Source: Bacteroidota bacterium (GTDB taxonomy: Bacteria; Bacteroidota; Bacteroidia; Bacteroidales; VadinHA17). From it: a stretch of 64,000 nucleotides of DNA. Below, piece after piece: positions 1 through 64,000 of this stretch (position 1 is the first letter of the stretch; the number at the start of each line of letters is the position of its first letter). Below the pieces are notes generated by a model. That model had not been told where the DNA came from. It searched no databases and saw nothing but the letters and a program-made list of their open reading frames with translations. The stretch is from contig JAAYDB010000057.1 in NCBI GenBank assembly GCA_012729475.1, forward strand, positions 5,203-69,202, given 5' to 3'. A program made the translations under genes and the position numbers.

Positions 1-1
1 A

Positions 2-379
2 TTGTACAACGGTGATCAGAGACTGGAATCATCTTTCCTTGAATTTCCTTTGTTACTCAAGTACAAAGGCGACAGGCTTAACAATGTAAGACCATATGTG
101 ATAGGAGGATTTAATTTCAGGTACGATCTTGCTGCGAAGAAAGAGTTTGATGAAGACAGGGATGTTTATATAAGGATTAAAAAGCCTGATCTTTATTTCG
201 AAGCAGGAGCGGGACTGGATTTTTATCTTAAATATTTCAAATTATCTGTGGAGCTTAAGATGTCGAACGGAATGAGTAATGTATTGGTTGATGACCGATA
301 TGGCGGGCATGAAGAGTTCAGGAATTCGATAGAAAAGATGCGGTCGCGGATATGGATCATTGCCTTTCATTTTGAGTAA
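2..379 (+). CDS. C-terminal fragment of an outer-membrane beta-barrel protein (PorT-like family); 5' end lies outside the window
   Basis: ORF is open at the window edge. Alternating beta-strand pattern (YVIGGFNFRYDL, LYFEAGAGLDFYL, FKLSVELKM) is typical of small Bacteroidota OM barrels. Confidence 0.4.
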   Translation: MYNGDQRLESSFLEFPLLLKYKGDRLNNVRPYVIGGFNFRYDLAAKKEFDEDRDVYIRIKKPDLYFEAGAGLDFYLKYFKLSVELKMSNGMSNVLVDDRYGGHEEFRNSIEKMRSRIWIIAFHFE

Positions 380-381
380 TC

Positions 382-1947
<1,566 letters not shown>

Positions 1948-2078
1948 CATTAATTATTGCTTTTTTGACAAATGGAATGTTAACCTTCGTTAACCACGTA
2001 AGTATTGTAGTACAGCAAAAAAACCCTGGAAGGGTTGACTTCCAATTGATAATCCTGACTGACGGCAATCCTTACAGA

Positions 2079-2115
2079 GTTGAAGAAGTTGAAGAAGTTG
2101 AAGAAAGTTGAAGAA
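2079..2115. repeat. Tandem 9-nt repeat GTTGAAGAA, 4 copies (one carries an extra A), intergenic
   Basis: Read directly from the sequence: gttgaagaa gttgaagaa gttgaagaaa gttgaagaa. Confidence 0.9.
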
Positions 2116-2239
2116 CTTTCTGTCTGTTCTGATTTCAAAACTTTCTGTATCTGTTTCAATTCACATGCCTACAGGGAGCACGATAAGCATCTTTTCTATT
2201 GAGGGACTTATCTTCTGCGATCCTCATACTGAAAAAAAA

Positions 2240-3013
2240 CTATTCTGCTTTGTTTCTGGTGAACTCGTAAAAGATGATGGATGCAGCCATGCCCACATTG
2301 AGAGAATCGATGCCCGGTAATTTTACTGATGGTCCCGGGATGCTTATCCTGTGGGTGATCAGAGGAAGTAGTTTTTTGGATATTCCCCTGGATTCATTTC
2401 CCAGGAAAATAATTCCTTTACTGTTGGTTTTAGCGGAGTATATTGACTCACCATCGAGTGTTGCACCAAATATCCTGATATTTTTTTCAGCTGCCCTGAT
2501 AAGAAATCCCCTTATATCAGTGTAGAATACCCTTACATGGATAAGGGCTCCCATTGAAGCCTGTATTACTTTAGGATTGTATACATCCACACAGTTTTTC
2601 GAACAATAAATGTTTTTTATTCCAAACCAGGCGGCAGCACGGATAATAGTCCCCAGATTTCCAGGATCCTGTACTGAATCAAGTGCTGCGCATATACCTT
2701 CATCATATTTCCCGAACCCGGAGCTGATATCCGGAATCTGCACTACGGCAAGGGCATTGTGAGGTGTTTTAAGAGAGCTGATCTTCTTCAGTTCATCATA
2801 GCTTACGGGAATTATTTCTTCAGGGGGCAGTTTAAGACCGGCAGGAAGAGCCTGAATAAACTCAGGCTTGGCTATGATGGTTTTTATTTTTGCCTTTGAA
2901 GCAATATATTCTTTTACCAGCTTATCACCTTCTATCACATACAATTTCTCTTCTTCCCTCACTTTCTTTTTTTGAAGAGAGACAATAAAACCGGCTTTAC
3001 TCTTACTTATCAT
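2240..3013 (-). CDS. TrmH/SpoU-family RNA 2'-O-methyltransferase
   Basis: 257 aa. C-terminal SpoU motifs (DSVQDPGNLGTIIRAAAWFG, IIFLGNESRGIS, IPGPSVKLPGIDSLNVGMAASIIFYE). Confidence 0.8.
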   Translation of the reverse strand: MISKSKAGFIVSLQKKKVREEEKLYVIEGDKLVKEYIASKAKIKTIIAKPEFIQALPAGLKLPPEEIIPVSYDELKKISSLKTPHNALAVVQIPDISSGFGKYDEGICAALDSVQDPGNLGTIIRAAAWFGIKNIYCSKNCVDVYNPKVIQASMGALIHVRVFYTDIRGFLIRAAEKNIRIFGATLDGESIYSAKTNSKGIIFLGNESRGISKKLLPLITHRISIPGPSVKLPGIDSLNVGMAASIIFYEFTRNKAE

Positions 3014-3166
3014 TATAAAAACAGATTAATGATCAATTTATAAATTCTTACAGGGATCAATGTAAGAAAAACTATCTTGCTGTGGGCGAGGGAGAGGCTT
3101 TAAATATCTCCGCTCCCCTCTGCCTGTTCTGCGCTTTTTTTCTTCTGTCAGGAAGATTTTTATTGA

Positions 3167-3174
3167 TATATTTG
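3167..3174 (+). promoter_or_regulatory. Bacteroidota -7 promoter box TATATTTG upstream of the Omp85-family gene
   Basis: Matches the TAnnTTTG consensus, 24 nt upstream of the TTG start at 3198. Confidence 0.4.
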
Positions 3175-3197
3175 CGTTATTCACCGTAGTACAAAAT

Positions 3198-5537
3198 TTG
3201 GAAAAAATAATTTTAAATAAAAATCATTTGCTTCACCGTTCCATACTCTTTTTTCTTGTTGTGGTGCTGGTTGTAACAGCTTGTAATCCAACGAAGTATG
3301 TGCCAGTTAATGAATCTCTTCTCGATGAAGTGCATGTTGTTGTGAATAAGGAGGGTATAAAGAAGTCGGATTTATCGCCTTACATTAAACAAAAGCCAAA
3401 TAAAAGGATTTTCGGTGCTAAATTTCATCTGGGTCTTTATAATCTTTCAAATATAGAAAAAGAAAGATGGCCTCATTCATGGCTTCGTAATATTGGGGAA
3501 GAGCCTGTTATTTTCGATTCATATGCCAGTGAGAAATCGGTTGAACAGATACAATCTTACCTGGAATCGAAAGGATATTTTGACAGTCATGTTCTTGAGA
3601 CAATTGAAACATCCAACAGGAAGTCAAGGGTTTATTACAATGTGGATCTCAGGACCCCTTACATGATACGGAAGATATACTATGAGTTTGCTGATTCCAC
3701 AATAGAGAAGTTCTTTTATTTTGATTCAGTCAATTGTTTGATTGATAGGGGGAAGCCTTATGATGTTGATATCCTTCAGGCAGAAAGATTACGTTTTGAG
3801 AGGTTTATCAGAGACAGGGGCTTTTACGGTTTTTCGGCTGATCATATTTATTTTAATGTCGACAGTACTCCGGGGAACAGACAGGTGGACATTTATTATG
3901 GAGTACGTAAAGCCATGAAGATTGAAGATGGGGGCAGGATAAGTGATGAACCTCATTCAGTTTACCGGATAAGGAATGTATATGTTTTTCCTGACTTTGT
4001 TCCCCGTGATGCTCTGGAAGGAGGAGAGAGTTATCTCCGTAGTCTGGATACCACTATTGTTGAAGGGTATTATTTTATTAGTCCTGAAGATAAACCCGAG
4101 ATCAAACCTGATCTTATAAGTCAGTCTCTTTACATTAAACCGGGGTCAGTATTTAATGTTACGAACACCGAACAATCGAGGCAGCATATGCTTTCTCTTA
4201 AGACATTCCGGCTGGTAAATATTTTTTATAATGAAGTGACTGATCAGGATGCGCCGGAAGGATCTGAATATTTACTTGACTGTACCATACAGCTCACTCT
4301 TCTTAGTCAGCAATCTTTCAGGGTAGAGGTGGAAGGTACAAATTCAGCCGGTAATCTGGGGGGTGCTTTGAATTTTGTTTACCAGCATAAGAATCTGTTC
4401 CGGGGAGCAGAATTATTCAATTTGAAGTTAAAGGGAGCCTATGAGGCACTTAGTCAGAAAGATACTGTACGGAGTATACAGGAATATGGTATTGAGACAA
4501 GTCTGCGGCTTCCGAAATTCCTTCTGCCTTTCGTTCATACAGAAGAGTTTATAAAGAAGTACAATCCTACAACCACCTTACTGGCTTCATATAACTATCA
4601 GAATATGCCATTTTATACCCGTACTATGGCGAATGCTTCATTTGGATATACGTGGAGCGGGAATAATTACATCACACATATGGTTAATCCTCTGCAGCTC
4701 AATCTGGTAAATTTGCTGAGGATAGATCCGGAGTTTCTTGCAAGAATTGCATCATCTTCCTATCTGGCTTACAGCTACAGGGATGTCATGATTTTTGGCG
4801 GCAGCTATTCCTTTGTGTTCAGCAATCAGAATATCCAGAGGGCTTCTGATTTTTGGTTTCTGAGAATAAATGCCGAGACATCGGGTAATATGCTTGGGCT
4901 TATCGGTGATATTACTGATATGAACAAGAGTGATGGAACTTATGATGTTTTCGGCCAGCCTTTTGCGCAATATGTGAGGGCAGATTTTGATCTGCGGTAT
5001 AATATTATAATGAATGATGTGAGCTCTGTTGTATTCAGGGGATTTGCCGGTGCAGGTATCCCATACGGAAACTCAAGAGCTATGCCCTTTGAAAAACAGT
5101 ATTTCGGGGGTGGAGCTAACGGAATACGGGCCTGGCAGGTGAGGACACTGGGACCGGGATCTTATGTGCCCGATGAATCAAGATTTCTTAATCAGACAGC
5201 TGATATAAAGTTAGAAGCCAATGCCGAATACCGTTTCAATTTGTTCTGGATTCTTGAAGGAGCACTTTTCCTTGATGCCGGAAATATATGGTCGTACAGG
5301 GAAGATCCGACAAGACCCGGTTCACAGCTCAGTTACAAAAATTTCCTTAACGATATTGCTGTTGGAACAGGTGCCGGATTGAGATTCGACCTTAATTTTG
5401 TTCTGATGAGACTGGATATGGGAATGAAACTACGCGATCCCTGGATTTCTTCTGGTTCTAAATGGATACCGGCAAACCGCAAGTACGATTTCCGTGATGA
5501 TTTTGCTTTTGTCATAGCTATAGGTTATCCCTTCTGA
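3198..5537 (+). CDS. BamA/TamA (Omp85) family outer-membrane protein
   Basis: 779 aa. N-terminal TM/signal anchor, POTRA-like region, C-terminal surface-antigen barrel ending in an aromatic residue (GYPF). TTG start; no nearby in-frame ATG. Confidence 0.7.
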   Translation: MEKIILNKNHLLHRSILFFLVVVLVVTACNPTKYVPVNESLLDEVHVVVNKEGIKKSDLSPYIKQKPNKRIFGAKFHLGLYNLSNIEKERWPHSWLRNIGEEPVIFDSYASEKSVEQIQSYLESKGYFDSHVLETIETSNRKSRVYYNVDLRTPYMIRKIYYEFADSTIEKFFYFDSVNCLIDRGKPYDVDILQAERLRFERFIRDRGFYGFSADHIYFNVDSTPGNRQVDIYYGVRKAMKIEDGGRISDEPHSVYRIRNVYVFPDFVPRDALEGGESYLRSLDTTIVEGYYFISPEDKPEIKPDLISQSLYIKPGSVFNVTNTEQSRQHMLSLKTFRLVNIFYNEVTDQDAPEGSEYLLDCTIQLTLLSQQSFRVEVEGTNSAGNLGGALNFVYQHKNLFRGAELFNLKLKGAYEALSQKDTVRSIQEYGIETSLRLPKFLLPFVHTEEFIKKYNPTTTLLASYNYQNMPFYTRTMANASFGYTWSGNNYITHMVNPLQLNLVNLLRIDPEFLARIASSSYLAYSYRDVMIFGGSYSFVFSNQNIQRASDFWFLRINAETSGNMLGLIGDITDMNKSDGTYDVFGQPFAQYVRADFDLRYNIIMNDVSSVVFRGFAGAGIPYGNSRAMPFEKQYFGGGANGIRAWQVRTLGPGSYVPDESRFLNQTADIKLEANAEYRFNLFWILEGALFLDAGNIWSYREDPTRPGSQLSYKNFLNDIAVGTGAGLRFDLNFVLMRLDMGMKLRDPWISSGSKWIPANRKYDFRDDFAFVIAIGYPF

Positions 5538-5619
5538 TCAAAGAGTACAGGAAAATCATAATTTCCGGCTGAAAAATTTCAGAAAAAGTGTATATTGCAT
5601 TTGTCTCAATGCATTTCGT

Positions 5620-6273
5620 ATGGAAAGGTTTTTGCCCGGAGCTTTAAAGGAGTGGTTTGGATATACCCGCCGCGAGAGAAGATCCACTTTTCTTTTGTTC
5701 ATAATAATCATAGCAACAGGGGCTGTGAGGTTTATCATTCCGGAAAGAAGGATGTCTTCTGAAATAGTGCCTGTCGCTGAATATGTAGCAGATTATGCTT
5801 CTGCTGTTCCTGAAAGCGGCAAAAGATATACTTCTGAAAAAGAAATATATATGATTATCAACCAGTCAGGAGCAGACCTGCTTGATCTTAATCTTTGTGA
5901 TTCTGCTGACCTGGAAGCTCTTCCAGGTATAGGACCGGTGCTTTCAGCTAGAATAATTAAATACAGGAATCTCCTGGGAGGGTATGCATCAGTTGAGCAA
6001 CTAAGAGAAGTGTATGGTCTGAAGGAAGAGACATATAATCTTATTATGAAAAGGGTCAAAGCCAGTTCATCGGATGTTAAACAGATAGCTGTCAATACTG
6101 CCACATACAGACAGCTTTTAAGATTTCCCTATATTGACAGGGATGATGTTTCGGCGATACTCGGTTACAGGGAGCAGGAGGGGAGAATTATTAATATGAA
6201 GGTTCTTATTGAAAACAATATCCTTGATGAAGAAAAAGCAGGGAAAGCAGAGCCCTATCTTGATTTCCGGTAG
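5620..6273 (+). CDS. ComEA-like helix-hairpin-helix DNA-binding protein
   Basis: N-terminal TM segment plus HhH motifs (LEALPGIGPVLSARIIKYR). Confidence 0.65.
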   Translation: MERFLPGALKEWFGYTRRERRSTFLLFIIIIATGAVRFIIPERRMSSEIVPVAEYVADYASAVPESGKRYTSEKEIYMIINQSGADLLDLNLCDSADLEALPGIGPVLSARIIKYRNLLGGYASVEQLREVYGLKEETYNLIMKRVKASSSDVKQIAVNTATYRQLLRFPYIDRDDVSAILGYREQEGRIINMKVLIENNILDEEKAGKAEPYLDFR

Positions 6274-6492
6274 AGAGGTGTTTGTTTTACATTACTCATA
6301 TTACTTAGCAGAAAAAGCATTTTCCATATGATATTTAACAAATATTTAAGTCTTCATTTTTTGGATACAAAGAGTTAAAAGTGTATCTTTATTATCTGTA
6401 CTGAAATAATCAGATAATAATAATTATACAAATAAAACCTGTGCATATGAATAAATTATCACCATAAAATTTTGGAAAGGAAATAAATTTTT

Positions 6493-6500
6493 TAACTTTG
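6493..6500 (+). promoter_or_regulatory. -7 promoter box TAACTTTG upstream of rpsU
   Basis: TAnnTTTG match 30 nt upstream of the ATG at 6530, in an AT-rich gap. Confidence 0.5.
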
Positions 6501-6529
6501 CGCCTCGTTTTAAAACAGAAAATTCAATT

Positions 6530-6721
6530 ATGATAGTTGTACCAATAAAAGAAGGCGAGAACATAGAGAGGGCTCTGAAGAAGTTCAAAAGGAAATTTGA
6601 GAAGACAGGTGTGATGCGTGAATTACGGTCACGTCAGGCTTTTATAAAGCCTTCAGTGCGTCGCAGGGAAGAGATCAAGAAGGCTCAGTACGTACAGAAG
6701 ATGCAGGAGGACGAAGAGTAG
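6530..6721 (+). CDS. rpsU: 30S ribosomal protein S21
   Basis: 63 aa, IERALKKFKRKFEKTGVMRELRSRQAFIKPS is the S21 signature. Confidence 0.95.
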   Translation: MIVVPIKEGENIERALKKFKRKFEKTGVMRELRSRQAFIKPSVRRREEIKKAQYVQKMQEDEE

Positions 6722-6772
6722 TCTTCAGGTATCTTTCCGGGTAATTAACTTTTTAATATATGGGGTTCCTTG

Positions 6773-7660
6773 ATGGATCAAAAGGAATCGTTCTTAGAGT
6801 TTCTAGAAACTGAAAAGCGGTATTCTCCGCATACGGTCCGGTCGTACCGGAACGATCTGAATCAGTTTTTTTCTTTTTTACACACTAATGAAATACCGGA
6901 TGACCCCGGTGTTATAGACTCTCATCATATCCGGGCATGGATTGTAAGTATGATGGAAAGCGGTATGTCGGCTGTGAGTGTTCACAGGAAGATATCCTGT
7001 CTGAGGCGATTTTATCATTATCTGCGCAAGGAAGGGTTTGTAGGCAATGATCCACTGGAAAAGATAATACTTCCCAAAAGGAAGAAACGTCTTCCGGTAT
7101 TTGTAAAAGAAGAAGCACTTGATACACTTCTTGATGAGAATGATTTTGGAAATGATTTCAAGGGAGTTCAGAACCGTACTGTTATAGAGATGCTTTATTT
7201 TACGGGTATGCGCAGATCGGAGCTTACCGGATTACGGCTTGGAGATGTTGATCTGGAAGAAGGGTTGGTGAAAGTTACCGGGAAGCGCAATAAGCAGAGG
7301 ATAATACCTCTTGCGGGTAATTTCGTTAATCGTCTGAGAAGCTATATTAAGTTAAGGGAAGAAGTTCCTGCGGGGAAAAATACAGACTGGTTTTTTATTA
7401 CAGAAAAGGGCAACAAACTATACGACAAATGTGTTTATAATTTAGTTAAAACCTATCTGTCGATGGTTACCACAATAGAGAAGAGGAGTCCGCATATACT
7501 GAGGCACACTTTTGCTACGCACATGCTGAACAGGGGTGCTGATCTGAATGCTATTAAGGAGTTCCTCGGTCATGCCAATCTGTCGGCCACACAGGTTTAT
7601 ACACATAACACTTTTGAGAAGTTAAAAAAAATATATAAACAGGCTCATCCCAGAGCATAA
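6773..7660 (+). CDS. xerC: Tyrosine recombinase XerC/XerD family (housekeeping)
   Basis: Phage-integrase fold with R...HxLRHTFATH...Y catalytic residues. Sits in the conserved rpsU-xerC-hpf position. ATG at 6773, one codon after the TTG at 6770. Confidence 0.8.
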   Translation: MDQKESFLEFLETEKRYSPHTVRSYRNDLNQFFSFLHTNEIPDDPGVIDSHHIRAWIVSMMESGMSAVSVHRKISCLRRFYHYLRKEGFVGNDPLEKIILPKRKKRLPVFVKEEALDTLLDENDFGNDFKGVQNRTVIEMLYFTGMRRSELTGLRLGDVDLEEGLVKVTGKRNKQRIIPLAGNFVNRLRSYIKLREEVPAGKNTDWFFITEKGNKLYDKCVYNLVKTYLSMVTTIEKRSPHILRHTFATHMLNRGADLNAIKEFLGHANLSATQVYTHNTFEKLKKIYKQAHPRA

Positions 7661-7689
7661 ATTTTAATTAATAATCAGGAGGTACTGCT

Positions 7690-7989
7690 ATGAACATTCA
7701 GATTCACTCATTACGGTTTGATGCCGACCAGAAATTGCTTGATTTTGTTCATCAGAAAGTTGGGAAGTTAACTCAGTACGGAGAGGATATTGTTAATGCC
7801 GAAGTATATCTGAGGCTTGACAAGGATCAGTTGCGTGGTAATAAGATCAGCGAGATTAAACTGGATCTGTCGGGAGGCCCTTTATTTGCCAGGCGGCAAA
7901 GCAAATCATTTGAAGAGGCTACCGATGGAGCTGTGAATGCTCTTAAGAAGCAGATTGCCAGGCATAAGGAAAAAAAGAGAGGTGTGTAA
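7690..7989 (+). CDS. hpf: Ribosome hibernation promoting factor (HPF/RaiA family)
   Basis: 99 aa, short-HPF sequence pattern and conserved synteny upstream of the tRNA-tuf cluster. Confidence 0.8.
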   Translation: MNIQIHSLRFDADQKLLDFVHQKVGKLTQYGEDIVNAEVYLRLDKDQLRGNKISEIKLDLSGGPLFARRQSKSFEEATDGAVNALKKQIARHKEKKRGV

Positions 7990-8044
7990 ATATCCTGTTC
8001 TCAAAATTATTTTCATATATTTTGATAAATAAAATATTAATTCC

Positions 8045-8052
8045 TACATTTG
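8045..8052 (+). promoter_or_regulatory. -7 promoter box TACATTTG for the tRNA-tuf transcription unit
   Basis: TAnnTTTG match about 50 nt upstream of the first tRNA. Confidence 0.45.
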
Positions 8053-8104
8053 CAAACCGTTTTTTAAGGGTATTTTATGCATATACGGGGACGTTCTTTA
8101 ACTT

Positions 8105-8178
8105 GCCGATGTAGCTCAGTTGGCCAGAGCAGCTGATTTGTAATCCGCAGGTCGGGGGTTCGAATCCCTTCATCGGCT
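8105..8178 (+). tRNA. tRNA-Thr (anticodon UGU)
   Basis: Cloverleaf folded by hand: acceptor GCCGATG/CATCGGC, D-arm GCTC..GAGC, anticodon loop TTTGTAA, T-loop TTCGAAT. Confidence 0.85.
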
Positions 8179-8227
8179 CATGAAGATGTTTTGAATGGGT
8201 GTCTTAGGAGATTATTCTGTTTCAAGA

Positions 8228-8310
8228 GGGGAGATACCAAAGCGGCCAACTGGGGCAGACTGTAAATCTGCTGGCGAATGCCTTCGTAGGTTCGAATCCT
8301 GCTCTCCCCA
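8228..8310 (+). tRNA. tRNA-Tyr (anticodon GUA), long variable arm
   Basis: Acceptor GGGGAGA/TCTCCCC, anticodon stem GCAGA/TCTGC with loop CTGTAAA, T-loop TTCGAAT. Confidence 0.9.
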
Positions 8311-8381
8311 CTTAAGACAGGAGAAAGTTTTACACCGGATGGTAAAGTGTAAAGCAGAACAGGCCTCTTTGGACTATATAA

Positions 8382-8454
8382 GCGGGAGTAGCTCAGTTGG
8401 TAGAGCATTAGCCTTCCAAGCTAAGGGTCGCGGATTCGAATTCCGTCTCCCGCT
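8382..8454 (+). tRNA. tRNA-Gly (anticodon UCC)
   Basis: Acceptor GCGGGAG/CTCCCGC, anticodon stem TTAGC/GCTAA with loop CTTCCAA. Confidence 0.9.
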
Positions 8455-8465
8455 CCTTTTTTGAT

Positions 8466-8537
8466 GCCAGAGTAGCTCAGGGGTAGAGCACTTCCTTGGT
8501 AAGGAAGGGGTCAGGGGTTCAATTCCCCTCTCCGGCT
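8466..8537 (+). tRNA. tRNA-Thr (anticodon GGU)
   Basis: Anticodon stem CTTCC/GGAAG with loop TTGGTAA, T-arm AGGGG-TTCAATT-CCCCT. One A-C mismatch in the acceptor stem. Confidence 0.85.
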
Positions 8538-8598
8538 CAACAGGAACAGATTTTATTTAAATGATACAGATAATTTAATTTTTAATAAGCTTCGAGTT

Positions 8599-9786
8599 AT
8601 GGCAAAAGAAAAATTTGACAGGACGAAACCGCACGTAAATATTGGTACAATCGGTCATATTGACCATGGAAAAACCACTCTTACGGCAGCTATCACAATG
8701 GTCCTTCACAAAAGAGGTCTCTCAGACATAAGGGATTTCGACTCAATAGACAATGCTCCTGAAGAGAAAGAAAGGGGTATTACTATTAATACTGCTCACG
8801 TTGAGTATCAGACTGCAACACGACACTATGCACATGTCGACTGTCCCGGTCATGCTGACTATATCAAAAACATGGTTACAGGAGCTGCACAGATGGATGG
8901 TGCTATACTTGTTGTTGCAGCAACAGACGGACCAATGCCACAGACACGTGAACATATCCTTCTTGCTCATCAGGTCAATGTGCCGAAAGTTGTTGTTTTT
9001 ATGAATAAGGTTGATCAGGTTGATGATGAAGAACTTCTTGATCTTGTAGAGATGGAAGTACGCGATCTGCTTAACTTCTATAAATTTGATGGTGATAACG
9101 CACCTGTTATCCGCGGTTCAGCTCTTGGGGCAATGCATGGAGAAGATAAATGGGAAGAAAAAGTAGTTGAACTGATGGATGCTGTTGATGAATACATCCC
9201 CATACCTCCGCGTGAAAATCAGAAACCTTTCCTGATGCCCGTTGAAGACGTATTTTCTATAACAGGACGTGGTACAGTAGCTACAGGACGTATAGAAACA
9301 GGTGTTGTATGTACAGGCGACGAACTTGAAATGATAGGGCTTGGTGCTAACAAGCGCAAGACAGTATGTACAGGTGTTGAGATGTTCCGTAAAATACTGG
9401 ACAGGGGTGAGGCAGGTGATAATGTAGGCCTTCTGCTTCGCGGTGTAGATAAGAAAGAGATTAAAAGAGGTATGGTTCTTGCAAAACCCGGTTCAATAAC
9501 TCCTCATACAAAACTGAAAGCTGAAATATATGTTCTTAAAAAAGAAGAAGGTGGGCGTCATACTCCTTTCCATAACAAGTATCGTCCGCAGTTCTATGTA
9601 AGAACTCTTGATGTTACCGGGGAAATTACTCTTCCTGAAGGAACTGAAATGGTTATGCCAGGTGATAATGTAACAATAACGATTGACCTTATTTACCCGG
9701 TTGCAATAAATGTAGGACTGCGTTTTGCAATACGTGAAGGCGGAAGAACCGTTGGAGCTGGTGCAGTTACTGAGATTGTTGAATAG
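8599..9786 (+). CDS. tuf: Elongation factor Tu
   Basis: 395 aa, [22 protein letters not shown] GTPase motifs. Confidence 0.99.
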
Positions 9787-9829
9787 AAGAGGTTTTGGAT
9801 ATATACGGTCTCAAAACAACGTGAGGTGT

Positions 9830-9859
9830 CGTAAAAACGCTTAAAAAAGCGTTTTTACG
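9830..9859 (+). terminator. Perfect 12-bp hairpin (CGTAAAAACGCT / AGCGTTTTTACG, 6-nt loop) between tuf and tRNA-Trp; possible processing or attenuation structure
   Basis: Inverted repeat read directly. No clean U-tract follows, so it may not be a full terminator. Confidence 0.35.
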
Positions 9860-9887
9860 TCTGTTCCTCAAGTTGGTACAGACAAAA

Positions 9888-9960
9888 ACGGGTGTAGCTC
9901 AGTTGGTAGAGCACTGGTCTCCAAAACCAGGTGTCGGGAGTTCGAGTCTCTCCTCCCGTG
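9888..9960 (+). tRNA. tRNA-Trp (anticodon CCA)
   Basis: Anticodon stem CTGGT/ACCAG with loop CTCCAAA, D-arm GCTC..GAGC, T-loop TTCGAGT. Ends are uncertain by about 2 nt. Confidence 0.85.
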
Positions 9961-9975
9961 CAAAAATGAAAGAAG

Positions 9976-10167
9976 ATGAGTTTAAAGAATTATTTTCAGG
10001 AATCATTCACCGAACTGGTCCATAAGGTCACATGGCCCACCTGGAGTGAACTTCAGAACAGTGCCGTGCTGGTGATGGTTGCCAGTCTGATAATTGCTCT
10101 TATTGTTGCTGCAATGGACTTTACATTCAGCAGGATAATGGAGGCTGTTTACAATTTGTTATATTAA
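9976..10167 (+). CDS. secE: Preprotein translocase subunit SecE
   Basis: 63 aa, single C-terminal TM helix, conserved position before nusG. Confidence 0.9.
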   Translation: MSLKNYFQESFTELVHKVTWPTWSELQNSAVLVMVASLIIALIVAAMDFTFSRIMEAVYNLLY

Positions 10168-10182
10168 ACCGGAGAGGTTTCA

Positions 10183-10731
10183 ATGAGTGAGGAAACTAAG
10201 AAGTGGTATGTGCTTAGAGCGATCGGAGGGAAGGAAAAAAAAGTTAAAGAGTATATCGATAACGAAGTTGTACGCCTTAAACTTGGAGATTATATCTCTC
10301 AGGTTCTTATTCCTACCGAAAAAGTCTATCAGATAAGATCAGGTAAGAAGATCAGTAAAGAAAGAACATTCTTCCCGGGCTATGTGCTCGTTGAAGCTGT
10401 ACTTGTTGGGGAGATACCTCACCTGCTGAAAAATGTTCCCAATGTAATCGGTTTCCTTGGTTCACAGGATGGCGAACCGGTACCCCTTAGAAAGGCTGAG
10501 ATCAACAGAATACTTGGTAAAGTTGACGAAATGAATGCCAGCGATGAAGAACTGAATGTGCCTTTCTTCGTGGGAGAAACGGTAAAAGTTATCGATGGTC
10601 CGTTCAATAGTTTCTCAGGTATTATTGAAGAAGTGAATGATGAGAAGAAAAAGCTCAAGGTGATGGTCAAAATTTTCGGCCGTAAAACACCTCTTGAGCT
10701 TAGTTTTATGCAGGTAGAAAAAGAAAACTAG
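10183..10731 (+). CDS. nusG: Transcription termination/antitermination factor NusG
   Basis: NGN domain ([15 protein letters not shown]) plus KOW motif ([21 protein letters not shown]). Confidence 0.95.
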
Positions 10732-10814
10732 AGGAAAATATTGACGGGCATAATATTTATAATGCTTCCTGAATGACCGTCAGATACTCGCAATAAACAC
10801 GCAAATTTAAAATT

Positions 10815-11258
10815 ATGGCAAAAGAAGTTGCTGGACTAATAAAGTTACAGATTCGTGGCGGAGGAGCTAATCCATCACCGCCTGTCGGACCTGCTTTGGG
10901 CTCGAAGGGCGTAAATATCATGGATTTCTGTAAGCAATTTAATGCCAGGACCCAGGACAAAGCTGGGAAGGTGATACCGGTTGTTATAACAGTATATACT
11001 GATAAATCATTTGATTTTGTCACAAAAACGCCACCGGTAGCCGTTCAGCTTTTAGAAGTGGCCAGGTCTAAGAAAGGTTCAAAAGAACCTAACAGAGACA
11101 AAGTGGCACAGATTACATGGGACCAGGTAGAGACAATTGCAAAAGATAAAATGGAAGACCTGAATTGTTTTACTGTCAGGTCGGCTATGATGATGGTAGC
11201 TGGTACCGCAAGAAGTATGGGAATTGTCGTAAAAGGAGAATTCCCGAACAATATTTAA
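10815..11258 (+). CDS. rplK: 50S ribosomal protein L11
   Basis: [21 protein letters not shown] signature. Confidence 0.97.
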
Positions 11259-11268
11259 CTTAAGAAAC

Positions 11269-11964
11269 ATGACTAAACTTACCAAAAACCGTAAAACTGC
11301 CCTTGAAAAAATTGAAAAGGACAGATTCTATACGTTGAAAGAGGCATCATCACTGGTTAAGGAAATAACAAAAACCAAATTTGATGCTTCTGTCGACCTT
11401 GATGTAAGGTTAGGTATTGATCCGCGTAAATCCAACCAGATGGTCCGTGGAGTTGTTACTCTTCCTCACGGAACAGGAAAAGAAACACGGGTCCTTGTGC
11501 TCTGTACTCCCGATAAGGAAGCTGAAGCAAAAGAATCCGGTGCCGATTTTATTGGTCTCGATGAATATATCGAAAAAATAAAGGGAGGATGGACCGACGT
11601 GGATGTGATAATAACCATGCCATCAGTTATGGGAAAAGTAGGTCAGTTAGGAAGAATACTCGGTCCACGCGGACTGATGCCGAATCCTAAAAGTGGAACT
11701 GTCACTATGGAAATCGGAAAAGCTGTCAAGGAAGTGAAACAGGGAAAGATTGATTTCAAAGTAGATAAAAGCGGAATCATTCATACTTCTGTTGGAAAAG
11801 TCTCATTTGAACCTGTTAAGATTGCCGAGAATGTCAGGGAATTCATATCAACGGTAAACAAACTTAAACCGGCTGCAGCAAAAGGAACTTATATACGCAG
11901 CCTTTACCTGTCCAGTACAATGAGCCCGGGCATTAAAATTGATCCTAAAGAACTTGAAGATTAA
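11269..11964 (+). CDS. rplA: 50S ribosomal protein L1
   Basis: 231 aa, [24 protein letters not shown] signature. Confidence 0.97.
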
Positions 11965-11991
11965 AGTGTTAAGTAAAACTCGGAAGAAATT

Positions 11992-12516
11992 ATGAGACGG
12001 GAAGAAAAAATTACAATAGTTGACAGCATAGCTGAGAGATTAAAAGAGTACAGCCATTTTTACCTGACTGATACTGCGGAACTGAATGCGACTGATACAA
12101 GTACTCTAAGAAGAAAATGCTTTGAAAACGATGTTAAACTGATCGTTGTAAAAAACACTCTTCTCAAAAGAGCATTTGAACAGTCTGACATTGACTTTCA
12201 GGAACTGTATCCGGTCCTGAAGGGTGCTACATCAATCATGTTTACAAATAACGGAAACACACCCGCAAAACTTATAAAAGAGTTCCGTAAAAAACATGAC
12301 AAACCTGTATTGAAGGGCGCTTATGTCCAGGAATCATTTTACCTGGGCGACGAAACACTGGAATCTCTTGTTTCTCTGAAAAGCAGAGAAGAACTTATCG
12401 GAGATATCGTATTCCTGCTGCAATCACCTGCAAGGAATGTTATTTCAGCCTTACAATCATCAGGTGGTGGAAAAATTCACGGTGTTCTTGAAACACTGTC
12501 AAACAAGAATGAGTAA
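11992..12516 (+). CDS. rplJ: 50S ribosomal protein L10
   Basis: 174 aa, position between rplA and rplL, L10-like sequence. Confidence 0.93.
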   Translation: MRREEKITIVDSIAERLKEYSHFYLTDTAELNATDTSTLRRKCFENDVKLIVVKNTLLKRAFEQSDIDFQELYPVLKGATSIMFTNNGNTPAKLIKEFRKKHDKPVLKGAYVQESFYLGDETLESLVSLKSREELIGDIVFLLQSPARNVISALQSSGGGKIHGVLETLSNKNE

Positions 12517-12550
12517 CTATAAAGTATAACAAAATCTAAATTCAATAAAC

Positions 12551-12931
12551 ATGGCAGATCTTAAGAAATTTGCAGAAGAACTGGTAAACCTGTCTGTAAA
12601 AGATGTAAACGAACTAGCAAAAATACTCAAAGAAGAGTATGGTATTGAGCCGGCAGCAGCCGCTGTTGCAGTGGCGGGACCGGCAGCAGGTGGCAGTGAT
12701 GCTCCTGAAGCAGAAGAAAAATCAACCTTCGATGTCATTCTTACCAATGCAGGCGGTCAGAAATTACAGATCGTTAAACTGGTTAAAGACATTACAGGCC
12801 TTGGTCTGAAAGAAGCCAAAGCAGTAGTTGATGCTGCTCCCGGACCTGTTAAGGAAGGTGTCTCAAAAGACGAAGCAGAAGATATTAAAAATAAACTTGT
12901 TGAAGCAGGAGCTGAAGTTGAACTTAAATAA
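12551..12931 (+). CDS. rplL: 50S ribosomal protein L7/L12
   Basis: Ala-rich hinge followed by [24 protein letters not shown]. Confidence 0.97.
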
Positions 12932-12956
12932 GTTTACCGCTATATGCTGGTTTTAG

Positions 12957-13000
12957 GGTTTAGTTCCGCCCTTTGGCGGAGCTAAGCCTCTTGTTCTTTT
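12957..13000 (+). terminator. rplL-rpoB intergenic attenuator/terminator hairpin with U-rich tail
   Basis: 14-bp stem GGTTTAGTTCCGCC / GGCGGAGCTAAGCC (two G-U pairs), CTTT loop, then TCTTGTTCTTTT. Confidence 0.6.
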
Positions 13001-13029
13001 AATTATAAGTTCACCTAAACATTTTATAA

Positions 13030-16000
13030 ATGTCTTTAAAAAATACCGAAAGAATCAGTTTCGCAACCAGAAAACCACCGCTTGATTACCCTGATTTTCT
13101 GGAAATTCAGTTAAAATCATTTGGTGAATTCTTCCAGCTCGGAACAACACCTGAATTCAGGAAAAGGGAAGGACTGTTTAAAGTCTTTACAGAAAATTTC
13201 CCCATTACCGATACCAGAAATAATTTCGTTCTGGAATTTCTCGATTATTATATCGATCCTCCAAGATATTCCATTGAAGAATGTATCGAACGCGGTCTTA
13301 CTTTCAGCGTTCCCCTCAAGGCAAAACTTAAACTGTATTGTACCGATCCCGAACATGAAGATTTCGATACTGTGATACAGGATGTCTATCTGGGAACTGT
13401 CCCTTATATGACCGGACGTGGTACATTTGTTATTAACGGGGCTGAAAGAGTCGTAGTTTCTCAGTTACACAGATCTCCCGGAGTATTCTTCGGTCAGAGT
13501 ATCCATGCTAACGGAACAAAACTGTATTCTGCAAGAATCATTCCTTTTAAAGGATCATGGATAGAATTTGCCACCGACATCAATAATGTGATGTACGCAT
13601 ATATCGACAGGAAAAAGAAACTTCCGGTTACAACCCTGCTCAGAGCAATAGGCTTCGAGAGTGATAAGGATATACTGGAGATCTTTAATCTTGCCGAAGA
13701 ACACAAAGTATCAAAAACAAGCATTAAAAAACTGGTAGGACGTAAGCTGGCAGCCAGAGTATTAAAGACATGGATAGAGGATTTTGTTGATGAGGATACC
13801 GGTGAAGTAGTGTCAATAGAAAGAAACGAAGTAATTCTTGACCGGGAAACAACTATCGATGCAGATCATGTTGATATGATTGTCGAGTCAGGAGCAAAGA
13901 CAGTACTTGTCCATAAAGAAGACTCTTCCCTGTCAGATTTTGCAATTATTTACAATACTCTTCAGAAAGATCCCTGTAATTCCGAAAAGGAAGCAGTTAT
14001 ATATATCTACCGCCAGCTCAGAAATGCTGAACCTCCCGATGAAGCAACTGCCCGGGATGTGATAGATAAATTGTTTTTCTCCGATAAGAGATATGATCTT
14101 GGAGAAGTGGGACGTTACAGAATAAATAAAAAGCTGGGTCTCAACACCGATATGGACATTAAAGTCCTTACAAAGGAAGATATCATCAAAATTATAGGTT
14201 ATCTGATAGAACTTATTAATTCCAAAACAGATATTGATGATATTGACCACCTCAGTAACAGGAGAGTACGTACAGTAGGTGAACAGCTCTATGCCCAGTT
14301 CGGAGTCGGACTGGCCCGTATGGCCCGTACAATACGTGAGAGGATGAACGTAAGAGACAATGAGGTTTTTACCCCTGTCGACCTTATCAATTCAAAAACT
14401 CTCTCCTCCGTTATCAATTCTTTCTTCGGAACAAACCAGCTGTCGCAGTTCATGGATCAAACCAATCCTCTTGCCGAGATGACACACAAACGACGTATGT
14501 CAGCCCTCGGACCAGGTGGTCTGTCGCGTGAAAGAGCAGGTTTTGAAGTAAGAGATGTACATTATACACACTATGGACGACTGTGTCCTATAGAAACGCC
14601 GGAAGGCCCTAACATCGGTCTTATCTCGTCTCTCTGTGTCTATGCCAGAATAAATAGTCTGGGGTTCATTGAAACCCCTTACCTGCAGGTTAATGATGCA
14701 AAGGTAGACTTCAGCAAAGAAGGTGTTGCATGGCTTAGTGCGGAAGAAGAAGAATACAAGATGATAGCTCAGGCTAATGCCCCTTTGCTTGAAGACGGGC
14801 GTTTTGAACATGCCAGGGCGAAATGCCGGTATGAAGCAGATTATCCTCTGGAAGAAGTGTCAAAAATTGATATGATGGACGTTGCTCCCAACCAGATAGC
14901 TTCTATCGCAGCTTCCCTTATTCCCTTCCTTGAACATGATGATGCCAACCGTGCCCTTATGGGATCAAATATGATGAGACAGGCAGTCCCTCTTATCAAC
15001 CCGGAATCGTCAATTGTCGGAACAGGCCTGGAAGCGCAGGTGATACAGGACAGCCGTATACTCATTGTAGCAGAAGGAGATGGCGTGGTTGAATACGTCG
15101 ATTCCAATGAAATAATCATAAGGTACACAAGAACTGATGAAGAGAAATTTGTAAGCTTCGATGAAGATACAAAACGATATGTACTGACCAAATACAGAAA
15201 AACAAACCAGAATACCTGTATCAATCTGGTGCCTATAGTAAAAAAAGGTGAAAAGGTAAGAAAAGGACAGGTCCTTACTGAAGGATATGGTACAAAGAAC
15301 GGAGAACTGGCATTAGGGAGAAACCTTAAGGTGGCTTTCATGCCCTGGAAAGGTTATAATTTTGAAGATGCTATCGTTATTTCCGAAAAGGTTGTACAGG
15401 AGGATATGTTTACTTCAGTACATATCGACGAATACCTTCTGGAAGTCCGTGATACAAAACGAGGACTCGAAGAGCTTACCTCAGATATACCAAACGTCAG
15501 TGAAGAAGCTACAAAGAACCTTGATGAGAATGGTCTCATCAGAGTAGGTGCACATATCAGACCAGGCGATATACTGATAGGAAAAATTACTCCTAAAGGA
15601 GAGTCTGATCCATCTCCTGAAGAAAAACTGCTTCGTGCTATTTTCGGAGATAAAGCAGGAGATGTCAAGGATGCTTCGTTGAAAGCCGGACCATCACTGG
15701 AAGGAGTAGTGATAGATAAAAAACTCTTTACCAGAGCTGTTAAAGACAGAAAGTCAAAAACTGTGGAGAAACCCCTCCTCGACAAGATAGAAAGCGAATT
15801 CGTCAGGAGTGTTGAGGAACTGAAAGCCAAACTGGTTGATAAACTCTTTATTATTGTCAATGGTAAGACATCACAGGGAGTGAAGGATTTTCTCAATGTG
15901 GATATCATCCCCAAAGGAAGCAAGTTCACACTGAAACAGCTTCAGGAGATCGATTACATGAATGTCAATCCCAATAAATGGACTACAGACAAGAAGAAGA

Positions 16001-16839
16001 ATGATAACATCAAGCAGCTTCTTCATAATTATATCATCAAGTACAAGGAACTGGACGGGATTAATAAGAGGAAGAAATACAATATTACGATAGGAGACGA
16101 ACTCCCTGCCGGTATCGTACGTCTGGCCAAAGTATATATTGCCAAGAAGAGAAAGATTAAAGTAGGGGATAAAATGGCGGGTCGTCACGGGAACAAAGGT
16201 ATTGTTGCCAGGATAGTAAGGGCGGAAGACATGCCCTTCCTGGAGGACGGAACTCCGGTTGATATAGTTTTGAATCCTCTTGGTGTACCTTCACGAATGA
16301 ACCTCGGACAGATATATGAATCTGTTCTCGGTTGGGCCGGAAATAAACTGGGACTTAAGTTTTCCACCCCCATATTTGATGGTGCAACAATTGACCAGAT
16401 AACCAGTTATACAGAAAAAGCCAATCTTCCGAAATATGGAAAGACTTATCTCTATGATGGCGGTACGGGCGAAAGATTCGATCAGCCGGCTACCGTAGGT
16501 GTTATATATATGCTTAAACTGGGTCATATGGTCGATGATAAGATGCATGCACGTTCTATTGGCCCGTATTCACTGATCACTCAGCAACCTCTTGGAGGAA
16601 AAGCCCAGTTCGGAGGACAGCGTTTTGGTGAAATGGAAGTATGGGCTCTGGAAGCTTTTGGTGCAGCTCATATACTACAGGAGATACTTACACTGAAATC
16701 GGATGATGTAATAGGCAGGGCAAAAGCCTATGAGGCAATAGTGAAAGGGGAACCGATGCCACAGCCCGGAATCCCGGAGTCACTGAATGTGCTACTGCAC
16801 GAGCTGAGAGGTCTTGGATTGAGTGTTATACTTGACTAA
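13030..16839 (+). CDS. rpoB: DNA-directed RNA polymerase subunit beta
   Basis: 1269 aa with canonical beta-subunit motifs. Confidence 0.99.
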
Positions 16840-16888
16840 CAACTCTTCCGGTAAATTATCATTTAATAGTAGAAAAAATAATCAGTAT

Positions 16889-19800
16889 ATGTCATTCAGA
16901 AGAGATAACAAAACAAAAACCAGTTACTCAAAAATCTCAATTGGTTTGGCTTCGCCCGAAGAAATCCTGGATCGTTCCAGCGGAGAAGTCCTGAAACCCG
17001 AAACAATCAACTACAGGACCTATAAGCCCGAACGGGATGGTTTGTTCTGCGAGAGAATATTTGGTCCCGTAAAAGATTATGAATGTCATTGCGGTAAATA
17101 CAAAAGGATCCGCTATAAGGGTATTGTATGCGACCGTTGCGGCGTGGAAGTGACGGAAAAGAAAGTTCGTCGTGAAAGAATGGGCCATATATCACTTGTT
17201 GTGCCGGTTGCTCATATCTGGTACTTCAGATCATTACCCAATAAAATTGGATATCTTCTGGGATTACCGACAAAGAAACTCGACTCAATAATTTATTATG
17301 AGCGTTATGTCGTTATCAATCCTGGTGTTAAAGCAGCCGATGGAGTGAAGTATCTTGATTTCCTCACAGAGGAAGAATATATTGAGATAACGGAATCTCT
17401 CCCCAAGGAGAACCAATATCTGGAAGATACTCACCCGGATAAATTCATTGCGGATATGGGTGCAGAGGCTCTGTTTAAACTTCTTGGCCGTATCGATCTG
17501 GATGATTTATCCTATTCTTTACGTCACAAAGCAAGTGTCGAGACGTCACAACAACGGAAGAATGAGGCCCTTAAGCGCTTGCAGGTTGTTGAGGCTTTCA
17601 GGGATTCGAAACATATCAATAAACCTGAATGGATGATCATTAAGGTGGTTCCTGTTATTCCTCCTGAGCTAAGGCCCCTGGTACCGCTCGATGGCGGACG
17701 TTTTGCAACAAGCGACCTCAATGATCTTTACCGCAGGGTTATAATACGAAACAACAGGCTTAAGAGGCTTATTGAAATAAAAGCTCCGGAAGTTATTCTG
17801 AGGAATGAAAAAAGGATGCTTCAGGAAGGAGTGGATTCACTCTTCGATAATTCGCGCAAGGCTAATGCTGTTAAGACGGATGCGAATCGCCCGCTTAAAT
17901 CATTGAGCGATAGCCTGAAAGGCAAGCAGGGCCGTTTCCGTCAGAATCTGCTTGGTAAAAGAGTAGACTATTCGGCACGTTCGGTAATAGTGGTCGGGCC
18001 GGAACTGAAACTTCATGAATGCGGTTTGCCAAAAGATATGGCTGCAGAACTGTACAAACCCTTTATTATTCGCAAACTCATTGAAAGAGGTATAGTTAAA
18101 ACTGTTAAATCGGCAAAGAAGATAGTCGACAGGAAAGATCCTGTTGTATGGGATATTCTGGAGAATGTACTTAAGGGACACCCTGTTCTGCTTAACCGTG
18201 CTCCTACACTTCATCGTCTGGGGATACAGGCTTTTCAGCCGAAACTTATTGAGGGTAAGGCTATTCAATTACACCCACTGGTGTGTACTGCTTTCAACGC
18301 CGACTTCGATGGTGATCAGATGGCTGTCCATCTTCCTCTCGGGAATACTGCCGTTCTGGAAGCCCAGATGCTTATGCTGGCTTCTCATAATATCCTTAAT
18401 CCCGCCAACGGAGCACCTGTAACAGTGCCTTCTCAGGATATGGTTCTCGGCCTTTATTATATAACAAAAGGGAGGAAGAGCACCGAAACGGAAAAGGTCA
18501 AAGGGGAAGGACTGGTTTTCTATTCGCCTGAAGAAGTTACTATTGCCTATAACGAAAGAAAAATTGACCTTCATGCAGAAATCAAGGTTAAGGTTAAAGA
18601 CAGAGTGAATGGAGAATTCGTCAACCATGTTATTGATACTACTGTAGGAAGGACCATCTTTAACCAATATGTTCCTGAAGAAGTGGGTTATATAAACGAA
18701 ATACTCACAAAAAAATCACTTCGCGATATTATTGGCCGTGTACTGAAGTTATCAGGTATGGCTAAAACAGCTGATTTTCTTGATTCAATAAAAAATCTGG
18801 GATTTAATTCTGCTTTCAAAGGAGGTCTTTCTTTCAACCTTGATGACGTTATTATTCCTGACGATAAAACGAAGTTTGTATCTGAAGGATATGAACAGGT
18901 AGAAGAAGTGTTGAATAATTACAATATGGGCTTCATTACAAATAATGAGCGTTATAATCAGATAATTGATATATGGACTCATGTTAATGCGAGGCTTACC
19001 CAGTCGTTGATGAGGCAGCTCTCTACTGATAAATCAGGTTTTAACTCAGTTTATATGATGCTTGACTCGGGAGCGAGAGGATCAAAAGAACAGATTCGTC
19101 AGCTTTCAGGGATGAGAGGCCTGATGGCCAAGCCACAGAAATCAGGTGCTTCAGGTTCTGAGATCATTGAAAACCCTATTCTGTCGAATTTCAAGGAAGG
19201 CTTATCAGTACTGGAGTACTTTATTTCAACACACGGTGCGCGGAAAGGACTTGCCGATACTGCTCTGAAAACTGCAGATGCTGGTTATCTGACCCGCCGT
19301 CTGGTTGACGTTTCTCAGGATGTAATAATAAATGAAGAAGACTGTGGTACCTTAAGGGGACTTGTGGCTACAGCCATTAAAAAGAATGAGGAAGTAGTGG
19401 AATCTCTATATGAAAGGATTCTGGGAAGAACAACCGTTCATGATGTATTTAATCCTCTTACCGGTGAACTGATAGTCTCTGCAGGGCAGGAGCTGACTGA
19501 GGATATAGCCAGGCTAATTGAAGATTCTCCGATTGAACAGGTTGAAATACGTTCTGTTTTAACCTGCGAATCAAAGAAAGGTGTGTGTGCCAAGTGTTAT
19601 GGGCGTAATCTTGCAAACGGCAGGATGGTACAAAAAGGAGAAGCCGTAGGGGTTATAGCAGCACAGAGTATTGGAGAACCCGGAACACAGCTGACACTTC
19701 GTACATTCCACGTTGGAGGTACTGCTTCAAATATTACCAAAGAATCAAGACTTATAGCCAGATACTCAGGTATTGCTGAAATAGAGGAATTGCGTTCTGT

Positions 19801-21196
19801 AGCAAGAAAAGATACTGAAAAAGGAGATTCAGACATCGTAATAGGTCGTCTGGCAGAATTGAGAATAATAGATAAAAAAACAGGTATAGCCCTCACAACA
19901 CATTCAATACCTTATGGTTCCAAGCTCTATGTTAAACCAGGTCAGGAAGTGGAAAAGGGTAAACTTTTATGTGAATGGGATCCATTTAACGCTGTTATTA
20001 TTTCTGAAGTGTCGGGAAAAATAGGATTTGAACATCTCATTGAAGGAATAACCTTCAGGGAAGAATCCGATGAACAAACAGGCTTTAGAGAGAAAGTTAT
20101 TGTAGAAAGCAGGGATAAGACAAAGAATCCTGCTGTGAAAATCCTTTCTGAGAAAGGAGGGGAGGAGCTGAGATTATACAATCTTCCTGTAGGAGCTCAC
20201 CTTGTGGTTGATACAAATAAGATTATTGAAGCCGGTGAAATACTGGCCAAGATTCCAAGAGCTGTCGGTAAATCAGGAGATATAACCGGTGGTCTTCCCA
20301 GAGTTACAGAACTCTTTGAAGCACGAAATCCATCAAACCCGGCTATTGTTTCTGAAATTGACGGAGAAGTTACTTTTGGAAAGATAAAGAGAGGTAACAG
20401 GGAGATATCTATAAGATCGAAGACAGGGGAAATAAAAAAATATCTTGTTCCGTTGTCGAAACAGATCCTTGTTCAGGAGAATGATTATGTGAGAGCAGGT
20501 ATCCCATTGTCTGACGGAGCTATCACTCCTTCTGATATACTAGCAATCAAGGGGCCTACCAAGGTTCAGGAGTATATTGTAAATGAGATACAGGAGGTAT
20601 ATCGTTTACAGGGTGTGAAAATCAATGATAAACACTTCGAAATTATTGTGCGTCAGATGATGCGTAAAGTGGAGATAGTTGATCCGGGCGACACTAAATT
20701 CCTTGAAAGGCAGATAGTTGACAAGCTTGAGTTCATGGATGAGAATGACTGGATATACGATAAAAAGGTTATTCTCGACGGAGGAGACAGCTCAACACTG
20801 CGTCCGGGAATGATAATCACTGCCCGCAAACTGAGAGATGAAAATTCAGTTTTAAAAAGGAGAGATCTTAAAGTTGTTGAAGCCAGAGATGCTATCCCTG
20901 CTACTTCAAGCCAGGTGCTGCAGGGTATTACCCGTGCTGCTCTTCAGACAAACAGTTTCTTCTCAGCCGCTTCATTCCAGGAGACTACAAAAGTATTGAA
21001 CGAGGCAGCTATTCTTGGAAAAATAGATAAGCTTGAAGGTCTTAAGGAAAATGTTATTGTCGGGCACCTTATTCCTGCAGGAACAGGTCTGAGAGAATAT
21101 AGCAGTATTATCGTAGGTTCTCTCGAAGAATATGAAAATCTTGTTGGTTCTGAAACAGAATCAGAAATTACAGCAGATACAGAATCAGGTGTTTAA
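16889..21196 (+). CDS. rpoC: DNA-directed RNA polymerase subunit beta'
   Basis: NADFDGD catalytic motif and zinc-binding CHCGKY...CDRCG. ATG at 16889 is chosen over the upstream alternative start at 16823, which overlaps the rpoB 3' end. Confidence 0.98.
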
Positions 21197-21211
21197 TAAA
21201 GAATAATTGAT

Positions 21212-21529
21212 ATGGCTGAAAACAAAGACCAAAACCAGATCAGTATTGAACTGAACGAAGAAGTTGCCCAGGGTGTCTATTCCAACCTTGCGGTGATAAC
21301 TCATTCCGCTTCAGAATTTGTTATCGACTTTGTAAGGATAATGCCAGGCATACCAAAAGCCCAGGTTAAATCAAGAATAATCCTTACTCCCGAACATGCC
21401 AAGAGATTGTTGGCAGCTCTTCAGGATAACATTACAAAATACGAGAATGTTCATGGTCAGATAAAAGAAGTAAAAGGCTCTGGTCCGGCAATGCCTCTCA
21501 ATTTCGGAGGCCCGACAGCCCAGGCCTGA
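21212..21529 (+). CDS. DUF3467 domain protein
   Basis: 105 aa. Motif YSNLAVITHSASEFVIDFV and the conserved position immediately after rpoC in Bacteroidota. Confidence 0.7.
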   Translation: MAENKDQNQISIELNEEVAQGVYSNLAVITHSASEFVIDFVRIMPGIPKAQVKSRIILTPEHAKRLLAALQDNITKYENVHGQIKEVKGSGPAMPLNFGGPTAQA

Positions 21530-21549
21530 TATTGTCAGTAACTCGATAT

Positions 21550-21585
21550 TAAGCCGCCTGCAGAAATGCCGGGCGGCTTATTTTT
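21550..21585 (+). terminator. Rho-independent terminator closing the rpoBC unit
   Basis: Stem TAAGCCGCC / GGCGGCTTA with a 13-nt loop, followed by TTTTT. Confidence 0.75.
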
Positions 21586-21746
21586 GTGATATCATTAAAT
21601 AAAGCATTCCTTTGCATAGCGGAATAGTCCCATATCTCTGAGGATCATATTAAAAGGGCTCAAAATCAATGTGGTTTCTTATTATTATTTGAAAAATCAC
21701 TGATAATTCTTGTTTATTATGTCAACTGAACGAAATTATTAAAGGC

Positions 21747-22526
21747 ATGAACTATTTAAATATATCTCTTGCAGGAGCGGGAAGGGTAGCCGATACTCTG
21801 TGCAGAAAATTGTATAATTCCGGCCACAGGATTTTACAGATAGTGTCAACAAATGAAGCTGAAGCGGCCGGGCTGGTCAGCTCATGTAATGCTGAATGGT
21901 CGTCAGAGCTGGTATATGATAAGCCGGCTGACGTGTTGTTAGTTGCAGTACCTGACAACAAACTTGAGAAAATCCTGGGAGATATCAGATGCGATGAAAA
22001 GACCATAGTTGCTCATACGGCAGGATCTTACGGACTCGGCATTTTTCCGGAAAGGATTAAAAAAAAGGCTGTTTTCTACCCTTTGCAAACCTTTACAAAA
22101 GGCCGTGAATCAGATTTAAAAGATCTTCCTGTGATAATAGAAGCATCAGGAGAGGATGTAAAAAAAGTACTGGAAGGGCTGGCTGCCGGCATAGGGGCTG
22201 CTCCCTTGTATATGGGTCTGGAAGCCAGGAAAATGCTTCATCTGGCTGCAGTTTTTGTATGTAATTTCAATAATTATATGCTTACTGCAGGAAAAGAAAT
22301 AACAGACAGGGCAGGACTCTCTTTTGATCTTCTTAAGCCTCTGGTTACAGAAACTATATCCAAAGCCTTTGAAAACGGACCTGAAAATTCTCAGACAGGT
22401 CCTGCTGTAAGAAATGATTCCAATACTATTGAAAAGCATAAGGATTTATTATCTTTCTCCCCTGAATTACAGAATTTATACAGTATTATATCACAATCGA
22501 TAATTGCTTATTATAACAAGTACTGA
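21747..22526 (+). CDS. Rossmann-like / DUF2520 domain protein (putative NADP oxidoreductase)
   Basis: N-terminal ISLAGAGRVA Rossmann motif. Family recognised from sequence and from synteny with kdsC. Confidence 0.55.
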   Translation: MNYLNISLAGAGRVADTLCRKLYNSGHRILQIVSTNEAEAAGLVSSCNAEWSSELVYDKPADVLLVAVPDNKLEKILGDIRCDEKTIVAHTAGSYGLGIFPERIKKKAVFYPLQTFTKGRESDLKDLPVIIEASGEDVKKVLEGLAAGIGAAPLYMGLEARKMLHLAAVFVCNFNNYMLTAGKEITDRAGLSFDLLKPLVTETISKAFENGPENSQTGPAVRNDSNTIEKHKDLLSFSPELQNLYSIISQSIIAYYNKY

Positions 22527-22528
22527 AA

Positions 22529-23050
22529 ATGGTAAATTTCAAGGAAGATCTGTTGAATGTGAAAGCCTTTATTTTTGATATAGATGGTGTTCTTTCGCTG
22601 CAAACAATAAGCCTTAATGCATTTGGTGTTCCAAACAGGACAATCAATCTGAGGGATGGTTACGCTCTTCAGCTTGCCGTGAAAAAAGGTTATTATGTGG
22701 GTATTATTTCCGGAAGCAATTCGAAGGATTATCTTAAAAGGCTCAGGGTGTTGGGTGTAAAGGATATTTTTCTCAACAGCAGGATTAAGATCGGACATTA
22801 TAATCATTTCCGGGAAAAATATAAACTTGCCGATTCTGATATAATGTTCATGGGTGATGATATTCCTGACCTGGAAGTGATGAAAGCTGTTGGCGTGCCA
22901 GTATGCCCTGCTGATGCCGACAGTGAGATAAAACAGGTGGCTGCATATATTTCACACAGAAAAGGAGGGGAAGGGTGTGTGAGAGATGTGATTGAACAGG
23001 TTCTGAGGCTGCATAATAAATGGCTTGATCACGAAGCATATCGTTGGTAA
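22529..23050 (+). CDS. kdsC: KDO 8-phosphate phosphatase, HAD-IIIA family
   Basis: FIFDIDGVLS and GDDIPDLEVM HAD motifs, about 173 aa. Confidence 0.8.
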   Translation: MVNFKEDLLNVKAFIFDIDGVLSLQTISLNAFGVPNRTINLRDGYALQLAVKKGYYVGIISGSNSKDYLKRLRVLGVKDIFLNSRIKIGHYNHFREKYKLADSDIMFMGDDIPDLEVMKAVGVPVCPADADSEIKQVAAYISHRKGGEGCVRDVIEQVLRLHNKWLDHEAYRW

Positions 23051-23051
23051 C

Positions 23052-24038
23052 ATGAAAGAATTCCTGAAACTCATACGATGGCAGAATCTTTTGATAATTA
23101 TTATCACTATGATCCTTATGCGCTATGCCATAATAGAATCTCTGATAAACCGTATAGGAGTGCTTATGTTGCCGGGGACAGGCGTGGAAGTGCCTATGAT
23201 GCTTCAGTTTGAATGGTATAATTTTGTTATTCTTATAATTGCCACAGTGTGTATTACAGCCGGAGGCTATGTGATAAATGATTATTTCGACATTAAAACT
23301 GATCTGATCAACAGGGGCAAAGTGCTGGTAGGTACAAAAGTGTCAAGACGAAAAGCTATAATGTGGCATTCGGTCTTTAATGTTATTGGAGTGGCAGCGG
23401 GTTTCTATGTTTCGTGGAAAGCCCATTATTTCTGGTTTGGTACTATATTTCTGATAGTATCGGGTTTACTGTATTTCTATTCGGCCAGTTACAAGCGACA
23501 GTTTCTGATAGGTAATCTCATTGTGGCAGTGCTCACAGCTGCGGTCCCTTTACTTGTTGTTCTGTTTGAATGGGCAGCATTATACAGATTTTATGTTGTA
23601 AATGTTGCCGTGATGCCAGAACTGGATTTCCTTTTCGGCTGGGTAGGTGGATTCGCCATTTATGCATTTCTTACAACACTGGTCCGGGAGATAATAAAGG
23701 ATATAGAAGATTTTGAAGGCGACATGGCTTATGGAAGGAATACAATCCCTGTAATAACAGGCATCAGGGCATCAAAAATAATAACAGCCTCTCTTGCTGT
23801 ACTGACAATCGCAAGCCTCTATTTTGTGTGGTTTTATTTCCTGAACGACAGGATAACACTTATTTATCTTACATTGTTTATTGTAATACCGTATATATAT
23901 GCTCTTTATCTGCTTTTTAGTGCAGGGAATAAAAGAGATATTCACCGTGCAAGTAATTTAATGAAGATGATAATGCTGGCAGGGATATTTTATGCTATTG
24001 TCGTGAAAGCTATTTTATCCTGGAATCTTATATCATAA
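23052..24038 (+). CDS. UbiA-family prenyltransferase (geranylgeranylglycerol-phosphate geranylgeranyltransferase-like)
   Basis: Polytopic membrane protein with NDYFDIKTD and KDIEDFEGD Asp-rich motifs. ATG at 23052 avoids overlap with kdsC. Confidence 0.7.
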   Translation: MKEFLKLIRWQNLLIIIITMILMRYAIIESLINRIGVLMLPGTGVEVPMMLQFEWYNFVILIIATVCITAGGYVINDYFDIKTDLINRGKVLVGTKVSRRKAIMWHSVFNVIGVAAGFYVSWKAHYFWFGTIFLIVSGLLYFYSASYKRQFLIGNLIVAVLTAAVPLLVVLFEWAALYRFYVVNVAVMPELDFLFGWVGGFAIYAFLTTLVREIIKDIEDFEGDMAYGRNTIPVITGIRASKIITASLAVLTIASLYFVWFYFLNDRITLIYLTLFIVIPYIYALYLLFSAGNKRDIHRASNLMKMIMLAGIFYAIVVKAILSWNLIS

Positions 24039-24640
24039 TGTTTTTAGACAATATTAATAAGTTCAGGCTGATCCTTGCTTCAAAATCTCCACGCAGGCAA
24101 CAGTTGCTCAGAGACCTGGGTCTTAAATTTGAGGTTTCTGTAAAGGATTATGCTGAAGTCTATCCTGATGATCTTCCGGGAGAGGATATAGCTCTGTATG
24201 TGTCGAGAGAAAAGGCAAAATGTTTCAGAAATGATATTATCCGGACTGAAATTATTATTACTGCAGACACTATTGTGTGGAGTGAAGGCAGAGTCCTCAG
24301 TAAGCCGGCAGGAGCAGAAGAAGCCCGACTGATGCTGAGGGACCTGTCAGATAAGACTCATGAAGTAATTACCGGGGTGACACTGCTTTCATTAGCAGGA
24401 GAAAGAACTTTCTCTGAGACCACTGAAGTAACTTTCGACAGCCTTAGTGATGATGAGATCGATTATTACATAGAACAATACAGGCCTTTTGATAAAGCCG
24501 GCGCCTATGGCATACAGGAATGGCTGGGTCTGGCAGCCTGTAGCCGTATAGAAGGATCTTTTTTCAATGTTGTGGGTTTGCCTGTAAATAAGTTTTTCAG
24601 GGAACTACAGTCTCTGGTGTCTGAAATGGAACATCTATGA
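24038..24640 (+). CDS. maf: Maf-family nucleoside triphosphate pyrophosphatase
   Basis: ILASKSPRRQQLL, ADTIV, KAGAYGIQ motifs. The start overlaps the upstream stop (TAATG). Confidence 0.88.
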   Translation: MFLDNINKFRLILASKSPRRQQLLRDLGLKFEVSVKDYAEVYPDDLPGEDIALYVSREKAKCFRNDIIRTEIIITADTIVWSEGRVLSKPAGAEEARLMLRDLSDKTHEVITGVTLLSLAGERTFSETTEVTFDSLSDDEIDYYIEQYRPFDKAGAYGIQEWLGLAACSRIEGSFFNVVGLPVNKFFRELQSLVSEMEHL

Positions 24641-24710
24641 GCATAAACTCAGAAAGTGAAACGATTGTTAAATTCATGTTAGTGTCACTCGACCAATGAA
24701 ATCATACAAC

Positions 24711-26861
24711 TTAGAATCTGATTGTGTATTTAACTTTTAACCTTGCTTCATAAATCTCGGGTCTGAAACGTTCCATAGGATCAATAAGCGGTGAGTTATA
24801 TGTAAGGAATATTTCTTTACCTGGCTTAATTATCCATTGAAATCTTGATTGCCAGCCTATAGTCTCACTTTGGTTCTCATACTGGGCAAAGTTATACCAG
24901 TATATTGAAGGACTTATCAGAAAATTGAGATTGATTCTGTATATCTGGGTGATAAAATCTCCTTCCTGCAAATTAACCCATCTTCTGTCCGATTCCAATC
25001 CGAGGTAAACAGGGATACATATTTTATATCCTGCCTGCAGGAGGAGATCGGTTCTGGAACCTGAATAAAAAGAACCGGTGGATATTTTTGTCAGTCCCCA
25101 GACATTTCTTCTTTGGGCTGAGGACATTAATAAACTATGCCTCCAGAAGTTATATTCACCGGCAGGTATTGAAACAGATTCAACGATAGGGAAGTCTGCC
25201 TGTAATTTATCGAACTCATACTGAGAAGACAGGGAGATCATATCGCCGCTTAGAAAAGATATAGCGGAATAAGTAATATTTACCTGGGAGCTTAGAAGAC
25301 CTCCATTTCTGAGATCAGATAGTAAGGTATAGTCCATTCCTGATTTTATCTGAAGGATTCTTGAGTTCTGTGGTCTGGGGCCGAATGTAAAACCTCCATA
25401 GAAGTCCCTTATGTTTTTACGGGGTAAGAAACCAAGCCCGGGAGTGAAATTGTCTCCTATCCTCAGATAGCCGAGCCTGAAGCGGAAGAAATCATTTGGA
25501 TAATTAACTTCAGCGCCGAAAGAAAAATCATCTCCTTCTGTTCCTTTTGTAAATGATTTCACTCCATAGAGATTAATAGCTATGTTTTTATCTCCTGACA
25601 GTTCGGATGTTGCCAGTTTAAGATCTATTCCGGCAAGTGAATTGGATGTTTCAGACAAGGCATTACCGTGAGTTCCTATTAATCCTACCGAAGATTGTTT
25701 CCCGAAATTTCTTACTATGCGTCCGGTACTGTAGCCGGGATTGTCCCATTGATTATCATCTTTTATATGCAGGAATCCAAAGTTCCAGTCACCGGCTTTC
25801 CCGGTGAATTTTGCTCCGTATTTTATTTCAACGGGATTCCCGTCCTTATCGAGTCCTATACGTCTGGAAAAGAAGGGTATCATTCTGGTATTCTGAGGGT
25901 TGGCGTCATCTCCATTAATTCCAAAGATAAAATAATTAGAACCGTCAAGAAAGAAGTCGCGTTTTTCAGGGAAATAAAGGGAGAATCTTGTAAGGTTAAT
26001 CTGTTTTTCATCCACTTCTGTCTGGGCAAAGTCAGTTCTTACTGTCAAAGCTGCTTTAAGTGAGGGAGTTATCTGGTAGAAAGCATCCATTCCGCCATCA
26101 ACAAGCGGTTTGCTGTTGCTTTCCTGTTTTTTGCTGAAGCCTCCTGTCAGGTAAGGGACAAGGTCCAGGCCTATGCCCTGGGTGATATTGGTAAGGCCTG
26201 TAATTTTGCCTGCGTCAGAGATCTGAAATCTTTCAGCATTAAGAGATGTGGCAGGCCAGTATACAGATTCTGATTTTCTTCTGATATGTCTTATGCATTT
26301 TAAGCCCCATGTATCGTTTCCTTTTTTGAAGCCCATTGTCTTGAAAGGTATTACCATTTCGCCTTCCCAGCCAAGGTCTGTTATCCTTGCTCTTCCGTTC
26401 CACAGTCCATCCCATGATTTGTTAAAGTTTTTTCCATTATCATCCACCAGAGCGTCGCCAATACTGCCTCTGGGCCCGAGCTGAAACCAGTATCCGCTTC
26501 TTCCGTCAAAGTAGGTATCGAAAATCAACTGGATACGGTCATCATTGCTGAGATCCACATCTCTCGCCATATCCTTGGCCGTTATCTGGGAAGGATCATC
26601 ATAACATCTCACACCTATGTAAATATTATTTCTGTCGAAGAGAAAGAGAAATTCAGTTTTTTCTGTGGCCGGTTCCCCGTTTTTTGGCAACTGCTGATAA
26701 AACTCATTTATTACAGCAGCTTCAGACCATATCGACTCATTGACAAAACCGTCAATGTCAGGTGGTATGTCAGTGAAGACAGCTTTTATTTCATGTTGGG
26801 AAAAAGATAATAAGGGGCAGGAAAAGATAAATAAAATAATAAATAAAAAACTTCGCATCAT
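24711..26861 (-). CDS. Secreted/outer-membrane protein with CBM9-like N-terminus and DUF5916-like barrel
   Basis: 716 aa, signal peptide, beta-rich, C-terminal aromatic residue. Family recognised from memory only. Confidence 0.5.
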   Translation of the reverse strand: MMRSFLFIILFIFSCPLLSFSQHEIKAVFTDIPPDIDGFVNESIWSEAAVINEFYQQLPKNGEPATEKTEFLFLFDRNNIYIGVRCYDDPSQITAKDMARDVDLSNDDRIQLIFDTYFDGRSGYWFQLGPRGSIGDALVDDNGKNFNKSWDGLWNGRARITDLGWEGEMVIPFKTMGFKKGNDTWGLKCIRHIRRKSESVYWPATSLNAERFQISDAGKITGLTNITQGIGLDLVPYLTGGFSKKQESNSKPLVDGGMDAFYQITPSLKAALTVRTDFAQTEVDEKQINLTRFSLYFPEKRDFFLDGSNYFIFGINGDDANPQNTRMIPFFSRRIGLDKDGNPVEIKYGAKFTGKAGDWNFGFLHIKDDNQWDNPGYSTGRIVRNFGKQSSVGLIGTHGNALSETSNSLAGIDLKLATSELSGDKNIAINLYGVKSFTKGTEGDDFSFGAEVNYPNDFFRFRLGYLRIGDNFTPGLGFLPRKNIRDFYGGFTFGPRPQNSRILQIKSGMDYTLLSDLRNGGLLSSQVNITYSAISFLSGDMISLSSQYEFDKLQADFPIVESVSIPAGEYNFWRHSLLMSSAQRRNVWGLTKISTGSFYSGSRTDLLLQAGYKICIPVYLGLESDRRWVNLQEGDFITQIYRINLNFLISPSIYWYNFAQYENQSETIGWQSRFQWIIKPGKEIFLTYNSPLIDPMERFRPEIYEARLKVKYTIRF

Positions 26862-26954
26862 GATAAGTAATTAATGGCGACAAATATAGCGCCTATAATT
26901 TACTTTACATGTCAAAGCCCCGGTAAAATGCCACTTCTGAATTGTAAAAAAATA

Positions 26955-27860
26955 TTATTGATACCCTTTGATAGTATTTAGTTTATCAAGATAACTTTGT
27001 ACAACAGCTGATTGTGCGTCAATTTCATCCTTGTATTTGCTTTGTATCCTGTCGTTTCTGGGAATAGCATTGGAAGCTTTTTCAATTGCCCTTTCGGCTT
27101 TGCTCAGTCTTTTCTTCGATTTTCTTATAGCTCTTGTAGTTTTTTTATTAGTTTTTTCAAGGCTCTTAAGATAATCTTCTTTCTCTTTCCTGAGGGATTC
27201 ATCTTCCAGGGTAGTTAGCTGTATCTGTTCATCAGCGATGGAGGCTGTTATTGAGGTGAGCTCATTATTGAGAGAGATAAGTCTTTCTCTTTCGTTCGCT
27301 ATGGTACGGTTGCTCTTGACTATTGTTCTCTCCATTCCTGACTGATCTCTTTCAAGTGATCTTACTTCTTTCTCCAGATCTCTTAGCTTGTTTTCTTCTG
27401 CTTTCAATTGCTCCTCAGTCAGTTCTATGTATTGTTCCTTCCCGAATTCAAGCATAAAACTTTTTGCTTTTGAAAGCTCTGAAGCACCTGTAACACTTTC
27501 AATGAACACATCTTTCTTCAGTTCAAAAGCAGCGTTGAGGTAAACACCGTTTTCGGTTTCGGAAAGTGTACTGTAGATGTTTACCGGATTCTCGCTGATA
27601 TCTTTGATGTTGGCACCAAAGACAGACATTTCACCATCTTCAGAGATGACTTTTGATCTGGTTCCTGATTCCAGCACCTTTATCCAGTTTTTTATTGTGT
27701 TGTCAGCTTCTACCTCCGGGATAACTACTGAAATACCGGGAACAATAGTGTTTGCCATAGTAAGGCTGTCTTCCGTGACGATCAAAGGCAGTGCATCCTG
27801 TGCATTCATGACAGCAGAACCTAAAAGAGCAAAAATAATCGTGATACTAATTGTTTTCAT
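26955..27860 (-). CDS. Hypothetical secreted protein with long C-terminal coiled coil
   Basis: Signal peptide MKTISITIIFALLGSAVMNAQ. The C-terminal half is heptad-rich in E/K/L/R. Confidence 0.5.
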   Translation of the reverse strand: MKTISITIIFALLGSAVMNAQDALPLIVTEDSLTMANTIVPGISVVIPEVEADNTIKNWIKVLESGTRSKVISEDGEMSVFGANIKDISENPVNIYSTLSETENGVYLNAAFELKKDVFIESVTGASELSKAKSFMLEFGKEQYIELTEEQLKAEENKLRDLEKEVRSLERDQSGMERTIVKSNRTIANERERLISLNNELTSITASIADEQIQLTTLEDESLRKEKEDYLKSLEKTNKKTTRAIRKSKKRLSKAERAIEKASNAIPRNDRIQSKYKDEIDAQSAVVQSYLDKLNTIKGYQ

Positions 27861-28252
27861 ACCTTTTTAAATTATTATTTCAATGGCCGAATGGAACTTA
27901 CATGATTTTAGCAAGCATCTACTTTTGTTAGTTTCTGCTCATGTAAGTTTCATTTTTTTAGTCTTTGAATACGTATTAACATATTAGTATAAATATATAA
28001 AATATTATTATATTTTTCAATAGCTGATATCACACATTTGAAATTCAGGAAAGCTGATAATGAGGCAGGAAATTAATGAAGGACAAATAGTGAATGACAT
28101 TCAACAGATATTTAAATCAATATAGCAGATATATATAAAAATGTATATGATATTATAATAATAATATTAATTTTGTAATTTATTTGACTATATTGCTTTA
28201 ATTTGTAAATCAGGGTAGTATCCTTGGATAATTAGTAAGTAAACAGATATTT

Positions 28253-29290
28253 ATGACTTTTCAGGCAGAGACAATACACATTTCCTGTGCTAATGATATG
28301 CTCAAGACAGAGGAAATGATAGATTTTATAAAGACCCGTTATGAAAAGACACTGGCCGGTCTTCTCGACATAGTAAAAGTATCAGCACCTGTTGTTGTTC
28401 CTGATGGTACAGGGATAAATGATGATCTAAACGGAACAGAAGAACCAATAAGGTTTCCTATTGCCTCGCTTAACGGGCAGAAGGCTTCGATAATTCAGTC
28501 ACTGGCCAAATGGAAGCGGATGCGCTTGCGTTATTATCATATACCTCCGGGAAAAGGTATTCTGACAGATATGAGGGCTTTAAGGCCTGGAGAGAAGCTT
28601 AGCCCTATTCATTCGGTTTATGTTGATCAGTGGGATTGGGAAAAAAGTATCTTTCCGGAGCAGCGAAACCTTAAGCTTCTCAAATCGACTGTTGAAATTA
28701 TCTATAAATCCATTCGTCTTCTTGAGGATGAGTTATTTGAAAGATATTCCTGGATCACTCCTCAGCTACCTCCTTTTATAACCTTCATTCATGCGGAAGA
28801 ACTATGCAGAATGTATCCTGAACTTACACCAAAGCAGAGGGAACATGAGGCAACGAAAAAGTTTAAAGCAATCTTCATTATGGGTATCGGTAATGAACTG
28901 ACTGATGGAAAACCTCATGATCAGAGAGCTCCTGATTATGATGACTGGAGTACGCTAAATGAGGAGGGTTTTTATGGTTTGAACGGAGATATTCTTTTCT
29001 GGAATCCGGTTTTAAATTCTGCTTTTGAAATATCATCGATGGGTATACGTGTGGATCCCAGATCCATGGAAAGGCAACTGGAGATCTCCGGTTGTCAGGA
29101 CAGAAAAAACCTGTTATTTCACAAGCTTCTGCTTGATGGTCAGCTGCCTCTCAGTATAGGCGGGGGAATAGGCCAATCCAGATTATGTATGTTTCTTCTT
29201 AAGAAACTACATATAGGAGAAGTCCAATCCAGTGTCTGGCCAACAGAAGTAATGAAGAAATATGAAGGGAAGGACGTGAAGCTTCTGTAA
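28253..29290 (+). CDS. asnA: Aspartate--ammonia ligase (asparagine synthetase A)
   Basis: LAKWKR, LSPIHSVYVDQWDWEK, RAPDYDDWS, GGGIGQSRL match E. coli AsnA closely. Confidence 0.93.
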   Translation: MTFQAETIHISCANDMLKTEEMIDFIKTRYEKTLAGLLDIVKVSAPVVVPDGTGINDDLNGTEEPIRFPIASLNGQKASIIQSLAKWKRMRLRYYHIPPGKGILTDMRALRPGEKLSPIHSVYVDQWDWEKSIFPEQRNLKLLKSTVEIIYKSIRLLEDELFERYSWITPQLPPFITFIHAEELCRMYPELTPKQREHEATKKFKAIFIMGIGNELTDGKPHDQRAPDYDDWSTLNEEGFYGLNGDILFWNPVLNSAFEISSMGIRVDPRSMERQLEISGCQDRKNLLFHKLLLDGQLPLSIGGGIGQSRLCMFLLKKLHIGEVQSSVWPTEVMKKYEGKDVKLL

Positions 29291-29365
29291 TTTTTGTTAT
29301 CTTTTCTGAACATATTAACAATGCGATAACAATGTCTTATTGTTCAATGTGCTTTTTTATCATTT

Positions 29366-30487
29366 ATGAAAATAATTGCAGATGACAAGATCCCTTTTCT
29401 GAAAGGTGTACTGGAACCTTTTGCGGAAGTGGTCTATCTTCCGGGTAGTGAAATAAACAGAGAAATAGTTTTGGATGCCGATGCTTTGCTGACAAGAACA
29501 AGGACGAAGTGTACATCTTCATTTCTCAAGGGAACAAAATTGAAATTTATCGGTACAGCTACCATTGGTTTTGATCATATTGATACGGATTATTGTCAGA
29601 AGAATAATATTTTCTGGACAAATGCTCCGGGTTGTAATTCTTCTTCTGTTCAACAGTATATGATTTCTGCCATACTCAAAGCAGCAGAAAAAAGTCATTT
29701 TGCTTTGCGTGGCAAGACCATTGGTATTGTAGGAGCAGGGAATGTAGGTTCAAAAGTTGAAAAATTCGCCAGGCTGACAGGGATGAAGGTTTTGGTTAAT
29801 GATCCTCCGAGAGCCCGGAGGGAAGGTGGAAATAATTTTGTGGATCTGCCGGTTGTGCTGAGAGAAGCCGATATGATAACTTTTCATGTGCCTCTCAATA
29901 TGTCGGGTTCAGATAAAACGTGGCATCTTTTTAATATGGGAGTATCGGGTGTTATGAAAAAGGGGGTATGGGTTTTTAACACTTCACGCGGAGAGGTCAC
30001 TGATACTGATACTTTGAAAAATATTATACGAAGCGGACTGGCCGGTGGAGTGGTTCTTGATGTGTGGGAAAACGAACCCTGTATTGATACATCTCTTATG
30101 GCGGAGGTTTTTTTGGCAACTCCTCATATTGCAGGTTATTCAGCTGATGGAAAGGCAAACGGAACTTCAATAATAGTGAATGCCCTTTGCGACTATTTCA
30201 GTTTGCCATTGAGGAAATGGTATCCCTCTGTTCCTTCTCCACCTGAACCTCTGATCCGCATAGACACCACAGGGAAAAAGGATGAAGAAATAATAAGAGA
30301 AGCTGTCATGCACACTTATAATGTTGGTAAGGATGATAGTGATTTAAGGTCTGACCCGGCTTTATTTGAAAAGCTGAGGGGTGACTATGGTTTACGGCGT
30401 GAGTTTTCAGCTTATACAACAGAACTATTGCCATATTCTTCTGATGTTGCCGGAGTTCTGAAAGAAATGGGCTTCAGTGTAAAATAA
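29366..30487 (+). CDS. pdxB: 4-phosphoerythronate dehydrogenase
   Basis: FIGTATIGFDHID, GIVGAGNVGSKV, HIAGYSADGKANGT and the PdxB-type C-terminal dimerisation domain. Confidence 0.88.
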   Translation: MKIIADDKIPFLKGVLEPFAEVVYLPGSEINREIVLDADALLTRTRTKCTSSFLKGTKLKFIGTATIGFDHIDTDYCQKNNIFWTNAPGCNSSSVQQYMISAILKAAEKSHFALRGKTIGIVGAGNVGSKVEKFARLTGMKVLVNDPPRARREGGNNFVDLPVVLREADMITFHVPLNMSGSDKTWHLFNMGVSGVMKKGVWVFNTSRGEVTDTDTLKNIIRSGLAGGVVLDVWENEPCIDTSLMAEVFLATPHIAGYSADGKANGTSIIVNALCDYFSLPLRKWYPSVPSPPEPLIRIDTTGKKDEEIIREAVMHTYNVGKDDSDLRSDPALFEKLRGDYGLRREFSAYTTELLPYSSDVAGVLKEMGFSVK

Positions 30488-30527
30488 TAATCTGTACTTT
30501 ATTCTTCCTGTGTCATCTTTAAAGTAT

Positions 30528-30554
30528 ATCTGACTTCTGATCAGATCTTTTTTT
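30528..30554 (+). terminator. Weak intrinsic terminator after pdxB
   Basis: Stem ATCTGA / TCAGAT with a 7-nt loop, then CTTTTTTTT. Confidence 0.35.
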
Positions 30555-30563
30555 ACGATTCTT

Positions 30564-30571
30564 TATCTTTG
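30564..30571 (+). promoter_or_regulatory. -7 promoter box TATCTTTG upstream of the Crp/Fnr gene
   Basis: TAnnTTTG match 12 nt before the ATG, implying a very short leader. Confidence 0.35.
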
Positions 30572-30582
30572 CCTGACAGATT

Positions 30583-31254
30583 ATGGATTATTCAGTTCTT
30601 GTTAAGTCGCCTCTCTTTTCACGTTTTTCTGAGAATGAAACGGAATCTCTTCTCTCTGGGATACGCTATCGTATACGGAAATATAAAAGAGGCTCCATAA
30701 TAGCTGTGGCTGGTGAACCTGTCGATGCCCTAATGCTCTTATTAAGCGGCACAGCCAGGGGCGAGATAGCCGGTTTTAACGGGAGGATAACCATGATCGA
30801 AGAGGTTTTTTCGCCAGGGACACTTGCTGCTGCTTTTATTTTTGCACGGCAAAGCAATATGCCGGTTAATCTGACAGCTGTTACTGATGTTGAATTACTT
30901 GTTATTGACAGGTGCGAATTATTAAAACTAATGTTAATCAATGAAAAGTTTCTTATTAATTTCATGGAAGTTATTTCCAACAGGGCTCATTTTCTGTCGG
31001 AAAGACTGAGATTTTTTAATTTCAAAACGATAAAAGGGAAGCTTGCCGGATATTTTCTGGAGAAGGCCGGTAATGGCAATCATGAATTTCATCTTGATGT
31101 TACTCAAAATGAACTGGCTGTTTATTTTGGAGTGACCCGGCCATCTCTTTCAAGGGCTTTGTGTGAGATGCGAAAGGAAAAAATAATCGATTTCAACAGG
31201 AAACGGATAAAAATAACAGACAGAGACAGGTTGTCAGAACTTACAGGTGAATGA
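30583..31254 (+). CDS. Crp/Fnr-family transcriptional regulator
   Basis: cNMP-binding beta-roll followed by a C-terminal HTH (TQNELAVYFGVTRPSLSRALCEM). No N-terminal FNR Cys cluster. Confidence 0.8.
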   Translation: MDYSVLVKSPLFSRFSENETESLLSGIRYRIRKYKRGSIIAVAGEPVDALMLLLSGTARGEIAGFNGRITMIEEVFSPGTLAAAFIFARQSNMPVNLTAVTDVELLVIDRCELLKLMLINEKFLINFMEVISNRAHFLSERLRFFNFKTIKGKLAGYFLEKAGNGNHEFHLDVTQNELAVYFGVTRPSLSRALCEMRKEKIIDFNRKRIKITDRDRLSELTGE

Positions 31255-31272
31255 TTTTTATATTAACGGTTA

Positions 31273-33327
31273 TTACTTTAAAGGCAGAAAAATGGAGAAA
31301 CATGTTCCTGCGCCTTCGGTGCTTTCAACATTTATTGAGCCTTTATTAATAAGAATAAGCTCATAACACAGTTTTAATCCCAGTCCGGTTCCTTTTTCAT
31401 TTTCCGTACCGGGAGTACTTATTATTTCTTTGGAGGTAAAAAGGTATTTCTTTTTTCCTTCAGATATGCCGATTCCGTTATCACATATTTTAACCATTAA
31501 ATTATTGTCGTGGTCAGTTTTGTCTTTTAAAAGTATACTTATTCTGCCTCCCCTGGCAGTATATTTAATTGCATTTGAGAGAAGATTACGTATCACTATA
31601 TCAAGAAGATCTTTGTCGATGAAAGCCATCGAACTACCGATCTGGGTGAAATTCATGGATATTTCTTTTTCATCTGCTGTCTCCTTGAAGATGCTCAGGT
31701 TGGTAAGAATAATATCAGCCAGATTATGCCGGTCAGGAGTGTATTTAATCTTATCCTCCTGTCCTCTGCCCCATACAAGCATGTTTTCCAGAAGGGATAT
31801 GACCATTTGTGCATATTCAATACTTGAATTAGTGAACTGATCAAGATTATCCCTATTTTCTTTTTCTTTAAGAAGATTGAGCATATACAGGATGTTTACC
31901 ACCGGGCTCCTCAAGTCGTGTGCCACCACAGAAAATATTTTATTCTTTAAGTGAATAGTTTCTGTTAATTGTTTGTTTTGCTGTGCAATCCTGCTATTTT
32001 GTTTTTCTATCTCTTCTTTTTGTGTCTTTAATTCTTCGGTTCTTTCATTTACAAGTGATTCAAGGTTGCGGTTCAGAAATTCCAGTTCATTTTGCAGTTT
32101 GTCTTTTTCAGAATATGATTTTACCCATTTATAGAGTAGAAGAGCAGCCTGTACGATAATAAATAAAACAATATGATATGATAGTATATATCCGTAACTG
32201 GTTGATGATTTTCCCAAAGAAACTCTTATATCGTGCATTCCCCCTGCAATGAGCAGGATAAAAGTGAGGAAATAAATGATGTCGAGACTGTTTTTATTCA
32301 GAATGCCTCTAAAGCTTTTATAGACTGCGTATGACATCAGTATTATGATGGCAGGGTATATTGCCATGGTATTATAACTGAATATCCTTACAGGGAGAAA
32401 AAAAGTCAGGATGAATGAAATTGAAAAATATATAGCGGTAATTTTTGCAAATAATCTGAAAAACTTTGAAGGATATACCGTTGCAGTAAACCATATAAAT
32501 CCTGTAATTATCAGATATAAACCCAAATATTCACTTCTCACTATCCAGTCCCAGTCAATAGTGATGATATTGTTTATAAGGAAGTGTGATGTAAGCAATG
32601 GCCTGAGAGCCAGCCCGATAGTAGCCAGGGAAAAATATAGCATGGCTTTTTCTTTGGGATATGTAAGAAAGAAAAAAAGAAAGAATAGTGAGAAACCCAG
32701 TAAAAGGCTGAATATACACCAGTCAAAGGCCCAGTTATTTGCAACTCTTTTTTTAAGTTTATCGTATGTTCCGATATTTACAGGTAACCAGAAACCTCCC
32801 CGGCGATGAGAATAATTAGCCACATTAATAATAATTGACAATGTATCAGAATCAGGTTCAAATCTGATAAGATTTCTTGAATATCCGGGTTTTGTTTCTT
32901 CGGCTGATTTGCCGGGTATTCCATTCCCTCCGTGATATTCTCCGTTGATATACAGATCATAGGATGAATCAAATACAGGCATGTCGAAGCCAAGTGGTTT
33001 ACGGAAGCCCTTGGGAAGAAGGACTGTCAGTTTGTAAGTGGCATAGCCTTTCCCCTGTGTATTAATTGAATTATCAGAATAATCTGTCCAGTAAGAGGGG
33101 ATTTTTCCATAAAGATCAGGTTTCAGATTTTCTGTCTGGAAATTATGAGGACGTAATAATTTTTTCCAGTAAAACTCCCATTCTCCGTTAAGCTTAAGAA
33201 GAAACTCCTCATCTGTCATTTCTCTGAGATCAAAGATCCCTTTATCTGCTCTGGGAGATACTCCTTTTATCTCATTAGATAATGAAGTTGCTATAATAAG
33301 TAATAAAAGTGGGAGCAGGTGTTTCAT
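31273..33327 (-). CDS. 7TMR-DISM-type sensor histidine kinase
   Basis: Signal peptide, extracellular domain, 7 TM helices, coiled coil, H-box SVVAHDLRSP, N/G boxes (NAIKYT, DNGIGI, GTGLGL). Confidence 0.85.
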   Translation of the reverse strand: MKHLLPLLLLIIATSLSNEIKGVSPRADKGIFDLREMTDEEFLLKLNGEWEFYWKKLLRPHNFQTENLKPDLYGKIPSYWTDYSDNSINTQGKGYATYKLTVLLPKGFRKPLGFDMPVFDSSYDLYINGEYHGGNGIPGKSAEETKPGYSRNLIRFEPDSDTLSIIINVANYSHRRGGFWLPVNIGTYDKLKKRVANNWAFDWCIFSLLLGFSLFFLFFFLTYPKEKAMLYFSLATIGLALRPLLTSHFLINNIITIDWDWIVRSEYLGLYLIITGFIWFTATVYPSKFFRLFAKITAIYFSISFILTFFLPVRIFSYNTMAIYPAIIILMSYAVYKSFRGILNKNSLDIIYFLTFILLIAGGMHDIRVSLGKSSTSYGYILSYHIVLFIIVQAALLLYKWVKSYSEKDKLQNELEFLNRNLESLVNERTEELKTQKEEIEKQNSRIAQQNKQLTETIHLKNKIFSVVAHDLRSPVVNILYMLNLLKEKENRDNLDQFTNSSIEYAQMVISLLENMLVWGRGQEDKIKYTPDRHNLADIILTNLSIFKETADEKEISMNFTQIGSSMAFIDKDLLDIVIRNLLSNAIKYTARGGRISILLKDKTDHDNNLMVKICDNGIGISEGKKKYLFTSKEIISTPGTENEKGTGLGLKLCYELILINKGSINVESTEGAGTCFSIFLPLK

Positions 33328-35435
33328 TTAAGTCCTCTGTTAATAAGGAGGGCATCCACACCCGGTTCTTTTCCTCTGAAGGCGATATACATTTCAAGGG
33401 GGTCTCCTGTCCCTCCTCTTGAAAGTATTTCCTTTTCAAATTTTGAAGCTATTTCCCTGTTAAAAATATCGCCTGTTTCCTTAAAGGCCTGGAAAGCGTC
33501 GGCGTCGAGCATCTCACTCCAGTAGTAACTGTAATATCCTGAAGCGTATCCACTTGCCCAGATATGGTTGAAATATGTTGACCTGTACCGGGGTTTGATT
33601 TCCGGTATCAGACCGTACTTATCAAGTGTTTTCTTTTCAAATTCCCTGATGTTCAGATTGACAGGTTCAGTAAGCATGTGGTATTCCATATCAAGCAGAG
33701 CTGCAGCCAGAAACTCTGTAGTAGCAAAACCTGTATTGAATTGGCCAGATTTAACGAGTTTATCGACGATTTCAGAAGGTATAATTTCTTCTGTCTCGTA
33801 ATGTTTTGCGTAAACCTTCAGAACTTCCGGTTCAAAGACCCAGTGTTCCATTATCTGGGATGGCAGTTCAACAAAATCACGGGGGACAGCTGTTCCTGTG
33901 AAACCAGGGAAGGTGGAGTTTGACAGGAGTTGGTGAAGAGCATGGCCAAATTCATGGAACAGTGTTTCTGCTTCTGTTGGCGTGAGCAGAGCCGGTTTAT
34001 CACCGGTGGGAGGAGTTGAATTTGTTACCATCGTTACTACGGGTGTTATCATCCTGCCTTCAGTATCTCGTATCTGGCTTCTGTAAACACCGCACCATGC
34101 ACCGCCACGTTTTGACTCTCTCGGATAATTATCTATCATAAGGACACCAACATGTTCTCCGTCCCTGCTAACCTCGAAAGTAACCACGTCCGGATGATAT
34201 TCAGGTATATCCGTCCTTTCTGAAAAGTCGAGATTATAAAGTCTGTTAGCTACATAGAACATTCCTGATATGACATTGTCTATTTTAAAGTAAGGACGTG
34301 TTAATTCGTCATCCAGGTCGTACTTTTCCTTTCTTATTTTCTCAGTATAATACCACCAGTCCCATGGTTCCAGTCTGAATTTTCCATTTTCTCTGTTTAT
34401 CATTTGCTGTTGGGCTGTTGCTTCTGCTTTTGTAACAGGTATGGCCGCATTCCATACCTGAGTAAGGAAATCAATTACTCTGTCGGGGCTCTTTGCCATG
34501 TTTTTTTCAAGGATATATGAGGCATAGTTGTTATAGCCGAGAAGTATAGCCTTTTCAAGCCTTAGCCTGGCAATGTCTGCAATTATTTCTTTATTGTCGT
34601 TTTCATTGTCATTATCACCTTTCATAAAATAGGCGGTAAATAATTTTTCCCTGAGGTCACGCCTGTCAGAATACTGTAGAAAAGGAGTCATACTTGGTAC
34701 CTGCAGTGTGAAGACCCATTTGTTGTCAAGCCCCATTGTCTTAGCCAGCGAGGCAGCCTGTGCTTTTACTCCTTCGGGAAGTCCTGTCAGATCTTCTTCC
34801 TTGTCAATTATCAGTTTGAAGCCGTTTGTCTCAGCAAGCAGATTCTGGCTAAACTGTACTGAAAGAAGAGACAGTTCTTCATTTATCTTGCGTAACACTT
34901 CCTTATCTTCAGGTGGCAGGGCAGCACCCCCTCTTACAAAATCACTGTAAGTCTCTTCGAGGACTTTACTTTCTTCGGAAGTCAGATTGAATTTTTCTTT
35001 ATTCTCATACACTATCCTGATTCTGTCGAAAAGACTGTCGTTTAGACTGATATCGTCATTATGCTTAGACAGAAGAGGAGCTATCTCTTTCTGAATTGAC
35101 TGAAGAGTGTCATTAGTATGAGCTGAATTGAGGCCTCCGAAAACTCGACTCACTCTTGTAAGAAGCTGCCCGCTGTAAATGAATGGTTTTATAGTATTAT
35201 CAAAGGTGGGCTCTTCAGGATTATTGATAATTTCTTTTATCTCTTCCTTATGTTCCGCGAAACCGTTTAAGTAGGCAGGCATATAATGAGCAGCCCTAAT
35301 CTTATCAAAAGGGGGGACCTCATAAGGGGTATCCCATTCGTTGAAAAACGGATTGTCACTCTTGGTTTCTTTCATGCAGCCTGTAAATAAAATTGCTGTA
35401 CCCAGTAGTAATAAACTGATTCTTTTCATGTCCAC
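33324..35435 (-). CDS. dcp: M3-family peptidyl-dipeptidase
   Basis: 703 aa, lipoprotein-type signal (TGC), HEFGHALH zinc motif. Confidence 0.88.
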   Translation of the reverse strand: MDMKRISLLLLGTAILFTGCMKETKSDNPFFNEWDTPYEVPPFDKIRAAHYMPAYLNGFAEHKEEIKEIINNPEEPTFDNTIKPFIYSGQLLTRVSRVFGGLNSAHTNDTLQSIQKEIAPLLSKHNDDISLNDSLFDRIRIVYENKEKFNLTSEESKVLEETYSDFVRGGAALPPEDKEVLRKINEELSLLSVQFSQNLLAETNGFKLIIDKEEDLTGLPEGVKAQAASLAKTMGLDNKWVFTLQVPSMTPFLQYSDRRDLREKLFTAYFMKGDNDNENDNKEIIADIARLRLEKAILLGYNNYASYILEKNMAKSPDRVIDFLTQVWNAAIPVTKAEATAQQQMINRENGKFRLEPWDWWYYTEKIRKEKYDLDDELTRPYFKIDNVISGMFYVANRLYNLDFSERTDIPEYHPDVVTFEVSRDGEHVGVLMIDNYPRESKRGGAWCGVYRSQIRDTEGRMITPVVTMVTNSTPPTGDKPALLTPTEAETLFHEFGHALHQLLSNSTFPGFTGTAVPRDFVELPSQIMEHWVFEPEVLKVYAKHYETEEIIPSEIVDKLVKSGQFNTGFATTEFLAAALLDMEYHMLTEPVNLNIREFEKKTLDKYGLIPEIKPRYRSTYFNHIWASGYASGYYSYYWSEMLDADAFQAFKETGDIFNREIASKFEKEILSRGGTGDPLEMYIAFRGKEPGVDALLINRGLK

Positions 35436-35517
35436 GTGTCAGGTTTATGATTTTGTGATGTCTAAAATACAAAATTGATTTTATAGTTCTATAATAAAAC
35501 ATTTAAATCGTATTATT

Positions 35518-35550
35518 ATAAAAAGAGAAAGACATCTTTCGATGTCTTTC
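35518..35550 (-). terminator. Intrinsic terminator downstream of the NfeD-SPFH operon
   Basis: Perfect 10-bp stem GAAAGACATC / GATGTCTTTC with a 4-nt loop. The minus-strand tail reads TCTTTTTAT. It lies about 200 nt past the stop; a second AT-only hairpin at 35701-35726 is closer. Confidence 0.45.
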
Positions 35551-35753
35551 AATGATTAACTATAAACCTGATCGTAGAATGGCCGAATGGCCTAAGTAGA
35601 GACTTAATTAATCACTTATATAGACGGCAAAAATATAAATATGTTGCATCAAAACATGTTAAAGAATGTTAATCCTTTGAAATGATGCGGTATGGGAATA
35701 AATATCAGAATATAAAAATCTGATATTCAGGCACCGTTTTATCGGATAAGGGC

Positions 35754-36692
35754 TTATTTCTTTTTATCTCTTGTCTCATTGAACACCGAAGTTGCTGTAG
35801 CAACAATCCCGGCTATATCTGATAAGTCAGAAGGGAGGATCATAGTATTGTTTGTTTTTGCAAGACCGGAGAATGCATTCAGGTATTGTTCTGCTATCCG
35901 GAGATTAACAGCATTAAGTCCGTTTTCTTCAGAAATAGCTTTTGATATGGCTTTAAGACCATTGGCAGTAGCGGTAGCTACCTGTTCAATTTCAGAGGCC
36001 CGTCCCGCTGCTTCATTGATGCGTCTTTGTTTCTCTCCTTCCGATCTGAGAATATATTCCTGTCTTTCGCCTTCAGCAACATTTATCTTAGCCTGTTTCT
36101 GACCTTCAGATTCTGCTATAGTTGCTCTTTTTTCCCTCTCTGCCCTCATCTGTTTCTCCATTGCATCTTTAATGCTTTGTGGAGGTGAAATGTTCTTTAC
36201 TTCATAACGTGTTACCTTTATTCCCCAGGGATCACTGGCTTTGTCAACAGCTTCAACGATAGTGGCATTTATGGATTCTCTTTCCTCAAAGGTCTTGTCC
36301 AGCTCAAGTTTCCCTATCACGCTTCTCATAGTGGTCTGAGCTATCTGGATAGATGCAAAACGGTAATTATCAATTCCGTATGAGGCCCTTTGGGGGTCGA
36401 GTACCTGAAGGTACAGTATGCCATCAACCTCAACCGCAATATTGTCACGGGTAATACAGACCTGAGGAGCAACATCTATTGCCTGCTCTTTCAGTGTGTG
36501 TCTGTATCTGACCTTGTCAATAAAAGGAATAAGTACTTGGAATCCTGCATTATATACTGCCTTGAATTTCCCCAGACGTTCAACAATGATCGCTGTCCTT
36601 TGGGGGACAATCTTTATCATCGATGCAATAAGAATGAAAGCCAGAAATATTACACCCACAAGAATAAAAGTCGTACTTGATGATCCTTCCAT
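35754..36692 (-). CDS. SPFH/Band 7 (stomatin/paraslipin-like) membrane protein
   Basis: N-terminal TM followed by an SPFH domain (IVPQRTAIIVERLGKF...) and a coiled-coil tail. Confidence 0.88.
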   Translation of the reverse strand: MEGSSSTTFILVGVIFLAFILIASMIKIVPQRTAIIVERLGKFKAVYNAGFQVLIPFIDKVRYRHTLKEQAIDVAPQVCITRDNIAVEVDGILYLQVLDPQRASYGIDNYRFASIQIAQTTMRSVIGKLELDKTFEERESINATIVEAVDKASDPWGIKVTRYEVKNISPPQSIKDAMEKQMRAEREKRATIAESEGQKQAKINVAEGERQEYILRSEGEKQRRINEAAGRASEIEQVATATANGLKAISKAISEENGLNAVNLRIAEQYLNAFSGLAKTNNTMILPSDLSDIAGIVATATSVFNETRDKKK

Positions 36693-36697
36693 TTTGT

Positions 36698-37150
36698 TTA
36701 TTTTTTTGGTTCAACTATTAATTTAACATTCTCTTTACTTAATATAACTACAGTCTGCCCTGCCTGTATTTCATGTTCTGATTCTGCAGTCCATGATGTT
36801 CCCTTGAATTCAACTCTTCCTTTTTTACCTTTTCCGAAATTATCTGTGGCAATGCCCTCACGGCCGGTAAATTCATCTTCTATGGCCATGGAATGGTCTT
36901 CTTTTTCAAAGAATAATTTCTTACGTAGTATTTTCCTTAAACATATAAGAGAAAGGATGGAAACAATTAGGAATATTAATATTTGTAGATTGATCCCGGG
37001 ATCCCAGATAAGACATGCCACAGCAGCCATCCAGGCACCAAGCCCGAAGAAAAATATAAAGAATCCGGGTATTATCAGTTCCGCCAGAAAGAATACCAGA
37101 CCAAGAATGAACCAGAAAAGTTCAGGTCTGGAGAAGATGTTTTCTATCAT
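36698..37150 (-). CDS. NfeD-family membrane protein
   Basis: 150 aa, three TM helices plus a C-terminal OB-fold (GRVEFKGTSWTAES). Classical partner upstream of an SPFH gene. Confidence 0.8.
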   Translation of the reverse strand: MIENIFSRPELFWFILGLVFFLAELIIPGFFIFFFGLGAWMAAVACLIWDPGINLQILIFLIVSILSLICLRKILRKKLFFEKEDHSMAIEDEFTGREGIATDNFGKGKKGRVEFKGTSWTAESEHEIQAGQTVVILSKENVKLIVEPKK

Positions 37151-37434
37151 TTTGTGTTGAGTTTATTAGAGATGGAGAAGAAAATTTATTAAAATAAAGA
37201 TACAACAAAAAGATTTACATTAATGAAAGATAATGATAAAAGAATTTACTCATTAAAGCGCAAAAAAATTTTTATCATTGTAATATTATTCGTATATTAA
37301 AAGAGATTTATTAGTGCTCAGCGATGTTCCGGATTTTATAAATCTTATTCCTTGCCCGTAAGGGGTAAGTATTAAAGTATCAGGGTGATACTAATATGAG
37401 AAGTTTAATTCACATGTAAGAACAGGAGGGCGGT

Positions 37435-38157
37435 ATGGACAAATTCCTGAATTATTTTGACAGCAGACGCAGGGAAGCTATCCTGAGCAGGCCATCTTCT
37501 GATGATGGTCCGGTCATAACCATTTCAAGGCAGACAGGATGTGATGCCCGTCAGGTTGCTGAAAGTGTTGTTTATAAGCTTAATCAGAGAGCAGGGAAAA
37601 ACAGATGGCGTTGGGTTGATAAGGATATCATATACGCTATAGCAAAAGAATTGAACACCGACACACAAAGGGTAGAAAATTTTTATGAAGGGCTGTCTCT
37701 TTCTAATATGTCGGAGATGATAATGGCATTCTCTGGTGGTTTTGTAAGTGATATGAGAGTAAAGAAAGCAATCAGGGATGTAGTATTATCAATATGTAAA
37801 GAGGGTTACATTGTTTTGGTTGGACGGGGAGGAGTTGCTATTACCCGTAATATAGTTGATTCTCTCCACATAAGGTTGCTGGCTCCTTTTTACTGGAGGG
37901 TATGCAATGTAATGAAGAAGAAAGATATGACTATAGAAGCTGCAGAGGAATATGTTGTTGATATTGATGAAAGAAGGTTCAATCTGATCACCACATTTCT
38001 TGAGAAAAAATCAATCAATATTGATTATCTGTTCGATGCATGTATCAACCGTCATTCTTTCAGTATTGAAGAAATAGCAGGATTTATTGTATCGATGTAT
38101 GATACGAGGGTGGGAAAACGTGTTTCAGAGCGTAGGAAAACAGCTTATATATTTTGA
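37435..38157 (+). CDS. Cytidylate kinase-like family protein
   Basis: ITISRQTGCDARQVAESV degenerate P-loop region typical of this family. Confidence 0.5.
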   Translation: MDKFLNYFDSRRREAILSRPSSDDGPVITISRQTGCDARQVAESVVYKLNQRAGKNRWRWVDKDIIYAIAKELNTDTQRVENFYEGLSLSNMSEMIMAFSGGFVSDMRVKKAIRDVVLSICKEGYIVLVGRGGVAITRNIVDSLHIRLLAPFYWRVCNVMKKKDMTIEAAEEYVVDIDERRFNLITTFLEKKSINIDYLFDACINRHSFSIEEIAGFIVSMYDTRVGKRVSERRKTAYIF

Positions 38158-38169
38158 TATCACAGTTTT

Positions 38170-39477
38170 TTATATTCCACTTATCTTGTCTATTTTCCGG
38201 ATATGTTCATTCAGTCTTTTATCTAGACTGATTCTGTATGCATCCCAGTCGTTTACAGGGTATTTTGCAACACCACTGTCGATGGCAGCTTTTGCTACAG
38301 CTGGGGCTATATGTGATATAAGACGGGGATCCAGGGGTTTAGGTATGATATATTCTCTTCCGAATGTGAGTGTATCCAGGTTATAAGCTTTCAGCACTGA
38401 TGGTGGTACGGTTTTTTTTGCAAGAGATGCCAGGGCTTTTGATGCTGCCAGTTTCATTTCCTCGTTTATTGCAGATGCTCTTACATCCAGGGCCCCTCTG
38501 AAGATAAAAGGGAAGCCGAGTACATTGTTTATCTGGTTGGGATAATCCGATCTGCCCGTTGCAAATATTAGATCATCTCTTGTTGCCATTGCATCTTCGT
38601 AGGATATCTCTGGATCAGGGTTAGCCATAGCAAAAACAACAGGGTTCACTGCCATTGACGCCAGCATCTGCCTGGTGAGGATATTGGCTGTTGACAGTCC
38701 CAGAAAGAGATCGGCACCGCTGACTGCCTGTTCAAGAGTATCAAGGTCTCGTTTGGTAATAAATTCCTGTTTGTATTTGTTAAGATCACTTCTTTTACTA
38801 TTGATCACTCCTTTTGAATCAACCATTACTATGTTTTCTCTTTTTGCACCCAGTGCAAGATAAAGCCTGGAGCATGATATAGCTGCTGCACCTGCACCGC
38901 ATACAACAATCCTGAGCTTGTCAATTTCTTTTCCGGTTATTTCAATGGCATTCAACAGTCCGGCACTGGATATGATTGCTGTCCCGTGCTGATCATCATG
39001 AAAGACGGGGATGTCGAGGATGTTTTTTAGTTTGGATTCTATCTCAAAACATTCAGGTGCCTTAATATCTTCCAGATTTATCCCTCCGAAAGTAGGCGCT
39101 ATCTTTGAACATATTTCAACCAGTTTATCGGGGTCTTTTTCATCAATTTCAATATCGAAAACATCAATGTCGGCAAAAACCTTGAATAATAATCCCTTAC
39201 CTTCCATTACCGGCTTTCCTGCCAAAGCTCCAATATTCCCCAGACCAAGTACAGCAGTGCCGTTGGAAATAACAGCTACAAGATTCCCTTTTGCAGTATA
39301 AGTAAAAACATCTTCAGGTTGTTTTACAATTTCAAGACAGGGGAAGGCCACTCCCGGGGTATAGGCAAGACTCAGATCGTGTTGTGTGCAATATGGTTTG
39401 GTGGGTATCACTTCAATTTTCCCGTGACGTCCTCTGCTATGATAGAGAAGTGCATCTTCCTTAGTAACTTTTGCCAT
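38170..39477 (-). CDS. NAD(P)-dependent malic enzyme (short form, no PTA-like domain)
   Basis: [31 protein letters not shown] motifs. Confidence 0.88.
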
Positions 39478-39617
39478 GGATAATCCCGTATTAAACGAAA
39501 ATAATAGTTAAAAAATATGTTAAATAAATACTCAGGATAATTATAATAAGAGACGGGTCCCGGCTACCTTTTCAGTGTAATAATTGAAACTCGTTTTCCT
39601 GTCAAAACCTGAATTAT

Positions 39618-40268
39618 CTAATTATCAGGGATGCCTACTGTCTGAGCCAGGATAATTATCTGATGGGCTTTTAGTCCCAAAGCAGGGGCAAGTTTGTCTT
39701 TGGGTATCATCCCTCTGACAACTGTTCCCAGGTTCGCTGAGGCACAATACAGGTAAACGTTTTGTGCAATGAATCCGGTATTGGCATTAGGCCAGAGGAG
39801 ATCAGCATCTGTTATCTTTTCTCCCACTTTTTTTCCTGCTCTGGTCATGTCAGCTACATAAACAAGGTTGACCGCAGCTCCTCCAACAAAATCCTGTGAA
39901 CCGGTTAGTGTTCTTACATCCCTTTTACTGATTTCTTTAAGAATATGTCCGGATGGTTCATAAAGATATACTCCTGAAGGCAATGCAACATATATATCTA
40001 TTTCCTGTGTATTCCTTGCGGAAGGAGCAGTTCTCATTTTCTGCTCCGGACGATTGTAGCCCCAGGCAGCCCACAACATATCGGATAGTTGTTGTTGGGA
40101 GAGGTTGCTTTTGGAGAAACTACGCACCGATTTTCTCTCGCTGAGTGCCTGCATTAGAGGTTTGCCTCCTTTCTTGTCGGGTGCAGGAAGCCTGATATCC
40201 TGGGCCATGGTAATAAGTGAAGAAAAACTAAAGAATAAAATAAGAAACAATAAGCTAATCTTTTTCAT
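39618..40268 (-). CDS. Secreted nitroreductase-family protein
   Basis: Signal peptide followed by a nitroreductase-like core (RKSVRSF..., AQNVYLYC). Confidence 0.55.
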   Translation of the reverse strand: MKKISLLFLILFFSFSSLITMAQDIRLPAPDKKGGKPLMQALSERKSVRSFSKSNLSQQQLSDMLWAAWGYNRPEQKMRTAPSARNTQEIDIYVALPSGVYLYEPSGHILKEISKRDVRTLTGSQDFVGGAAVNLVYVADMTRAGKKVGEKITDADLLWPNANTGFIAQNVYLYCASANLGTVVRGMIPKDKLAPALGLKAHQIIILAQTVGIPDN

Positions 40269-40317
40269 CTTTGTGAGTTTTGGTTAAGTTCCTGGTCAGA
40301 TATTTTGTAAAACAAAT

Positions 40318-40992
40318 TTACTTATTTCTTAATGAACGGACAATATTTACAGCTTCGCCAACTTTTGTTGTCAGGAGCCCCCATTCTTCTTTCTGTATCA
40401 TTTCTCCGCTAATCAGTTTTGAGCCTATTCCCACACATGTAACACCCGAAGAAAACCATTCCTTGAGATTATCCATTGTTGGCTCTACCCCGCCGGTAGG
40501 CATTATACTTGTCCATGGACATGGTCCCTTGACTGCTTTAACAAAAGCGGGACCACCTACTGATGACCCGGGAAATATCTTAACGATCTCTGCACCAAGC
40601 TCTTCTGCATAGCTTATTTCTGAGAGTGATGCGCACCCGGGACACCATAGTATTTTACGGCGGTTGCATACCTTCGCCATGTCGGGGTTGAGAATAGGGG
40701 AAACAATGAAATTAGCTCCAAGCTGTATATACAATGAGCTGGTCCCTGAATCTGTTACAGAACCAACTCCCATAATAAGATCAGGATAGTTTTTCTCTGC
40801 CCATTTATTGAGTTCACTGAATAACTCATGAGCATAATCACCTCTGTTGGTAAATTCGAATACTCTTATTCCTCCTTCGTAACAGGCTTTGATAACATTC
40901 CTGCATATTCCTGAATCCTTGTTGTAAAAAACAGGAATAATACCTGTTTCCCTCATCCTTACTGCTACCTCAATACGGGAATATCTGGCCAT
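40318..40992 (-). CDS. eda: KDPG / 4-hydroxy-2-oxoglutarate aldolase
   Basis: Class I aldolase pattern (GIRVFEFT, GVGSV, EIVKIFPG). Start taken at M10 because a minus-strand -7 box (41007-41014) lies inside the longer ORF. Confidence 0.78.
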   Translation of the reverse strand: MARYSRIEVAVRMRETGIIPVFYNKDSGICRNVIKACYEGGIRVFEFTNRGDYAHELFSELNKWAEKNYPDLIMGVGSVTDSGTSSLYIQLGANFIVSPILNPDMAKVCNRRKILWCPGCASLSEISYAEELGAEIVKIFPGSSVGGPAFVKAVKGPCPWTSIMPTGGVEPTMDNLKEWFSSGVTCVGIGSKLISGEMIQKEEWGLLTTKVGEAVNIVRSLRNK

Positions 40993-41006
40993 TGAAGATA
41001 CTTTTT

Positions 41007-41014
41007 GTTTATAA
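41007..41014 (-). promoter_or_regulatory. -7 promoter box TACATTTG (minus strand) for eda
   Basis: Plus strand reads CAAATGTA, 15 nt upstream of the ATG at 40992. Confidence 0.4.
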
Positions 41015-41186
41015 TACAAATGTATTCAAATTTGTGGTTTACCCAAACCATTTATTTATACTGCAATCATCTGTCTAATCTGGTTTTTCCCTAAATAATT
41101 TTGCAATTTATGACAAGTGACACATCGTACACAGCTATTATACATAATAAGTCAAAATCCTTATCTTCGTCGGATAAATTTCAACC

Positions 41187-42419
41187 ATGGCTTTAAACTA
41201 TATCTGGATAGCATTTTTCCTGACAGGTTTTCTTGTCGCAGCCGGAAAACTGATTTTCACAGGTGACACAGGTATATTCAATGATCTTGTAAATGCTGTT
41301 TTTACGAATGCGAAGACAGGTTTTGAGATCTCTCTCGGTCTCACCGGGGCTCTCACACTCTGGATGGGTTTACTCAGGATAGGAGAGAAAGGAGGAGTGG
41401 TAGCTATTCTTGGGAGAGCTATAGGGCCCCTTTTCCAAAGACTTTTCCCTGATCTTCCCAAGGGGCATCCTGCCTATGGTTCCATTGTACTGAATCTTTC
41501 TTCAACTATGCTGGGACTGGATAATGCTGCAACTCCCATCGGTCTGAAAGCTATGAAGGAGATGCAGGAAGATAATCCTGAAAAGGATACCGCATCCAAT
41601 GCTCAAATAATGTTCCTTGTAATGAATACTGCGGGCTTCACAATCATTCCTGTAAGTATTATTGTATACAGGATGCAGTTGGGGGCAGCCAATCCTGCAG
41701 ACATTTTTATACCTATACTAATCTCTACTTTTGCCGCTCTTGTAACAGGTATGATAAGTGTTGCGATTATCCAGAAAATAAACCTTTTTGACAGGGTGAT
41801 ACTTGCCTATATCGGAGGTCTTACTGCAATTATTGCCGGTATGGTCTTCTATTTCAGCCGCCTGCCCAAAGAAGAGATTTCTGCAATCTCAACTTTTGCA
41901 GCTAATTTCATCCTTATTGTCGTAATAATATCCTTTATTGTTCTTGCAACGATCAAAAAGGTTAATGTATATGATGCCTTTGTTGAAGGTGCCAAAGAAG
42001 GATTCAACATTGCTGTTAAGATTATTCCTTTTCTGGTAGCTATTCTGGTAGCTATAGGGGTATTCCGGGCTTCAGGCGCTATGGATTTTCTTATTGCTTC
42101 TGTAGCATCCCTTTTTCAATGGATGGGACTGGATACACGTTTTACAGGAGCATTGCCTGTGGCCCTTATGAAACCACTGAGTGGCAGCGGGGCAAGAGGC
42201 CTGATGGTCGATGCCATGGCAACACACGGTGCAGATTCGTTTATTGGGCGACTGGCCTGTACCATGCAGGGAGCTACTGATACAACTTTTTATATAATAG
42301 CTGTGTACTTCGGTTCAGTGGGAATAAAAAACACACGATATTCTGTAGGTTGCGGACTTCTTGCCGATTTTGCGGGTCTGCTTACAGCTATATTGACAGG
42401 ATATCTGTTCTTTGGCTAG
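41187..42419 (+). CDS. Nucleoside-recognition (Gate) domain membrane protein, SpmA/SpmB-like fusion
   Basis: 410 aa polytopic membrane protein. Family recognised from sequence pattern only. Confidence 0.55.
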   Translation: MALNYIWIAFFLTGFLVAAGKLIFTGDTGIFNDLVNAVFTNAKTGFEISLGLTGALTLWMGLLRIGEKGGVVAILGRAIGPLFQRLFPDLPKGHPAYGSIVLNLSSTMLGLDNAATPIGLKAMKEMQEDNPEKDTASNAQIMFLVMNTAGFTIIPVSIIVYRMQLGAANPADIFIPILISTFAALVTGMISVAIIQKINLFDRVILAYIGGLTAIIAGMVFYFSRLPKEEISAISTFAANFILIVVIISFIVLATIKKVNVYDAFVEGAKEGFNIAVKIIPFLVAILVAIGVFRASGAMDFLIASVASLFQWMGLDTRFTGALPVALMKPLSGSGARGLMVDAMATHGADSFIGRLACTMQGATDTTFYIIAVYFGSVGIKNTRYSVGCGLLADFAGLLTAILTGYLFFG

Positions 42420-42563
42420 ATAAATGGGCTCCGGATTGAATAACTGAAACATGGAAAAGTAAGTAGAGTAATGGAATAATGTCTGTTTCAATGAAAGGTA
42501 TAGTGATTACCAGATGATATTTTTACCAGTATTCTACTGTGAATACTATTCAGTTGAGTAATT

Positions 42564-43880
42564 ATGAATAACAATGAACTTGCAGAGAAAATTTTTTTAG
42601 CCGGAATCAGATCAGTTTTACCCGGCAGGCTGATAGAGAATATTTTTTCTCTTAAAGGATCTGTTTTAAGGATAGGACATCTCAGCTATGATCTTGCCAG
42701 TATAAAAAATGTCTATATTCTGGGAGCAGGAAAGGCAAGTGCTGCAATGGCACATTATGTTGAATATATTCTGGATGACAGGATAAAAGACGGATTTATT
42801 GTCACGAAATATGGATTTTATTGCAAACTCAGATATATCAGAGTTGTGGAAGCGGGACATCCTGAACCTGATGTAAACAGCTTCAGGGCTTCTGATGAGA
42901 TCCTGCACATCGCAGATATGGCTGACGAAAACGATCTGGTTATCTGTCTTTGGTCCGGCGGAGGATCGTCTCTTCTGGCTGATTATCCTGTTGTATCTTC
43001 GCCTGAAGATGTTATTTGTATGTATAAATTACTCGTGAAAAGTGGTGCGGATATCAGGGAGATGAATACTGTCAGAAAGCACCTGTCTGGTGTTAAAGGT
43101 GGTTTTCTGGCAAAACATATCTGTCCGGCACCGTTTGTCAGTATTCTCCTGTCTGATGTGATAGGTGACCATCCTGATATAATTGCATCAGGGCCTGCTG
43201 TACCTGATGATACTACTTTTGCTGATGCCTTGAGAGTTCTGGAGGACTATAATCTTATCAGTGAAGCTCCGGAACGGCTTGTAAATTATATAGTTGAAGG
43301 AAAGGAAGGTAAATGGCCGGAGACACCCGAAACAGGTAATCCTGTTTTTAATAATTCTGCTGTTCTGCTTGCAGGTTCGAACAGGACAGCTCTGCAGGCT
43401 GCACGCAGTGAAGCGGAAGAAAAAGGCTTGACAACATTTATAATTACATCTGAATTATGTGGAGAGGTATCAGATGCCTGTTCTTCTATAATGGATACAA
43501 TACAGGAGTACCTTAAGAATGACAATATCAAAAAGCCTTTGTGTCTTCTCTTCGGAGGAGAAACTACTGTAAAGGTTACAGGTAAAGGGTCAGGGGGAAG
43601 GAATCAGCATCTGGCTCTTAGTGCTGCAATGAAACTTAAGGATATCCCTGGCGTTACGATGCTGGCTGCAGGTACCGACGGGAATGATGGTCCCACTGAT
43701 ATGGCCGGAGCAGTAATAGATTCAGACACTGTAAAAAATGCACTCGCAATAAATATTAATCCGGAAAGTTACTTTTTTGATTTTGATTCGTATAACTTTT
43801 TTAAGTTGACCGGAGGCCATATTCATACAGGGCCAACTATGACCAATGTTATGGATATGATAGTAGTTATTATAAGCTGA
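42564..43880 (+). CDS. Glycerate 2-kinase (DUF4147/MOFRL family)
   Basis: YILGAGKASAAMA and GGETTVKVTGKGSGGRNQHLAL motifs. Confidence 0.8.
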   Translation: MNNNELAEKIFLAGIRSVLPGRLIENIFSLKGSVLRIGHLSYDLASIKNVYILGAGKASAAMAHYVEYILDDRIKDGFIVTKYGFYCKLRYIRVVEAGHPEPDVNSFRASDEILHIADMADENDLVICLWSGGGSSLLADYPVVSSPEDVICMYKLLVKSGADIREMNTVRKHLSGVKGGFLAKHICPAPFVSILLSDVIGDHPDIIASGPAVPDDTTFADALRVLEDYNLISEAPERLVNYIVEGKEGKWPETPETGNPVFNNSAVLLAGSNRTALQAARSEAEEKGLTTFIITSELCGEVSDACSSIMDTIQEYLKNDNIKKPLCLLFGGETTVKVTGKGSGGRNQHLALSAAMKLKDIPGVTMLAAGTDGNDGPTDMAGAVIDSDTVKNALAININPESYFFDFDSYNFFKLTGGHIHTGPTMTNVMDMIVVIIS

Positions 43881-43932
43881 AGGACATATAAGAGGGCACT
43901 GCCAGGCAAACTTGCCTGTTAAAAAAAACTTT

Positions 43933-43940
43933 TAATTTTG
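43933..43940 (+). promoter_or_regulatory. -7 promoter box TAATTTTG
   Basis: TAnnTTTG match. It overlaps the TTG at 43938, which argues for the ATG at 43977 as the true start. Confidence 0.4.
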
Positions 43941-43976
43941 CCCCCTGAAAAAAGAAAGTCAATTCTGTTGATTATC

Positions 43977-46900
43977 ATGAGAAGAATTTTTTTGCTGGTG
44001 CTTTTTATACTATTATTGCCATGTTTATTAATGGCCCAGCATGGTTCACCTCTTCTGACACATTATACTGAAAGCCGCGATATTGAGAATCAGAACTGGG
44101 CTATCTGTCAGGATGAGAATAATGTAATGCTATTTGCAAACCGAAAGGGAATTCTTGTTTTTGACGGAGCCGAATGGTCCTTGTTGAGAATACCCGCTGT
44201 TCCGTATTCAATGCAGAAAAATCCTTACAACGGTAAGATTTATATTGGAGGGTACAATAACTTCGGATTCCTTGAAAAAGATGCAGAGGGATCTTACAGC
44301 TACGTCTCCCTGTCAGGAAATATTGTAGGTGTTGGGGTAATAACAAAAATAGCCTTCAGGGATTCTCTGGTGTATTTCTATGGTGACAGATCTTTGATCA
44401 GATATAATCTCAGGGAGAATGTTTTTGAAATGAATCTGAATTCCAGGCCGGATTTGCCTTACACAGGACTGATAATAACATCCCAAAATACTTTTGTGAA
44501 TGTAACAGATAAAGGTTTGTACAGGATCGACAGTGATACATTATTTCCCATTGTAACAGGATATCTGACTGAAAAGGAGATCATCCTTTTTTCGTTGCCT
44601 TATGATGAGTATAGAGTGCTTGTAGGCTTCGGCAGTGGAAGGCTGGCTCTTTTTGACGGTATTAAATATTATGACTACACAATAAAAGACGAGAATTATT
44701 TACAGGAGAATATTTTATCTGAAGGTATTATGCTGGGAGATTCCACCTTTGCTTTTTCCACACTGGAAGGTGGTGCTTTAATTGTTGATAAATACAGCCG
44801 GGATGTAAGATTTACCCTAAATAATCAGAACTCTTTGCCTGACGATGAGATCTTTGCCATTGGATCGGACAATACCGGTGGCCTGTGGCTGTCTCACCAA
44901 TATGGCCTGACCAGGGCTGACCTCAGTTTGCCCGTTGAAAACTACACTATTCTGCCCGGACTGCACGGGAATCTTTCTTCAGCTCTTACTTTCAACGATG
45001 AATTGTATGTAGCAACCAGTGAAGGTGTCTATTATCTTGCTGAGGTAAAGAATTATACTGAAGTCGAAGTACTTATAAAGAAGGAAGAGCCTATTAAGAC
45101 GGTAAGTGTTGTTAATGAAGCAGAAATGCCTGAGCAGAAGGCAGAAAAGGGAAGAAAAGGTATTTTTGCACGTATACTTGGCAGAACAGCCAATCATATT
45201 GATGATATCGATTCGGACGACAGAGAGGAAATACATGTTGTTATACAGGATAAACCTGTTGAACAATATACCTGGAAGACTGTAAGCAAACTGAAATCAA
45301 TTGACAATATATACAGGAAAGTTGAGGGTATGAATGAAAAATGCCGTCAGCTTGTCAGCACTCCCTACGGAATACTTGCTGCAACAAATCAGGGGTTATA
45401 TGCCATTAAGGATCATAAAGCGGAACTTATAATGAAAAACCGCTATATTAATTATATTGCATGGACACCTGTTGGAAGCCGATACTGGGTGGGCGCCAGC
45501 GGTGGTTATTTTGCAGTCAGTTTTCTGAACGGCCATTGGCGTCAGGAAACTCCCGATCCGGGCTTTACTAACCCCGTACATTCAATCCTTCAGGAAGATA
45601 GCAGAACTCTGTGGTTAGGGATTGACAATGCAGCTTATAAGGCAAATCTGAAAGCAAATAATAACAAGGTCAATTATATACCTTATGTACTTCCGAATGA
45701 TTTTCCTGAAAGATATATGATTGACATGATAAACGATACAATATATATATTCACCGAAGCAGGAATACATTATTATGATCCCGGTTCAGACAGGTTTGAG
45801 TTTTTTCATGAAGAAGGGGCTTCAGAAGAACCGGGAATTATTGTTCCGGTATCAAACCACAGATTTTACAAACGGGGCAAAGAATGGAAATCTCTTGATA
45901 AGCCGAAAACAAAGGAAAATGAATTATCACTCCTGAAAATATTCGATGATATTGTAGCTCTTACACTTGAACCTGACAAAATCTGGCTGATTGACGAAAA
46001 CAACCAGCTTTTTGGTATTGACCGTGCCAGATCCTCCAATGTTAAGCCCGAAGTGAATGTTTATATTAAAAGTATATCAAACGGAAAAGGCGTAAAATTT
46101 ACTCCTGATAACGTCAATTTCGAAAGAGGTGATAATGTGCTCAATTTTGAAATTATTGCCCCCGGTTACCTTAAGCAAAATTCAACACAGTATCAGTATT
46201 TTATAGAAGGTAACATGGAAGACTGGTCGCCCTGGTCGGAGCGGACTGTTTATGAAAGGACTATAGCCAACCCCGGTAATTATACACTTCAGATAAGGGC
46301 AAGGGATCTGTGGGGTAATATAAGTGAAATACAATCAGTGAGATTTAATGTAAAAGCACCATTTACAAGGACTGCGGGATTTTATGTTGCAACGGGTTTA
46401 CTGCTGCTGTTACTTATAATTTTTGTTATTCGTTTCAGGGAAAGGCAGCTACGTAATAAAACGAAGTTTCTGGAAGACAAAGTGCAGGAACGAACCTTCA
46501 AAATTGAATCACAGAAACAGGAAATTACATCAAGTATTGAATATGCAAGCAGGATACAGATGGCGATGCTTCCAACGGAGGATCATATCAAAGAATTGTT
46601 TGATGATTACTTCGTTATTTTTAAACCAAGAGACATAGTGAGTGGTGACTTTTACTGGATAGGAGAGGATAGTAAATCTGTTTTTTTTACAGTGGCAGAT
46701 TGCACAGGCCATGGTGTCCCGGGAGCCTTCATGAGTACAATGGGTATCTCAACTCTGAATGAAATAATTTCCAATAACCATAACCTGCAGGCTAATAAGA
46801 TACTTAACCTGTTAAGAACAAAAACCATGACTGCTCTTCACCAGACAGGAAAAATTGGTGAGGCTGCTGATGGTATGGATATAGCTTTTTGTGCCCTGGA

Positions 46901-47273
46901 TAAAAAGAAAAATATATTACAATATTCAGGAGCTTTTAATCCGCTTATTATTTTCCAGGGAGGAGAACTCAAAGAATACAAGGCAGACAGGATGCCCATA
47001 GGTATATATTATGGTGAAGAGATCTCTTTTACCAATTATTTAATAAATGTTTCCAGAGGGGACACTCTTTATATTTTTTCTGATGGTTATGCTTCACAGT
47101 TCGGAGGACCCGGGGGGACAAAATATAAAAAAAGCAATCTTCGTAAATTGCTGTCAGAGATATACTACAGGCCGATGGATGAACAAAGGAAAATCCTTCT
47201 TGAAGAGTTTGAGAGATGGAAAGGTGCTGCCGGTCAGGTAGATGATGTAACCATTCTGGGAATAAGGTTATGA
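43977..47273 (+). CDS. Periplasmic beta-propeller / Y_Y_Y sensor fused via one TM helix to a SpoIIE-type PP2C phosphatase
   Basis: Signal peptide, propeller repeats, Y_Y_Y motif (QYQYFIEG...WSPWS...YTLQIRARD), TM helix, PP2C motifs (SGDFYWI, ADCTGHGVPGAFMS, SDGYASQFGG, DDVTILG). Confidence 0.8.
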   Translation: MRRIFLLVLFILLLPCLLMAQHGSPLLTHYTESRDIENQNWAICQDENNVMLFANRKGILVFDGAEWSLLRIPAVPYSMQKNPYNGKIYIGGYNNFGFLEKDAEGSYSYVSLSGNIVGVGVITKIAFRDSLVYFYGDRSLIRYNLRENVFEMNLNSRPDLPYTGLIITSQNTFVNVTDKGLYRIDSDTLFPIVTGYLTEKEIILFSLPYDEYRVLVGFGSGRLALFDGIKYYDYTIKDENYLQENILSEGIMLGDSTFAFSTLEGGALIVDKYSRDVRFTLNNQNSLPDDEIFAIGSDNTGGLWLSHQYGLTRADLSLPVENYTILPGLHGNLSSALTFNDELYVATSEGVYYLAEVKNYTEVEVLIKKEEPIKTVSVVNEAEMPEQKAEKGRKGIFARILGRTANHIDDIDSDDREEIHVVIQDKPVEQYTWKTVSKLKSIDNIYRKVEGMNEKCRQLVSTPYGILAATNQGLYAIKDHKAELIMKNRYINYIAWTPVGSRYWVGASGGYFAVSFLNGHWRQETPDPGFTNPVHSILQEDSRTLWLGIDNAAYKANLKANNNKVNYIPYVLPNDFPERYMIDMINDTIYIFTEAGIHYYDPGSDRFEFFHEEGASEEPGIIVPVSNHRFYKRGKEWKSLDKPKTKENELSLLKIFDDIVALTLEPDKIWLIDENNQLFGIDRARSSNVKPEVNVYIKSISNGKGVKFTPDNVNFERGDNVLNFEIIAPGYLKQNSTQYQYFIEGNMEDWSPWSERTVYERTIANPGNYTLQIRARDLWGNISEIQSVRFNVKAPFTRTAGFYVATGLLLLLLIIFVIRFRERQLRNKTKFLEDKVQERTFKIESQKQEITSSIEYASRIQMAMLPTEDHIKELFDDYFVIFKPRDIVSGDFYWIGEDSKSVFFTVADCTGHGVPGAFMSTMGISTLNEIISNNHNLQANKILNLLRTKTMTALHQTGKIGEAADGMDIAFCALDKKKNILQYSGAFNPLIIFQGGELKEYKADRMPIGIYYGEEISFTNYLINVSRGDTLYIFSDGYASQFGGPGGTKYKKSNLRKLLSEIYYRPMDEQRKILLEEFERWKGAAGQVDDVTILGIRL

Positions 47274-47310
47274 AAGCGGAAAGGTCTGTCTATTCCTTTC
47301 CTGAAATCAT

Positions 47311-47318
47311 TATCTTTG
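47311..47318 (+). promoter_or_regulatory. -7 promoter box TATCTTTG
   Basis: TAnnTTTG match 20 nt upstream of the ATG at 47338. Confidence 0.45.
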
Positions 47319-47337
47319 CGCAAAACCTTTAATATTT

Positions 47338-48741
47338 ATGAAAATAAAATTCCATGGGGCTGCCCGTGAGGTAACAGGCAGTAAACATCTGTTGAAAACT
47401 GATTCGGGCAAGCAACTGCTCTTGGATTGTGGTATGTTTCAGGGTAAGGGACTGGATACTGATTCAATGAACAGGGATCTGGGTTTTGATCCTGAAACAA
47501 TTGATCACATTATTCTGACCCATGCTCATATAGACCATTCAGGTCTTATTCCGTATATGTACAAAAGAGGATTCCGTGGATCAGTTATTTGTACGAGTGC
47601 CACACGTGATCTTTGTGCAATAATGTTGTCCGATTCAGGATATATACAGGAACGTGATACTTATTATTTTAATAAGAAAAGTTCCAGAAAAGGATTGCCG
47701 CCAGTCAGCCCGATATCTACACAGAAAGATGCAGTGGCTTGTATGGACCTTTTCATAGGGTTGCCCCGCAATATGAATTTCAGAATAGACGATAATATAA
47801 AAGTCAGATTTACAAGCACCGGGCACATGCTTGGGAGCGGTGTAGCCAACATTCAGATTATTGAAAATGGCCAGATCAAACGAATAGCCTATACCGGTGA
47901 TATAGGCCGGCCCAGGAGCAGGTTACTGGCATCACCCAAACCTTTTCCACAGGCTGATATACTCATCACAGAATCTACTTATGGTGACAGGCTGCATAAT
48001 GATGATATTGAAGCTGACGCGGAATTGCTGGATATTCTCAAGGAGACCTGTGTGAGGAAAGGAGGTAAGCTTATTATTCCTGCTTTCAGTGTGGGACGGA
48101 CGCAGGAGATTGTTTATACTCTTAATGGGTTTTTCAATAAGGGACAACTGCCCAGATTAGAAATTTATGTGGATAGCCCTCTTGCAGTCAATGCGACAAC
48201 TGTTTTCAGAGCTCATAATGAGTTTTTTAATCAGGAATTCAGAGATCTGCTTGAGAGAGATCCTGATCCTTTCGGATTTCGTGACCTTCATTATATAACC
48301 AAAACAGAAGACTCCAAGAGACTGAATGATTATAAGAAACCCTGTGTTATTATTTCAGCCTCGGGTATGATGGAAGCTGGTCGTGTAAAACATCATCTGG
48401 CTAATAATATCTCAAATGCCCAGAACACAATTCTTGCAGTAGGATATTGTGCTCCTTCTACACTGGGAGCCCGTATTCTGAACGGTAGCAAAGAAGTGTC
48501 TATCCATGGTAATATTTATCCGGTAAAAGCGGAAATAAGAAAGATAGATTCATATTCCGGTCATGCCGATTACAGGGAGATGATAGACTTTCTCAATTGT
48601 CAGGAAAAAAGTGCACTGGAAAAGACGTTTATCGTGCATGGAGATTATGAGACACAAAAACACTATGAGGCCAGACTGAAGGAAGAGGGGTACAGAAATA
48701 TTATTATTCCTGCAAAAGGAGAAGAATACGATATTCTTTAA
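47338..48741 (+). CDS. MBL-fold / beta-CASP metallo-hydrolase (RNA-processing exonuclease-like)
   Basis: THAHIDHSG motif. Length and C-terminal region are typical of beta-CASP enzymes. Confidence 0.7.
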   Translation: MKIKFHGAAREVTGSKHLLKTDSGKQLLLDCGMFQGKGLDTDSMNRDLGFDPETIDHIILTHAHIDHSGLIPYMYKRGFRGSVICTSATRDLCAIMLSDSGYIQERDTYYFNKKSSRKGLPPVSPISTQKDAVACMDLFIGLPRNMNFRIDDNIKVRFTSTGHMLGSGVANIQIIENGQIKRIAYTGDIGRPRSRLLASPKPFPQADILITESTYGDRLHNDDIEADAELLDILKETCVRKGGKLIIPAFSVGRTQEIVYTLNGFFNKGQLPRLEIYVDSPLAVNATTVFRAHNEFFNQEFRDLLERDPDPFGFRDLHYITKTEDSKRLNDYKKPCVIISASGMMEAGRVKHHLANNISNAQNTILAVGYCAPSTLGARILNGSKEVSIHGNIYPVKAEIRKIDSYSGHADYREMIDFLNCQEKSALEKTFIVHGDYETQKHYEARLKEEGYRNIIIPAKGEEYDIL

Positions 48742-48808
48742 AAGTTCTTCTTAATATACAGTATTAAACCAAATCTTTCGCATTCCCTTCGGAGGACGGG
48801 AAGGACGA

Positions 48809-49489
48809 TTAAATTATATATTTTTTAAGTTTCTGGCGGACAAGCTTATAATCGGGGACAAGCTGTTCAAGCAAACGGTAGAAATCCTTACCGTGATTAT
48901 GATATTTTAAATGGCATAGCTCGTGAATAATGATATATTCAAGAAAACACATTTCCAGTTTTACAAGTTCAGAGTTTATTGTTATCCTGCCCCTTGAAGA
49001 ACAGCTTCCCCAGCGACTCTTTAGTTTTTTTGTTACTATCTCTGATGGTGTAAAACCATATTCCTGATGTAAGGCAATAATATCCAAAGTTTTACTCCTG
49101 ACAATCTTGTCAGCTTGAAAAAGATACCATTTATCCAATATCACTCTGACCTTGTTATCTTCTATCGGAGGTTTGATTCCTGCTTCAATGTTCGTCCCCG
49201 ATAAATGAATATAATTGTTATCTGATTCTGATAATTTCAGAAAGTACTCTTTGCCAAGGAAAAGCAGAGGCTCTCCGTTACTATATGCTCCGTCCGGGGC
49301 AAGTCTTTGGTAATCAGTATATTTTGCCAGGTGTTTTTGTATCCAGCCAGCTTTTTTATTTAAAAGATCTTCAATAGTCTTTTTGGGTGTTCCGTATGGT
49401 GCTCTGATTGTAATCTTTCCCGTGGGGCTTAAAATGATGCTTATAGTTTTTCTTTTAGTGAAAATTGTCTTATAGCTAAAGGAATTCAT
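48809..49489 (-). CDS. YgjP-like (DUF45/M48 superfamily) zinc metallohydrolase
   Basis: 226 aa, C-terminal HELCHLKYHNH motif. Confidence 0.7.
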   Translation of the reverse strand: MNSFSYKTIFTKRKTISIILSPTGKITIRAPYGTPKKTIEDLLNKKAGWIQKHLAKYTDYQRLAPDGAYSNGEPLLFLGKEYFLKLSESDNNYIHLSGTNIEAGIKPPIEDNKVRVILDKWYLFQADKIVRSKTLDIIALHQEYGFTPSEIVTKKLKSRWGSCSSRGRITINSELVKLEMCFLEYIIIHELCHLKYHNHGKDFYRLLEQLVPDYKLVRQKLKKYII

Positions 49490-49873
49490 TAGTTCATTTC
49501 TGCGTAAAATTATCAGAAAATGTCAGATACAGATAATATATTTTCAACAATCACTTAATTTCAATGTAATTTTTTTATTACTTGATTATTATATGGAGCA
49601 GGTTTTTTGTAACGACGGAAAAGAAGCAGGAAAGAGCGTCAGATACAAATATTGGCTGATAAAAAATCTGATTTAAATTAAGAAATACATAAGGAGATGT
49701 TAAAAAAAATTAAAAAAAATGAAAATATCAGGAATATTTACTTTGAAACGATTGTCAAAATATTGAATTATTGTTCTTTTTTGTTCATAGTTTAAAGGAC
49801 CTTAAATTCAAATTACATTATGATTAAACAATATCAAGGTTAACCTGGTAAGTTGGTCATAATGGAATAATAA

Positions 49874-49905
49874 GCGGGTGTTTGGAGGAGAAGCACCCGT
49901 TTTTT
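49874..49905. terminator. Hairpin terminator, probably bidirectional; serves the minus-strand phosphoesterase gene 25 nt away
   Basis: 10-bp stem GCGGGTGTTT / AAGCACCCGT (two G-U pairs), 7-nt loop. TTTTTT follows on the + strand and TTATTATT on the - strand. Confidence 0.55.
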
Positions 49906-49929
49906 AATGCCACTTGATGAATAGTAAAA

Positions 49930-51129
49930 CTATCCGGCCTTTAGTGTTATAAGAGTGATTTCAGGTGGCATCCATATCCTGAAAGGTACGGAAAGGACCC
50001 CGGCTCCTCTGTTTACATAATGATATTGGTTGTCTTCACTGAAAAGTCCATTCCACTGAGGATAAAGGTATTTGGCTGTACTCCACCTGAAATTACGGGT
50101 AATGACACCCATCTGCATACCATGGCTATGTCCCGAGAGGGTGATATCTATGTCAGTTTTTCCCGCGATATCTTCTTTCCACTGATTCGGATCATGACAA
50201 ATCATTATCTTCAGGTTGGCACTGTCAATATTCTTAATAATGGAATTAATATCACTGTGAATAATATTGGGGTGGCTTCCTCCTGTTTTAACGCCAATCA
50301 CTGCTATTTTGCACTTACCTGTTTTTATTAATGAATATTCATTTTCCAGAAGGGTGTAACCCGATGAAGAGATCAGCTCTTTTAATCTGAGAGAGTTGAG
50401 ATTTAGTGTTTCTTTGTTGTGATCAGGAAGGTAAGTTCCCATATCATGGTTGCCAAGCACTGCAAAATTGCCATATTTGCTTGTTGCTTTTATAAGTATT
50501 GTATCGAAATTATCGTATTCTCTCCATCCGTAGCTTACAAAATCTCCTGAGTTGATTATCATGTCGGGATCAAGACCATTGATTATCTCAATGGCTTCAG
50601 TAAGTTCTTTGTTGTGGTTACAAAAGCCACTCAGATGTAAATCGGCAATGTGTACTATTCTAAAACCATCAAGCTCTTTTTTCAGATCTTCTATTTCTAT
50701 TGTTATTTGTTCTGTCTGGAAATTGAACCTGCCTTTTAAAAAACCTGATGCCAGAATTATAAAATACACCGATGCAGATATAAAACCTGCGGCAGTAAGG
50801 CTTTCAATGTAGCTCCGGCTGCGTTTTCTCAACAGTTTTCCAAGGTAATGCAAACAGATGATCAATATCCTGTTAAGGAGGATGGCAATGAGTAAGCCAT
50901 TGAAGATCATCTCATTGTAGATATTTTCCAGTGTGTCAAAAAAACCATCCCATGTTTTTACTCTGATAAAAGCTATCCAGAGCCAGATACTAAAGGCAAG
51001 ATGCAGAGGCAGCAGGACAATAAACCCGGTTTTCGAGTACCGGAGTATAAATTCTTTCAATACGAAGAAAGAAAGGATTTCGGTTATTATCAGGACTAAT
51101 AACATCAGTCTAAAAAATGTTATTTGCAA
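49930..51129 (-). CDS. Membrane-anchored calcineurin-like metallophosphoesterase
   Basis: N-terminal TM helices, then VHIADLHLS, SGDFV, GNHD, GHSHG motifs. Confidence 0.8.
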   Translation of the reverse strand: MQITFFRLMLLVLIITEILSFFVLKEFILRYSKTGFIVLLPLHLAFSIWLWIAFIRVKTWDGFFDTLENIYNEMIFNGLLIAILLNRILIICLHYLGKLLRKRSRSYIESLTAAGFISASVYFIILASGFLKGRFNFQTEQITIEIEDLKKELDGFRIVHIADLHLSGFCNHNKELTEAIEIINGLDPDMIINSGDFVSYGWREYDNFDTILIKATSKYGNFAVLGNHDMGTYLPDHNKETLNLNSLRLKELISSSGYTLLENEYSLIKTGKCKIAVIGVKTGGSHPNIIHSDINSIIKNIDSANLKIMICHDPNQWKEDIAGKTDIDITLSGHSHGMQMGVITRNFRWSTAKYLYPQWNGLFSEDNQYHYVNRGAGVLSVPFRIWMPPEITLITLKAG

Positions 51130-51174
51130 AAGTACTCAATTAATGCTAAAAGTTTTTATATTGGATCTTTTCAT

Positions 51175-51624
51175 ATGGAAGATATGGCAGCAAGAGTTAT
51201 GTTTTACGGGGTGGATTATATACCTGAGGAAGGATTGACCTATTCGGTTATACCGGCGCGGTACAGAAGAAGGTGGATTTTTGTCAGACATTATGACAGT
51301 GATGGATGGGAGCTTGCAGCCGGGCATATTGAAAAGGGAGAGTCAGCTGAAGATGCTGCGGGCAGAGAGCTTACAGAAGAGACCGGTGCCCGGGAATTTA
51401 TGTTATATCCTGTAGCAACTTATTCTGTGGAAGAGAATGGTGTAAAAGATTACGGGCAACTGTTTTTTGCAGAAGTGACAGAGATGAGTGATCACACTGA
51501 TATTGCAGAGATATCGGAGGTCATTATATGTGATTGGTTACCTGAAGACATGACATATCCGGATATTCAGCCGGTATTATTCAGAAAAGTTATTGGGTAT
51601 ATCAGGGAGAAGAGTCTGTTTTAA
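51175..51624 (+). CDS. NUDIX hydrolase
   Basis: NUDIX box GHIEKGESAEDAAGRELTEETG. ATG at 51175 preferred over the TTG at 51124. Confidence 0.75.
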   Translation: MEDMAARVMFYGVDYIPEEGLTYSVIPARYRRRWIFVRHYDSDGWELAAGHIEKGESAEDAAGRELTEETGAREFMLYPVATYSVEENGVKDYGQLFFAEVTEMSDHTDIAEISEVIICDWLPEDMTYPDIQPVLFRKVIGYIREKSLF

Positions 51625-52805
51625 ATATACTCGAAGCTTATCTTTTTTATCCAGTTTTCCTCAAGCAGGCGTGCTATACGTTTGATTACAGTTCGTCTTA
51701 TCTCCAGTTCTACAGGCAGGGTGGGGTCCTGGTGGGCAATATTTATTCTAGTACCGATAATAAAATGTATTTCGTCACTTTCCATCAACAGGCGGACAAT
51801 TTTGTCAGCAGGGCCCTTTCCCAGTTTAACACTGTTATTGAATGTTTTAAGAATTACATTAACTTTCTGGAGGGTCAGTATGCCTTCAGTGACAAGGTCA
51901 ATACCTTCCAGAAAACTTTCAGGAGGCAGTTCCGGATCTTCAAAAATTAGATTATCAACAATTTTTCTGTTAAGTTCTCGTGCAATTATGTCGGCAGTTG
52001 TTCCTCCGCAGAGAATAACTCTGCCCGGATAATTTTTAACTTTTGCAGCAAGTTCCCTGTCTTTTTCCTTTTCATACGGAGGTCCGGTACACAACAGCAG
52101 TTTTCTGGGTTCACGGAAGTACATGACAGCACAACTGATATCATCTTTTGCCTTGTAATGGTCATTTTTATAGGCCATGCTTACAATTTTCGAGGCCAGC
52201 ATAGATGCCGACAGTGACGGATTACCCGAGACAAGAGTGGCTGCATAAGATGCAATATTATCTCTTTCCCATCCGAAAGGAAATGAATCACTGCCCATTC
52301 CACTCTGTGAAGCTCCGTCGGAACAGATTATTATTCTGTCTTCTTTTTCGGGGATGAAGGTACAGGATCTGAGGATCTTGCCTGCATGTTGTCCTTTTTC
52401 CAGAATTATTTCTTTCCACTGAGGATCAAATAACTTACTACCCCTAAGTATTATGGTTAATGGATTATCGTATTCGAGTATGTTTACTTTTCCGCTGCTT
52501 TCAATATCTGCTATGGTAAACGTAGAATATGCTATTTTTCTGTTACTGCATACAGGCAGGGTATTCATAATTATTTCTGCAATAAGGTCCACCTCCTTGT
52601 GTTCCCGGGTGAAATTGAGGGCCATTGTGGCAGTCAGGGTGGCAAGAATGTTTGCTTTTACACCGTGACCCATACCATCGGATAACACTGCAATTATCCT
52701 GTCCTCTTCCTTAATATATTTATTGAGAAAAACATCGCCGCAGATCCTTTCTCCGTAGTGATTTCTCTGTTGGCTGTTGACCTCAATATAAAAATCCTTT
52801 TGCAT
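51621..52805 (-). CDS. SpoIIE/PP2C-type serine phosphatase with an extra C-terminal domain of about 190 aa; last gene of the hydS-like operon
   Basis: GERICGDVFL and VLSDGMGHGVKANILA PP2C motifs. 11-nt gap to the upstream H-domain gene. Confidence 0.75.
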   Translation of the reverse strand: MQKDFYIEVNSQQRNHYGERICGDVFLNKYIKEEDRIIAVLSDGMGHGVKANILATLTATMALNFTREHKEVDLIAEIIMNTLPVCSNRKIAYSTFTIADIESSGKVNILEYDNPLTIILRGSKLFDPQWKEIILEKGQHAGKILRSCTFIPEKEDRIIICSDGASQSGMGSDSFPFGWERDNIASYAATLVSGNPSLSASMLASKIVSMAYKNDHYKAKDDISCAVMYFREPRKLLLCTGPPYEKEKDRELAAKVKNYPGRVILCGGTTADIIARELNRKIVDNLIFEDPELPPESFLEGIDLVTEGILTLQKVNVILKTFNNSVKLGKGPADKIVRLLMESDEIHFIIGTRINIAHQDPTLPVELEIRRTVIKRIARLLEENWIKKISFEYI

Positions 52806-52816
52806 GAAAATGCTTA

Positions 52817-54694
52817 TCAGTTACCTTTTTTTGTGCTTCTTTTTTTATGTGTTTCAATAATTGAGTTTAACATCTGTTCTGTTTCAGAAGCTCCTTCTCC
52901 AAGAAGAAATCCTATATTCTGAACCATCTCAAGGTTTTTGTCAATAACCTCACTTACTCTGTTGATAAGTTCTTCCCCCTGGACCTCAGGGGCATACAGG
53001 TCGCGAATGACAGCACCGCAGATCTTGTTTTTCTTAATGGGGAAGATTGATATGTTAAGCATCTTTTCTTCTATATGGATATCTTTGCTCACAACGGGTT
53101 CATCTTCTTTCAGGACAAAAGTGAACATATTGTAAACGTTGAAAGGCATAAGCGTTTTCAAATCAGCACCTGCCAGTCCGGGTATTATTTCTGATATTGC
53201 CTGGGCATCTTCCCCAATGATATTTATGAAGCTTTGATTTGAGTGGACAACCTTCAGGGCATTGTCAACTATGACAACAGCACTTGGTAATTTTTCAAGC
53301 ATGTTGTTCATCATCTCTGAGGTATTTTGTGCAAGTTCTTTTTCTTTCAGAGCTAATTCTTCAGATTCTTTCAATGCCCTTTTTGTTTCAGCCAGTTTTC
53401 TGTTAGTCTGTCTAAGAGTCTCTATGTATTCCTGTTTATTGCGGACATTGTATGTGTGGCACATTTCCGGCACCGCAAGTCCTTTGGCAACAGTAGTGGC
53501 AAAGTCGCGGCACGACTTGTATCCACATGCTCCACAATCGAGTTCATCTTTTGGGTCCTGTCTGCCTATTATTTTAAGTACTTCATTTATTGCTTCTTCC
53601 GGAGGTTCCTGTATCCTTTGGTCGTTAGGGGTAAAGGAGCGGGAGAAATCAAGTTTCAACCATCTATCCATATTTTTTTGCCATAAATCCTTGTCAAGAG
53701 TGCTAATTCTTTTCTCTGTATAACGGCTTACGAGAGCCCTTCTCCTGAACTTTTCCATATGGTTCTCCATGCCGGGGCCAAGCAGGCAGCCATGGCAAAA
53801 AAACAGATTAAAATGATGTCTGAGAGTATCAATATATTTATCAAAATCATTAATAGCTTCAAGAGCATCTTCCTTCCCTGAAGCTGTTATGACTCTGCTG
53901 GAAATCATGTCCCTTTTCAGGCCTCCGGCCTGTATTATCCCTGCGGGAACAGGATATAAAGCTCCCCAGTAACCATAAGGCGGATCAAATTCCGACATTT
54001 TTACCAGTCGTTCCTGTATCCCGTATTCATCGAAGAGCTGCCTGAGCTCTATAAATGTCAAAACTCCGTCAACCAGTCTTCCCGACCTGTAAATTAATGC
54101 TTCATCTTTTGCATCAATACACGGACCTATCTGAATGGTGATGACATCTTCTCCATAAAGTTCCTTTACTACCATTGCTGTCGCAATCATCGGTGAAACG
54201 ATAGGAGCCAGATTAGATGCAATTTCCGGATGGAATTTTTCAATCAACTTAACTATAGCAGGACAATTAGCGGTGATGTAGTACTTTCCTTCAGCCTCAC
54301 TGAAGAGTTCTGCATATTTTGACGCAATAAGATCAACACCGAACGAAACCTCATGAACATAGTCGAAGCCAAGTGATCTGATCATAGCCACAAATTTTCT
54401 ATAATCGGTTATGTCATCAAATTCTGAAGCTATACTGGGTTCAATAAGAGCTGCTTTCTTTTTTTCTGATTTAAGGAGGTGTTTAACCTCCTCTTTTGAA
54501 TCACGAAATTCAATGGCACGCGGAGAGCAGGAAACATAACACAGACCACACCCGATACACCTGGAAGGAATAATTGTGGGATGCTCTTTCTGAGGCCTTA
54601 CTTCAATCGCATTAACAGGGCAAACCCGCACACAGGAATATGAATTACGGCATTTATCATCATTGATGTACAGAACCGGCTTCCTTTCGTTCAT
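52817..54694 (-). CDS. hydS: Putative sensory [FeFe]-hydrogenase-like protein (HydS type): 2x ferredoxin-like motifs, H-cluster domain, Cx2Cx4Cx16C motif, PAS
   Basis: H-domain motifs TANCP (54260-54274), GPCIDAKDE, FFCHGCLLGPG. Also CGACGYKSC..(16)..C, a coiled coil, then a PAS-like segment (VVIVDNALKVVHSNQSFINIIG). Confidence 0.75.
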   Translation of the reverse strand: MNERKPVLYINDDKCRNSYSCVRVCPVNAIEVRPQKEHPTIIPSRCIGCGLCYVSCSPRAIEFRDSKEEVKHLLKSEKKKAALIEPSIASEFDDITDYRKFVAMIRSLGFDYVHEVSFGVDLIASKYAELFSEAEGKYYITANCPAIVKLIEKFHPEIASNLAPIVSPMIATAMVVKELYGEDVITIQIGPCIDAKDEALIYRSGRLVDGVLTFIELRQLFDEYGIQERLVKMSEFDPPYGYWGALYPVPAGIIQAGGLKRDMISSRVITASGKEDALEAINDFDKYIDTLRHHFNLFFCHGCLLGPGMENHMEKFRRRALVSRYTEKRISTLDKDLWQKNMDRWLKLDFSRSFTPNDQRIQEPPEEAINEVLKIIGRQDPKDELDCGACGYKSCRDFATTVAKGLAVPEMCHTYNVRNKQEYIETLRQTNRKLAETKRALKESEELALKEKELAQNTSEMMNNMLEKLPSAVVIVDNALKVVHSNQSFINIIGEDAQAISEIIPGLAGADLKTLMPFNVYNMFTFVLKEDEPVVSKDIHIEEKMLNISIFPIKKNKICGAVIRDLYAPEVQGEELINRVSEVIDKNLEMVQNIGFLLGEGASETEQMLNSIIETHKKRSTKKGN

Positions 54695-54720
54695 CTTATT
54701 CTATCATTTCGGAATTATTT

Positions 54721-54966
54721 TTATTTCGAGAATTCCCTGTCAAGGATCTCTTCAATATTCGAAAGTGAGATGCCCTCTATAACCTTATCTCCAATCCTGA
54801 TATTGGGCCCCTTACTACATCTGCCCATACAACGGTCTCCCTTAAAAACAACTTTGTCTTCAAGATAGTTTTTTTTCAGATATTCTCTTATAAAAGTAAC
54901 CAGCTCTTTGTTGCCTCTCGAAAAACAAGAACTGCCCAGACAAATTTGCATCTCATTTACCTGCAT
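54721..54966 (-). CDS. Small thioredoxin-like [2Fe-2S] ferredoxin (NuoE-type fold)
   Basis: 81 aa with Cx4C...Cx3C (CLGSSC ... CMGRC). Confidence 0.7.
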   Translation of the reverse strand: MQVNEMQICLGSSCFSRGNKELVTFIREYLKKNYLEDKVVFKGDRCMGRCSKGPNIRIGDKVIEGISLSNIEEILDREFSK

Positions 54967-54998
54967 AATTTCTAATGCTCATTGTAAAACATCCGCAT

Positions 54999-55006
54999 CA
55001 AAAATA
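54999..55006 (-). promoter_or_regulatory. -7 promoter box TATTTTTG (minus strand) for the 2Fe-2S/hydS/PP2C operon
   Basis: Plus strand reads CAAAAATA, 33 nt upstream of the ATG at 54966. Confidence 0.4.
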
Positions 55007-55182
55007 CTAATTAATTTTTAGCAGCTAATATCATATATCATAATATAACTGTCATATTTTATGTATTCCTTAGCTCATTATTAGTATTATTAATAAATAA
55101 ATCTGTAAATTTTACTCCGGCTGTTCGCACTGATGACTTAAAAACACACTTCAGAATCACACTTAAAAAACCCGGAATTTTA

Positions 55183-55196
55183 TTGTTATTTAACAA
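55183..55196. promoter_or_regulatory. Palindrome TTGTTA-TT-TAACAA (Rex-type half-sites, non-canonical spacing)
   Basis: Read directly; lies 4 nt upstream of the 18-nt Rex-like operator. Confidence 0.3.
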
Positions 55197-55199
55197 ACA

Positions 55200-55217
55200 T
55201 TGTTATTTTATTAACAA
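55200..55217. promoter_or_regulatory. Candidate Rex operator TTGTTATTTTATTAACAA overlapping the -33 region of the hydCBA promoter
   Basis: 17 of 18 match to the clostridial-type Rex consensus TTGTTAA-N4-TTAACAA. It ends 9 nt upstream of the -7 box, and rex is encoded in the same operon. Confidence 0.55.
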
Positions 55218-55225
55218 TAAAATAT

Positions 55226-55233
55226 TATATTTG
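55226..55233 (+). promoter_or_regulatory. -7 promoter box TATATTTG for the hydC-hydB-hydA-sensor operon
   Basis: TAnnTTTG match 22 nt upstream of the ATG at 55256. This excludes the GTG at 55235 as the start. Confidence 0.5.
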
Positions 55234-55255
55234 TGTGGTATATAAAACATATCTG

Positions 55256-55726
55256 ATGACAACAGAGATTGATACGATTCTCAGAAATTACAAACAAGGG
55301 AAGAGGGATCAGTTAATTCCTCTGCTTCAGGAGATACAGGAGAAAGCCGGATTCTTGTCGGAGGATTCTATTGTTGAGGTCGGCAGGTATGTAGGGCTAA
55401 GCACAACAAAAATCTACAGTCTTGCGACGTTTTATGACGAGTTCAGGTTCTTGCCGGCAGGAAAGATACAGATTTCCGTATGCAATGGTACATCCTGTTA
55501 TCTGAACGGATCAAAAGCAGTTATCGACAAGTTAAAAGAAGAAACAGGGCTATTGCCGGGGCAAACAGACCGCGATGGTATTCTCAGTTATGATATAGTG
55601 ACCTGTATGGGAGGGTGTAATCATGGACCGGTTATCTGTATTAATGGCGAATACTATAACAATGTAAAAGCGGAGCAGTTGCCTGATATGATCAGAAAGC
55701 TAAGGTATATTTTTGATAATGATTAA
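55256..55726 (+). CDS. hydC: NuoE-like [2Fe-2S] subunit of a trimeric [FeFe]-hydrogenase (HydC-like)
   Basis: Cx4C...Cx3C (VCNGTSC ... CMGGCNHGP). Directly abuts the NuoF-like gene. Confidence 0.8.
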   Translation: MTTEIDTILRNYKQGKRDQLIPLLQEIQEKAGFLSEDSIVEVGRYVGLSTTKIYSLATFYDEFRFLPAGKIQISVCNGTSCYLNGSKAVIDKLKEETGLLPGQTDRDGILSYDIVTCMGGCNHGPVICINGEYYNNVKAEQLPDMIRKLRYIFDND

Positions 55727-57661
55727 ATGGAAGACCTGAAAAAATATCTTTTGGAGAATGTGTTGCTGCATGAGTCTGACACTCTCTCTGATGAGGCTGA
55801 ACAGTGTCTGGAGAAGATCAGGAGGGAGAAACCAGACAAGCCGGTTATTTTTTTATCATCCGGCACTGCAGGGAAAATTGCCGGGTCGGATAAGACTTTT
55901 CAGGCCATGACCACTTTTTTTTCTGAAAACAGATATGATGCAGAAATAGTAAGAGTGGGGTGTAGCGGGCCGGCGAATTTTGAACCCGGTCTTTGTATTC
56001 AGCTTCCGGGCAAAAACAAGCTTTTTTTCAGGAATATAACGGAAGAAAAAGTTGAGCCTTTACTGAACGGTGTTTTTCATAATGATATTAACAAGGATGA
56101 TCTGTTTGGTCAGTTGGGGACGAAAGAATTCGGATTATGGCCGGGAGTACAGTTTCTTGATGAACTTTCCTTTTTTTATCACCAGAAACGGGTTGTACTT
56201 GGTAAGTACGGATGCTATGATCCCGAAAGTATTGAAGAATATATAGCCCGGGGTGGTTACCGTACATTCGTAAAGACTATCAGGCATTACACCTATGAAG
56301 AGGTATGTGATATTGTTGTACAGAGCGGATTAAGAGGAAGAAGTGGAGGAGGCTATCCTACCGGTCTGAAGTGGAAGCAGGTCCTTAACTCAGGAGCCTC
56401 AACAAGATATCTGATATGTAATGGCAAAGAGAGTGATCCGGGAGCTTTCACTGACCGGCTTATTCTTGAAAACGACCCTCACAGATTGATAGAAGGAATT
56501 GCAATAGCTGCTTATGCTACAGGGGCGGCACAGGCTATAATATTTTTCCACAGAGGTTCGGATCATATTATGCAAAGGCTTGAAAAAGCAATTGACAGTG
56601 CCAAATCATATGGTCTTCTGGGCCACAATATTTTGTCCAGTGCCTATGACCTCGAAATCATTCTAAGGAAGGAACCGGGAGCATTTGTTTGTGGGGAGGA
56701 GACAGCACTGATCAGTGCTCTTGAGGGCCGAAGAGGGATGCCTCAGCTGAAACCTCCTTATCCGACAACTTCAGGTCTTTTTGGAAAACCTACAGTGATA
56801 AACAATGTGGAAACCCTGATGAATGTGCCTCTTATTATGCAAAATGGTCCTGAGTGGTTCCGTTCTCTCGGAACAGAAAACAGTCCGGGCACTAAAATTT
56901 TTGCTGTTGCAGGGAAAGGCCGTATGTCAGGAGTTATAGAGGTTGAGATGGGTACCAGCATAAAAAGTATTGTTGAAGACATTGCTGATGGAGTAAAAGA
57001 GGGTAAGAAGCTGAAAGCTGTACAGATGGGAGGTGCTTCAGGGTCGTTTATTACACCTGAAAACCTGGATGTAATAGTTGATTATGAAGAATTGAGTTCC
57101 AGAGGTATTATGATGGGCTCAGGTGGTTTCATTGTTATTGATGAGACAATTTGTATGGTCGACCTTGTAAGATATTACATGGAGTTTATGCATGCCGAAA
57201 GCTGTGGAAAATGTATACCCTGCAGGGAAGGAACAGGACGTATGCTGGAGATACTCGAAAGTATTATAAGGAAACCCGCCAGTGAAGATTCAGGTACCAC
57301 TCTGGAGCGGTTCAAGGGAGTTATGCAGCTGGAAACCATTGCTTCGGTAATGAGAGATACTTCTATGTGCGGACTGGGCCAGACAGCCCCTAATCCCTTT
57401 ATAAGTGCCCTGGAAAATTTCAGGGAGGAATTTGAAGAACATATTTTTGACAGGATATGCAGGGCTAATATATGCAGAGGCCTGAGATCCTTTTCTATTG
57501 ATGTGGAAAAATGTACCGGGTGTACAGCCTGTGCATCAAAATGTCCTGTAAATGCTATTTATGGCACCCGTCTTCAGCCTTTTTTTATCGTCGAAGAAAA
57601 GTGTACGGGGTGTGGTATATGTTATGATGTTTGTAAGTTCAGTGCAATAAAAGTCAAATAG
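55727..57661 (+). CDS. hydB: NuoF-like flavoprotein subunit (HydB-like): FMN/NAD(H) site, N3-type 4Fe-4S, C-terminal 2x[4Fe-4S] ferredoxin domain
   Basis: GRSGGGYPTGLKW, ESDPGAFTDR, ESCGKCIPCREG, CTGCTACASKCP and CTGCGICYDVC. Confidence 0.85.
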   Translation: MEDLKKYLLENVLLHESDTLSDEAEQCLEKIRREKPDKPVIFLSSGTAGKIAGSDKTFQAMTTFFSENRYDAEIVRVGCSGPANFEPGLCIQLPGKNKLFFRNITEEKVEPLLNGVFHNDINKDDLFGQLGTKEFGLWPGVQFLDELSFFYHQKRVVLGKYGCYDPESIEEYIARGGYRTFVKTIRHYTYEEVCDIVVQSGLRGRSGGGYPTGLKWKQVLNSGASTRYLICNGKESDPGAFTDRLILENDPHRLIEGIAIAAYATGAAQAIIFFHRGSDHIMQRLEKAIDSAKSYGLLGHNILSSAYDLEIILRKEPGAFVCGEETALISALEGRRGMPQLKPPYPTTSGLFGKPTVINNVETLMNVPLIMQNGPEWFRSLGTENSPGTKIFAVAGKGRMSGVIEVEMGTSIKSIVEDIADGVKEGKKLKAVQMGGASGSFITPENLDVIVDYEELSSRGIMMGSGGFIVIDETICMVDLVRYYMEFMHAESCGKCIPCREGTGRMLEILESIIRKPASEDSGTTLERFKGVMQLETIASVMRDTSMCGLGQTAPNPFISALENFREEFEEHIFDRICRANICRGLRSFSIDVEKCTGCTACASKCPVNAIYGTRLQPFFIVEEKCTGCGICYDVCKFSAIKVK

Positions 57662-57666
57662 CTGAT

Positions 57667-59388
57667 ATGCTTTTTACTATTCAGGTCAATAACAGGAAAA
57701 TCAAAGCTGAAAAAGGAGAAACTATTCTGTCAGCTCTTAATCGTAACGGCATCAGGATCCCGACTCTTTGCAGGATGGCTGATTTTTCTCCAACCGGAGC
57801 CTGCCGGATATGTGTTGTTGAAGTGGAAGGAAGAGACCGTCTTGTAACTGCCTGTTCACAACCTGTGGAAGAATGGATGAAGATCAGAACACATTCTCCC
57901 CGTGTTATAACTGCACGCAAAACAATTGTGGAAATGCTGTTATCAAATCATCCTGATGACTGCCTTTATTGCGATAAAAACCTTAATTGTGAATTACAGA
58001 GACTGGCTGAAGAGTTGAATATAAGAGAAAGGCGTATTCGTGCAAAAAAAATAAAACCCCGTCTTGACCAGTCGAGCCCTGCTATTGTAAGAGAGTTATC
58101 AAAATGCATCCTTTGCGGCAGATGTATCAGAGTGTGTGAAGAACTTATATCTGCCAATTCAATCGATTTTATTGGAAAAGGAAGCAAAACACATGTTGGT
58201 CCGGCGATGGACCGTGACTTTAATTTTTCCAGCTGTATTCATTGCGGACAATGCGTTATGGTTTGTCCTACCGGTGCACTTCATGAAAAACATAATTTGG
58301 TGGAAGTACAGGATTACCTTCATCATAACGACATAGCAAAAGTTATTCAGTATTCTCCTCTGGTCACTATAGGTATAGCCGAAGAGATGGGGATAAAATA
58401 TAACAAAGATTTTGACAGGACACTGAATTCCATTCTTCGCAGAATAGGTTTTAACAAAATATTTAATTCAGGAGTAGGAACTGATATCTGTATTACAGAA
58501 ATAGCTGGTCAGCTTCTTGAAAGGATAAAGAACGAAACGGAAGATCCCTTGTATATCTCAGCGTGTCCTTCATGGGTTAAATATGCCGAGCAGTTTATGC
58601 CTGATATCATTCCTCAATTATCAACAGTCAAGTCGCCCCAGCAGTTGACAGGGGGTCTTATTAAGACACTTATTGCAGATAGTTCGGGAATAATGCCTGA
58701 GAAGATTTTTTCGGTATCCGTTACTCCATGCATGGCTATGAAGTTCGAAGCCAGAAGAGATGGTATGATGAGAAAGGGTATCAGTGATGTTGATTCAGTT
58801 ATGACGGTGCGGGAGCTGGCAAGGCTGATAAGGCTTTATGGTATCGATATTTCAAACATTGAGCCTGAACCGGCCGATGAGCCGATGGAGGGAAGTAGTT
58901 CTGCAGCTGGCCTGACTGAAATATCAGGCGGAATTACAGAAGCCGTTTTACGCTTAGTGTATTTTTATGAATACAAAAATGATGCTGATAAGCAGCTATT
59001 CAAGAGATTACGTGCCGGAGGTGCATTCAGGGAAACATCTCTTATGATTGCAAACAGGAAGATAGCAGTTGCCGTTGTTGACGGGCTGACTGGTCTGGAA
59101 AAACTCAGGGCAGCCTTCAATGCAGGCAGAAAATATAATCTTATTGAAGTGATGACTTGTCCGGGAGGATGCATTAACGGCGCAGGTATGCCTTTCGCTA
59201 TGCATGAAATTAACATAAAGTCAAGAAGGAAAATAATATATCAGGCTGATGAAACTGATCCGATAAATCTTCCGTGTAAATCGCCGGTTAACATAAATAT
59301 GTATGATAAATACTTAAAAGAGAATGAGGTATTGTCAGATAAAAAAGTTTTTTATACACATTATATAAAGAGGAATGTATTGTTGTGA
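57667..59388 (+). CDS. hydA: [FeFe]-hydrogenase large subunit, HydA-like (M3 architecture), with non-canonical H-cluster pocket residues
   Basis: N-terminal 2Fe-2S (C35, C46, C49, C63), HPDDCLYC..C His-ligated cluster, 2x CxxCxxCxxxCP. H-domain motifs are ISACPSW, TPCMAMKFE, EVMTCPGGCINGAG. Confidence 0.8.
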   Translation: MLFTIQVNNRKIKAEKGETILSALNRNGIRIPTLCRMADFSPTGACRICVVEVEGRDRLVTACSQPVEEWMKIRTHSPRVITARKTIVEMLLSNHPDDCLYCDKNLNCELQRLAEELNIRERRIRAKKIKPRLDQSSPAIVRELSKCILCGRCIRVCEELISANSIDFIGKGSKTHVGPAMDRDFNFSSCIHCGQCVMVCPTGALHEKHNLVEVQDYLHHNDIAKVIQYSPLVTIGIAEEMGIKYNKDFDRTLNSILRRIGFNKIFNSGVGTDICITEIAGQLLERIKNETEDPLYISACPSWVKYAEQFMPDIIPQLSTVKSPQQLTGGLIKTLIADSSGIMPEKIFSVSVTPCMAMKFEARRDGMMRKGISDVDSVMTVRELARLIRLYGIDISNIEPEPADEPMEGSSSAAGLTEISGGITEAVLRLVYFYEYKNDADKQLFKRLRAGGAFRETSLMIANRKIAVAVVDGLTGLEKLRAAFNAGRKYNLIEVMTCPGGCINGAGMPFAMHEINIKSRRKIIYQADETDPINLPCKSPVNINMYDKYLKENEVLSDKKVFYTHYIKRNVLL

Positions 59389-59460
59389 AATCCGGGCCAT
59401 TGAAGGTCGGTACTTTGAAACAGTATTAGTAAGAGGGTTAAGAAAATTAAAGGAGAAGTG

Positions 59461-61422
59461 ATGCTGGTCTATACAATTAAAGAGCTTTGTCGTACCTGTT
59501 ACACCTGTGTCAGGGAGTGTCCTGCAAAAGCGATCCGTATAGTGGGGGGACAGGCAGAAGTGATTGATGAGAGGTGCATAGGATGCGGTAACTGTACTAA
59601 AGTTTGCAGCCAGGGGGCAAAGGTATTTCTCCGTACTACCGACAGAGTACTTAAACTGCTCCATAATGGTTCGGATGTAGCTGCAATAGTGGCTCCCAGT
59701 TTTCCTGCTGAATTTGGAGATATACCTGATTATCATTTACTGATAGGTATGATAAGGGCCCTCGGCTTTAAATATGTAAATGAAGTATCATTTGGGGCGG
59801 ATATTGTGGCTGATAAGTACAAAAAGCTTCTGGAAGGCAGTGATAAATACTATATCACATCTGATTGTCCCTCCATAGTCAACTATATAAAGTATTACCA
59901 TCCGGGTCTGGTTGATCGTCTGGCCCCAATAGTTTCACCCATGGTTGCCATGAGCAGGGTTGTCCGCAAAAAATTTGGCAGTAATACAAAAATCGTTTTT
60001 ATAGGTCCGTGTGTGGCAAAAAAAGCAGAAAGTTCTGAGATTGATGAGGTTATTACTTTTCTGGAATTGAGGGACATGCTTACCTCTGCCGGTATATCAC
60101 CTGAGAAGGTTATTCCTTCTGATTTTGATCCGCCCAGGGGAGGCAGGGGCTCTATATTTCCAGTAACGAGGGGCTTGTTACAGACAGCACACATTAATGA
60201 TGATGCCATAACAGGTAATATTATTGCTGCAGAAGGAAGGATAGGTTTTCAGGAGGCTCTTAAGGAACTGGAAGCCGGACTAATAAAGAATCAGCATATG
60301 GAGCTTTTGTGCTGTGAGGGATGCATCATGGGTCCCGGACTTTCCAAGAACGGGAAACAATATACCAGGAGAGCCCTTGTAAGTGCTTATGCCAGTCAGA
60401 AAATGGATGACCTTGATCATAGCTTATGGGAAGAAGCTTTTGACGAATATGGGAAAATTGATTTATCAGTACATCATAAAGCAGAAGATCACAGGTTTGA
60501 AATACCTGACGAGACGGAGATCGAAGACGTACTTATTTCAATGGGCAAGTTTACAAAAAAAGATCATCTGGATTGTGGTGCATGCGGTTATGAGAGTTGT
60601 ATTGAACATGCAATAGCTATTAAGAAGGGTCTTGCTGAAATTGAGATGTGTCTGCCATATACAATAGAAAAATTACATAAATCAGTTCAGGATCTGGCCT
60701 TGTCAAACGAGAAACTTAGCTCTATGAAGGAAGCTTTGAGGCAATCTGAAAAGCTGGCACACATGGGACAGTTGTCAGCCGGTATAGCTCATGAACTGAA
60801 TAATCCACTCGGGGTGGTAATAATGTACAGCAATATTCTCCTTGATGAATGTCAGCCTGAAGATCCTGTTATAGAAGATATTAAACTTATTGTTGAACAG
60901 GCCGGGCGATGCAAGAAAATAGTGGCAGGCCTTCTTAATTTTGCCAGAAAAAATCAGGTTAATCATCAGATAGTCAATGTTAAGGATCTGATAAATCATA
61001 GTTTTGAAAGTGTCATAATCCCGGAGACTATAAAAACGAGTATCGTTGATAAGACGAGTAATCCTGATGCCATGATCGATCCGGAACAAATAATGCAGGT
61101 TACCACAAACCTGATAAAAAATGCTGTTGATGCCATGCATAGCGGAGGAGAACTGATTGTTACTCTTGAGGATACACTGAGTGATGTCAGTATAACCATT
61201 TCGGATACAGGAAGCGGTATCAAAGAAGAAGACAGAGTAAAAATATTTGAACCTTTCTATACAACAAAAGGTATAGGAAAAGGAACGGGCCTCGGACTTG
61301 CAACAGCTTATGGCATTGTTAAAATGCATAAGGGGCAGATAAGTGTAGAATCAAATGATGATCCCGGAGCAGGTCCAACAGGAACAAGTTTTAAAATACT
61401 CCTTCCACGAAGAAAGGAATGA
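59461..61422 (+). CDS. H-cluster-domain protein fused to a histidine kinase (ferredoxin motifs, H-domain, Cx2Cx4Cx16C, coiled coil, HisKA, HATPase_c)
   Basis: CRTCYTCVRECP, CIGCGNCTKVC. H-domain motifs TSDCP (59857-59871), GPCVAKKAE, LLCCEGCIMGPG. CGACGYESC..(16)..C. H-box AGIAHELNNPL, N box NLIKNAVDA, G boxes DTGSGI and GTGLGL. Confidence 0.8.
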   Translation: MLVYTIKELCRTCYTCVRECPAKAIRIVGGQAEVIDERCIGCGNCTKVCSQGAKVFLRTTDRVLKLLHNGSDVAAIVAPSFPAEFGDIPDYHLLIGMIRALGFKYVNEVSFGADIVADKYKKLLEGSDKYYITSDCPSIVNYIKYYHPGLVDRLAPIVSPMVAMSRVVRKKFGSNTKIVFIGPCVAKKAESSEIDEVITFLELRDMLTSAGISPEKVIPSDFDPPRGGRGSIFPVTRGLLQTAHINDDAITGNIIAAEGRIGFQEALKELEAGLIKNQHMELLCCEGCIMGPGLSKNGKQYTRRALVSAYASQKMDDLDHSLWEEAFDEYGKIDLSVHHKAEDHRFEIPDETEIEDVLISMGKFTKKDHLDCGACGYESCIEHAIAIKKGLAEIEMCLPYTIEKLHKSVQDLALSNEKLSSMKEALRQSEKLAHMGQLSAGIAHELNNPLGVVIMYSNILLDECQPEDPVIEDIKLIVEQAGRCKKIVAGLLNFARKNQVNHQIVNVKDLINHSFESVIIPETIKTSIVDKTSNPDAMIDPEQIMQVTTNLIKNAVDAMHSGGELIVTLEDTLSDVSITISDTGSGIKEEDRVKIFEPFYTTKGIGKGTGLGLATAYGIVKMHKGQISVESNDDPGAGPTGTSFKILLPRRKE

Positions 61423-61524
61423 AGATTCTTATCAGTTGAGGCTGTTGTATGTATTGATGGAAAGCTGATTGATATGGGAGGGGAGAATAATTTATTTATT
61501 AGATTGCAAAAAATACACAGAAGG

Positions 61525-61920
61525 ATGAAGAAGAGTGATTTTATGATACTCGTGGCAGATGATGATCCTGATTATCTTTACCAGACGGTAACCAATCTGG
61601 GCAAAGCAGGATACAGGACGGTGGCGGCAGAGAGTCAGGCAGAGGCAGAAGCTGTAATATCAAGAATGAAACCAGATCTTGCAATATTCGATCTGATGAT
61701 GGAAAATGATGACAGCGGTTTTATCCTGTGTTATAAGATACGAAAAAAATATCCTGATGTTCCGGTAATTCTTGCTACGGCAGTCTCACGTGAGACAGGA
61801 ATTACTTTCAGTCTCGATTCTGAAATGGATAAATCATGGATAAGGGCAGACAGATATCTGGAAAAGGGTATCCGGCCTGAACAACTCGATCAGGAAATAA
61901 TGAAATTGTTAAAAATATAA
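61525..61920 (+). CDS. Stand-alone response-regulator receiver protein
   Basis: ILVADDD...DLAIFDLMM...VILATA...EKG receiver pattern with no output domain. The start is ambiguous (61474, 61525 or 61543). Confidence 0.7.
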   Translation: MKKSDFMILVADDDPDYLYQTVTNLGKAGYRTVAAESQAEAEAVISRMKPDLAIFDLMMENDDSGFILCYKIRKKYPDVPVILATAVSRETGITFSLDSEMDKSWIRADRYLEKGIRPEQLDQEIMKLLKI

Positions 61921-61921
61921 T

Positions 61922-63052
61922 ATGGCTGAATTAAAAGTCCTTATTATTGATGATGAACCCGGAATACGTTCCGGCGTAAAAAGGATACTGAAGGATTTTC
62001 ATGTTACTTATCCCTTTATGGATGAGGATTATGTTTTTCATATAATGGAAGCCTCCACAGGAGAGGAGGGAATTGATATCATTGAACAGAACATTCCGGA
62101 TATTCTCCTTCTGGACAATAAATTGCCCGGTATCCAGGGAGTTGACGTTCTGGAGATCATTCGTGAGAAGAAATATGATATTGCTGTTGCCATGATAACT
62201 TCCTATGCTTCTCTTGATGTAGCTGTCAGGGCAACCCGTGACGGTGCAACAGATTTTATACCCAAACCTTTTACTCCACAGGAACTTAAGTCAAGCATTG
62301 AGAATATTTCAAAACAATTGTATCTGAAAAGGATTACCCACGACATGAATCAGGAGGGAAAGAAGATAAGATACCAGTTTCTTTCGGTATTGTCTCATGA
62401 ATTAAAAGCCCCTCTTAATGCTCTTGAAGGATATCTCCTGATGATGCAGGAAAAACAGGCAGGCGACAGGATTGACGATTATATTAATCATATTGACAGG
62501 TCCTTACAGAGAATACAGGGTATGAGGAACCTTATTATGGATCTCCTTGATTTTACTAAGATACGTCTTGAACGGAAAGATGAAAAAATACAGAAACTGA
62601 ATCTGGCAGATGTCGCAGCTGCAGCTTTAGTGACAGTACAGCCTTATGCAATTCAGATGGAAGTTACTGTTAATCTTGATGTGAAGAAGGAGATAATAAT
62701 TATGGCTGACCCGACAGACATAGATATCATTTTTAATAATCTTACAAGCAATGCTGTTAAATATAACAAAGTAGGAGGGAAGGTTGATATTATTATTGAT
62801 AGTGATGATAATGAAGTAATTATGAAATTTGCAGATACAGGCATAGGTATCTCGGAAGATGACAGAAAGATCCTTTTTAAGGATTTTATGCGTGTTAAAA
62901 ACGAACAGACGCGTAACATATCAGGGAGTGGTCTGGGATTATCCATTGTTAAAAAAGTTGTTGAACTTTATTTTGGATCTATTACCGTAGAAAGCAAACC
63001 GGATAAGGGGAGTATTTTTACCATAAGGTTACCAAAAAATCTGAAACATTAA
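61922..63052 (+). CDS. Receiver-histidine kinase hybrid (REC, HisKA, HATPase_c)
   Basis: VLIIDDEPGIR...LLLDNKLPG...KPF receiver. H-box LSHELKAPL, N box LTSNAVKYN, G boxes DTGIGI and GSGLGLS. Confidence 0.8.
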   Translation: MAELKVLIIDDEPGIRSGVKRILKDFHVTYPFMDEDYVFHIMEASTGEEGIDIIEQNIPDILLLDNKLPGIQGVDVLEIIREKKYDIAVAMITSYASLDVAVRATRDGATDFIPKPFTPQELKSSIENISKQLYLKRITHDMNQEGKKIRYQFLSVLSHELKAPLNALEGYLLMMQEKQAGDRIDDYINHIDRSLQRIQGMRNLIMDLLDFTKIRLERKDEKIQKLNLADVAAAALVTVQPYAIQMEVTVNLDVKKEIIIMADPTDIDIIFNNLTSNAVKYNKVGGKVDIIIDSDDNEVIMKFADTGIGISEDDRKILFKDFMRVKNEQTRNISGSGLGLSIVKKVVELYFGSITVESKPDKGSIFTIRLPKNLKH

Positions 63053-63063
63053 ACTAATTGCAA

Positions 63064-63687
63064 ATGAGACTACCGGCAAAAACTGTGGAAAGGCTGAGTG
63101 AGTACCGAAGGACTCTTCTGGAATGCCTGAGCGAAAAAAAGAATTATATTTTTTCACATGAGCTGGCCGCCCGGCTTCATATTACAGCTGTCCAGGTAAG
63201 ACGCGACCTGATGCTGATTGGATATTCCTCAGTGCAACGAAAAGGCTATGATGTAAAAGAGCTTATCGATACAATAGGAACTATAATCGATTCCACTGAA
63301 AGCCTTAATGTTGCAATAATTGGTATTGGGAATTTTGGAAGAGCTTTGGCTGCCTATTTTAAAGGCAAGAGATCGAAGCTTAATCTGGTTGCCTCATTCG
63401 ATACCGATCCTCAGAAAATAAATAAGGTAATAGCCGGAGTGAAGTGCTATCCACACAATGAGCTTGAAAAGATCATCAAGGAGCTTAATATAAAAATTGC
63501 AATACTTACTGTCCCCCCGGAATTTGGAAAAGAAACCGCAGAAGAAATTGTGAGGTACGGAATAAAAGGTATACTGAATTTTACAACTATTCCTGTTAAT
63601 GTTCCATCGTGGGTATTCCTTGAAGAATATGACATGATCACCTCCATCGAAAAAGTTGCATATTTCGTAAAAGAAAACCAGCTATAG
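63064..63687 (+). CDS. rex: Redox-sensing transcriptional repressor Rex
   Basis: N-terminal winged helix (TVERLSEYRRTL...SHELAARLHITAVQVRRDL) followed by a Rossmann motif (IIGIGNFGRAL). Confidence 0.85.
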   Translation: MRLPAKTVERLSEYRRTLLECLSEKKNYIFSHELAARLHITAVQVRRDLMLIGYSSVQRKGYDVKELIDTIGTIIDSTESLNVAIIGIGNFGRALAAYFKGKRSKLNLVASFDTDPQKINKVIAGVKCYPHNELEKIIKELNIKIAILTVPPEFGKETAEEIVRYGIKGILNFTTIPVNVPSWVFLEEYDMITSIEKVAYFVKENQL

Positions 63688-63702
63688 GGATTAATTGTCG
63701 GT

Positions 63703-64000
63703 ATGAGAATATTCAGAAGTTTTAAGGAAGCAAAAGGGCTTAAGAATCCTGTTGTTACAACCGGATCTTTTGATGGTGTTCATATTGGGCATAAAACTAT
63801 TATTAACCGGCTTAAGATGCTGGCAGAAAGATATGACGGTGAATCCCTTCTCATTACTTTTGATCCGCATCCCCGGAAAGTTCTGTACCCTGAAACAGCA
63901 GGCCGTGATCTGAAGCTTATCAATTCTCAGGAGGAAAAACTTGAGTTACTGAGTAAAGCAGGTCTGGACAATGTTATAATCATTGAGTTCACAAGAGAAT
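63703..64000 (+). CDS. ribF: Bifunctional riboflavin kinase/FAD synthetase, N-terminal part (runs off the window)
   Basis: My own translation: MRIFRSFKEAKGLKNPVVTTGSFDGVHIGHKTII...ITFDPHPRKV, which contains the FAD-synthetase motifs GxFDGxHxGH and FDPHP. Confidence 0.85.
   Translation, partial: MRIFRSFKEAKGLKNPVVTTGSFDGVHIGHKTIINRLKMLAERYDGESLLITFDPHPRKVLYPETAGRDLKLINSQEEKLELLSKAGLDNVIIIEFTRE

Follow-up and report, generated by a model that had tools for sequence, protein, structure and literature searches.

Ten genes of an uncultured Bacteroidales bacterium, located in a 64,000-nucleotide stretch of DNA (the window), place an NADH-linked iron hydrogenase between two hydrogenase-like proteins of sensor type, one fused to a histidine kinase and the other paired with a phosphatase, together with the repressor Rex (Table 1). 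The genes form two divergent operons that probably constitute, across the clade, one unit of regulation and catalysis in NADH-linked hydrogen metabolism, a view built on the genes observed, the state of their motifs, and the conservation of synteny, operators and promoters.

Table 1. Genes and promoter elements of the locus (positions in the window).
Feature	Position	Strand	Description
PP2C/SpoIIE-family Ser/Thr phosphatase	51621..52805	-	394 aa; Pfam SpoIIE E=3e-10
HydS-type putative sensory [FeFe]-hydrogenase paralogue	52817..54694	-	625 aa; Fe_hyd_lg_C E=7e-37, PF04060 FeS
Small thioredoxin-like [2Fe-2S] ferredoxin	54721..54966	-	76-81 aa; HfsA position; Pfam 2Fe-2S_thioredx E=6.5e-9
Bacteroidota-type -7 element of minus-strand operon	54999..55006	-	TATTTTTG on minus strand
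Two tandem Rex-operator-like palindromes	55183..55217	+	upstream of hydC
Distal Rex-like box	55183-55200	+	degenerate
Proximal Rex-like box	55200-55217	+	TTGTTATTTTATTAACAA
Bacteroidota-type -7 element	55226..55233	+	TATATTTG; 8 nt downstream of proximal Rex box
hydC	55235..55726	+	HydC/NuoE-type 2Fe-2S subunit; Pfam 2Fe-2S_thioredx E=2e-42
hydB	55727..57661	+	NuoF/BfuB-type flavoprotein subunit, C-terminal 2x[4Fe-4S]; Pfam
hydA	57667..59388	+	M3-architecture H-cluster subunit; Fer2_4, NADH-G, Fer4, Fe_hyd_lg_C E=1e-66
H-domain::histidine kinase	59461..61422	+	653 aa; 2x[4Fe-4S], H-domain, Cx2Cx4Cx16C, signalling helix, HisKA, HATPase
Stand-alone receiver domain protein	61474..61920	+	REC only; Pfam Response_reg
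Receiver-controlled kinase	61922..63052	+	N-terminal receiver fused to HisKA-HATPase; Pfam
rex	63058..63687	+	NADH/NAD+-sensing transcriptional repressor; last gene of operon

A conserved block of ten genes

The ten open reading frames, with their strands, their domains and the gaps calculated from the coordinates (minus strand, 26 and 11 nt; plus strand, 0-72 nt), match the initial annotation when compared with coordinates and with Pfam and NCBIfam profiles, the PAS domain of HydS being the sole weak spot. The observation was thus confirmed, and the interpretation attached to it was partly supported.

Synteny of all ten genes is kept in 51 of the 57 species-representative genomes of related Bacteroidales in which both sides of the locus were evaluable, and gene order, orientation and tight spacing are retained there despite only 60-85% protein identity. 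This co-occurrence excludes a chance juxtaposition; the arrangement is far beyond chance and represents a strongly conserved block. The kinase fusion is encoded by 248 species-representative genomes, the best 80 of which are all Bacteroidales MAGs, in line with the Bacteroidota background assumed at the outset. The receiver, the receiver-kinase and Rex occur together with HydABC, and rex itself was found, in 68 of 69 evaluable loci. Variant loci lack either the phosphatase arm (type II) or the fused kinase (type III), and both types retain REC, REC-kinase, Rex and the operators. Since one or other sensor is missing in sister lineages, the circuit is modular, and the integration proposed at the outset is not obligatory.

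No internal promoter elements were seen in the other intergenic regions of either operon, and no convincing terminators inside them. Radical-SAM and HydF-type genes were absent from the other open reading frames of at least 150 aa in the window, a scan that takes in every frame of HydE/F/G size, which agrees with the reported lack of hydE/F/G. A DNA-binding response regulator, Hpt, STAS protein and anti-sigma partner were likewise not found at the locus. The term phosphorelay is therefore loose wording: the HisKA and REC domains are there, and Hpt and a DNA-binding response regulator are not.

Putative Rex operators and the two promoters

Rex scored above the cut-off of the NCBIfam Rex models (196 vs 126 bits) and contains the Pfam domains Put_DNA-bind_N and CoA_binding. 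The proximal of the two boxes upstream of hydC is the single match to TTGTNAN6TNACAA in the 64 kb, with 0.10 expected. A Rex-like box precedes hydC in 63 of 64 orthologous loci (exact in 48), the palindrome having the form TTGTTAAn4TTAACAA, and the tandem arrangement is conserved across loci, also where the kinase fusion is absent. In 62 of 63 loci the sequence TAnnTTTG follows the proximal box at a distance of 7-10 nt, and the TATATTTG-type -7 element occurs between genes nowhere else on the plus strand of the locus. The minus-strand -7 element is, similarly, the only one on that strand within 51600-55234; its CAAAnnTA columns are invariant in an alignment of 16 intergenic regions, and a conserved TGTT-N8-AACA inverted repeat lies on its gene side.

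Rex very probably autoregulates the seven-gene hydCBA–kinase–REC–REC-kinase–rex operon, since the tandem palindromes overlap the hydC promoter in 63 of 64 loci. The suggested link of Rex to the hydrogenase is accordingly supported at the level of DNA motifs, Rex being wired into the locus via conserved putative operators.

In Firmicute Rex regulons that include hydrogenase genes, for example those of Caldicellulosiruptor and Thermoanaerobacterium, the repressor likewise has an operator in the form of an 18-bp palindrome, TTGTGAAN4TTCACAA, which precedes genes of redox balance and in many cases rex as well (PMC6391272, PMC2883068, PMC5886521). Compared with this published consensus (PMC2883068, PMC6391272) the half-sites here, TTGTTAA/TTAACAA, differ at one position each, and the surrounding DNA is AT-rich. 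In contrast to the Firmicute regulons, two abutting operators here cover the -33 region of a promoter of Bacteroidota type, and the hydrogenase operon closes with rex.

The three H-domain proteins and their outputs

The start of hydC is probably the ATG at 55256; gene calls on sibling contigs give a product of 156 aa. HydB residues 44-643 align with the BfuB/HydB chains in solved structures of bifurcating complexes (E=1e-146 to 1e-160). HydA has its best PDB match in T. kivui HydA1 (E=7e-128), with ISACPSW against TSCCPSW, and falls under the NCBIfam A6 cut-off (588 vs 765 bits). In CpI numbering it carries Ala299, Ile279, Gln282, Thr353 and Met358, and the proton-relay Cys299, Glu279, Glu282, Met353 and Lys358 are missing in all ~72 species checked, substitutions that are unusual among 150 representatives. 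The locus does centre on HydABC genes, as annotated, but judged by these residues the supposedly catalytic hydrogenase is itself non-canonical.

[quoted passage not shown] Across ~80 species all three proteins show strict conservation of these cysteines and of the L1-L3 frameworks. Lys358, which in prototypical enzymes hydrogen-bonds the distal cyanide, is absent from both HydS and HydA, and H-cluster incorporation in these two is therefore only putative.

Both accessory proteins carry hallmarks of putative sensory group C enzymes, as judged by motif states: Cys299 is lost, Gly occupies position 353, the proton pathway residues are absent and a C-terminal Cx2Cx4Cx16C is present, in agreement with the sensor role first assigned to them. 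HydS combines 2x[4Fe-4S] and the H-domain with the Cx2Cx4Cx16C cluster motif and, joined by a coiled-coil linker, a PAS-like domain of divergent sequence; its motifs are TANCP (Cys299->Asn), GPCIDAKDE (Met353->Gly, Lys358->Ala) and FFCHGC. The annotated PAS domain was not detected at Pfam curated thresholds, but sub-threshold PAS-clan matches were consistent in 12 of 12 orthologues (best E=3e-4). The kinase fusion, whose frame spans 59458-61422 and probably starts at ATG 59461, contains Fer4, Fe_hyd_lg_C (E=5e-43), FeS, HisKA and HATPase_c, and the motifs SDCP (Cys299->Asp, 80/80), GPCVAKKAE and LLCCEGC. Over 471 aa, through the linker, it shares 39% identity with HydS, and the two diverge in the output module only; by this measure the two sensors are paralogues.

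Group C (M2f, HydS) enzymes such as Thermotoga maritima HydS share with both sensors the N-terminal 2x[4Fe-4S], the H-domain with four Cys ligands, the loss of Cys299 and of the Glu279/Glu282 pathway, Gly at Met353, the C-terminal Cx2Cx4Cx16C, and a place beside a trimeric NADH-linked hydrogenase (PMC8163306, PMC10055695). Position 299 is Ala in TmHydS vs Asn in HydS and Asp in the kinase fusion. Unlike TmHydS, HydS here has Ala at Lys358, CxxC spacing in motif 3 and a barely detectable PAS domain, and the kinase fusion has HisKA-HATPase instead.

Catalytic residues of the kinases, receivers and PP2C are kept across species. The H-box SAGIAHELNNP occurs in 79 of 80 kinase-fusion orthologues. 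The stand-alone receiver retains DDD, the phospho-acceptor Asp (AIFDLMM), Thr and Lys in about 75 loci, and the receiver-kinase its receiver Asp, H-box LSHELKAPLN (71/71) and G-boxes. The small ferredoxin corresponds to the C-terminal half of the NuoE-type 2Fe-2S fold, with Cx4C...Cx3C and an invariant ICLGSSCF (57/57 loci). In the phosphatase, 55 orthologues share the metal-binding motifs GD, SDGMGHG, SDG and DDIS of the catalytic domain (about aa 20-230); the C-terminal domain (aa ~235-394), also conserved, gave no Pfam or PDB match. A weak RsbX match was also noted for the phosphatase.

A possible H2 and NADH circuit, its alternatives and its relatives

It is established how Rex, its operators and NADH behave, that group C enzymes bind the H-cluster, and what chemistry kinases and PP2C phosphatases perform. 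On this basis a circuit sensing H2 plus NADH is a reasonable reading, and one that we hold to be somewhat favoured. One Bacteroidota-type promoter under two tandem Rex operators would drive all seven plus-strand genes. At low NADH/NAD+ Rex would sit on the operators and repress the operon, including rex; upon NADH build-up it would be released, and the HydABC complex and signalling proteins would be produced. Two paralogous modules would read H2, each built from 2x[4Fe-4S], a slow H-cluster domain of group C type and the C-terminal [4Fe-4S] motif, and each joined to its output by a helical linker. In the kinase fusion this linker would run straight into the DHp helix, and the state of the H-cluster may govern both autophosphorylation and the passing of phosphate to the neighbouring receivers. 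In HydS, encoded with the small ferredoxin, it would act through the PAS-like domain to control the co-transcribed phosphatase. Both branches could converge on the conserved REC/REC-kinase pair, which, by way of an effector encoded elsewhere, would adjust the expression or the activity of HydABC, and hydrogen production would thereby track NADH supply and H2 back-pressure. We infer the H2 dependence of the outputs, the convergence of the branches and the regulatory target. The main value of the locus lies in the kinase fusion, a directly assayable output.

We think it unlikely that the accessory H-domain proteins serve instead as additional subunits (BfuT), for electron transfer or catalysis, in an enlarged HydABC, or that they sense the redox poise of ferredoxin/NADH, in which case kinase and phosphatase would report electron flux and not H2. 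Both proteins do carry relay clusters at the N-terminus (2x[4Fe-4S]), and a 2Fe-2S ferredoxin is dedicated to the phosphatase arm; such proteins have been called the T subunit of BfuABC(T) (PMC11406978), TmHydS and TamHydS turn over H2 slowly (PMC10055695, PMC8163306), and H2 does not reduce the C-terminal cluster of TamHydS (PMC13104023). However, the HisKA-HATPase fused to one protein, its H-box intact, and the PP2C co-transcribed with the other are modules of signalling and not of redox chemistry, and Rex is already the dedicated NADH sensor of the locus. Moreover, hydCBA persists where either sensor is lost, which argues against an obligate structural subunit.

It is quite improbable that none of the three H-domains holds a functional [2Fe] subcluster, with HydABC being a Bfu-type NADH/ferredoxin oxidoreductase whose hydrogen chemistry has been lost and the locus regulating general redox balance only. 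The active-site residues missing from HydA, its sub-threshold A6 score, the loss of Lys358 also in HydS and a window free of hydEFG fit this explanation, as does, as a lead only, the low activity and minimal transcription of a B. thetaiotaomicron group A3 catalytic subunit (PMC12578642). Strict conservation of the four cysteines and L1-L3 would, on the other hand, be unexpected after loss of the cofactor; TmHydS binds a normal H-cluster with Ala299, and the kinase fusion keeps Lys358 together with Asp299, the only substitution at that position that preserves activity in prototypical enzymes (PMC10055695). As context only, Hyd genes are expressed by uncultured anaerobic-digester Bacteroidales, not shown to carry this locus, that coexist with H2- and formate-consuming methanogens (PMC7661554). 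A fortuitous neighbourhood, or co-transfer on a mobile segment with hydrogenase, sensors and Rex functionally uncoupled, is scarcely credible, even though BfuABC clusters are described as highly mobile between phyla (PMC11406978) and the modules occur in differing combinations. Against it stand the synteny at 60-85% identity, the Rex operators conserved at the promoter of an operon ending in rex, and the absence of internal promoters; synteny and operator conservation effectively refute it.

Such loci have been catalogued already, and we know of no experimental tests of them, nor of experiments tying a group C enzyme to a phosphorylation output. To that extent the statement that no signalling output had been demonstrated holds, but genetics of hfsB in Thermoanaerobacterium revealed a regulatory phenotype (PMC5707799): its deletion raised adhE expression and ethanol yield, supporting a regulatory role (PMC5707799, PMC11837493). 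The two output types are not novel, as HydDB has kinase-linked and phosphatase-linked group C classes (PMC5037454). Nor is the two-sensor layout in Bacteroidota, which was noted in 2024: for Hydrogenedentota, Calditrichota and three Bacteroidota in culture, PAS-type and His-kinase-type group C3 sensors (BfuT) were described beside A3 bifurcating hydrogenases (BfuABC), and Perlabentimonas, Tenuifilum and Williamwhitmania have one bfuT upstream of bfuC and another downstream of bfuA, by description the same layout as here (PMC11406978). That paper is silent on Rex, operators, the REC/REC-kinase pair, PP2C and A-subunit active-site substitutions, and leaves the meaning of two sensors open. New in the present analysis are the Rex-type tandem palindromes at the hydC promoter, the identity between the sensors, sensor loss in sister lineages and the HydA substitutions.

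A working precedent is the [NiFe] HoxBC-HoxJ-HoxA system (group 2b) of Cupriavidus/Ralstonia, in which a low-activity H2-sensing hydrogenase acts through a histidine kinase on hydrogenase genes (PMC5707799, PMC5037454). Its metal centre and protein family are unrelated to the locus here, its kinase is separate and its DNA-binding response regulator HoxA is known, whereas here the kinase is fused and an output regulator is not linked. The minus-strand arm has the order of hfsABCD in Thermoanaerobacterium and of hydS in Ruminococcus albus, namely small protein, PAS-type HydS and Ser/Thr phosphatase (PMC5707799, PMC11837493). The hfs operon, however, ends in the ferredoxin-dependent hydrogenase HfsD, whereas the partner here is the divergently transcribed HydABC, accompanied by a second, kinase-fused sensor in a Gram-negative Bacteroidota host.

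Gene content and conservation of the ten-gene block

Ten genes make up the locus, a minus-strand arm encoding a ferredoxin, the H-domain protein HydS with its putative PAS domain and a PP2C phosphatase, and a plus-strand series running from hydC to rex. Their coordinates in the initial annotation were reproduced exactly by the ORF table, as were its tight gaps (26 and 11 nt between the minus-strand genes, 0-72 nt between those of the plus strand), and Pfam returned every domain that it had named, with the PAS domain of HydS as the exception. Also as claimed, the window lacks hydE, hydF and hydG, none of which was found among its other ORFs of HydE, HydF or HydG size.

Genes of the hydrogenase locus, in order along the sequence
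Protein	Position	Strand	Basis
SpoIIE/PP2C protein	51621-52805	-	Pfam
HydS: two [4Fe-4S] motifs, Fe_hyd_lg_C, PF04060 Fe-S motif	52817-54694	-	Pfam
81-aa thioredoxin-like 2Fe-2S protein, Cx4C...Cx3C ligands present	54721-54966	-	Pfam and motif
HydC, NuoE-type		+	Pfam
HydB, NuoF-type with C-terminal ferredoxin domain		+	Pfam
HydA: Fer2_4, NADH-G, Fer4, H-domain	57667-59388	+	Pfam
Kinase fusion, H-domain::HisKA::HATPase	59461-61422	+	Pfam
Lone receiver (REC)	61474-61920	+	Pfam
REC-HisKA-HATPase protein (REC-kinase)	61922-63052	+	Pfam
Rex		+	Pfam (Put_DNA-bind_N, CoA_binding); NCBIfam

A sequence search returned thousands of full-length relatives of the kinase fusion, and a scan with one genome per species placed a relative in 248 genomes. 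All ten window proteins were mapped onto the loci of the best 80 of these 248 genomes, all of them uncultured MAGs labelled Bacteroidales/Rikenellaceae with 75-80% identity. The divergent arm together with hydCBA was present in 54/60 loci with enough upstream sequence, and REC, REC-kinase and Rex in 68/69 loci with enough downstream sequence. Co-occurrence of the gene order across genomes, put forward in the initial annotation as a check, was borne out by synteny of all ten genes in 51 of the 57 loci evaluable on both sides, and the block is not a chance neighbourhood. Conserved throughout the loci are the H-, N- and G-boxes of the kinases, the receiver Asp/Thr/Lys, the PP2C metal-binding motifs, the ferredoxin cysteines and the GxGxxG of Rex.

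Three locus types were distinguished by which sensor is present. Type I, found in the window, has both HydS and the kinase fusion; type II (five loci and two probable ones) is without the ferredoxin-HydS-PP2C arm; and type III, reached via a 70%-identical HydA representative that occurs in many assemblies, is without the kinase fusion but retains the tandem operators, the arm and hydCBA, along with REC (81% identical), REC-kinase (70%) and Rex (78%). A more distant, 42%-identical non-canonical HydA also adjoins a divergent ferredoxin and a HydS-like gene. The comparison of types I-III therefore leaves as a constant core hydCBA, REC, REC-kinase and rex with the Rex-controlled promoter, and the two sensors look like exchangeable inputs.

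In each of two MAGs, PLMC01 (loci L018 and L023) and JAVEZS01 (loci L081 and L083), the kinase-fusion locus occurs on two separate contigs. Barring a binning artefact, paralogous copies of the locus may coexist in some genomes, with the phosphatase arm possibly present in one copy and absent from the other. In the type III locus L085 the spacer between HydB and HydA (9710-10000) measures about 290 nt, compared with a 5-nt gap in the window, and is taken up by short tandem repeats (AATGAACAATTAGCAATTAGC-like units, and runs of GGGCACAGGGC and CAAGACTG).

Active sites of HydA and of the two sensor-type proteins

The H-domains of all three proteins score above the gathering score of Fe_hyd_lg_C (PF02906; E=1.3e-66 for HydA, 4.7e-43 for the kinase fusion and 7.2e-37 for HydS). 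They also align with the H-cluster ligands, on which the initial annotation had made its reading depend: the four cysteines (Cys300, 355, 499 and 503, in the CpI numbering used throughout) are present in each protein, and PDB alignments and motif tables showed them to be kept across 55-80 orthologues.

Judged by its subunits, the hydrogenase itself would be a group A3 trimeric HydABC, since an M3 HydA, a NuoF-like HydB with extra C-terminal [4Fe-4S] clusters and a NuoE-like HydC occur together. The best PDB matches of HydA and HydB were the HydA/HydB chains of T. kivui, A. woodii and T. maritima, and HydB aligns end-to-end with the BfuB subunits of solved bifurcating complexes. The active-site motifs of HydA, however, read ISACPSW and TPCMAMKFE, as opposed to TSCCPxW and MPCxxKKxE in T. 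kivui and T. maritima HydA and in CpI. The substitutions (Cys299 to Ala, Glu279 to Ile, Glu282 to Gln, Met353 to Thr and Lys358 to Met) are conserved in about 72 species. The active-site surroundings of a prototypical group A enzyme are lacking in HydA, and so is the proton pathway, which groups A and B are reported to conserve (bioRxiv 10.64898/2026.09.22.753672).

In a library clustered at 50% identity, HydA had one representative more than 50% identical, with the next at 45% or less, and many of its closest relatives there were also non-canonical. Cys299 was kept in 96 of 150 representatives, and Cys299 together with Lys358 in 75 of the 123 H-domains placed in a tree; this crude neighbour-joining tree did not resolve the monophyly of the non-canonical HydA proteins. 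Against the NCBIfam model FeFe_hydrog_A6 (the NADH-dependent A6 family) HydA scored 588 bits, below the curated cut-off of 765. A limited literature search found no paper on such active-site loss in a HydABC-type subunit; low activity has been reported for the A3 subunit of B. thetaiotaomicron (PMC12578642), which serves as a lead only. The non-canonical HydA bears on which residues H2 turnover truly needs in bifurcating enzymes.

In the N-terminal thioredoxin-like domain of HydB (55727-56230, about 165 aa), SSGTAG and CSGPANFEPGLC stand where the BfuB-type chain 9bov_B has GLGSCG and CIGLCFFEP; the domain may have lost its [2Fe-2S] cysteines, which could bear on bifurcation by the complex. 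A different variant, TSCSP, with Ser at the Cys300 ligand position, occurs in A. woodii HydA1 and in 24/150 HydA representatives, and matches the P1 variability described in PMC11406978.

HydS and the kinase fusion share 39% identity over 471 residues including the helical linker, and only the output module diverges, HisKA-HATPase taking the place of PAS in the fusion. Both contain Fer4 families and PF04060, with two N-terminal [4Fe-4S] motifs and a conserved C-terminal Cx2Cx4Cx16C (DCGACGYxSCx16C), and in both motif 3 is CxxC instead of CxxxC. Lys358, which hydrogen-bonds the distal CN ligand, is kept among the three H-domain proteins in the kinase fusion only (GPCVAKKAE); HydS has Ala, Ser or Asn (GPCIDAKDE) and HydA has Met, each with Lys at 359. 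Position 299 is Asn in HydS and Asp in the kinase fusion (80/80 species), position 353 is Gly in both, and the canonical proton pathway is lost. With these features the two proteins match what has been described for putative sensory enzymes of group C (PMC8163306, PMC10055695); TmHydS has Ala131 and Gly177 at positions 299 and 353. In prototypical enzymes, Asp is the only replacement of Cys299 for which preserved activity has been reported (PMC10055695). In PMC11406978, comparable proteins of PAS type and kinase type are called C3.

As to the PAS domain, six PAS-clan families matched the same stretch of HydS below threshold (E=0.014-0.24), sub-threshold PAS-clan matches were obtained for 12/12 orthologues (best E=3e-4), and sequence and profile searches of the PDB with the C-terminus gave marginal matches to Aer2 and to a histidine-kinase PAS domain. 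The AlphaFold2 model of HydS (pLDDT 43, from a shallow alignment of 81-87% identity) was unusable.

Predicted promoters and probable Rex operators

The divergent intergenic region spans 268 nt and contains, at 55200-55217, the sole match to TTGTNAN6TNACAA in 64 kb (0.10 expected). This palindrome recurs ahead of hydC in 63 of the 64 orthologous regions, the lone exception being a truncated contig, and the architecture is fixed: two abutting boxes with the consensus TTGTTAATAAAATAACAA and then TGTTTATTTATTAACAA, followed in 62/63 loci by a Bacteroidota-type -7 element (TAnnTTTG) 7-10 nt past the proximal box. With this spacing the boxes are predicted to cover the -33 region of the hydC promoter. 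The published Rex operator is TTGTGAAN4TTCACAA (PMC2883068, PMC6391272), from which the box found here, TTGTTAAn4TTAACAA, differs by one symmetric change per half-site; like Rex operators it is an 18-bp palindrome, and it overlaps the promoter. Allowing three mismatches, the canonical consensus is not enriched in the window (6 sites, 6.7 expected), and the clade-specific palindrome alone is informative.

Rex-like sites at 11354 and 29304 were rejected as operators, being not above chance in the window; the second (29304-29321, TTCTGAACATATTAACAA, 2 mismatches) lies 45 nt upstream of a gene for an NAD-dependent 2-hydroxyacid dehydrogenase (29366-30487).

The intergenic region has one -7 element per strand, at 55226 (+) and 54999 (-), and none was found at the internal gene junctions of the locus. 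The simplest reading is therefore two divergent operons, one of seven genes with rex as the last and one of three genes. A generic terminator and sigma-70 scan gave the counts expected from shuffled sequence and was uninformative, so the Bacteroidota -7 elements were used instead. Rfam detected only tRNAs, far from the locus, and no riboswitch within it. A second conserved block (54970-55006) holds the minus-strand -7 element and, between this element and the start codon of the ferredoxin gene, an inverted repeat (TGTT-N8-AACA) whose arms look like a pair of Rex half-sites set closer together; in the window itself the repeat is weaker (TGCT...AACA).

The repressor gene itself encodes a predicted winged-helix N-terminus and a Rossmann NAD(H) domain, as in redox-sensing Rex repressors, and exceeds the curated NCBIfam cut-offs of both NF003995 (196 bits vs 126) and NF003996 (179 vs 138). 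In Firmicutes, hydrogenase operons are known to be under Rex control. NADH-dependent, autoregulated transcriptional control by Rex is one of the two parts of the best-supported reading of the locus, and strong comparative evidence and established Rex biology support this part.

Proposed signalling output, precedents and significance

The phosphorelay proposed in the initial annotation stood in part: the kinase H-box, the ATP-binding boxes and the receiver Asp are intact, but an Hpt and a terminal output regulator are missing. In the ten locus proteins Pfam and NCBIfam detected no Hpt and no DNA-binding or enzymatic output domain, and neither an output regulator nor a PP2C substrate gene is encoded in the locus. 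A role in defence was rejected, as PADLOC gave generic kinase and receiver similarities only.

The small protein, HydS with its putative PAS domain and the PP2C form one hfs-like operon, with their 26- and 11-nt gaps, one promoter element and co-occurrence in 54/60 loci. The arm parallels hfsA-B-C, the genetics of which shows a regulatory phenotype (PMC5707799, PMC11837493); hfsABCD, in contrast, has the ferredoxin-dependent HfsD/HydA2 as its fourth gene, whereas here the operon ends after the PP2C gene and a convergent NUDIX gene follows. Sequence and profile searches of the PDB with the PP2C protein gave marginal matches only (RsbX), and FliG, another marginal match from the PDB searches with the PP2C and HydS sequences, was dismissed as noise. 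The AlphaFold2 model of the PP2C, from a likewise shallow alignment (81-87% identity), had a pLDDT of 53, below 50 at the C-terminus, and was likewise unusable. The C-terminal domain (51621-52100; aa ~235-394, 160 residues) is highly conserved with many invariant positions, had no Pfam, NCBIfam or PDB match, and may be a partner- or substrate-binding module.

In the best-supported reading as a whole, Rex would supply NADH-dependent, autoregulated control of transcription, and two group-C-type modules would supply the H2 input, one through its fused kinase and the other by way of a PAS-like domain and the PP2C, and both would probably act on the REC/REC-kinase node. The support for the H2-input part is homology to enzymes for which a role in sensing is still termed putative. 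A more far-reaching version extends sensory-type active sites to all three H-cluster proteins, HydA included, and HydABC, instead of being a bifurcating hydrogenase of the conventional high-turnover sort, would act as a deliberately slow, gated valve for hydrogen or would itself belong to the sensing apparatus; both sensors would then be interchangeable inputs to one REC/REC-kinase node, which with autoregulated Rex would compute NADH supply against H2 back-pressure. We consider this version unlikely; if true, it would give the first defined signalling pathway downstream of an [FeFe] H2 sensor, and an unusual cross-talk of a Ser/Thr-phosphatase with His-Asp signalling.

The novelty that the initial annotation had seen in the architecture was not upheld. 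HydDB already has classes of putative sensors linked to a histidine kinase (C1) or to a phosphatase (C3) (PMC5037454), BfuT proteins of PAS type and His-kinase type have been described beside A3 hydrogenases, with three cultured Bacteroidota having one BfuT on each side and the implications called unclear (PMC11406978), and together with hfs genetics and Firmicute Rex these precedents make the architecture one of a known kind. As far as we found, what is new is the breadth and precision of locus conservation in Bacteroidales, the tandem Rex operators on a Bacteroidota promoter, the invariant REC/REC-kinase partnership, the natural single-sensor variants and the sensory-like active site of HydA.

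Spectroscopic work exists on enzymes of groups C and D, with no partner, output or signalling mechanism established (PMC13104023). The main value of the locus is as an experimentally tractable entry to [FeFe] H2 sensing: with a sensor fused directly to a histidine kinase, H2 sensing by [FeFe]-type sensors becomes a simple phosphorylation assay, and the locus supplies likely partners (REC, REC-kinase and PP2C) and a defined promoter with Rex operators. The single-sensor variants are natural knock-outs for comparative work, and cultured relatives with the same layout have been reported. In fens, sediments and anaerobic digesters, where the clade is abundant, fermentation and methane formation are governed by H2 partial pressure, and the circuit is therefore ecologically relevant.

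Several features surround the locus. A ribF-like riboflavin kinase/FAD synthetase gene (63703-64000) begins 15 nt past the stop codon of rex and may share a transcript with it; it also follows rex in sibling contigs of the same species, and type III loci have a convergent beta-eliminating lyase gene instead. A second, larger SpoIIE/PP2C-domain protein (43938-47273; 1111 aa, with a C-terminal phosphatase domain and 900 unannotated N-terminal residues) is encoded 4.3 kb upstream of the locus, and a 7TMR-DISM histidine kinase at 31273-33327. Within 6770-21196, a tyrosine integrase gene (6770-7660) adjoins a cluster of five tRNA genes (8105-8537 and 9888-9960), after which come EF-Tu and two unannotated ORFs of RpoB/RpoC size (1269 and 1457 aa).

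What the first reader, a model, noticed from the sequence alone, without database searches (positions are those of the whole stretch)
57667..59388. The HydA-like catalytic subunit carries sensory-type substitutions at the proton-relay Cys and second-sphere residues
Seen in sequence: the three H-cluster signature motifs read ISACPSW, TPCMAMKFE and EVMTCPGGCINGAG. The canonical forms are TSCCPxW, MPCxxKxxE and ExMxCxxGCxxG. By motif alignment, residue 299 is Ala (codon GCG at 58561-58563) instead of the proton-relay Cys. Residue 353 is Thr instead of Met (58723-58725). Residue 358 is Met instead of Lys (58738-58740), with a Lys one position later. Established knowledge: in model enzymes such as CpI and CrHydA1, replacing the relay Cys or Lys358 severely impairs catalysis or cofactor binding. 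Loss of the relay Cys is a hallmark of putative sensory hydrogenases. Inference: either this NuoE/NuoF-associated enzyme uses a different proton pathway, or the whole trimeric complex is slow and regulatory rather than a bulk H2-evolving bifurcating enzyme. None of the three H-domains in this island has the relay Cys (A, N and D at that position).
Basis: partly seen in the sequence, partly recalled or inferred. Interest (0 to 1): 0.7.

Follow-up and report, generated by a model that had tools for sequence, protein, structure and literature searches.

The report
Hydrogenase subunit lacking its proton relay
A widespread group of uncultured Bacteroidales carries a three-subunit, NADH-linked iron hydrogenase whose catalytic pocket has lost the textbook proton pathway and a key cofactor-holding lysine, so it is either an unusually wired, probably slow hydrogenase or no longer a hydrogenase, although gene surveys count it as a standard hydrogen producer.

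Summary
ORF 57667-59388 is an M3-type HydA next to NuoE- and NuoF-like genes. Alignments to four solved structures put Ala at the CpI C299 position, Thr at M353 and Met at K358, with K359 kept. I found further changes: E279I, E282Q, S232L, A230S, A272T, T275C, F417T, G418E, and the C-terminal His pair replaced. All iron-sulfur and H-cluster cysteines are intact. The pattern is a lineage signature: it holds in 187 distinct sequences (at least 71% identical) from Bacteroidales metagenome-assembled genomes. The surrounding island is also conserved: two sensory hydrogenase paralogues (N and D at the relay site), response regulators, Rex and a Rex-type operator. In related genomes ribF, hydG and hydE follow. 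The protein scores below NCBI's cut-offs for group A hydrogenases. I found no paper describing it. My best reading (about 0.45) is a metabolic, Rex- and H2-regulated HydABC-type enzyme that still binds an H-cluster. It would take protons by another route, possibly through the clade-invariant Glu418, and is likely slow. The main rival (about 0.3) is that the H-domain keeps only its [4Fe-4S] cluster. The idea that the trimer itself is a sensor is poorly supported. This is a new variant of a known kind.

The parts
57667..59388 (+). HydA-like subunit, 573 aa, M3 architecture: [2Fe-2S], His-ligated [4Fe-4S], two [4Fe-4S] and an H-domain
   Evidence: Pfam finds Fer2_4, NADH-G_4Fe-4S_3, Fer4 domains and Fe_hyd_lg_C. 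The best solved relatives are 8a6t, 7q4v, 7p5h and CpI. All cluster cysteines and His95 are invariant in a 40-sequence alignment.
58555..58575 (+). L1 motif ISACPSW. Ala299 (58561-58563) occupies the proton-relay Cys position. Cys300 is the cluster ligand.
   Evidence: In the clade, position 299 is A 88%, V 7%, T 3%, S 2%, and C300 is 100%.
58723..58749 (+). L2 motif TPCMAMKFE: Thr353 (canonical Met), Cys355, Met358 (canonical Lys), Lys359
   Evidence: In the clade, position 353 is T 95% and S 5%, M358 is 98% and K359 is 100%.
59146..59187 (+). L3 motif EVMTCPGGCINGAG. The Met equivalent to CpI M497 and both Cys ligands are kept.
58501..58524 (+). Helix that carries the canonical proton pathway: Ile279 (canonical Glu), Gln282 (canonical Glu), Arg286
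   Evidence: In the clade, position 279 is I, L or V and position 282 is Q in 88%.
58915..58920 (+). Thr417-Glu418 (canonical Phe-Gly). Glu418 is 99% conserved in the clade and is my candidate for an alternative proton relay.
   Evidence: [quoted passage not shown]
58480..58491 (+). Thr272 and Cys275. These are clade-specific conserved replacements of the canonical Ala and Thr, upstream on the same helix.
   Evidence: Their role is unknown.
55727..57661 (+). HydB, a NuoF-like Bfu-type flavoprotein with an FMN/NADH site, a [4Fe-4S] cluster and a C-terminal 2x[4Fe-4S] domain. Its N-terminal thioredoxin-like domain has lost its Cys ligands.
55235..55726 (+). HydC, a NuoE-like thioredoxin-like [2Fe-2S] subunit
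55200..55217 (.). Rex-type palindromic operator TTGTTATTTTATTAACAA, just upstream of hydC
   Evidence: The pattern is present upstream of hydC in 64 of 66 related loci, about 80-fold enriched. It matches the TTGTTANNNNNNTAACAA Rex boxes reported for Thermoanaerobacterium (PMC5886521).
59458..61422 (+). Sensory-type H-domain protein fused to a histidine kinase, with Asp at the relay position and K358 kept
61474..63052 (+). A response regulator and a hybrid response-regulator/histidine kinase
   Evidence: Conserved in synteny.
63058..63687 (+). Rex redox-sensing repressor
   Evidence: Conserved in synteny.
52817..54694 (-). Second sensory-type H-domain protein, with Asn at the relay position, Gly353 and Tyr417 as in T. 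maritima HydS
   Evidence: PMC10055695
54721..54966 (-). Small thioredoxin-like [2Fe-2S] protein
51621..52805 (-). SpoIIE/PP2C-type phosphatase paired with the second sensor

Best explanation
The ORF encodes the HydA-type subunit of a three-subunit HydABC (Bfu-type) iron-sulfur flavoenzyme. It belongs to a large, uncharacterised lineage of uncultured Bacteroidales. What is shown: every iron-sulfur ligand along the electron path and all four cysteines of the H-cluster site are invariant. The canonical proton route is dismantled from entrance to relay: H565 is Asp, H569 is variable, E282 is Gln, E279 is Ile/Leu/Val and C299 is Ala. The Lys that holds the distal cyanide in model enzymes is Met. 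The whole island is conserved, with two H2-sensor paralogues, response regulators, Rex and a Rex-type operator, and with ribF, hydG and hydE next door in relatives. What is inferred: the subunit still binds an H-cluster in a remodelled pocket and still interconverts H+ and H2. Protons would reach the bridgehead amine by a different route. My candidate is the clade-invariant Glu418, which sits beside residue 417. That residue has shrunk from Phe to Ala/Ser/Thr and abuts the amine ligand in model enzymes. By analogy with group C and D enzymes, turnover is probably much lower than in prototypical group A, and the overpotential higher. The complex is a metabolic NADH- and ferredoxin-linked enzyme. 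Its expression is set by the NADH/NAD+ ratio through Rex and by H2 through the two neighbouring sensors. It is not itself a sensor.
For: Residue assignments come from ungapped alignments to four solved structures and a 140-sequence alignment. The signature holds in 187 distinct sequences. All Fe-S ligands are invariant. Within the clade, first-shell positions are more conserved than the H-domain background (0.92 against 0.74, 98th percentile). The former distal proton-pathway positions are relaxed (0.60). Glu418 is 99% conserved. Among 50%-identity representatives, an acidic residue at 418 occurs in 13 of 43 proteins without C299 but in only 1 of 91 with it (Fisher p = 1e-6, not corrected for phylogeny). 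Position 417 is described as very close to the amine ligand (PMC10055695). Group D TamHydS shows that a Glu can replace the relay Cys (PMC10407848). HydB has all the Bfu-type modules. Synteny holds across 80 species-level genomes. A Rex-type operator lies upstream of hydC in 64 of 66 loci. hydG and hydE follow rex in 50 and 49 of 60 loci.
Against: In model enzymes K358 is needed to hold the di-iron subcluster (my own knowledge of the CpI and CrHydA1 mutant literature). Here it is Met, and a nearby Gly has become Glu. That removes one positive charge and adds one negative charge near an anionic cofactor. Across the wider set of non-canonical relatives, the pocket positions are no more conserved than ordinary sites (0.30 against 0.27). 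That is what loss of the cofactor would look like. The protein scores below both curated NCBIfam cut-offs. Glu418 is not at the position of the group D relay: TamHydS E252 corresponds to a group A Val, which I place at CpI V423 from the published TamHydS-to-CpI residue equivalences, and the window has Ile there. I could not measure the distance from Glu418 to the cofactor. The AlphaFold2 model was poor and no coordinates were available. There are no biochemical data for any clade member.
Confidence: 0.45

Rival explanations
1. The H-domain has lost the di-iron subcluster and keeps only its [4Fe-4S] cluster, as in eukaryotic Nar1 proteins. The trimer would then not be a hydrogenase. It could be an NADH:ferredoxin oxidoreductase or an electron hub for an unidentified partner.
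For: K358 is Met, G418 is Glu and S232 is Leu or Met. Loss of K358 is tightly coupled to loss of C299 among representatives (33 of 45 against 4 of 96). Pocket positions drift like ordinary sites across non-canonical relatives while the Cys ligands stay invariant. The relatives P0125, P0128 and P0291 sit in the same kind of island but have different pocket residues. The protein is below the NCBIfam cut-offs, and NCBI does not name these proteins hydrogenases. About half of the Bfu family are not hydrogenases, and in the NiFe-HydABCSL enzyme the H-cluster is replaced by a [4Fe-4S] cluster (PMC9304861).
Against: Within the clade the first-shell positions are under above-average constraint. M497, P324, Q325 and S319 are retained. 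The operon has no other catalytic domain or extra subunit that could supply a third substrate. The island carries hydG and hydE and two H2-sensor paralogues. Those maturases would be needed for the sensors in any case.
Confidence: 0.3
2. This is the first reader's second alternative: the whole NuoE/NuoF/HydA trimer is a slow, regulatory H2-sensing device rather than a metabolic enzyme.
For: C299A and M353T mirror group C and D putative sensors (PMC8163306; PMC10407848). Those enzymes are roughly a thousand-fold slower than group A (PMC11803613).
Against: None of the three subunits has a PAS, kinase, phosphatase or DNA-binding domain. HydA has the M3 architecture, not the M2e/M2f sensor architecture, and lacks the C-terminal four-Cys motif. 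Two dedicated sensors with output domains flank the operon. The operon is itself a regulatory target, through the Rex-type box. HydB keeps full NADH and ferredoxin modules.
Confidence: 0.08
3. The substitutions are fully compensated and the enzyme is a normal, fast confurcating hydrogenase. For example, the new conserved Cys275 or Glu418 would give an equally efficient proton route.
For: Clade-specific conserved polar residues (Thr272, Cys275, Ser230, Glu418) line the region. The island has the regulators and maturases expected of the main fermentative hydrogenase.
Against: Every characterised natural or engineered enzyme without the canonical pathway is much slower (PMC10407848; PMC11803613; bioRxiv 10.64898/2026.09.22.753672). 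The Ser-His-Glu entrance motif proposed as necessary for high activity is incomplete here: D558 and Y563 replace the two His.
Confidence: 0.1

Closest known systems
Group A3 electron-bifurcating [FeFe]-hydrogenase HydABC (FeFe-Bfu), e.g. A. woodii (8a6t), T. kivui (7q4v/8a5e) and T. maritima (7p5h)
   Same: The gene order is hydC-hydB-hydA. HydA has the M3 architecture with all accessory cluster ligands. HydB is Bfu-type with FMN, NADH site and a C-terminal 2x[4Fe-4S] domain. These are the best sequence matches in the PDB. Sensory hydrogenase genes lie next to the operon, as reported for group A3 operons in Hydrogenedentota (PMC11406978).
   Different: The L1 and L2 motifs and the whole Cys-Glu-Ser-Glu-Arg proton pathway are altered, and K358 is lost. 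All 82 canonical representatives have C299, E279, M353 and K358 by selection, and 99% also have E282. The protein scores below the curated family cut-offs. Its nearest representative outside the clade is only 44-45% identical.
Putative sensory [FeFe]-hydrogenases: group D TamHydS and group C TmHydS
   Same: There is no relay Cys (Ala in both model sensors). Position 353 carries a hydroxyl residue, as in group D. The canonical proton pathway is replaced by non-protonatable residues (PMC8163306; PMC10407848).
   Different: HydA here has the M3 rather than the M2e/M2f architecture. It has no C-terminal Cx2Cx4Cx16C cluster and no PAS domain. It keeps M497, which is Ser or Leu in the sensors. It lacks the group D relay Glu at the V423 position. 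It is a subunit of an NADH/ferredoxin complex. K358M is not a feature of the kinase-linked sensor in the same island.
H-domain proteins without a di-iron site: eukaryotic Nar1/CIAO3. Also the HydA subunit of NiFe-HydABCSL.
   Same: The four cluster cysteines are retained while second-sphere residues are not. There is a precedent for a Bfu-type HydA with no H-cluster (PMC9304861).
   Different: The NiFe-type HydA matched this protein only over the N-terminal residues 4-205, so it lacks the H-domain. That enzyme has extra NiFe subunits, which are absent here. Resemblance to Nar1 rests on my own recollection and was not tested.
Bacteroides thetaiotaomicron 'group A3' HydA (Bt-M3)
   Same: It comes from a Bacteroidales host and is an M3 catalytic subunit of a predicted HydABC. 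It showed only 0.22% of CrHydA1 activity after semisynthetic maturation and about 5 TPM expression (PMC12578642).
   Different: I could not obtain its sequence, so I do not know whether it shares this pocket. The only length on record is for the B. caccae group A3 gene, 1767 nt (about 588 aa, against 573 here). No sensory hydrogenases are listed for those strains. This is a lead only.

Membership tests
[FeFe] hydrogenase group A (NCBIfam TIGR02512; NF040763 'NADH-dependent, group A6') | Profile score at or above the curated cut-off | tested here: not met
   352.7 bits against a cut-off of 405.95 for TIGR02512, and 588.4 against 765 for NF040763. The Pfam H-domain family PF02906 is met, at 225 bits against 22.1.
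[FeFe] hydrogenase group A | L1 motif TSCCPxW with the relay Cys (CpI C299) | tested here: not met
   The motif reads ISACPSW. Ala299 is confirmed by four pairwise alignments. No clade member has Cys at 299.
[FeFe] hydrogenase group A | L2 motif MPCxxKxxE (M353, K358) | tested here: not met
   The motif reads TPCMAMKFE. Position 353 is Thr or Ser in 100% and position 358 is Met in 98% of the clade.
[FeFe] hydrogenase group A | L3 motif ExMxCxxGCxxG and the four Cys ligands of the H-cluster | tested here: met
   The motif reads EVMTCPGGCINGAG. C300, C355, C498 and C502 are 100% conserved.
[FeFe] hydrogenase group A | Proton pathway R286-E282-S319-E279-C299, plus the S320/H569/E278 entrance | tested here: not met
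   R/K286, S319 and E278 are kept. E282 is Gln, E279 is Ile/Leu/Val, C299 is Ala, H565 is Asp and H569 is Tyr/His/Phe.
[FeFe] hydrogenase (any group) | Binds the [2Fe] subcluster and turns over H2 | not testable with these tools
   This needs maturation, infrared/EPR spectroscopy and activity assays. The AlphaFold2 model had a mean pLDDT of 57.7 and gave no coordinates.
HydABC / Bfu-type electron-bifurcating complex | Adjacent genes for NuoE-like, NuoF-like and HydA/NuoG-like subunits | tested here: met
   The three genes run from 55235 to 59388, separated by at most 5 nt. This order is conserved in 80 related loci.
HydABC / Bfu-type electron-bifurcating complex | BfuB cofactor set: FMN/NADH site, [4Fe-4S] cluster and the C-terminal 2x[4Fe-4S] (B3/B4) domain. 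BfuC has a [2Fe-2S] cluster. | tested here: met
   Pfam finds Complex1_51K, NADH_4Fe-4S and two Fer4 domains. Full-length alignments to 9bov_B, 7t2r_B, 9n5u_B and 7q4v_B (E around 1e-153 to 1e-160) conserve the Cys motifs. Only the N-terminal thioredoxin-like cluster (B5) ligands are lost.
HydABC / Bfu-type electron-bifurcating complex | Coupled NADH + reduced ferredoxin to third-substrate activity | not testable with these tools
   This is a biochemical assay.
Sensory [FeFe] hydrogenase (groups C and D) | Relay Cys absent and canonical proton pathway absent | tested here: met
   definition from PMC8163306.
Sensory [FeFe] hydrogenase (groups C and D) | M2e/M2f architecture: N-terminal 2x[4Fe-4S] only, a C-terminal four-Cys cluster (Pfam PF04060), with or without PAS or kinase domains | tested here: not met
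   HydA has the Fer2_4 and NADH-G domains and no PF04060, PAS or kinase domain. The two neighbouring paralogues do have PF04060.
Sensory [FeFe] hydrogenase group D | Alternative relay Glu at the TamHydS E252 position (a Val in group A, taken here as CpI V423) | tested here: not met
   The window has Ile423, and the clade has Leu, Met, Ile or Phe there. PMC10407848 states that this position is Val in group A. The mapping to V423 is my own, from the published TamHydS-to-CpI residue equivalences.

The most novel reading that the evidence does not exclude
The Bacteroidales HydABC-like complexes are a distinct functional class of [FeFe]-hydrogenase. In this reading an H-cluster sits in a Lys-less pocket and is fed by a proton route that evolved independently of both the group A Cys-Glu-Ser-Glu-Arg route and the group D Glu252 route. 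The route would be centred on Glu418. The pocket would give different catalytic bias, H2 affinity or inhibitor tolerance inside an electron-bifurcating scaffold. The related lineages with other pocket residues (Ser, Leu, Asn, Phe or His at 299; Ala, Gly or Arg at 358) would then be a natural library of second-sphere solutions.
Probability: 0.3. Interest if true: 0.8.

Novelty: new variant of a known kind. Interest (0 to 1): 0.6.

Why it matters
There are three reasons.

1. Mechanism. Group A [FeFe]-hydrogenases are held to depend on C299, E279, E282 and K358. This lineage is naturally conserved and widespread, has a group A3-type architecture and lacks all four. It directly tests which second-sphere residues are needed to bind the di-iron cofactor and to move protons. 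It also offers ready-made reversion experiments: A299C, M358K, E418Q and T353M.

2. Ecology. These genes are labelled 'iron-only hydrogenase group A' or 'HndD' by JGI. Homology-based surveys would probably count them as bifurcating H2 producers. They occur in many Bacteroidales genomes from fens, lake sediments, soils and digesters. If they are slow or inactive, H2 budgets inferred from such surveys are overstated for these organisms.

3. Regulation. The island places two different H2 sensors, Rex, maturases and the enzyme side by side. That makes it a compact system for studying H2- and NADH-dependent control.

Tried and rejected
- **Alignment shift.** I rejected the idea that a shift restores a relay Cys. 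L1 aligns without gaps to four solved structures, and P301 and W303 anchor it.
- **Group D relay.** I rejected Glu418 as the equivalent of the group D relay. TamHydS E252 corresponds to a group A Val, which I place at CpI V423 from the published residue equivalences. The window has Ile there.
- **Classical Rex box.** A scan with TGTGAA-N6-TTCACA gave nothing above chance (30 matches against 42.6 expected). The TTGTTA-N6-TAACAA variant was found by reading the intergenic region.
- **Phylogeny.** A neighbour-joining tree of 137 H-domains with 100 bootstraps supports only the clade itself (100) and its sister P0136 (91). Deeper nodes had 0-2% support. I therefore make no claim about whether the non-canonical proteins share one origin.
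- **Structure.** AlphaFold2 on a 40-sequence alignment gave a mean pLDDT of 57.7, with H-domain blocks at 52-89 (mostly above 70). No coordinates were accessible, so pocket geometry could not be examined, and I did not run a fold search on it.
- **B. thetaiotaomicron sequence.** I looked for the sequence of its low-activity group A3 enzyme in the paper's supplements and did not find it.
- **Motif strings in the literature.** Searching for SACPSW, SACPAW and similar strings returned only unrelated hits. Five literature searches found no description of this clade.
- **Solved sensory hydrogenase.** A PDB search with the sensor H-domain found no solved sensory hydrogenase to use as a reference.
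- **Other hydrogenases in the same genomes.** I could not check this.
Full report
**What is in the sequence**

ORF 57667-59388 (+) encodes a 573-aa protein. Pfam finds an N-terminal [2Fe-2S] domain, the NuoG-type His-ligated [4Fe-4S] motif, a double [4Fe-4S] ferredoxin domain and the iron-hydrogenase large-subunit domain. This is the M3 architecture of clostridial and bifurcating hydrogenases. The best solved relatives are the HydA subunits of the bifurcating enzymes of A. woodii (8a6t, E 7e-128), T. kivui and T. maritima, followed by C. pasteurianum CpI.

All four alignments are ungapped through the three signature motifs. They place Ala299 opposite the relay Cys, Thr353 opposite Met353 and Met358 opposite Lys358, with Lys359 retained.

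Window numbering equals CpI numbering up to about residue 425, so I could read further pocket residues directly:
- A230 is Ser and S232 is Leu.
- A272 is Thr and T275 is Cys.
- E279 is Ile and E282 is Gln.
- F417 is Thr and G418 is Glu.
- R286, S319, P324, Q325 and the Met equivalent to M497 are kept.
- All four H-cluster cysteines are kept.
- At the C-terminus, the His pair that a recent preprint identifies as the proton entry of group A enzymes (CpI H565/H569) is Asp558 and Tyr563.

The canonical proton route is therefore taken apart along its whole length, not just at the relay Cys.

These residues are conserved in orthologues.

**Is it real and conserved?**

A search of 5.8 billion proteins gave 7,896 hits. 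The best 120 are all 73-79% identical 573-aa proteins, and where named they come from Bacteroidales or Bacteroidota metagenome-assembled genomes. A scan of one genome per species found relatives in 197 stretches. The best 80 loci are nearly all Bacteroidales genomes from fens, lake sediments, soils and digesters.

In 187 distinct sequences at least 71% identical to the window protein:
- Position 299 is Ala in 88%, otherwise Val, Thr or Ser, and never Cys.
- Position 353 is Thr or Ser in 100%.
- Position 358 is Met in 98%.
- Position 279 is Ile, Leu or Val.
- Position 282 is Gln in 88%.
- Position 418 is Glu in 99%.
- Thr272 (98%) and Cys275 (93%) are new conserved residues.
- The four H-cluster cysteines are invariant.
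- All ligands of the accessory clusters are invariant too.

This is a lineage signature under selection, not an error or a pseudogene.

**How far is it from canonical enzymes?**

In a library clustered at 50% identity the clade collapses to one representative (70% identical). The next hits are only 44-45% identical.

I selected 82 canonical representatives by requiring C299, E279, M353 and K358. Of these, 99% also have E282.

About 40 other M3-type representatives lack C299 and carry many different residues at 299, 353 and 358. Loss of K358 goes with loss of C299: 33 of 45 proteins without C299 lack K358, against 4 of 96 with it.

A neighbour-joining tree supports only the clade and one sister (bootstrap 100 and 91). 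Deeper nodes are unresolved.

NCBI's curated models place the protein nearest 'NADH-dependent [FeFe] hydrogenase, group A6', but below the cut-off (588 against 765 bits). It is also below the general group A cut-off (353 against 406). This fits the neutral names NCBI gives these proteins, whereas JGI calls them group A or HndD.

**The island**

Upstream, separated by 0 and 5 nt, lie a NuoE-like [2Fe-2S] protein and a 644-aa NuoF-like protein. The latter aligns end to end with the flavoprotein subunits of solved Bfu-type bifurcating enzymes: 9bov_B, 7t2r_B, 9n5u_B and the T. kivui, T. maritima and A. woodii HydB. It keeps the FMN/NADH site, the [4Fe-4S] motif and the C-terminal double-cluster domain. 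Only the N-terminal thioredoxin-like domain has lost its cysteines.

Downstream come the kinase-fused sensor, a response regulator, a hybrid regulator-kinase and Rex. On the other strand lie a small [2Fe-2S] protein, the second sensor and a SpoIIE-type phosphatase. This order is kept in essentially all 80 related loci, as far as each contig reaches.

In relatives whose contigs extend further, rex is followed by ribF (60 of 60 loci), hydG (50 of 60), a TM1266-like regulator and hydE (49 of 60). The window ends 313 nt after rex, so I cannot see these genes in it.

The hydC upstream region carries the palindrome TTGTTATTTTATTAACAA at 55200-55217. The pattern occurs upstream of hydC in 64 of 66 loci. 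There are 48 other matches in the remaining 1.22 Mb, which is roughly an 80-fold enrichment. It matches the TTGTTANNNNNNTAACAA Rex boxes predicted upstream of adhE, ech, hfs and hydG in Thermoanaerobacterium (PMC5886521).

**Interpretation**

The sensory-type label is apt for C299A and M353T. Group C and D enzymes lack the relay Cys, mostly having Ala, and lack the rest of the pathway. A hydroxyl residue at 353 is a conserved group D trait (PMC8163306; PMC10407848).

The protein is not a member of those groups, however. It has the M3 architecture and no C-terminal four-Cys cluster, PAS or kinase domain. It keeps M497. It lacks the group D relay Glu, which the paper says is Val in group A. I place that Val at V423 from the published residue equivalences, and the window has Ile there.

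The idea that the trimer itself is regulatory fits poorly. It has no output domain, it sits between two dedicated sensors, it is itself behind a Rex-type operator, and it retains full NADH and ferredoxin modules.

The regulatory logic is derepression when NADH accumulates, with modulation by H2. That is what one expects for an enzyme that disposes of reducing equivalents as H2.

**Two readings remain**

*(a) Still a hydrogenase with a re-routed proton supply.* The evidence in favour:
- The electron path to the H-cluster site is intact.
- Within the clade, first-shell positions are more conserved than the H-domain average (0.92 against 0.74, 98th percentile). The abandoned distal pathway positions are relaxed (0.60). 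This subset was chosen after the fact.
- Glu418 is invariant and lies next to residue 417, which has shrunk from Phe to Ala, Ser or Thr. In model enzymes that position lies very close to the amine ligand (PMC10055695).
- Acidic residues at 418 occur almost only in proteins that lack C299 (13 of 43 against 1 of 91).
- Group D shows that a Glu can take over the relay role, at the cost of roughly thousand-fold lower rates.

*(b) The di-iron subcluster is gone.* The evidence in favour:
- K358 is Met and a Glu has been added, both unfavourable for an anionic cofactor.
- Across the wider non-canonical relatives the 15 pocket and pathway positions are no better conserved than ordinary sites (0.30 against 0.27). 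In canonical enzymes the figures are 0.89 against 0.44.
- Three divergent relatives sit in the same kind of island with quite different pocket residues.
- Bfu-type complexes without an H-cluster are known (PMC9304861).

Against (b), the operon offers no alternative catalytic module.

I put (a) at about 0.45, (b) at 0.3, a fully compensated fast enzyme at 0.1 and the sensor idea at 0.08.

**Literature**

I found no description of this clade or its motifs. The library is incomplete, and older comparative papers such as Calusinska 2010 and Poudel 2016 could not be searched.

One lead is the 'group A3' catalytic subunit of B. thetaiotaomicron. It gave 0.22% of CrHydA1 activity and is barely transcribed (PMC12578642). 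I could not obtain its sequence, so I cannot say whether it shares this pocket.

**Verdict**

This is a new variant of a known kind: a HydABC-type enzyme with a non-canonical pocket. It is worth biochemical follow-up.

Noticed in passing
window 55183-55217; upstream of hydC in loci L001-L080: A conserved Rex-type palindrome (TTGTTA-N6-TAACAA) lies 30-180 nt upstream of the NuoE-like gene in 64 of 66 related loci. In the window it reads TTGTTATTTTATTAACAA at 55200-55217, and a shorter palindrome, TTGTTATTTAACAA, lies at 55183-55196. An earlier count gave wrong coordinates (55210-55227). The correct ones are here.
   Followed up: yes
L001 14063-17520; L081 11611-14090 (beyond the window's 3' end): In related genomes rex is followed by ribF, hydG (497 bits against a cut-off of 312), a TM1266/CPF_0552-like small regulator and hydE. 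The island therefore also carries H-cluster maturases and a flavin cofactor gene. The window ends before this region.
   Followed up: partly
window 59458-61422: The histidine-kinase-fused sensor has Asp at the relay position in 73 of 73 orthologues and keeps K358. From my own recollection, Cys-to-Asp is the one relay substitution that preserves activity in model enzymes. This sensor may therefore have a working proton relay, unlike its neighbours.
   Followed up: partly
representatives P0123, P0135, P0143 and others: About 24% of otherwise canonical A3-like representatives read TSCSP, with Ser at the CpI C300 ligand position, as does T. kivui HydA1 (7q4v). This variant is already noted in the literature (PMC4284687, PMC11406978).
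   Followed up: partly
window 55727-56120 (HydB residues 1-130): The N-terminal thioredoxin-like domain of the NuoF-like subunit has lost most of the Cys ligands seen in solved homologues (SSGTAG and GCSGPANFEP against GSCG and GCIGLCFFEP). The extra [2Fe-2S] cluster (B5) is probably absent.
   Followed up: partly
L081 5605-9257: A more distant relative (46% identical, with the same A299/T353/M358/T417/E418 signature) has its NuoF-like and HydA-like genes each split in two, and it has no kinase-fused sensor gene. This could be frameshifts, sequencing errors or a true split architecture.
   Followed up: no
L014 and L016: Two separate contigs of the same genome bin (fen_982) each carry a copy of the island with HydA 74% identical to the window. 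This is either a duplication or a mixed bin.
   Followed up: no
L056: One of the 80 loci is labelled Chloroflexota. It is a 4.4-kb contig whose HydA is 73% identical to the Bacteroidales clade, so it is probably a binning contaminant.
   Followed up: no
protein P0121: The top-scoring representative is a 4,122-aa protein made of at least six near-identical 444-aa H-domain units (TSCCASW, MPCTVKKTE). It is likely an assembly artefact or a tandem polyprotein, and it is unrelated to the finding.
   Followed up: partly
window 43938-47273: A 1,111-aa protein with a C-terminal SpoIIE-type phosphatase domain lies about 4 kb upstream of the island. It is a second phosphatase of the same family as the sensor-linked one.
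   Followed up: no
window 55235: The NuoE-like ORF is listed from a GTG at 55235, and an in-frame ATG follows seven codons later (residue 8, at 55256). The true start, and hence the exact spacing to the Rex-type box, is uncertain.
   Followed up: no

What the first reader, a model, noticed from the sequence alone, without database searches (positions are those of the whole stretch)
59461..61422. Direct fusion of an [FeFe]-hydrogenase H-domain to a histidine kinase
Seen in sequence: one 653-aa ORF carries, in order, several modules. First come two canonical CxxCxxCxxxC ferredoxin motifs. Then comes an H-cluster domain that keeps the cluster-ligating cysteines (TSDCP, GPCVAKKAE, LLCCEGCIMGPG), with Asp where catalytic enzymes have the proton-relay Cys (TSCCP). 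Next are the Cx2Cx4Cx16C accessory motif typical of sensory HydS proteins and a coiled-coil linker. The ORF ends with a complete HisKA/HATPase_c transmitter (H-box AHELNNPL; N, G1 and G2 boxes). Established knowledge: in-silico hydrogenase classifications list a putative histidine-kinase-linked sensory subgroup, but I know of no biochemical demonstration of H2-controlled autophosphorylation. Inference: this would be a one-polypeptide H2 sensor kinase.
Basis: partly seen in the sequence, partly recalled or inferred. Interest (0 to 1): 0.8.

Follow-up and report, generated by a model that had tools for sequence, protein, structure and literature searches.

The report
Hydrogenase-type sensor fused to histidine kinase
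One gene of an uncultured Bacteroidales bacterium joins a complete but sensor-type iron hydrogenase module to a signalling kinase, probably to report hydrogen levels; the fusion is real and conserved, belongs to a large catalogued family, and has never been tested biochemically.

Summary
ORF 59461-61422 (653 aa) encodes two [4Fe-4S] ferredoxin motifs, an [FeFe]-hydrogenase H-domain with all four cluster cysteines, a Cx2Cx4Cx16C cluster motif, a long helix and a complete HisKA/HATPase_c transmitter.

It is not an assembly artefact. More than 7,600 database proteins match it, the best 120 of two searches share the architecture, and it occurs in several phyla.

It fits the putative "histidine kinase-linked" sensory [FeFe]-hydrogenases that HydDB lists as group C1. 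I found no biochemical test of signalling.

New points from this work:
- The distance from the last cluster cysteine to the phospho-histidine is quantised in heptads (33, 40, 47, 54 or 68 residues). A good AlphaFold model shows one continuous helix, which argues for rigid coiled-coil coupling.
- The cassette sensor-kinase, then stand-alone receiver, then receiver-kinase hybrid is conserved in 76 of 80 Bacteroidales loci and 7 of 7 distant loci. It usually lies next to HydABC and HydEFG genes.
- The Asp at the proton-relay position is specific to this Bacteroidales clade. Relatives mostly have Pro.
- The operon ends with rex and starts with a conserved Rex-like operator.
- The neighbouring HydA lacks the canonical proton pathway.

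Verdict: a new member of a known but uncharacterised kind, of moderate interest.

The parts
59461..61422 (+). Gene for the hydrogenase-type sensor histidine kinase ('HydHK'), 653 aa
   Evidence: ORF; Pfam architecture; identical database protein P0001 of 653 aa; 80 syntenic orthologues.
59470..59619 (+). N-terminal 2x[4Fe-4S] ferredoxin-like domain (residues 4-53; Cys10/13/16/20 and Cys39/42/45/49)
   Evidence: Fer4 family hits. All eight Cys are invariant in 80 orthologues and in the 29-sequence cross-clade alignment.
59677..60336 (+). H-domain (residues 73-292). Cluster ligands are Cys136, Cys184, Cys285 and Cys288. Lys187 is also present. Asp135 sits at the CpI-C299 position, Gly182 at M353 and Leu283 at M497.
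   Evidence: PF02906 E 4.7e-43; alignment to solved hydrogenases; conservation; fold match to CbA5H, DdH, CpI and T. kivui HydA.
60574..60651 (+). C-terminal accessory cluster motif C372-x2-C375-x4-C380-x16-C397 (PF04060)
   Evidence: The motif is invariant in the 117 cross-phylum relatives. It is described as the unifying feature of group C/D sensors in PMC8163306 and PMC13104023.
60652..60765 (+). Signalling helix / leucine-heptad linker (residues 398-435; Leu405, 412, 419, 426, then Ala433 and Ala440). It continues without a break into the first helix of the dimerisation/phospho-acceptor (DHp) domain.
   Evidence: The AlphaFold model has a single helix 398-463. The Cys397-to-His444 spacing is 47 in 80/80 orthologues and is heptad-quantised across the family.
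60763..60954 (+). HisKA (DHp) domain, residues 435-498, with phospho-acceptor His444 (nt 60790-60792)
   Evidence: Best solved relative is ZraS 9jfj, E 1.2e-30.
61078..61413 (+). HATPase_c catalytic domain, residues 540-651, with N, G1, F and G2 boxes
   Evidence: fold match to ZraS with TM 0.76.
61474..61920 (+). Stand-alone receiver (single REC domain; the likely start is the ATG at 61525)
   Evidence: PF00072 E 1.3e-15. DD, Asp73, Thr and Lys are invariant in 77 sequences. Present in 76/80 Bacteroidales loci and 7/7 distant loci.
61922..63052 (+). Receiver-histidine kinase hybrid (REC-HisKA-HATPase_c, 376 aa)
   Evidence: The acceptor Asp, the H-box His and the ATP-binding boxes (N, G1, G2) are invariant in 72 sequences. 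Conserved directly downstream in 76/80 and 7/7 loci.
63058..63687 (+). Rex, the NADH/NAD+-sensing repressor; last gene of the operon
   Evidence: NCBIfam Rex models 4e-58, above the cut-off; present in 72/80 loci.
55200..55217 (.). Rex-operator-like palindrome TTGTTATTTTATTAACAA, 18 nt upstream of the hydC ORF
   Evidence: The same 18-bp palindrome occurs upstream of hydC in 47/61 related loci. 47 of the 52 matches in 1.44 Mb of loci fall in these windows, against 0.95 expected.
55235..59388 (+). hydC (NuoE-like), hydB (NuoF-like) and hydA (HydABC-type [FeFe]-hydrogenase) immediately upstream, probably co-transcribed
   Evidence: Pfam and NCBIfam hits; HydA vs T. kivui HydA1 7e-128; synteny; gaps of 0, 5 and 72 nt.
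51621..54966 (-). Divergent operon: small thioredoxin-like [2Fe-2S] protein, a second sensor-type hydrogenase (HydS-like, 625 aa) and a PP2C/SpoIIE phosphatase
   Evidence: The HydS-like protein is 39% identical to HydHK over 471 aa. Conserved in about 50 loci.

Best explanation
HydHK is a soluble cytoplasmic sensor histidine kinase whose input module is a complete, non-prototypical [FeFe]-hydrogenase.

Shown by sequence:
- It has binding sites for two N-terminal [4Fe-4S] clusters, an H-cluster and a C-terminal [4Fe-4S] cluster.
- The fourth Cys of that last cluster (Cys397) caps a single long helix with a leucine heptad repeat. The helix runs straight into the first helix of the dimerisation/phospho-acceptor (DHp) domain and carries the phospho-acceptor His444.
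- The transmitter is complete.

Inferred mechanism:
1. The protein dimerises through the coiled coil and the DHp domain.
2. H2 reacts at the H-cluster. The resulting change in H-cluster or Fe-S redox and protonation state alters the conformation of the H-domain and C-terminal cluster module.
3. That change passes as a register or rotation shift along the rigid helix and switches the kinase/phosphatase balance at His444.
4. Phosphate goes to the co-transcribed stand-alone receiver and/or to the receiver of the REC-HK hybrid. The hybrid acts as a second-tier kinase towards an unidentified output.

The system is co-transcribed with HydABC and Rex, behind a Rex-like operator. Hydrogen level (HydHK, and the paralogous HydS-PP2C branch) and NADH/NAD+ (Rex) would therefore jointly set hydrogenase expression or activity.

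In this Bacteroidales clade, Asp135 replaces the usual Pro or Ala at the proton-relay site. This probably gives faster or pH-shifted proton exchange at the sensor's active site.
For: - **Architecture and motifs:**
- **Not an artefact, under purifying selection:** 7,670 proteins match the query at E<=1e-20, and the best 120 share the architecture. At least 557 species-representative genomes encode a relative. All ligand and catalytic residues are invariant or nearly so in 80 orthologues at 72-80% identity, and in about 45 distinct 50%-identity clusters.
- **Cross-phylum:** relatives occur in Chloroflexota, Armatimonadota, Planctomycetota and Pseudomonadota MAGs.
- **Sensor-type, not catalytic-type:** C299, M353, M497, E279 and E282 of CpI are all replaced. 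HydHK is 39% identical to the HydS paralogue, through the C-terminal cluster and the start of the helix, against 26% to HydA.
- **Rigid coupling:** Cys397-to-His444 is 47 residues in 80/80 orthologues. In direct fusions from other clusters it is 33, 40, 47, 54 or 68, all 5 mod 7, in 40 of 45 cases. It is 47 or 40 in 116 of 117 further relatives. AlphaFold (pLDDT 85.8) gives one helix, 398-463.
- **Link to hydrogenase biology:** HydABC lies upstream in 70/80 loci. Among 7 distant loci, HydABC-type genes lie upstream in 5 and HydE/G/F maturase genes lie nearby in 6.
- **Conserved partners:** REC and REC-HK are downstream in 76/80 and 7/7 loci, with intact acceptor residues.
- **Rex and its operator:**
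- **Asp can act as a relay:** the C299D/C169D variants of group A enzymes keep 30-80% H2-release activity, whereas C299A/S keep less than 1% (PMC6226526).
Against: - No biochemical data exist for any member.
- In the group D sensor TamHydS, H2 does not reduce the C-terminal cluster, so the signal may not be a redox change of that cluster (PMC13104023).
- The rest of the group A proton pathway is absent: Arg/Lys119 and Lys122 stand where CpI has E279 and E282. What Asp135 achieves is therefore unknown.
- No DNA-binding response regulator lies in the operon or in the 64-kb window, so the output is unidentified.
- The HydE/F/G maturases are not in this window. H-cluster maturation in this organism is inferred from the presence of HydA and from distant loci.
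Confidence: 0.68

Rival explanations
1. It senses the cellular redox pool, not H2. The two N-terminal [4Fe-4S] clusters exchange electrons with ferredoxin or with HydABC, and the kinase reads the reduction level of the Fe-S chain. The H-cluster site would be a vestige, or merely an electron sink that vents electrons as H2.
For: The ferredoxin-like F-domain is fully conserved. The gene is co-transcribed with a ferredoxin/NADH-linked HydABC and with the NADH sensor Rex. In TamHydS the C-terminal cluster does not respond to H2 (PMC13104023).
Against: All four H-cluster cysteines and Lys187 are invariant across phyla, which is hard to explain for a vestigial site. The gene repeatedly lies next to the HydE/G/F maturases. 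A redox-pool sensor would not need an H-domain.
Confidence: 0.15
2. It is a catalytically competent hydrogenase whose turnover sets the kinase output. In this clade Asp135 restores a proton relay. The protein would then measure electron flux between H2 and a redox partner, rather than equilibrium H2 binding.
For: Asp at the C299 position is the only substitution that keeps substantial activity in CpI/HydA1. Asp135 is invariant in 80 orthologues and absent from all other clades. The adjacent HydA has lost its own relay Cys.
Against: Downstream of Asp135, the glutamates of the group A pathway are replaced by Arg/Lys. Gly at M353 and Leu at M497 resemble the slow sensor enzymes (PMC8163306). Most family members have Pro at this site and still keep the kinase, so catalysis is not needed for the family's function.
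Confidence: 0.1
3. It is an Fe-S-based oxygen or oxidative-damage sensor. The clusters, with or without a [2Fe] subsite, break down on exposure to O2, and this switches the kinase so that the anaerobe shuts down hydrogenase expression.
For: Four oxygen-labile clusters sit in one protein. Fe-S cluster sensors of O2 are an established class (established knowledge, summarised in PMC13104023).
Against: This does not explain conservation of the specific H-cluster pocket, the link to the maturases, or the existence of a paralogous HydS branch in the same locus.
Confidence: 0.05
4. The fusion is an assembly or frameshift artefact that joins two separate genes.
For: None found.
Against: The same 651-653-aa reading frame occurs in 80 independent genome assemblies and in hundreds of metagenome contigs. 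The junction is a conserved continuous helix with fixed spacing.
Confidence: 0.01

Closest known systems
HydDB [FeFe]-hydrogenase group C1, 'histidine kinase-linked (putative)' (Sondergaard, Pedersen & Greening 2016, PMC5037454)
   Same: A sensor-type H-domain protein associated with histidine-kinase signalling and proposed to sense H2. A Bacteroidales example next to an Hnd/HydABC-type hydrogenase was noted in Petrimonas mucosa (PMC7768429). HATPase_c-containing C1 proteins were noted in Hydrogenedentota (PMC11406978).
   Different: The class is defined only in silico. According to PMC11406978 the best-matching C1 reference in HydDB lacks the HATPase_c domain, so 'linked' does not always mean fused. 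I could not run the HydDB classifier, so the subgroup assignment (C1 versus an HK-bearing C3 type) is untested. In the papers I read, the heptad-quantised linker, the conserved REC / REC-HK cassette and the clade-specific Asp are not described.
Thermotoga maritima HydS (group C, M2f) and the HydS/HfsB type linked to PP2C phosphatases
   Same: Two N-terminal [4Fe-4S] motifs, an H-domain without the C299 relay Cys and without M353/M497, and a C-terminal Cx2Cx4Cx16C cluster (PMC8163306, PMC10407848). The window's own HydS-like paralogue is 39% identical to HydHK over 471 aa.
   Different: TmHydS ends in a PAS domain and has Ala at the C299 position. Here there is no PAS: the helix after the cluster runs directly into a histidine kinase, and the residue is Asp.
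Thermoanaerobacter mathranii HydS (group D, M2e)
   Same: The same cluster complement and a putative sensory role. It is encoded next to a bifurcating hydrogenase and a kinase-like ATPase (PMC8163306).
   Different: TamHydS has no fused output domain. It has Ala at C299, Ser at M353 and its own Glu-based proton path (PMC10407848). H2 does not reduce its C-terminal cluster (PMC13104023).
[NiFe] regulatory hydrogenase HoxBC with the kinase HoxJ (group 2b), Ralstonia/Cupriavidus
   Same: Functional analogy: a slow, sensor-type hydrogenase controls a histidine kinase of a two-component system that regulates hydrogenase genes (PMC5037454 Table 1; PMC5665086).
   Different: Different metal site and fold, with no homology in the sensor part. 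The sensor and the kinase are separate polypeptides that form a complex, and HoxJ carries a PAS domain.
NtrB/AtoS/ZraS-type cytoplasmic transmitter domains
   Same: The HisKA H-box HE(L/I/V)NNPL and the HATPase_c boxes are shared. Best sequence and fold matches are ZraS 9jfj (E 1.2e-30; TM 0.76) and the NCBIfam AtoS and ZraS models.
   Different: Those kinases use periplasmic or PAS input domains and pair with sigma-54 activators. Here the input is a hydrogenase module, and the adjacent partners are a single-domain receiver and a receiver-kinase hybrid.

Membership tests
[FeFe]-hydrogenase H-domain proteins | Pfam PF02906 (Fe_hyd_lg_C) match above the gathering score | tested here: met
   148 bits against a cut-off of 22.1, E 4.7e-43, residues 73-292. 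The fold matches CbA5H, DdH, CpI and T. kivui HydA at E 1e-21 to 1e-18.
[FeFe]-hydrogenase H-domain proteins | Four H-cluster cysteines (CpI C300, C355, C499, C503) and the Lys that binds a cyanide ligand (K358) | tested here: met
   Cys136, Cys184, Cys285, Cys288 and Lys187 align to these positions. They are invariant or nearly so in 80 orthologues and invariant in 117 distant relatives. The third motif has CxxC spacing, one residue shorter than in group A, as in the HydS paralogue.
[FeFe]-hydrogenase H-domain proteins | The protein actually carries a [2Fe] subcluster and reacts with H2 | not testable with these tools
   Needs expression, maturation and FTIR/EPR. Indirect support only: distant homologues lie beside hydE/G/F.
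Putative sensory [FeFe]-hydrogenases (groups C/D, 'HydS') | [quoted passage not shown] | tested here: met
   Two CxxCxxCxxxC motifs, with all eight Cys invariant.
Putative sensory [FeFe]-hydrogenases (groups C/D, 'HydS') | C-terminal Cx2Cx4Cx16C cluster motif | tested here: met
   C372/C375/C380/C397; PF04060 E 2.2e-7; invariant. The motif definition comes from PMC8163306.
Putative sensory [FeFe]-hydrogenases (groups C/D, 'HydS') | Loss of the group A proton-relay Cys (C299) and of M353/M497 | tested here: met
   Asp135, Gly182 and Leu283 occupy these positions. E279 and E282 are also replaced, by Lys119 and Lys122. The Asp is atypical: characterised sensors have Ala and relatives mostly have Pro.
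Putative sensory [FeFe]-hydrogenases (groups C/D, 'HydS') | C-terminal PAS domain (M2f subclass, as in TmHydS) | tested here: not met
   No PAS hit at E<=0.01. Only 47 residues, all helical, separate the cluster motif from the phospho-His. It is therefore not an M2f-type HydS. Some relatives do have a PAS inserted, with spacings of 141-396 residues.
HydDB group C1 (histidine kinase-linked) | Assignment by the HydDB classifier or a phylogeny | not testable with these tools
   HydDB is not available here. Proxies: 39% identity to the HydS paralogue against 26% to HydA, and a Bacteroidales protein in the same gene context was classed as C1 by others (PMC7768429).
HisKA-family sensor histidine kinases (two-component transmitters) | DHp domain with an H-box His, and a catalytic domain with N, G1, F and G2 boxes | tested here: met
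   HisKA 44 bits and HATPase_c 86 bits, both above the cut-offs. His444, Asn554, Asp582, Gly584, Gly586, Gly608 and Gly610 are invariant. ZraS is the best solved relative.
HisKA-family sensor histidine kinases (two-component transmitters) | A cognate receiver encoded nearby | tested here: met
   A stand-alone REC and a REC-HK hybrid lie directly downstream, are conserved in 76/80 and 7/7 loci, and have intact acceptor Asp residues. Which one is the true partner is untested.
HisKA-family sensor histidine kinases (two-component transmitters) | ATP-dependent autophosphorylation and phosphotransfer | not testable with these tools
   Needs a radiolabelled-ATP or Phos-tag assay.
[NiFe] regulatory hydrogenase / HoxJ system (group 2b) | [NiFe] large and small subunits in complex with a separate PAS-kinase | tested here: not met
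   No [NiFe]-hydrogenase domain appears among the listed Pfam and NCBIfam hits, and there is no PAS. The resemblance is functional only.

The most novel reading that the evidence does not exclude
HydHK, the stand-alone receiver and the receiver-kinase hybrid form a dedicated, ancient three-protein phosphorelay for control of [FeFe]-hydrogenases and their maturases. I found no description of it in the papers I read. It is conserved from Bacteroidales to Armatimonadota, and related fusion proteins occur in Planctomycetota and Chloroflexota MAGs.

Within it, the Bacteroidales lineage has rewired the chemistry. The sensor has gained a protonatable relay (Asp135, next to Arg/Lys119) and an extra Cys284. 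The 'catalytic' HydA of the same operon has lost the whole canonical proton pathway (Ala299, Ile279, Gln282) and gained an invariant Glu418.

On this reading the sensor would be a kinetically competent hydrogenase that reads H2 flux, and HydA would use an undescribed proton route.
Probability: 0.3. Interest if true: 0.65.

Novelty: new member of a known kind. Interest (0 to 1): 0.5.

Why it matters
Whether group C/D [FeFe]-hydrogenases really sense H2, and how they pass the signal on, is still open. The studied proteins TmHydS and TamHydS have no measurable output, and the 2026 TamHydS study argues against a simple redox switch of the C-terminal cluster.

A natural fusion to a histidine kinase offers a direct readout in a single polypeptide: autophosphorylation and phosphotransfer to two adjacent receivers. 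The H2-sensing hypothesis then becomes testable in vitro.

The heptad-quantised helix gives a concrete, falsifiable model for signal transmission.

The family is abundant in anaerobic digesters, peat and fen soils and sediments. H2 partial pressure governs fermentation and syntrophy there, so the regulator is ecologically relevant. It could also serve as a part for synthetic H2 biosensors.

The instance in this window is not itself a discovery of a new class.

Tried and rejected
- **First AlphaFold run.** With 40 close orthologues it gave a poor model (pLDDT 64), which I discarded. A 91-sequence cross-phylum alignment gave a usable one. Model coordinates are not exposed to the script tool, so I could not measure the Asp135-Lys119 distance or any cluster-to-cluster distance.
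- **Rex box.** My first pattern used the wrong spacer (6 N) and found nothing meaningful. The 18-bp form with a 4-nt spacer found the site.
- **HydE/F/G maturases and a DNA-binding response regulator.** I searched for both in the whole window and found neither.
- **Promoters and terminators.** The scan of 54.6-64 kb was no better than shuffled sequence, so it says nothing about internal promoters.
- **Literature.** Searches for any H2-dependent autophosphorylation by an [FeFe] sensor found nothing. Greening et al. 2016 (ISME J) is not in the library, so its original description of group C could not be read.
- **Asp135 as a family-wide feature.** Rejected: relatives have Pro, Thr, Ala or Ser at this position.
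- **Artefactual fusion.** Rejected.
- **Asp135 / Arg-Lys119 covariation across clusters.** Uninformative, because Asp occurs in only one clade.
Full report
**1. What is in the sequence**

The ORF runs from 59458 (GTG) or 59461 (ATG) to 61422 on the + strand. The ATG start gives 653 aa. That is the length of an identical database protein and of nearly all orthologues.

Pfam finds, in order:
- a 2x[4Fe-4S] ferredoxin domain, residues 4-53
- the [FeFe]-hydrogenase H-domain PF02906, residues 73-292, E 4.7e-43
- the small Fe-S motif PF04060, residues 370-399
- HisKA, residues 435-498
- HATPase_c, residues 540-651

Alignment to solved structures places TSDCP opposite TSCCP. Asp135 therefore occupies the proton-relay position (CpI C299) and Cys136 the cluster-ligand position. 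The CpI entry that scores best is 6GLZ, which is the C299D variant.

Other substitutions relative to CpI are M353 to Gly182, M497 to Leu283, E279 to Lys119 and E282 to Lys122. S319 (Ser159) and K358 (Lys187) are kept. There is no hydrophobic stretch that would suggest a membrane anchor.

**2. It is real, conserved and common**

A search of 5.8 billion proteins returned 7,670 hits at E<=1e-20. The best 120 are 651-680 aa long, 77-80% identical to the query, and share the same Pfam architecture. JGI annotates them as 'iron only hydrogenase large subunit-like protein / nitrogen-specific signal transduction histidine kinase'.

A scan of one genome per species found at least 557 genomes with a relative. 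The best 80 are all uncultured Bacteroidales MAGs from fens, peat, soils and digesters. The window therefore comes from such an organism.

In 80 orthologues the following residues are invariant or differ in at most two sequences: all 16 Fe-S cysteines, Asp135, Lys187, His444 and the N, G1, F and G2 boxes.

A search of representatives at 50% identity found about 45 separate clusters with the complete fusion among the best 150 hits. A profile search found the same architecture in MAGs named Chloroflexota, Armatimonadota, Planctomycetota/Phycisphaerae and Pseudomonadota. An assembly or frameshift artefact is excluded.

**3. Sensor type, not catalytic type**

HydHK is 39% identical over 471 residues to the second H-domain protein of the window (52817-54694, minus strand). 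That protein is followed by a PP2C phosphatase, the classical HydS/HfsB arrangement. The similarity runs through the C-terminal cluster motif and into the first part of the helix. Against the HydABC-type HydA next door it is only 26% over 274 residues.

The features that the literature uses to define the putative sensory groups C and D are:
- two N-terminal clusters
- Cx2Cx4Cx16C
- loss of C299, M353 and M497

All of these are met (PMC8163306; PMC10407848). The PAS domain of the M2f subclass is absent. HydDB lists a group C1 'histidine kinase-linked (putative)' (PMC5037454).

A Bacteroidales C1 gene next to an Hnd-type hydrogenase was noted in Petrimonas mucosa. HATPase_c-bearing C1 proteins were noted in Hydrogenedentota. 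I could not run HydDB, so the subgroup label is a proxy assignment.

**4. How the signal probably travels**

The second AlphaFold model, built from a 91-sequence cross-phylum alignment, has mean pLDDT 85.8. It shows a single helix from residue 398 to 463. The helix starts immediately after Cys397, the fourth ligand of the C-terminal cluster, and carries His444. Leu405, 412, 419 and 426, then Ala433 and Ala440, form a heptad stripe. They are invariant or nearly so.

The spacing from Cys397 to His444 is 47 in all 80 orthologues. Among direct fusions from other 50%-identity clusters the spacings are as follows:

| Spacing (residues) | 33 | 40 | 47 | 54 | 68 | other (38, 44, 44, 48, 49) |
|---|---|---|---|---|---|---|
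| Clusters | 3 | 6 | 25 | 4 | 2 | 5 |

So 40 of 45 fall in the same class modulo 7. Of the 20 spacings that differ from 47, 15 differ by a multiple of seven. In 117 further relatives the spacing is 47 (113 cases) or 40 (3 cases).

Length changes that come in whole heptads are what a continuous dimeric coiled coil requires if it is to keep its register. I take this as the strongest computational evidence that the cluster module and the kinase are mechanically coupled.

The fold search matches residues of about 1-430 to [FeFe]-hydrogenases and the C-terminus to ZraS. No sensor-type hydrogenase and no hydrogenase-kinase fusion appears among the 50 best fold matches in the PDB copy (entries to April 2026).

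The nature of the primary signal is inferred, not shown. The 2026 TamHydS study found that H2 does not reduce the C-terminal cluster. The signal may therefore be a conformational change of the H-domain and cluster module rather than a redox change of that cluster.

**5. The partners and the operon**

Downstream lie three genes:
- a stand-alone receiver (61474/61525-61920)
- a REC-HisKA-HATPase hybrid (61922-63052)
- Rex (63058-63687)

The gaps between them are 1-100 nt. Upstream, hydC, hydB and hydA are separated by 0, 5 and 72 nt.

The order PP2C <- HydS <- [2Fe-2S] | hydC -> hydB -> hydA -> HydHK -> REC -> REC-HK -> rex is kept in the related Bacteroidales loci. The counts out of 80 are REC 76, REC-HK 76, Rex 72 and HydA 70; most of the shortfall is due to short contigs. 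Acceptor Asp, Thr and Lys residues, and the H-box of the hybrid, are invariant.

In seven distant loci at 40-45% identity, including an Armatimonadota chromosome, the cassette HydHK -> REC -> REC-(PAS)-HK is present 7 times out of 7, often with overlapping stop and start codons. HydABC-type genes lie directly upstream in 5 of the 7. HydE/G/F maturase genes lie within 8 kb in 6 of the 7.

No DNA-binding response regulator lies in the operon or elsewhere in the window, so the final output is unknown.

An 18-bp palindrome, TTGTTATTTTATTAACAA, lies 18 nt upstream of hydC. It resembles the Rex operator TTGTGAAnnnnTTCACAA, a consensus I recall from the literature and did not look up here. The same palindrome is found upstream of hydC in 47 of 61 related loci. 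It accounts for 47 of the 52 matches in 1.44 Mb of related sequence, where 0.95 would be expected. The operon is therefore probably repressed by its own last gene product in response to NADH/NAD+.

**6. The Asp**

Characterised sensors have Ala at the C299 position (A131 in TmHydS, A137 in TamHydS). In the HK-fused family the residue is Pro in 96 of 117 relatives, and Ser, Thr, Ala or Asn in the rest. In the 50%-identity clusters it is Pro, Thr, Ala, His, Ser and others.

Asp occurs only in the query's own Bacteroidales clade, where it is invariant in 80 of 80 sequences. It comes together with Arg/Lys at the E279 position (76 of 80) and an extra Cys284 beside the ligand Cys285.

In group A enzymes, C299D is the one substitution that keeps 30-80% of H2-release activity, while C299A or C299S leaves less than 1% (PMC6226526). 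The clade may therefore have regained fast proton exchange at the sensor site. With the rest of the pathway replaced by basic residues, this remains a hypothesis.

**7. Comparison with known systems, and novelty**

Functionally, the closest proven system is the [NiFe] regulatory hydrogenase with the kinase HoxJ. That is an analogy, not homology. By descent, the protein belongs with the putative sensory [FeFe]-hydrogenases and matches the description of HydDB group C1. It is a new, uncharacterised member of a known in-silico kind.

In the papers I could read I did not find four things described:
- the heptad-quantised helix
- the cross-phylum three-gene cassette
- the clade-specific Asp
- the Rex operator

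These refine the picture. They do not create a new category.

Interest is moderate (0.5). A specialist would not be surprised that such a fusion exists. The fusion is nonetheless the most direct experimental handle on the unresolved question of whether, and how, [FeFe] sensors signal.

**8. Side observation on HydA**

The HydA of this operon is 7e-128 to T. kivui HydA1. Across 70 orthologues it differs from group A enzymes at these positions:

| CpI position | Residue in this HydA clade |
|---|---|
| C299 | Ala in 65 of 70; never Cys |
| M353 | Thr or Ser |
| E279 | Ile, Leu or Val |
| E282 | Gln |
| G418 | Glu, invariant |

The canonical group A proton pathway is thus dismantled in a protein with a HydABC-type architecture. 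HydA proteins next to distant HydHK genes instead carry TSCSPGW and MPC. This deserves its own follow-up.

Noticed in passing
window 57667-59388 (+), hydA: The HydABC-type HydA lacks the canonical group A proton pathway. It has Ala at CpI-C299 (ISACP; 65/70 orthologues, never Cys), Thr/Ser at M353, Ile/Leu/Val at E279 and Gln at E282. It also has an invariant Glu418 where group A enzymes have Gly. In CpI the C299A change abolishes activity, so this clade may use another proton route or be very slow.
   Followed up: partly
window 55200-55217: A Rex-operator-like palindrome, TTGTTATTTTATTAACAA, lies just upstream of hydC. It is conserved in 47/61 related loci and is almost exclusive to that position (47 of 52 matches in 1.44 Mb). 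rex is the last gene of the same operon, which suggests autoregulation.
   Followed up: yes
window 51621-54966 (-): A divergent operon encodes a small thioredoxin-like [2Fe-2S] protein, a second sensor-type hydrogenase (Asn at the C299 position; its C-terminal ~200 aa have no Pfam hit and may be PAS-like) and a PP2C/SpoIIE phosphatase with an unassigned C-terminal ~160 aa. Two paralogous sensors with different outputs thus flank one hydrogenase operon.
   Followed up: partly
L083-L086 (distant loci), about 0-8000: In other phyla the HydHK cassette follows a HydABC in which HydB is about 1,000 aa long and fused to a GltD/Pyr_redox_2 module. It also follows a further sensor-type H-domain protein with an N-terminal HATPase_c_2 domain, plus PHP and small HATPase genes. 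HydA there has a TSCSPGW motif, with Ser at the position of the ligand Cys300, as in the A. woodii HydA1 sequence from the PDB.
   Followed up: no
L086 12170-18002: In one distant locus the cassette is followed by [NiFe]-hydrogenase maturation genes (hypA, hypB-like, hypF, hypC, hypD, hypE) rather than by hydEFG.
   Followed up: no
window 43938-47273 (+): A 1,111-aa protein has a C-terminal SpoIIE/PP2C domain, and its N-terminal ~900 residues have no Pfam match. This is a second large PP2C-type signalling protein a few kb from the hydrogenase locus.
   Followed up: no
window 30583-33327: A Crp/Fnr-type regulator (30583-31254, +) lies next to a 7TMR-DISM membrane histidine kinase (31273-33327, -). 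They appear unrelated to the finding.
   Followed up: no
window 6770-21196: By ORF sizes and order this looks like a housekeeping region: a tyrosine recombinase (6770-7660, Pfam hit), then an EF-Tu-sized ORF at 8599-9786 and rpoB/rpoC-sized ORFs at 13030-21196. The tuf/rpoBC identities were not checked with a domain search. If correct, they mark the window as chromosomal.
   Followed up: no
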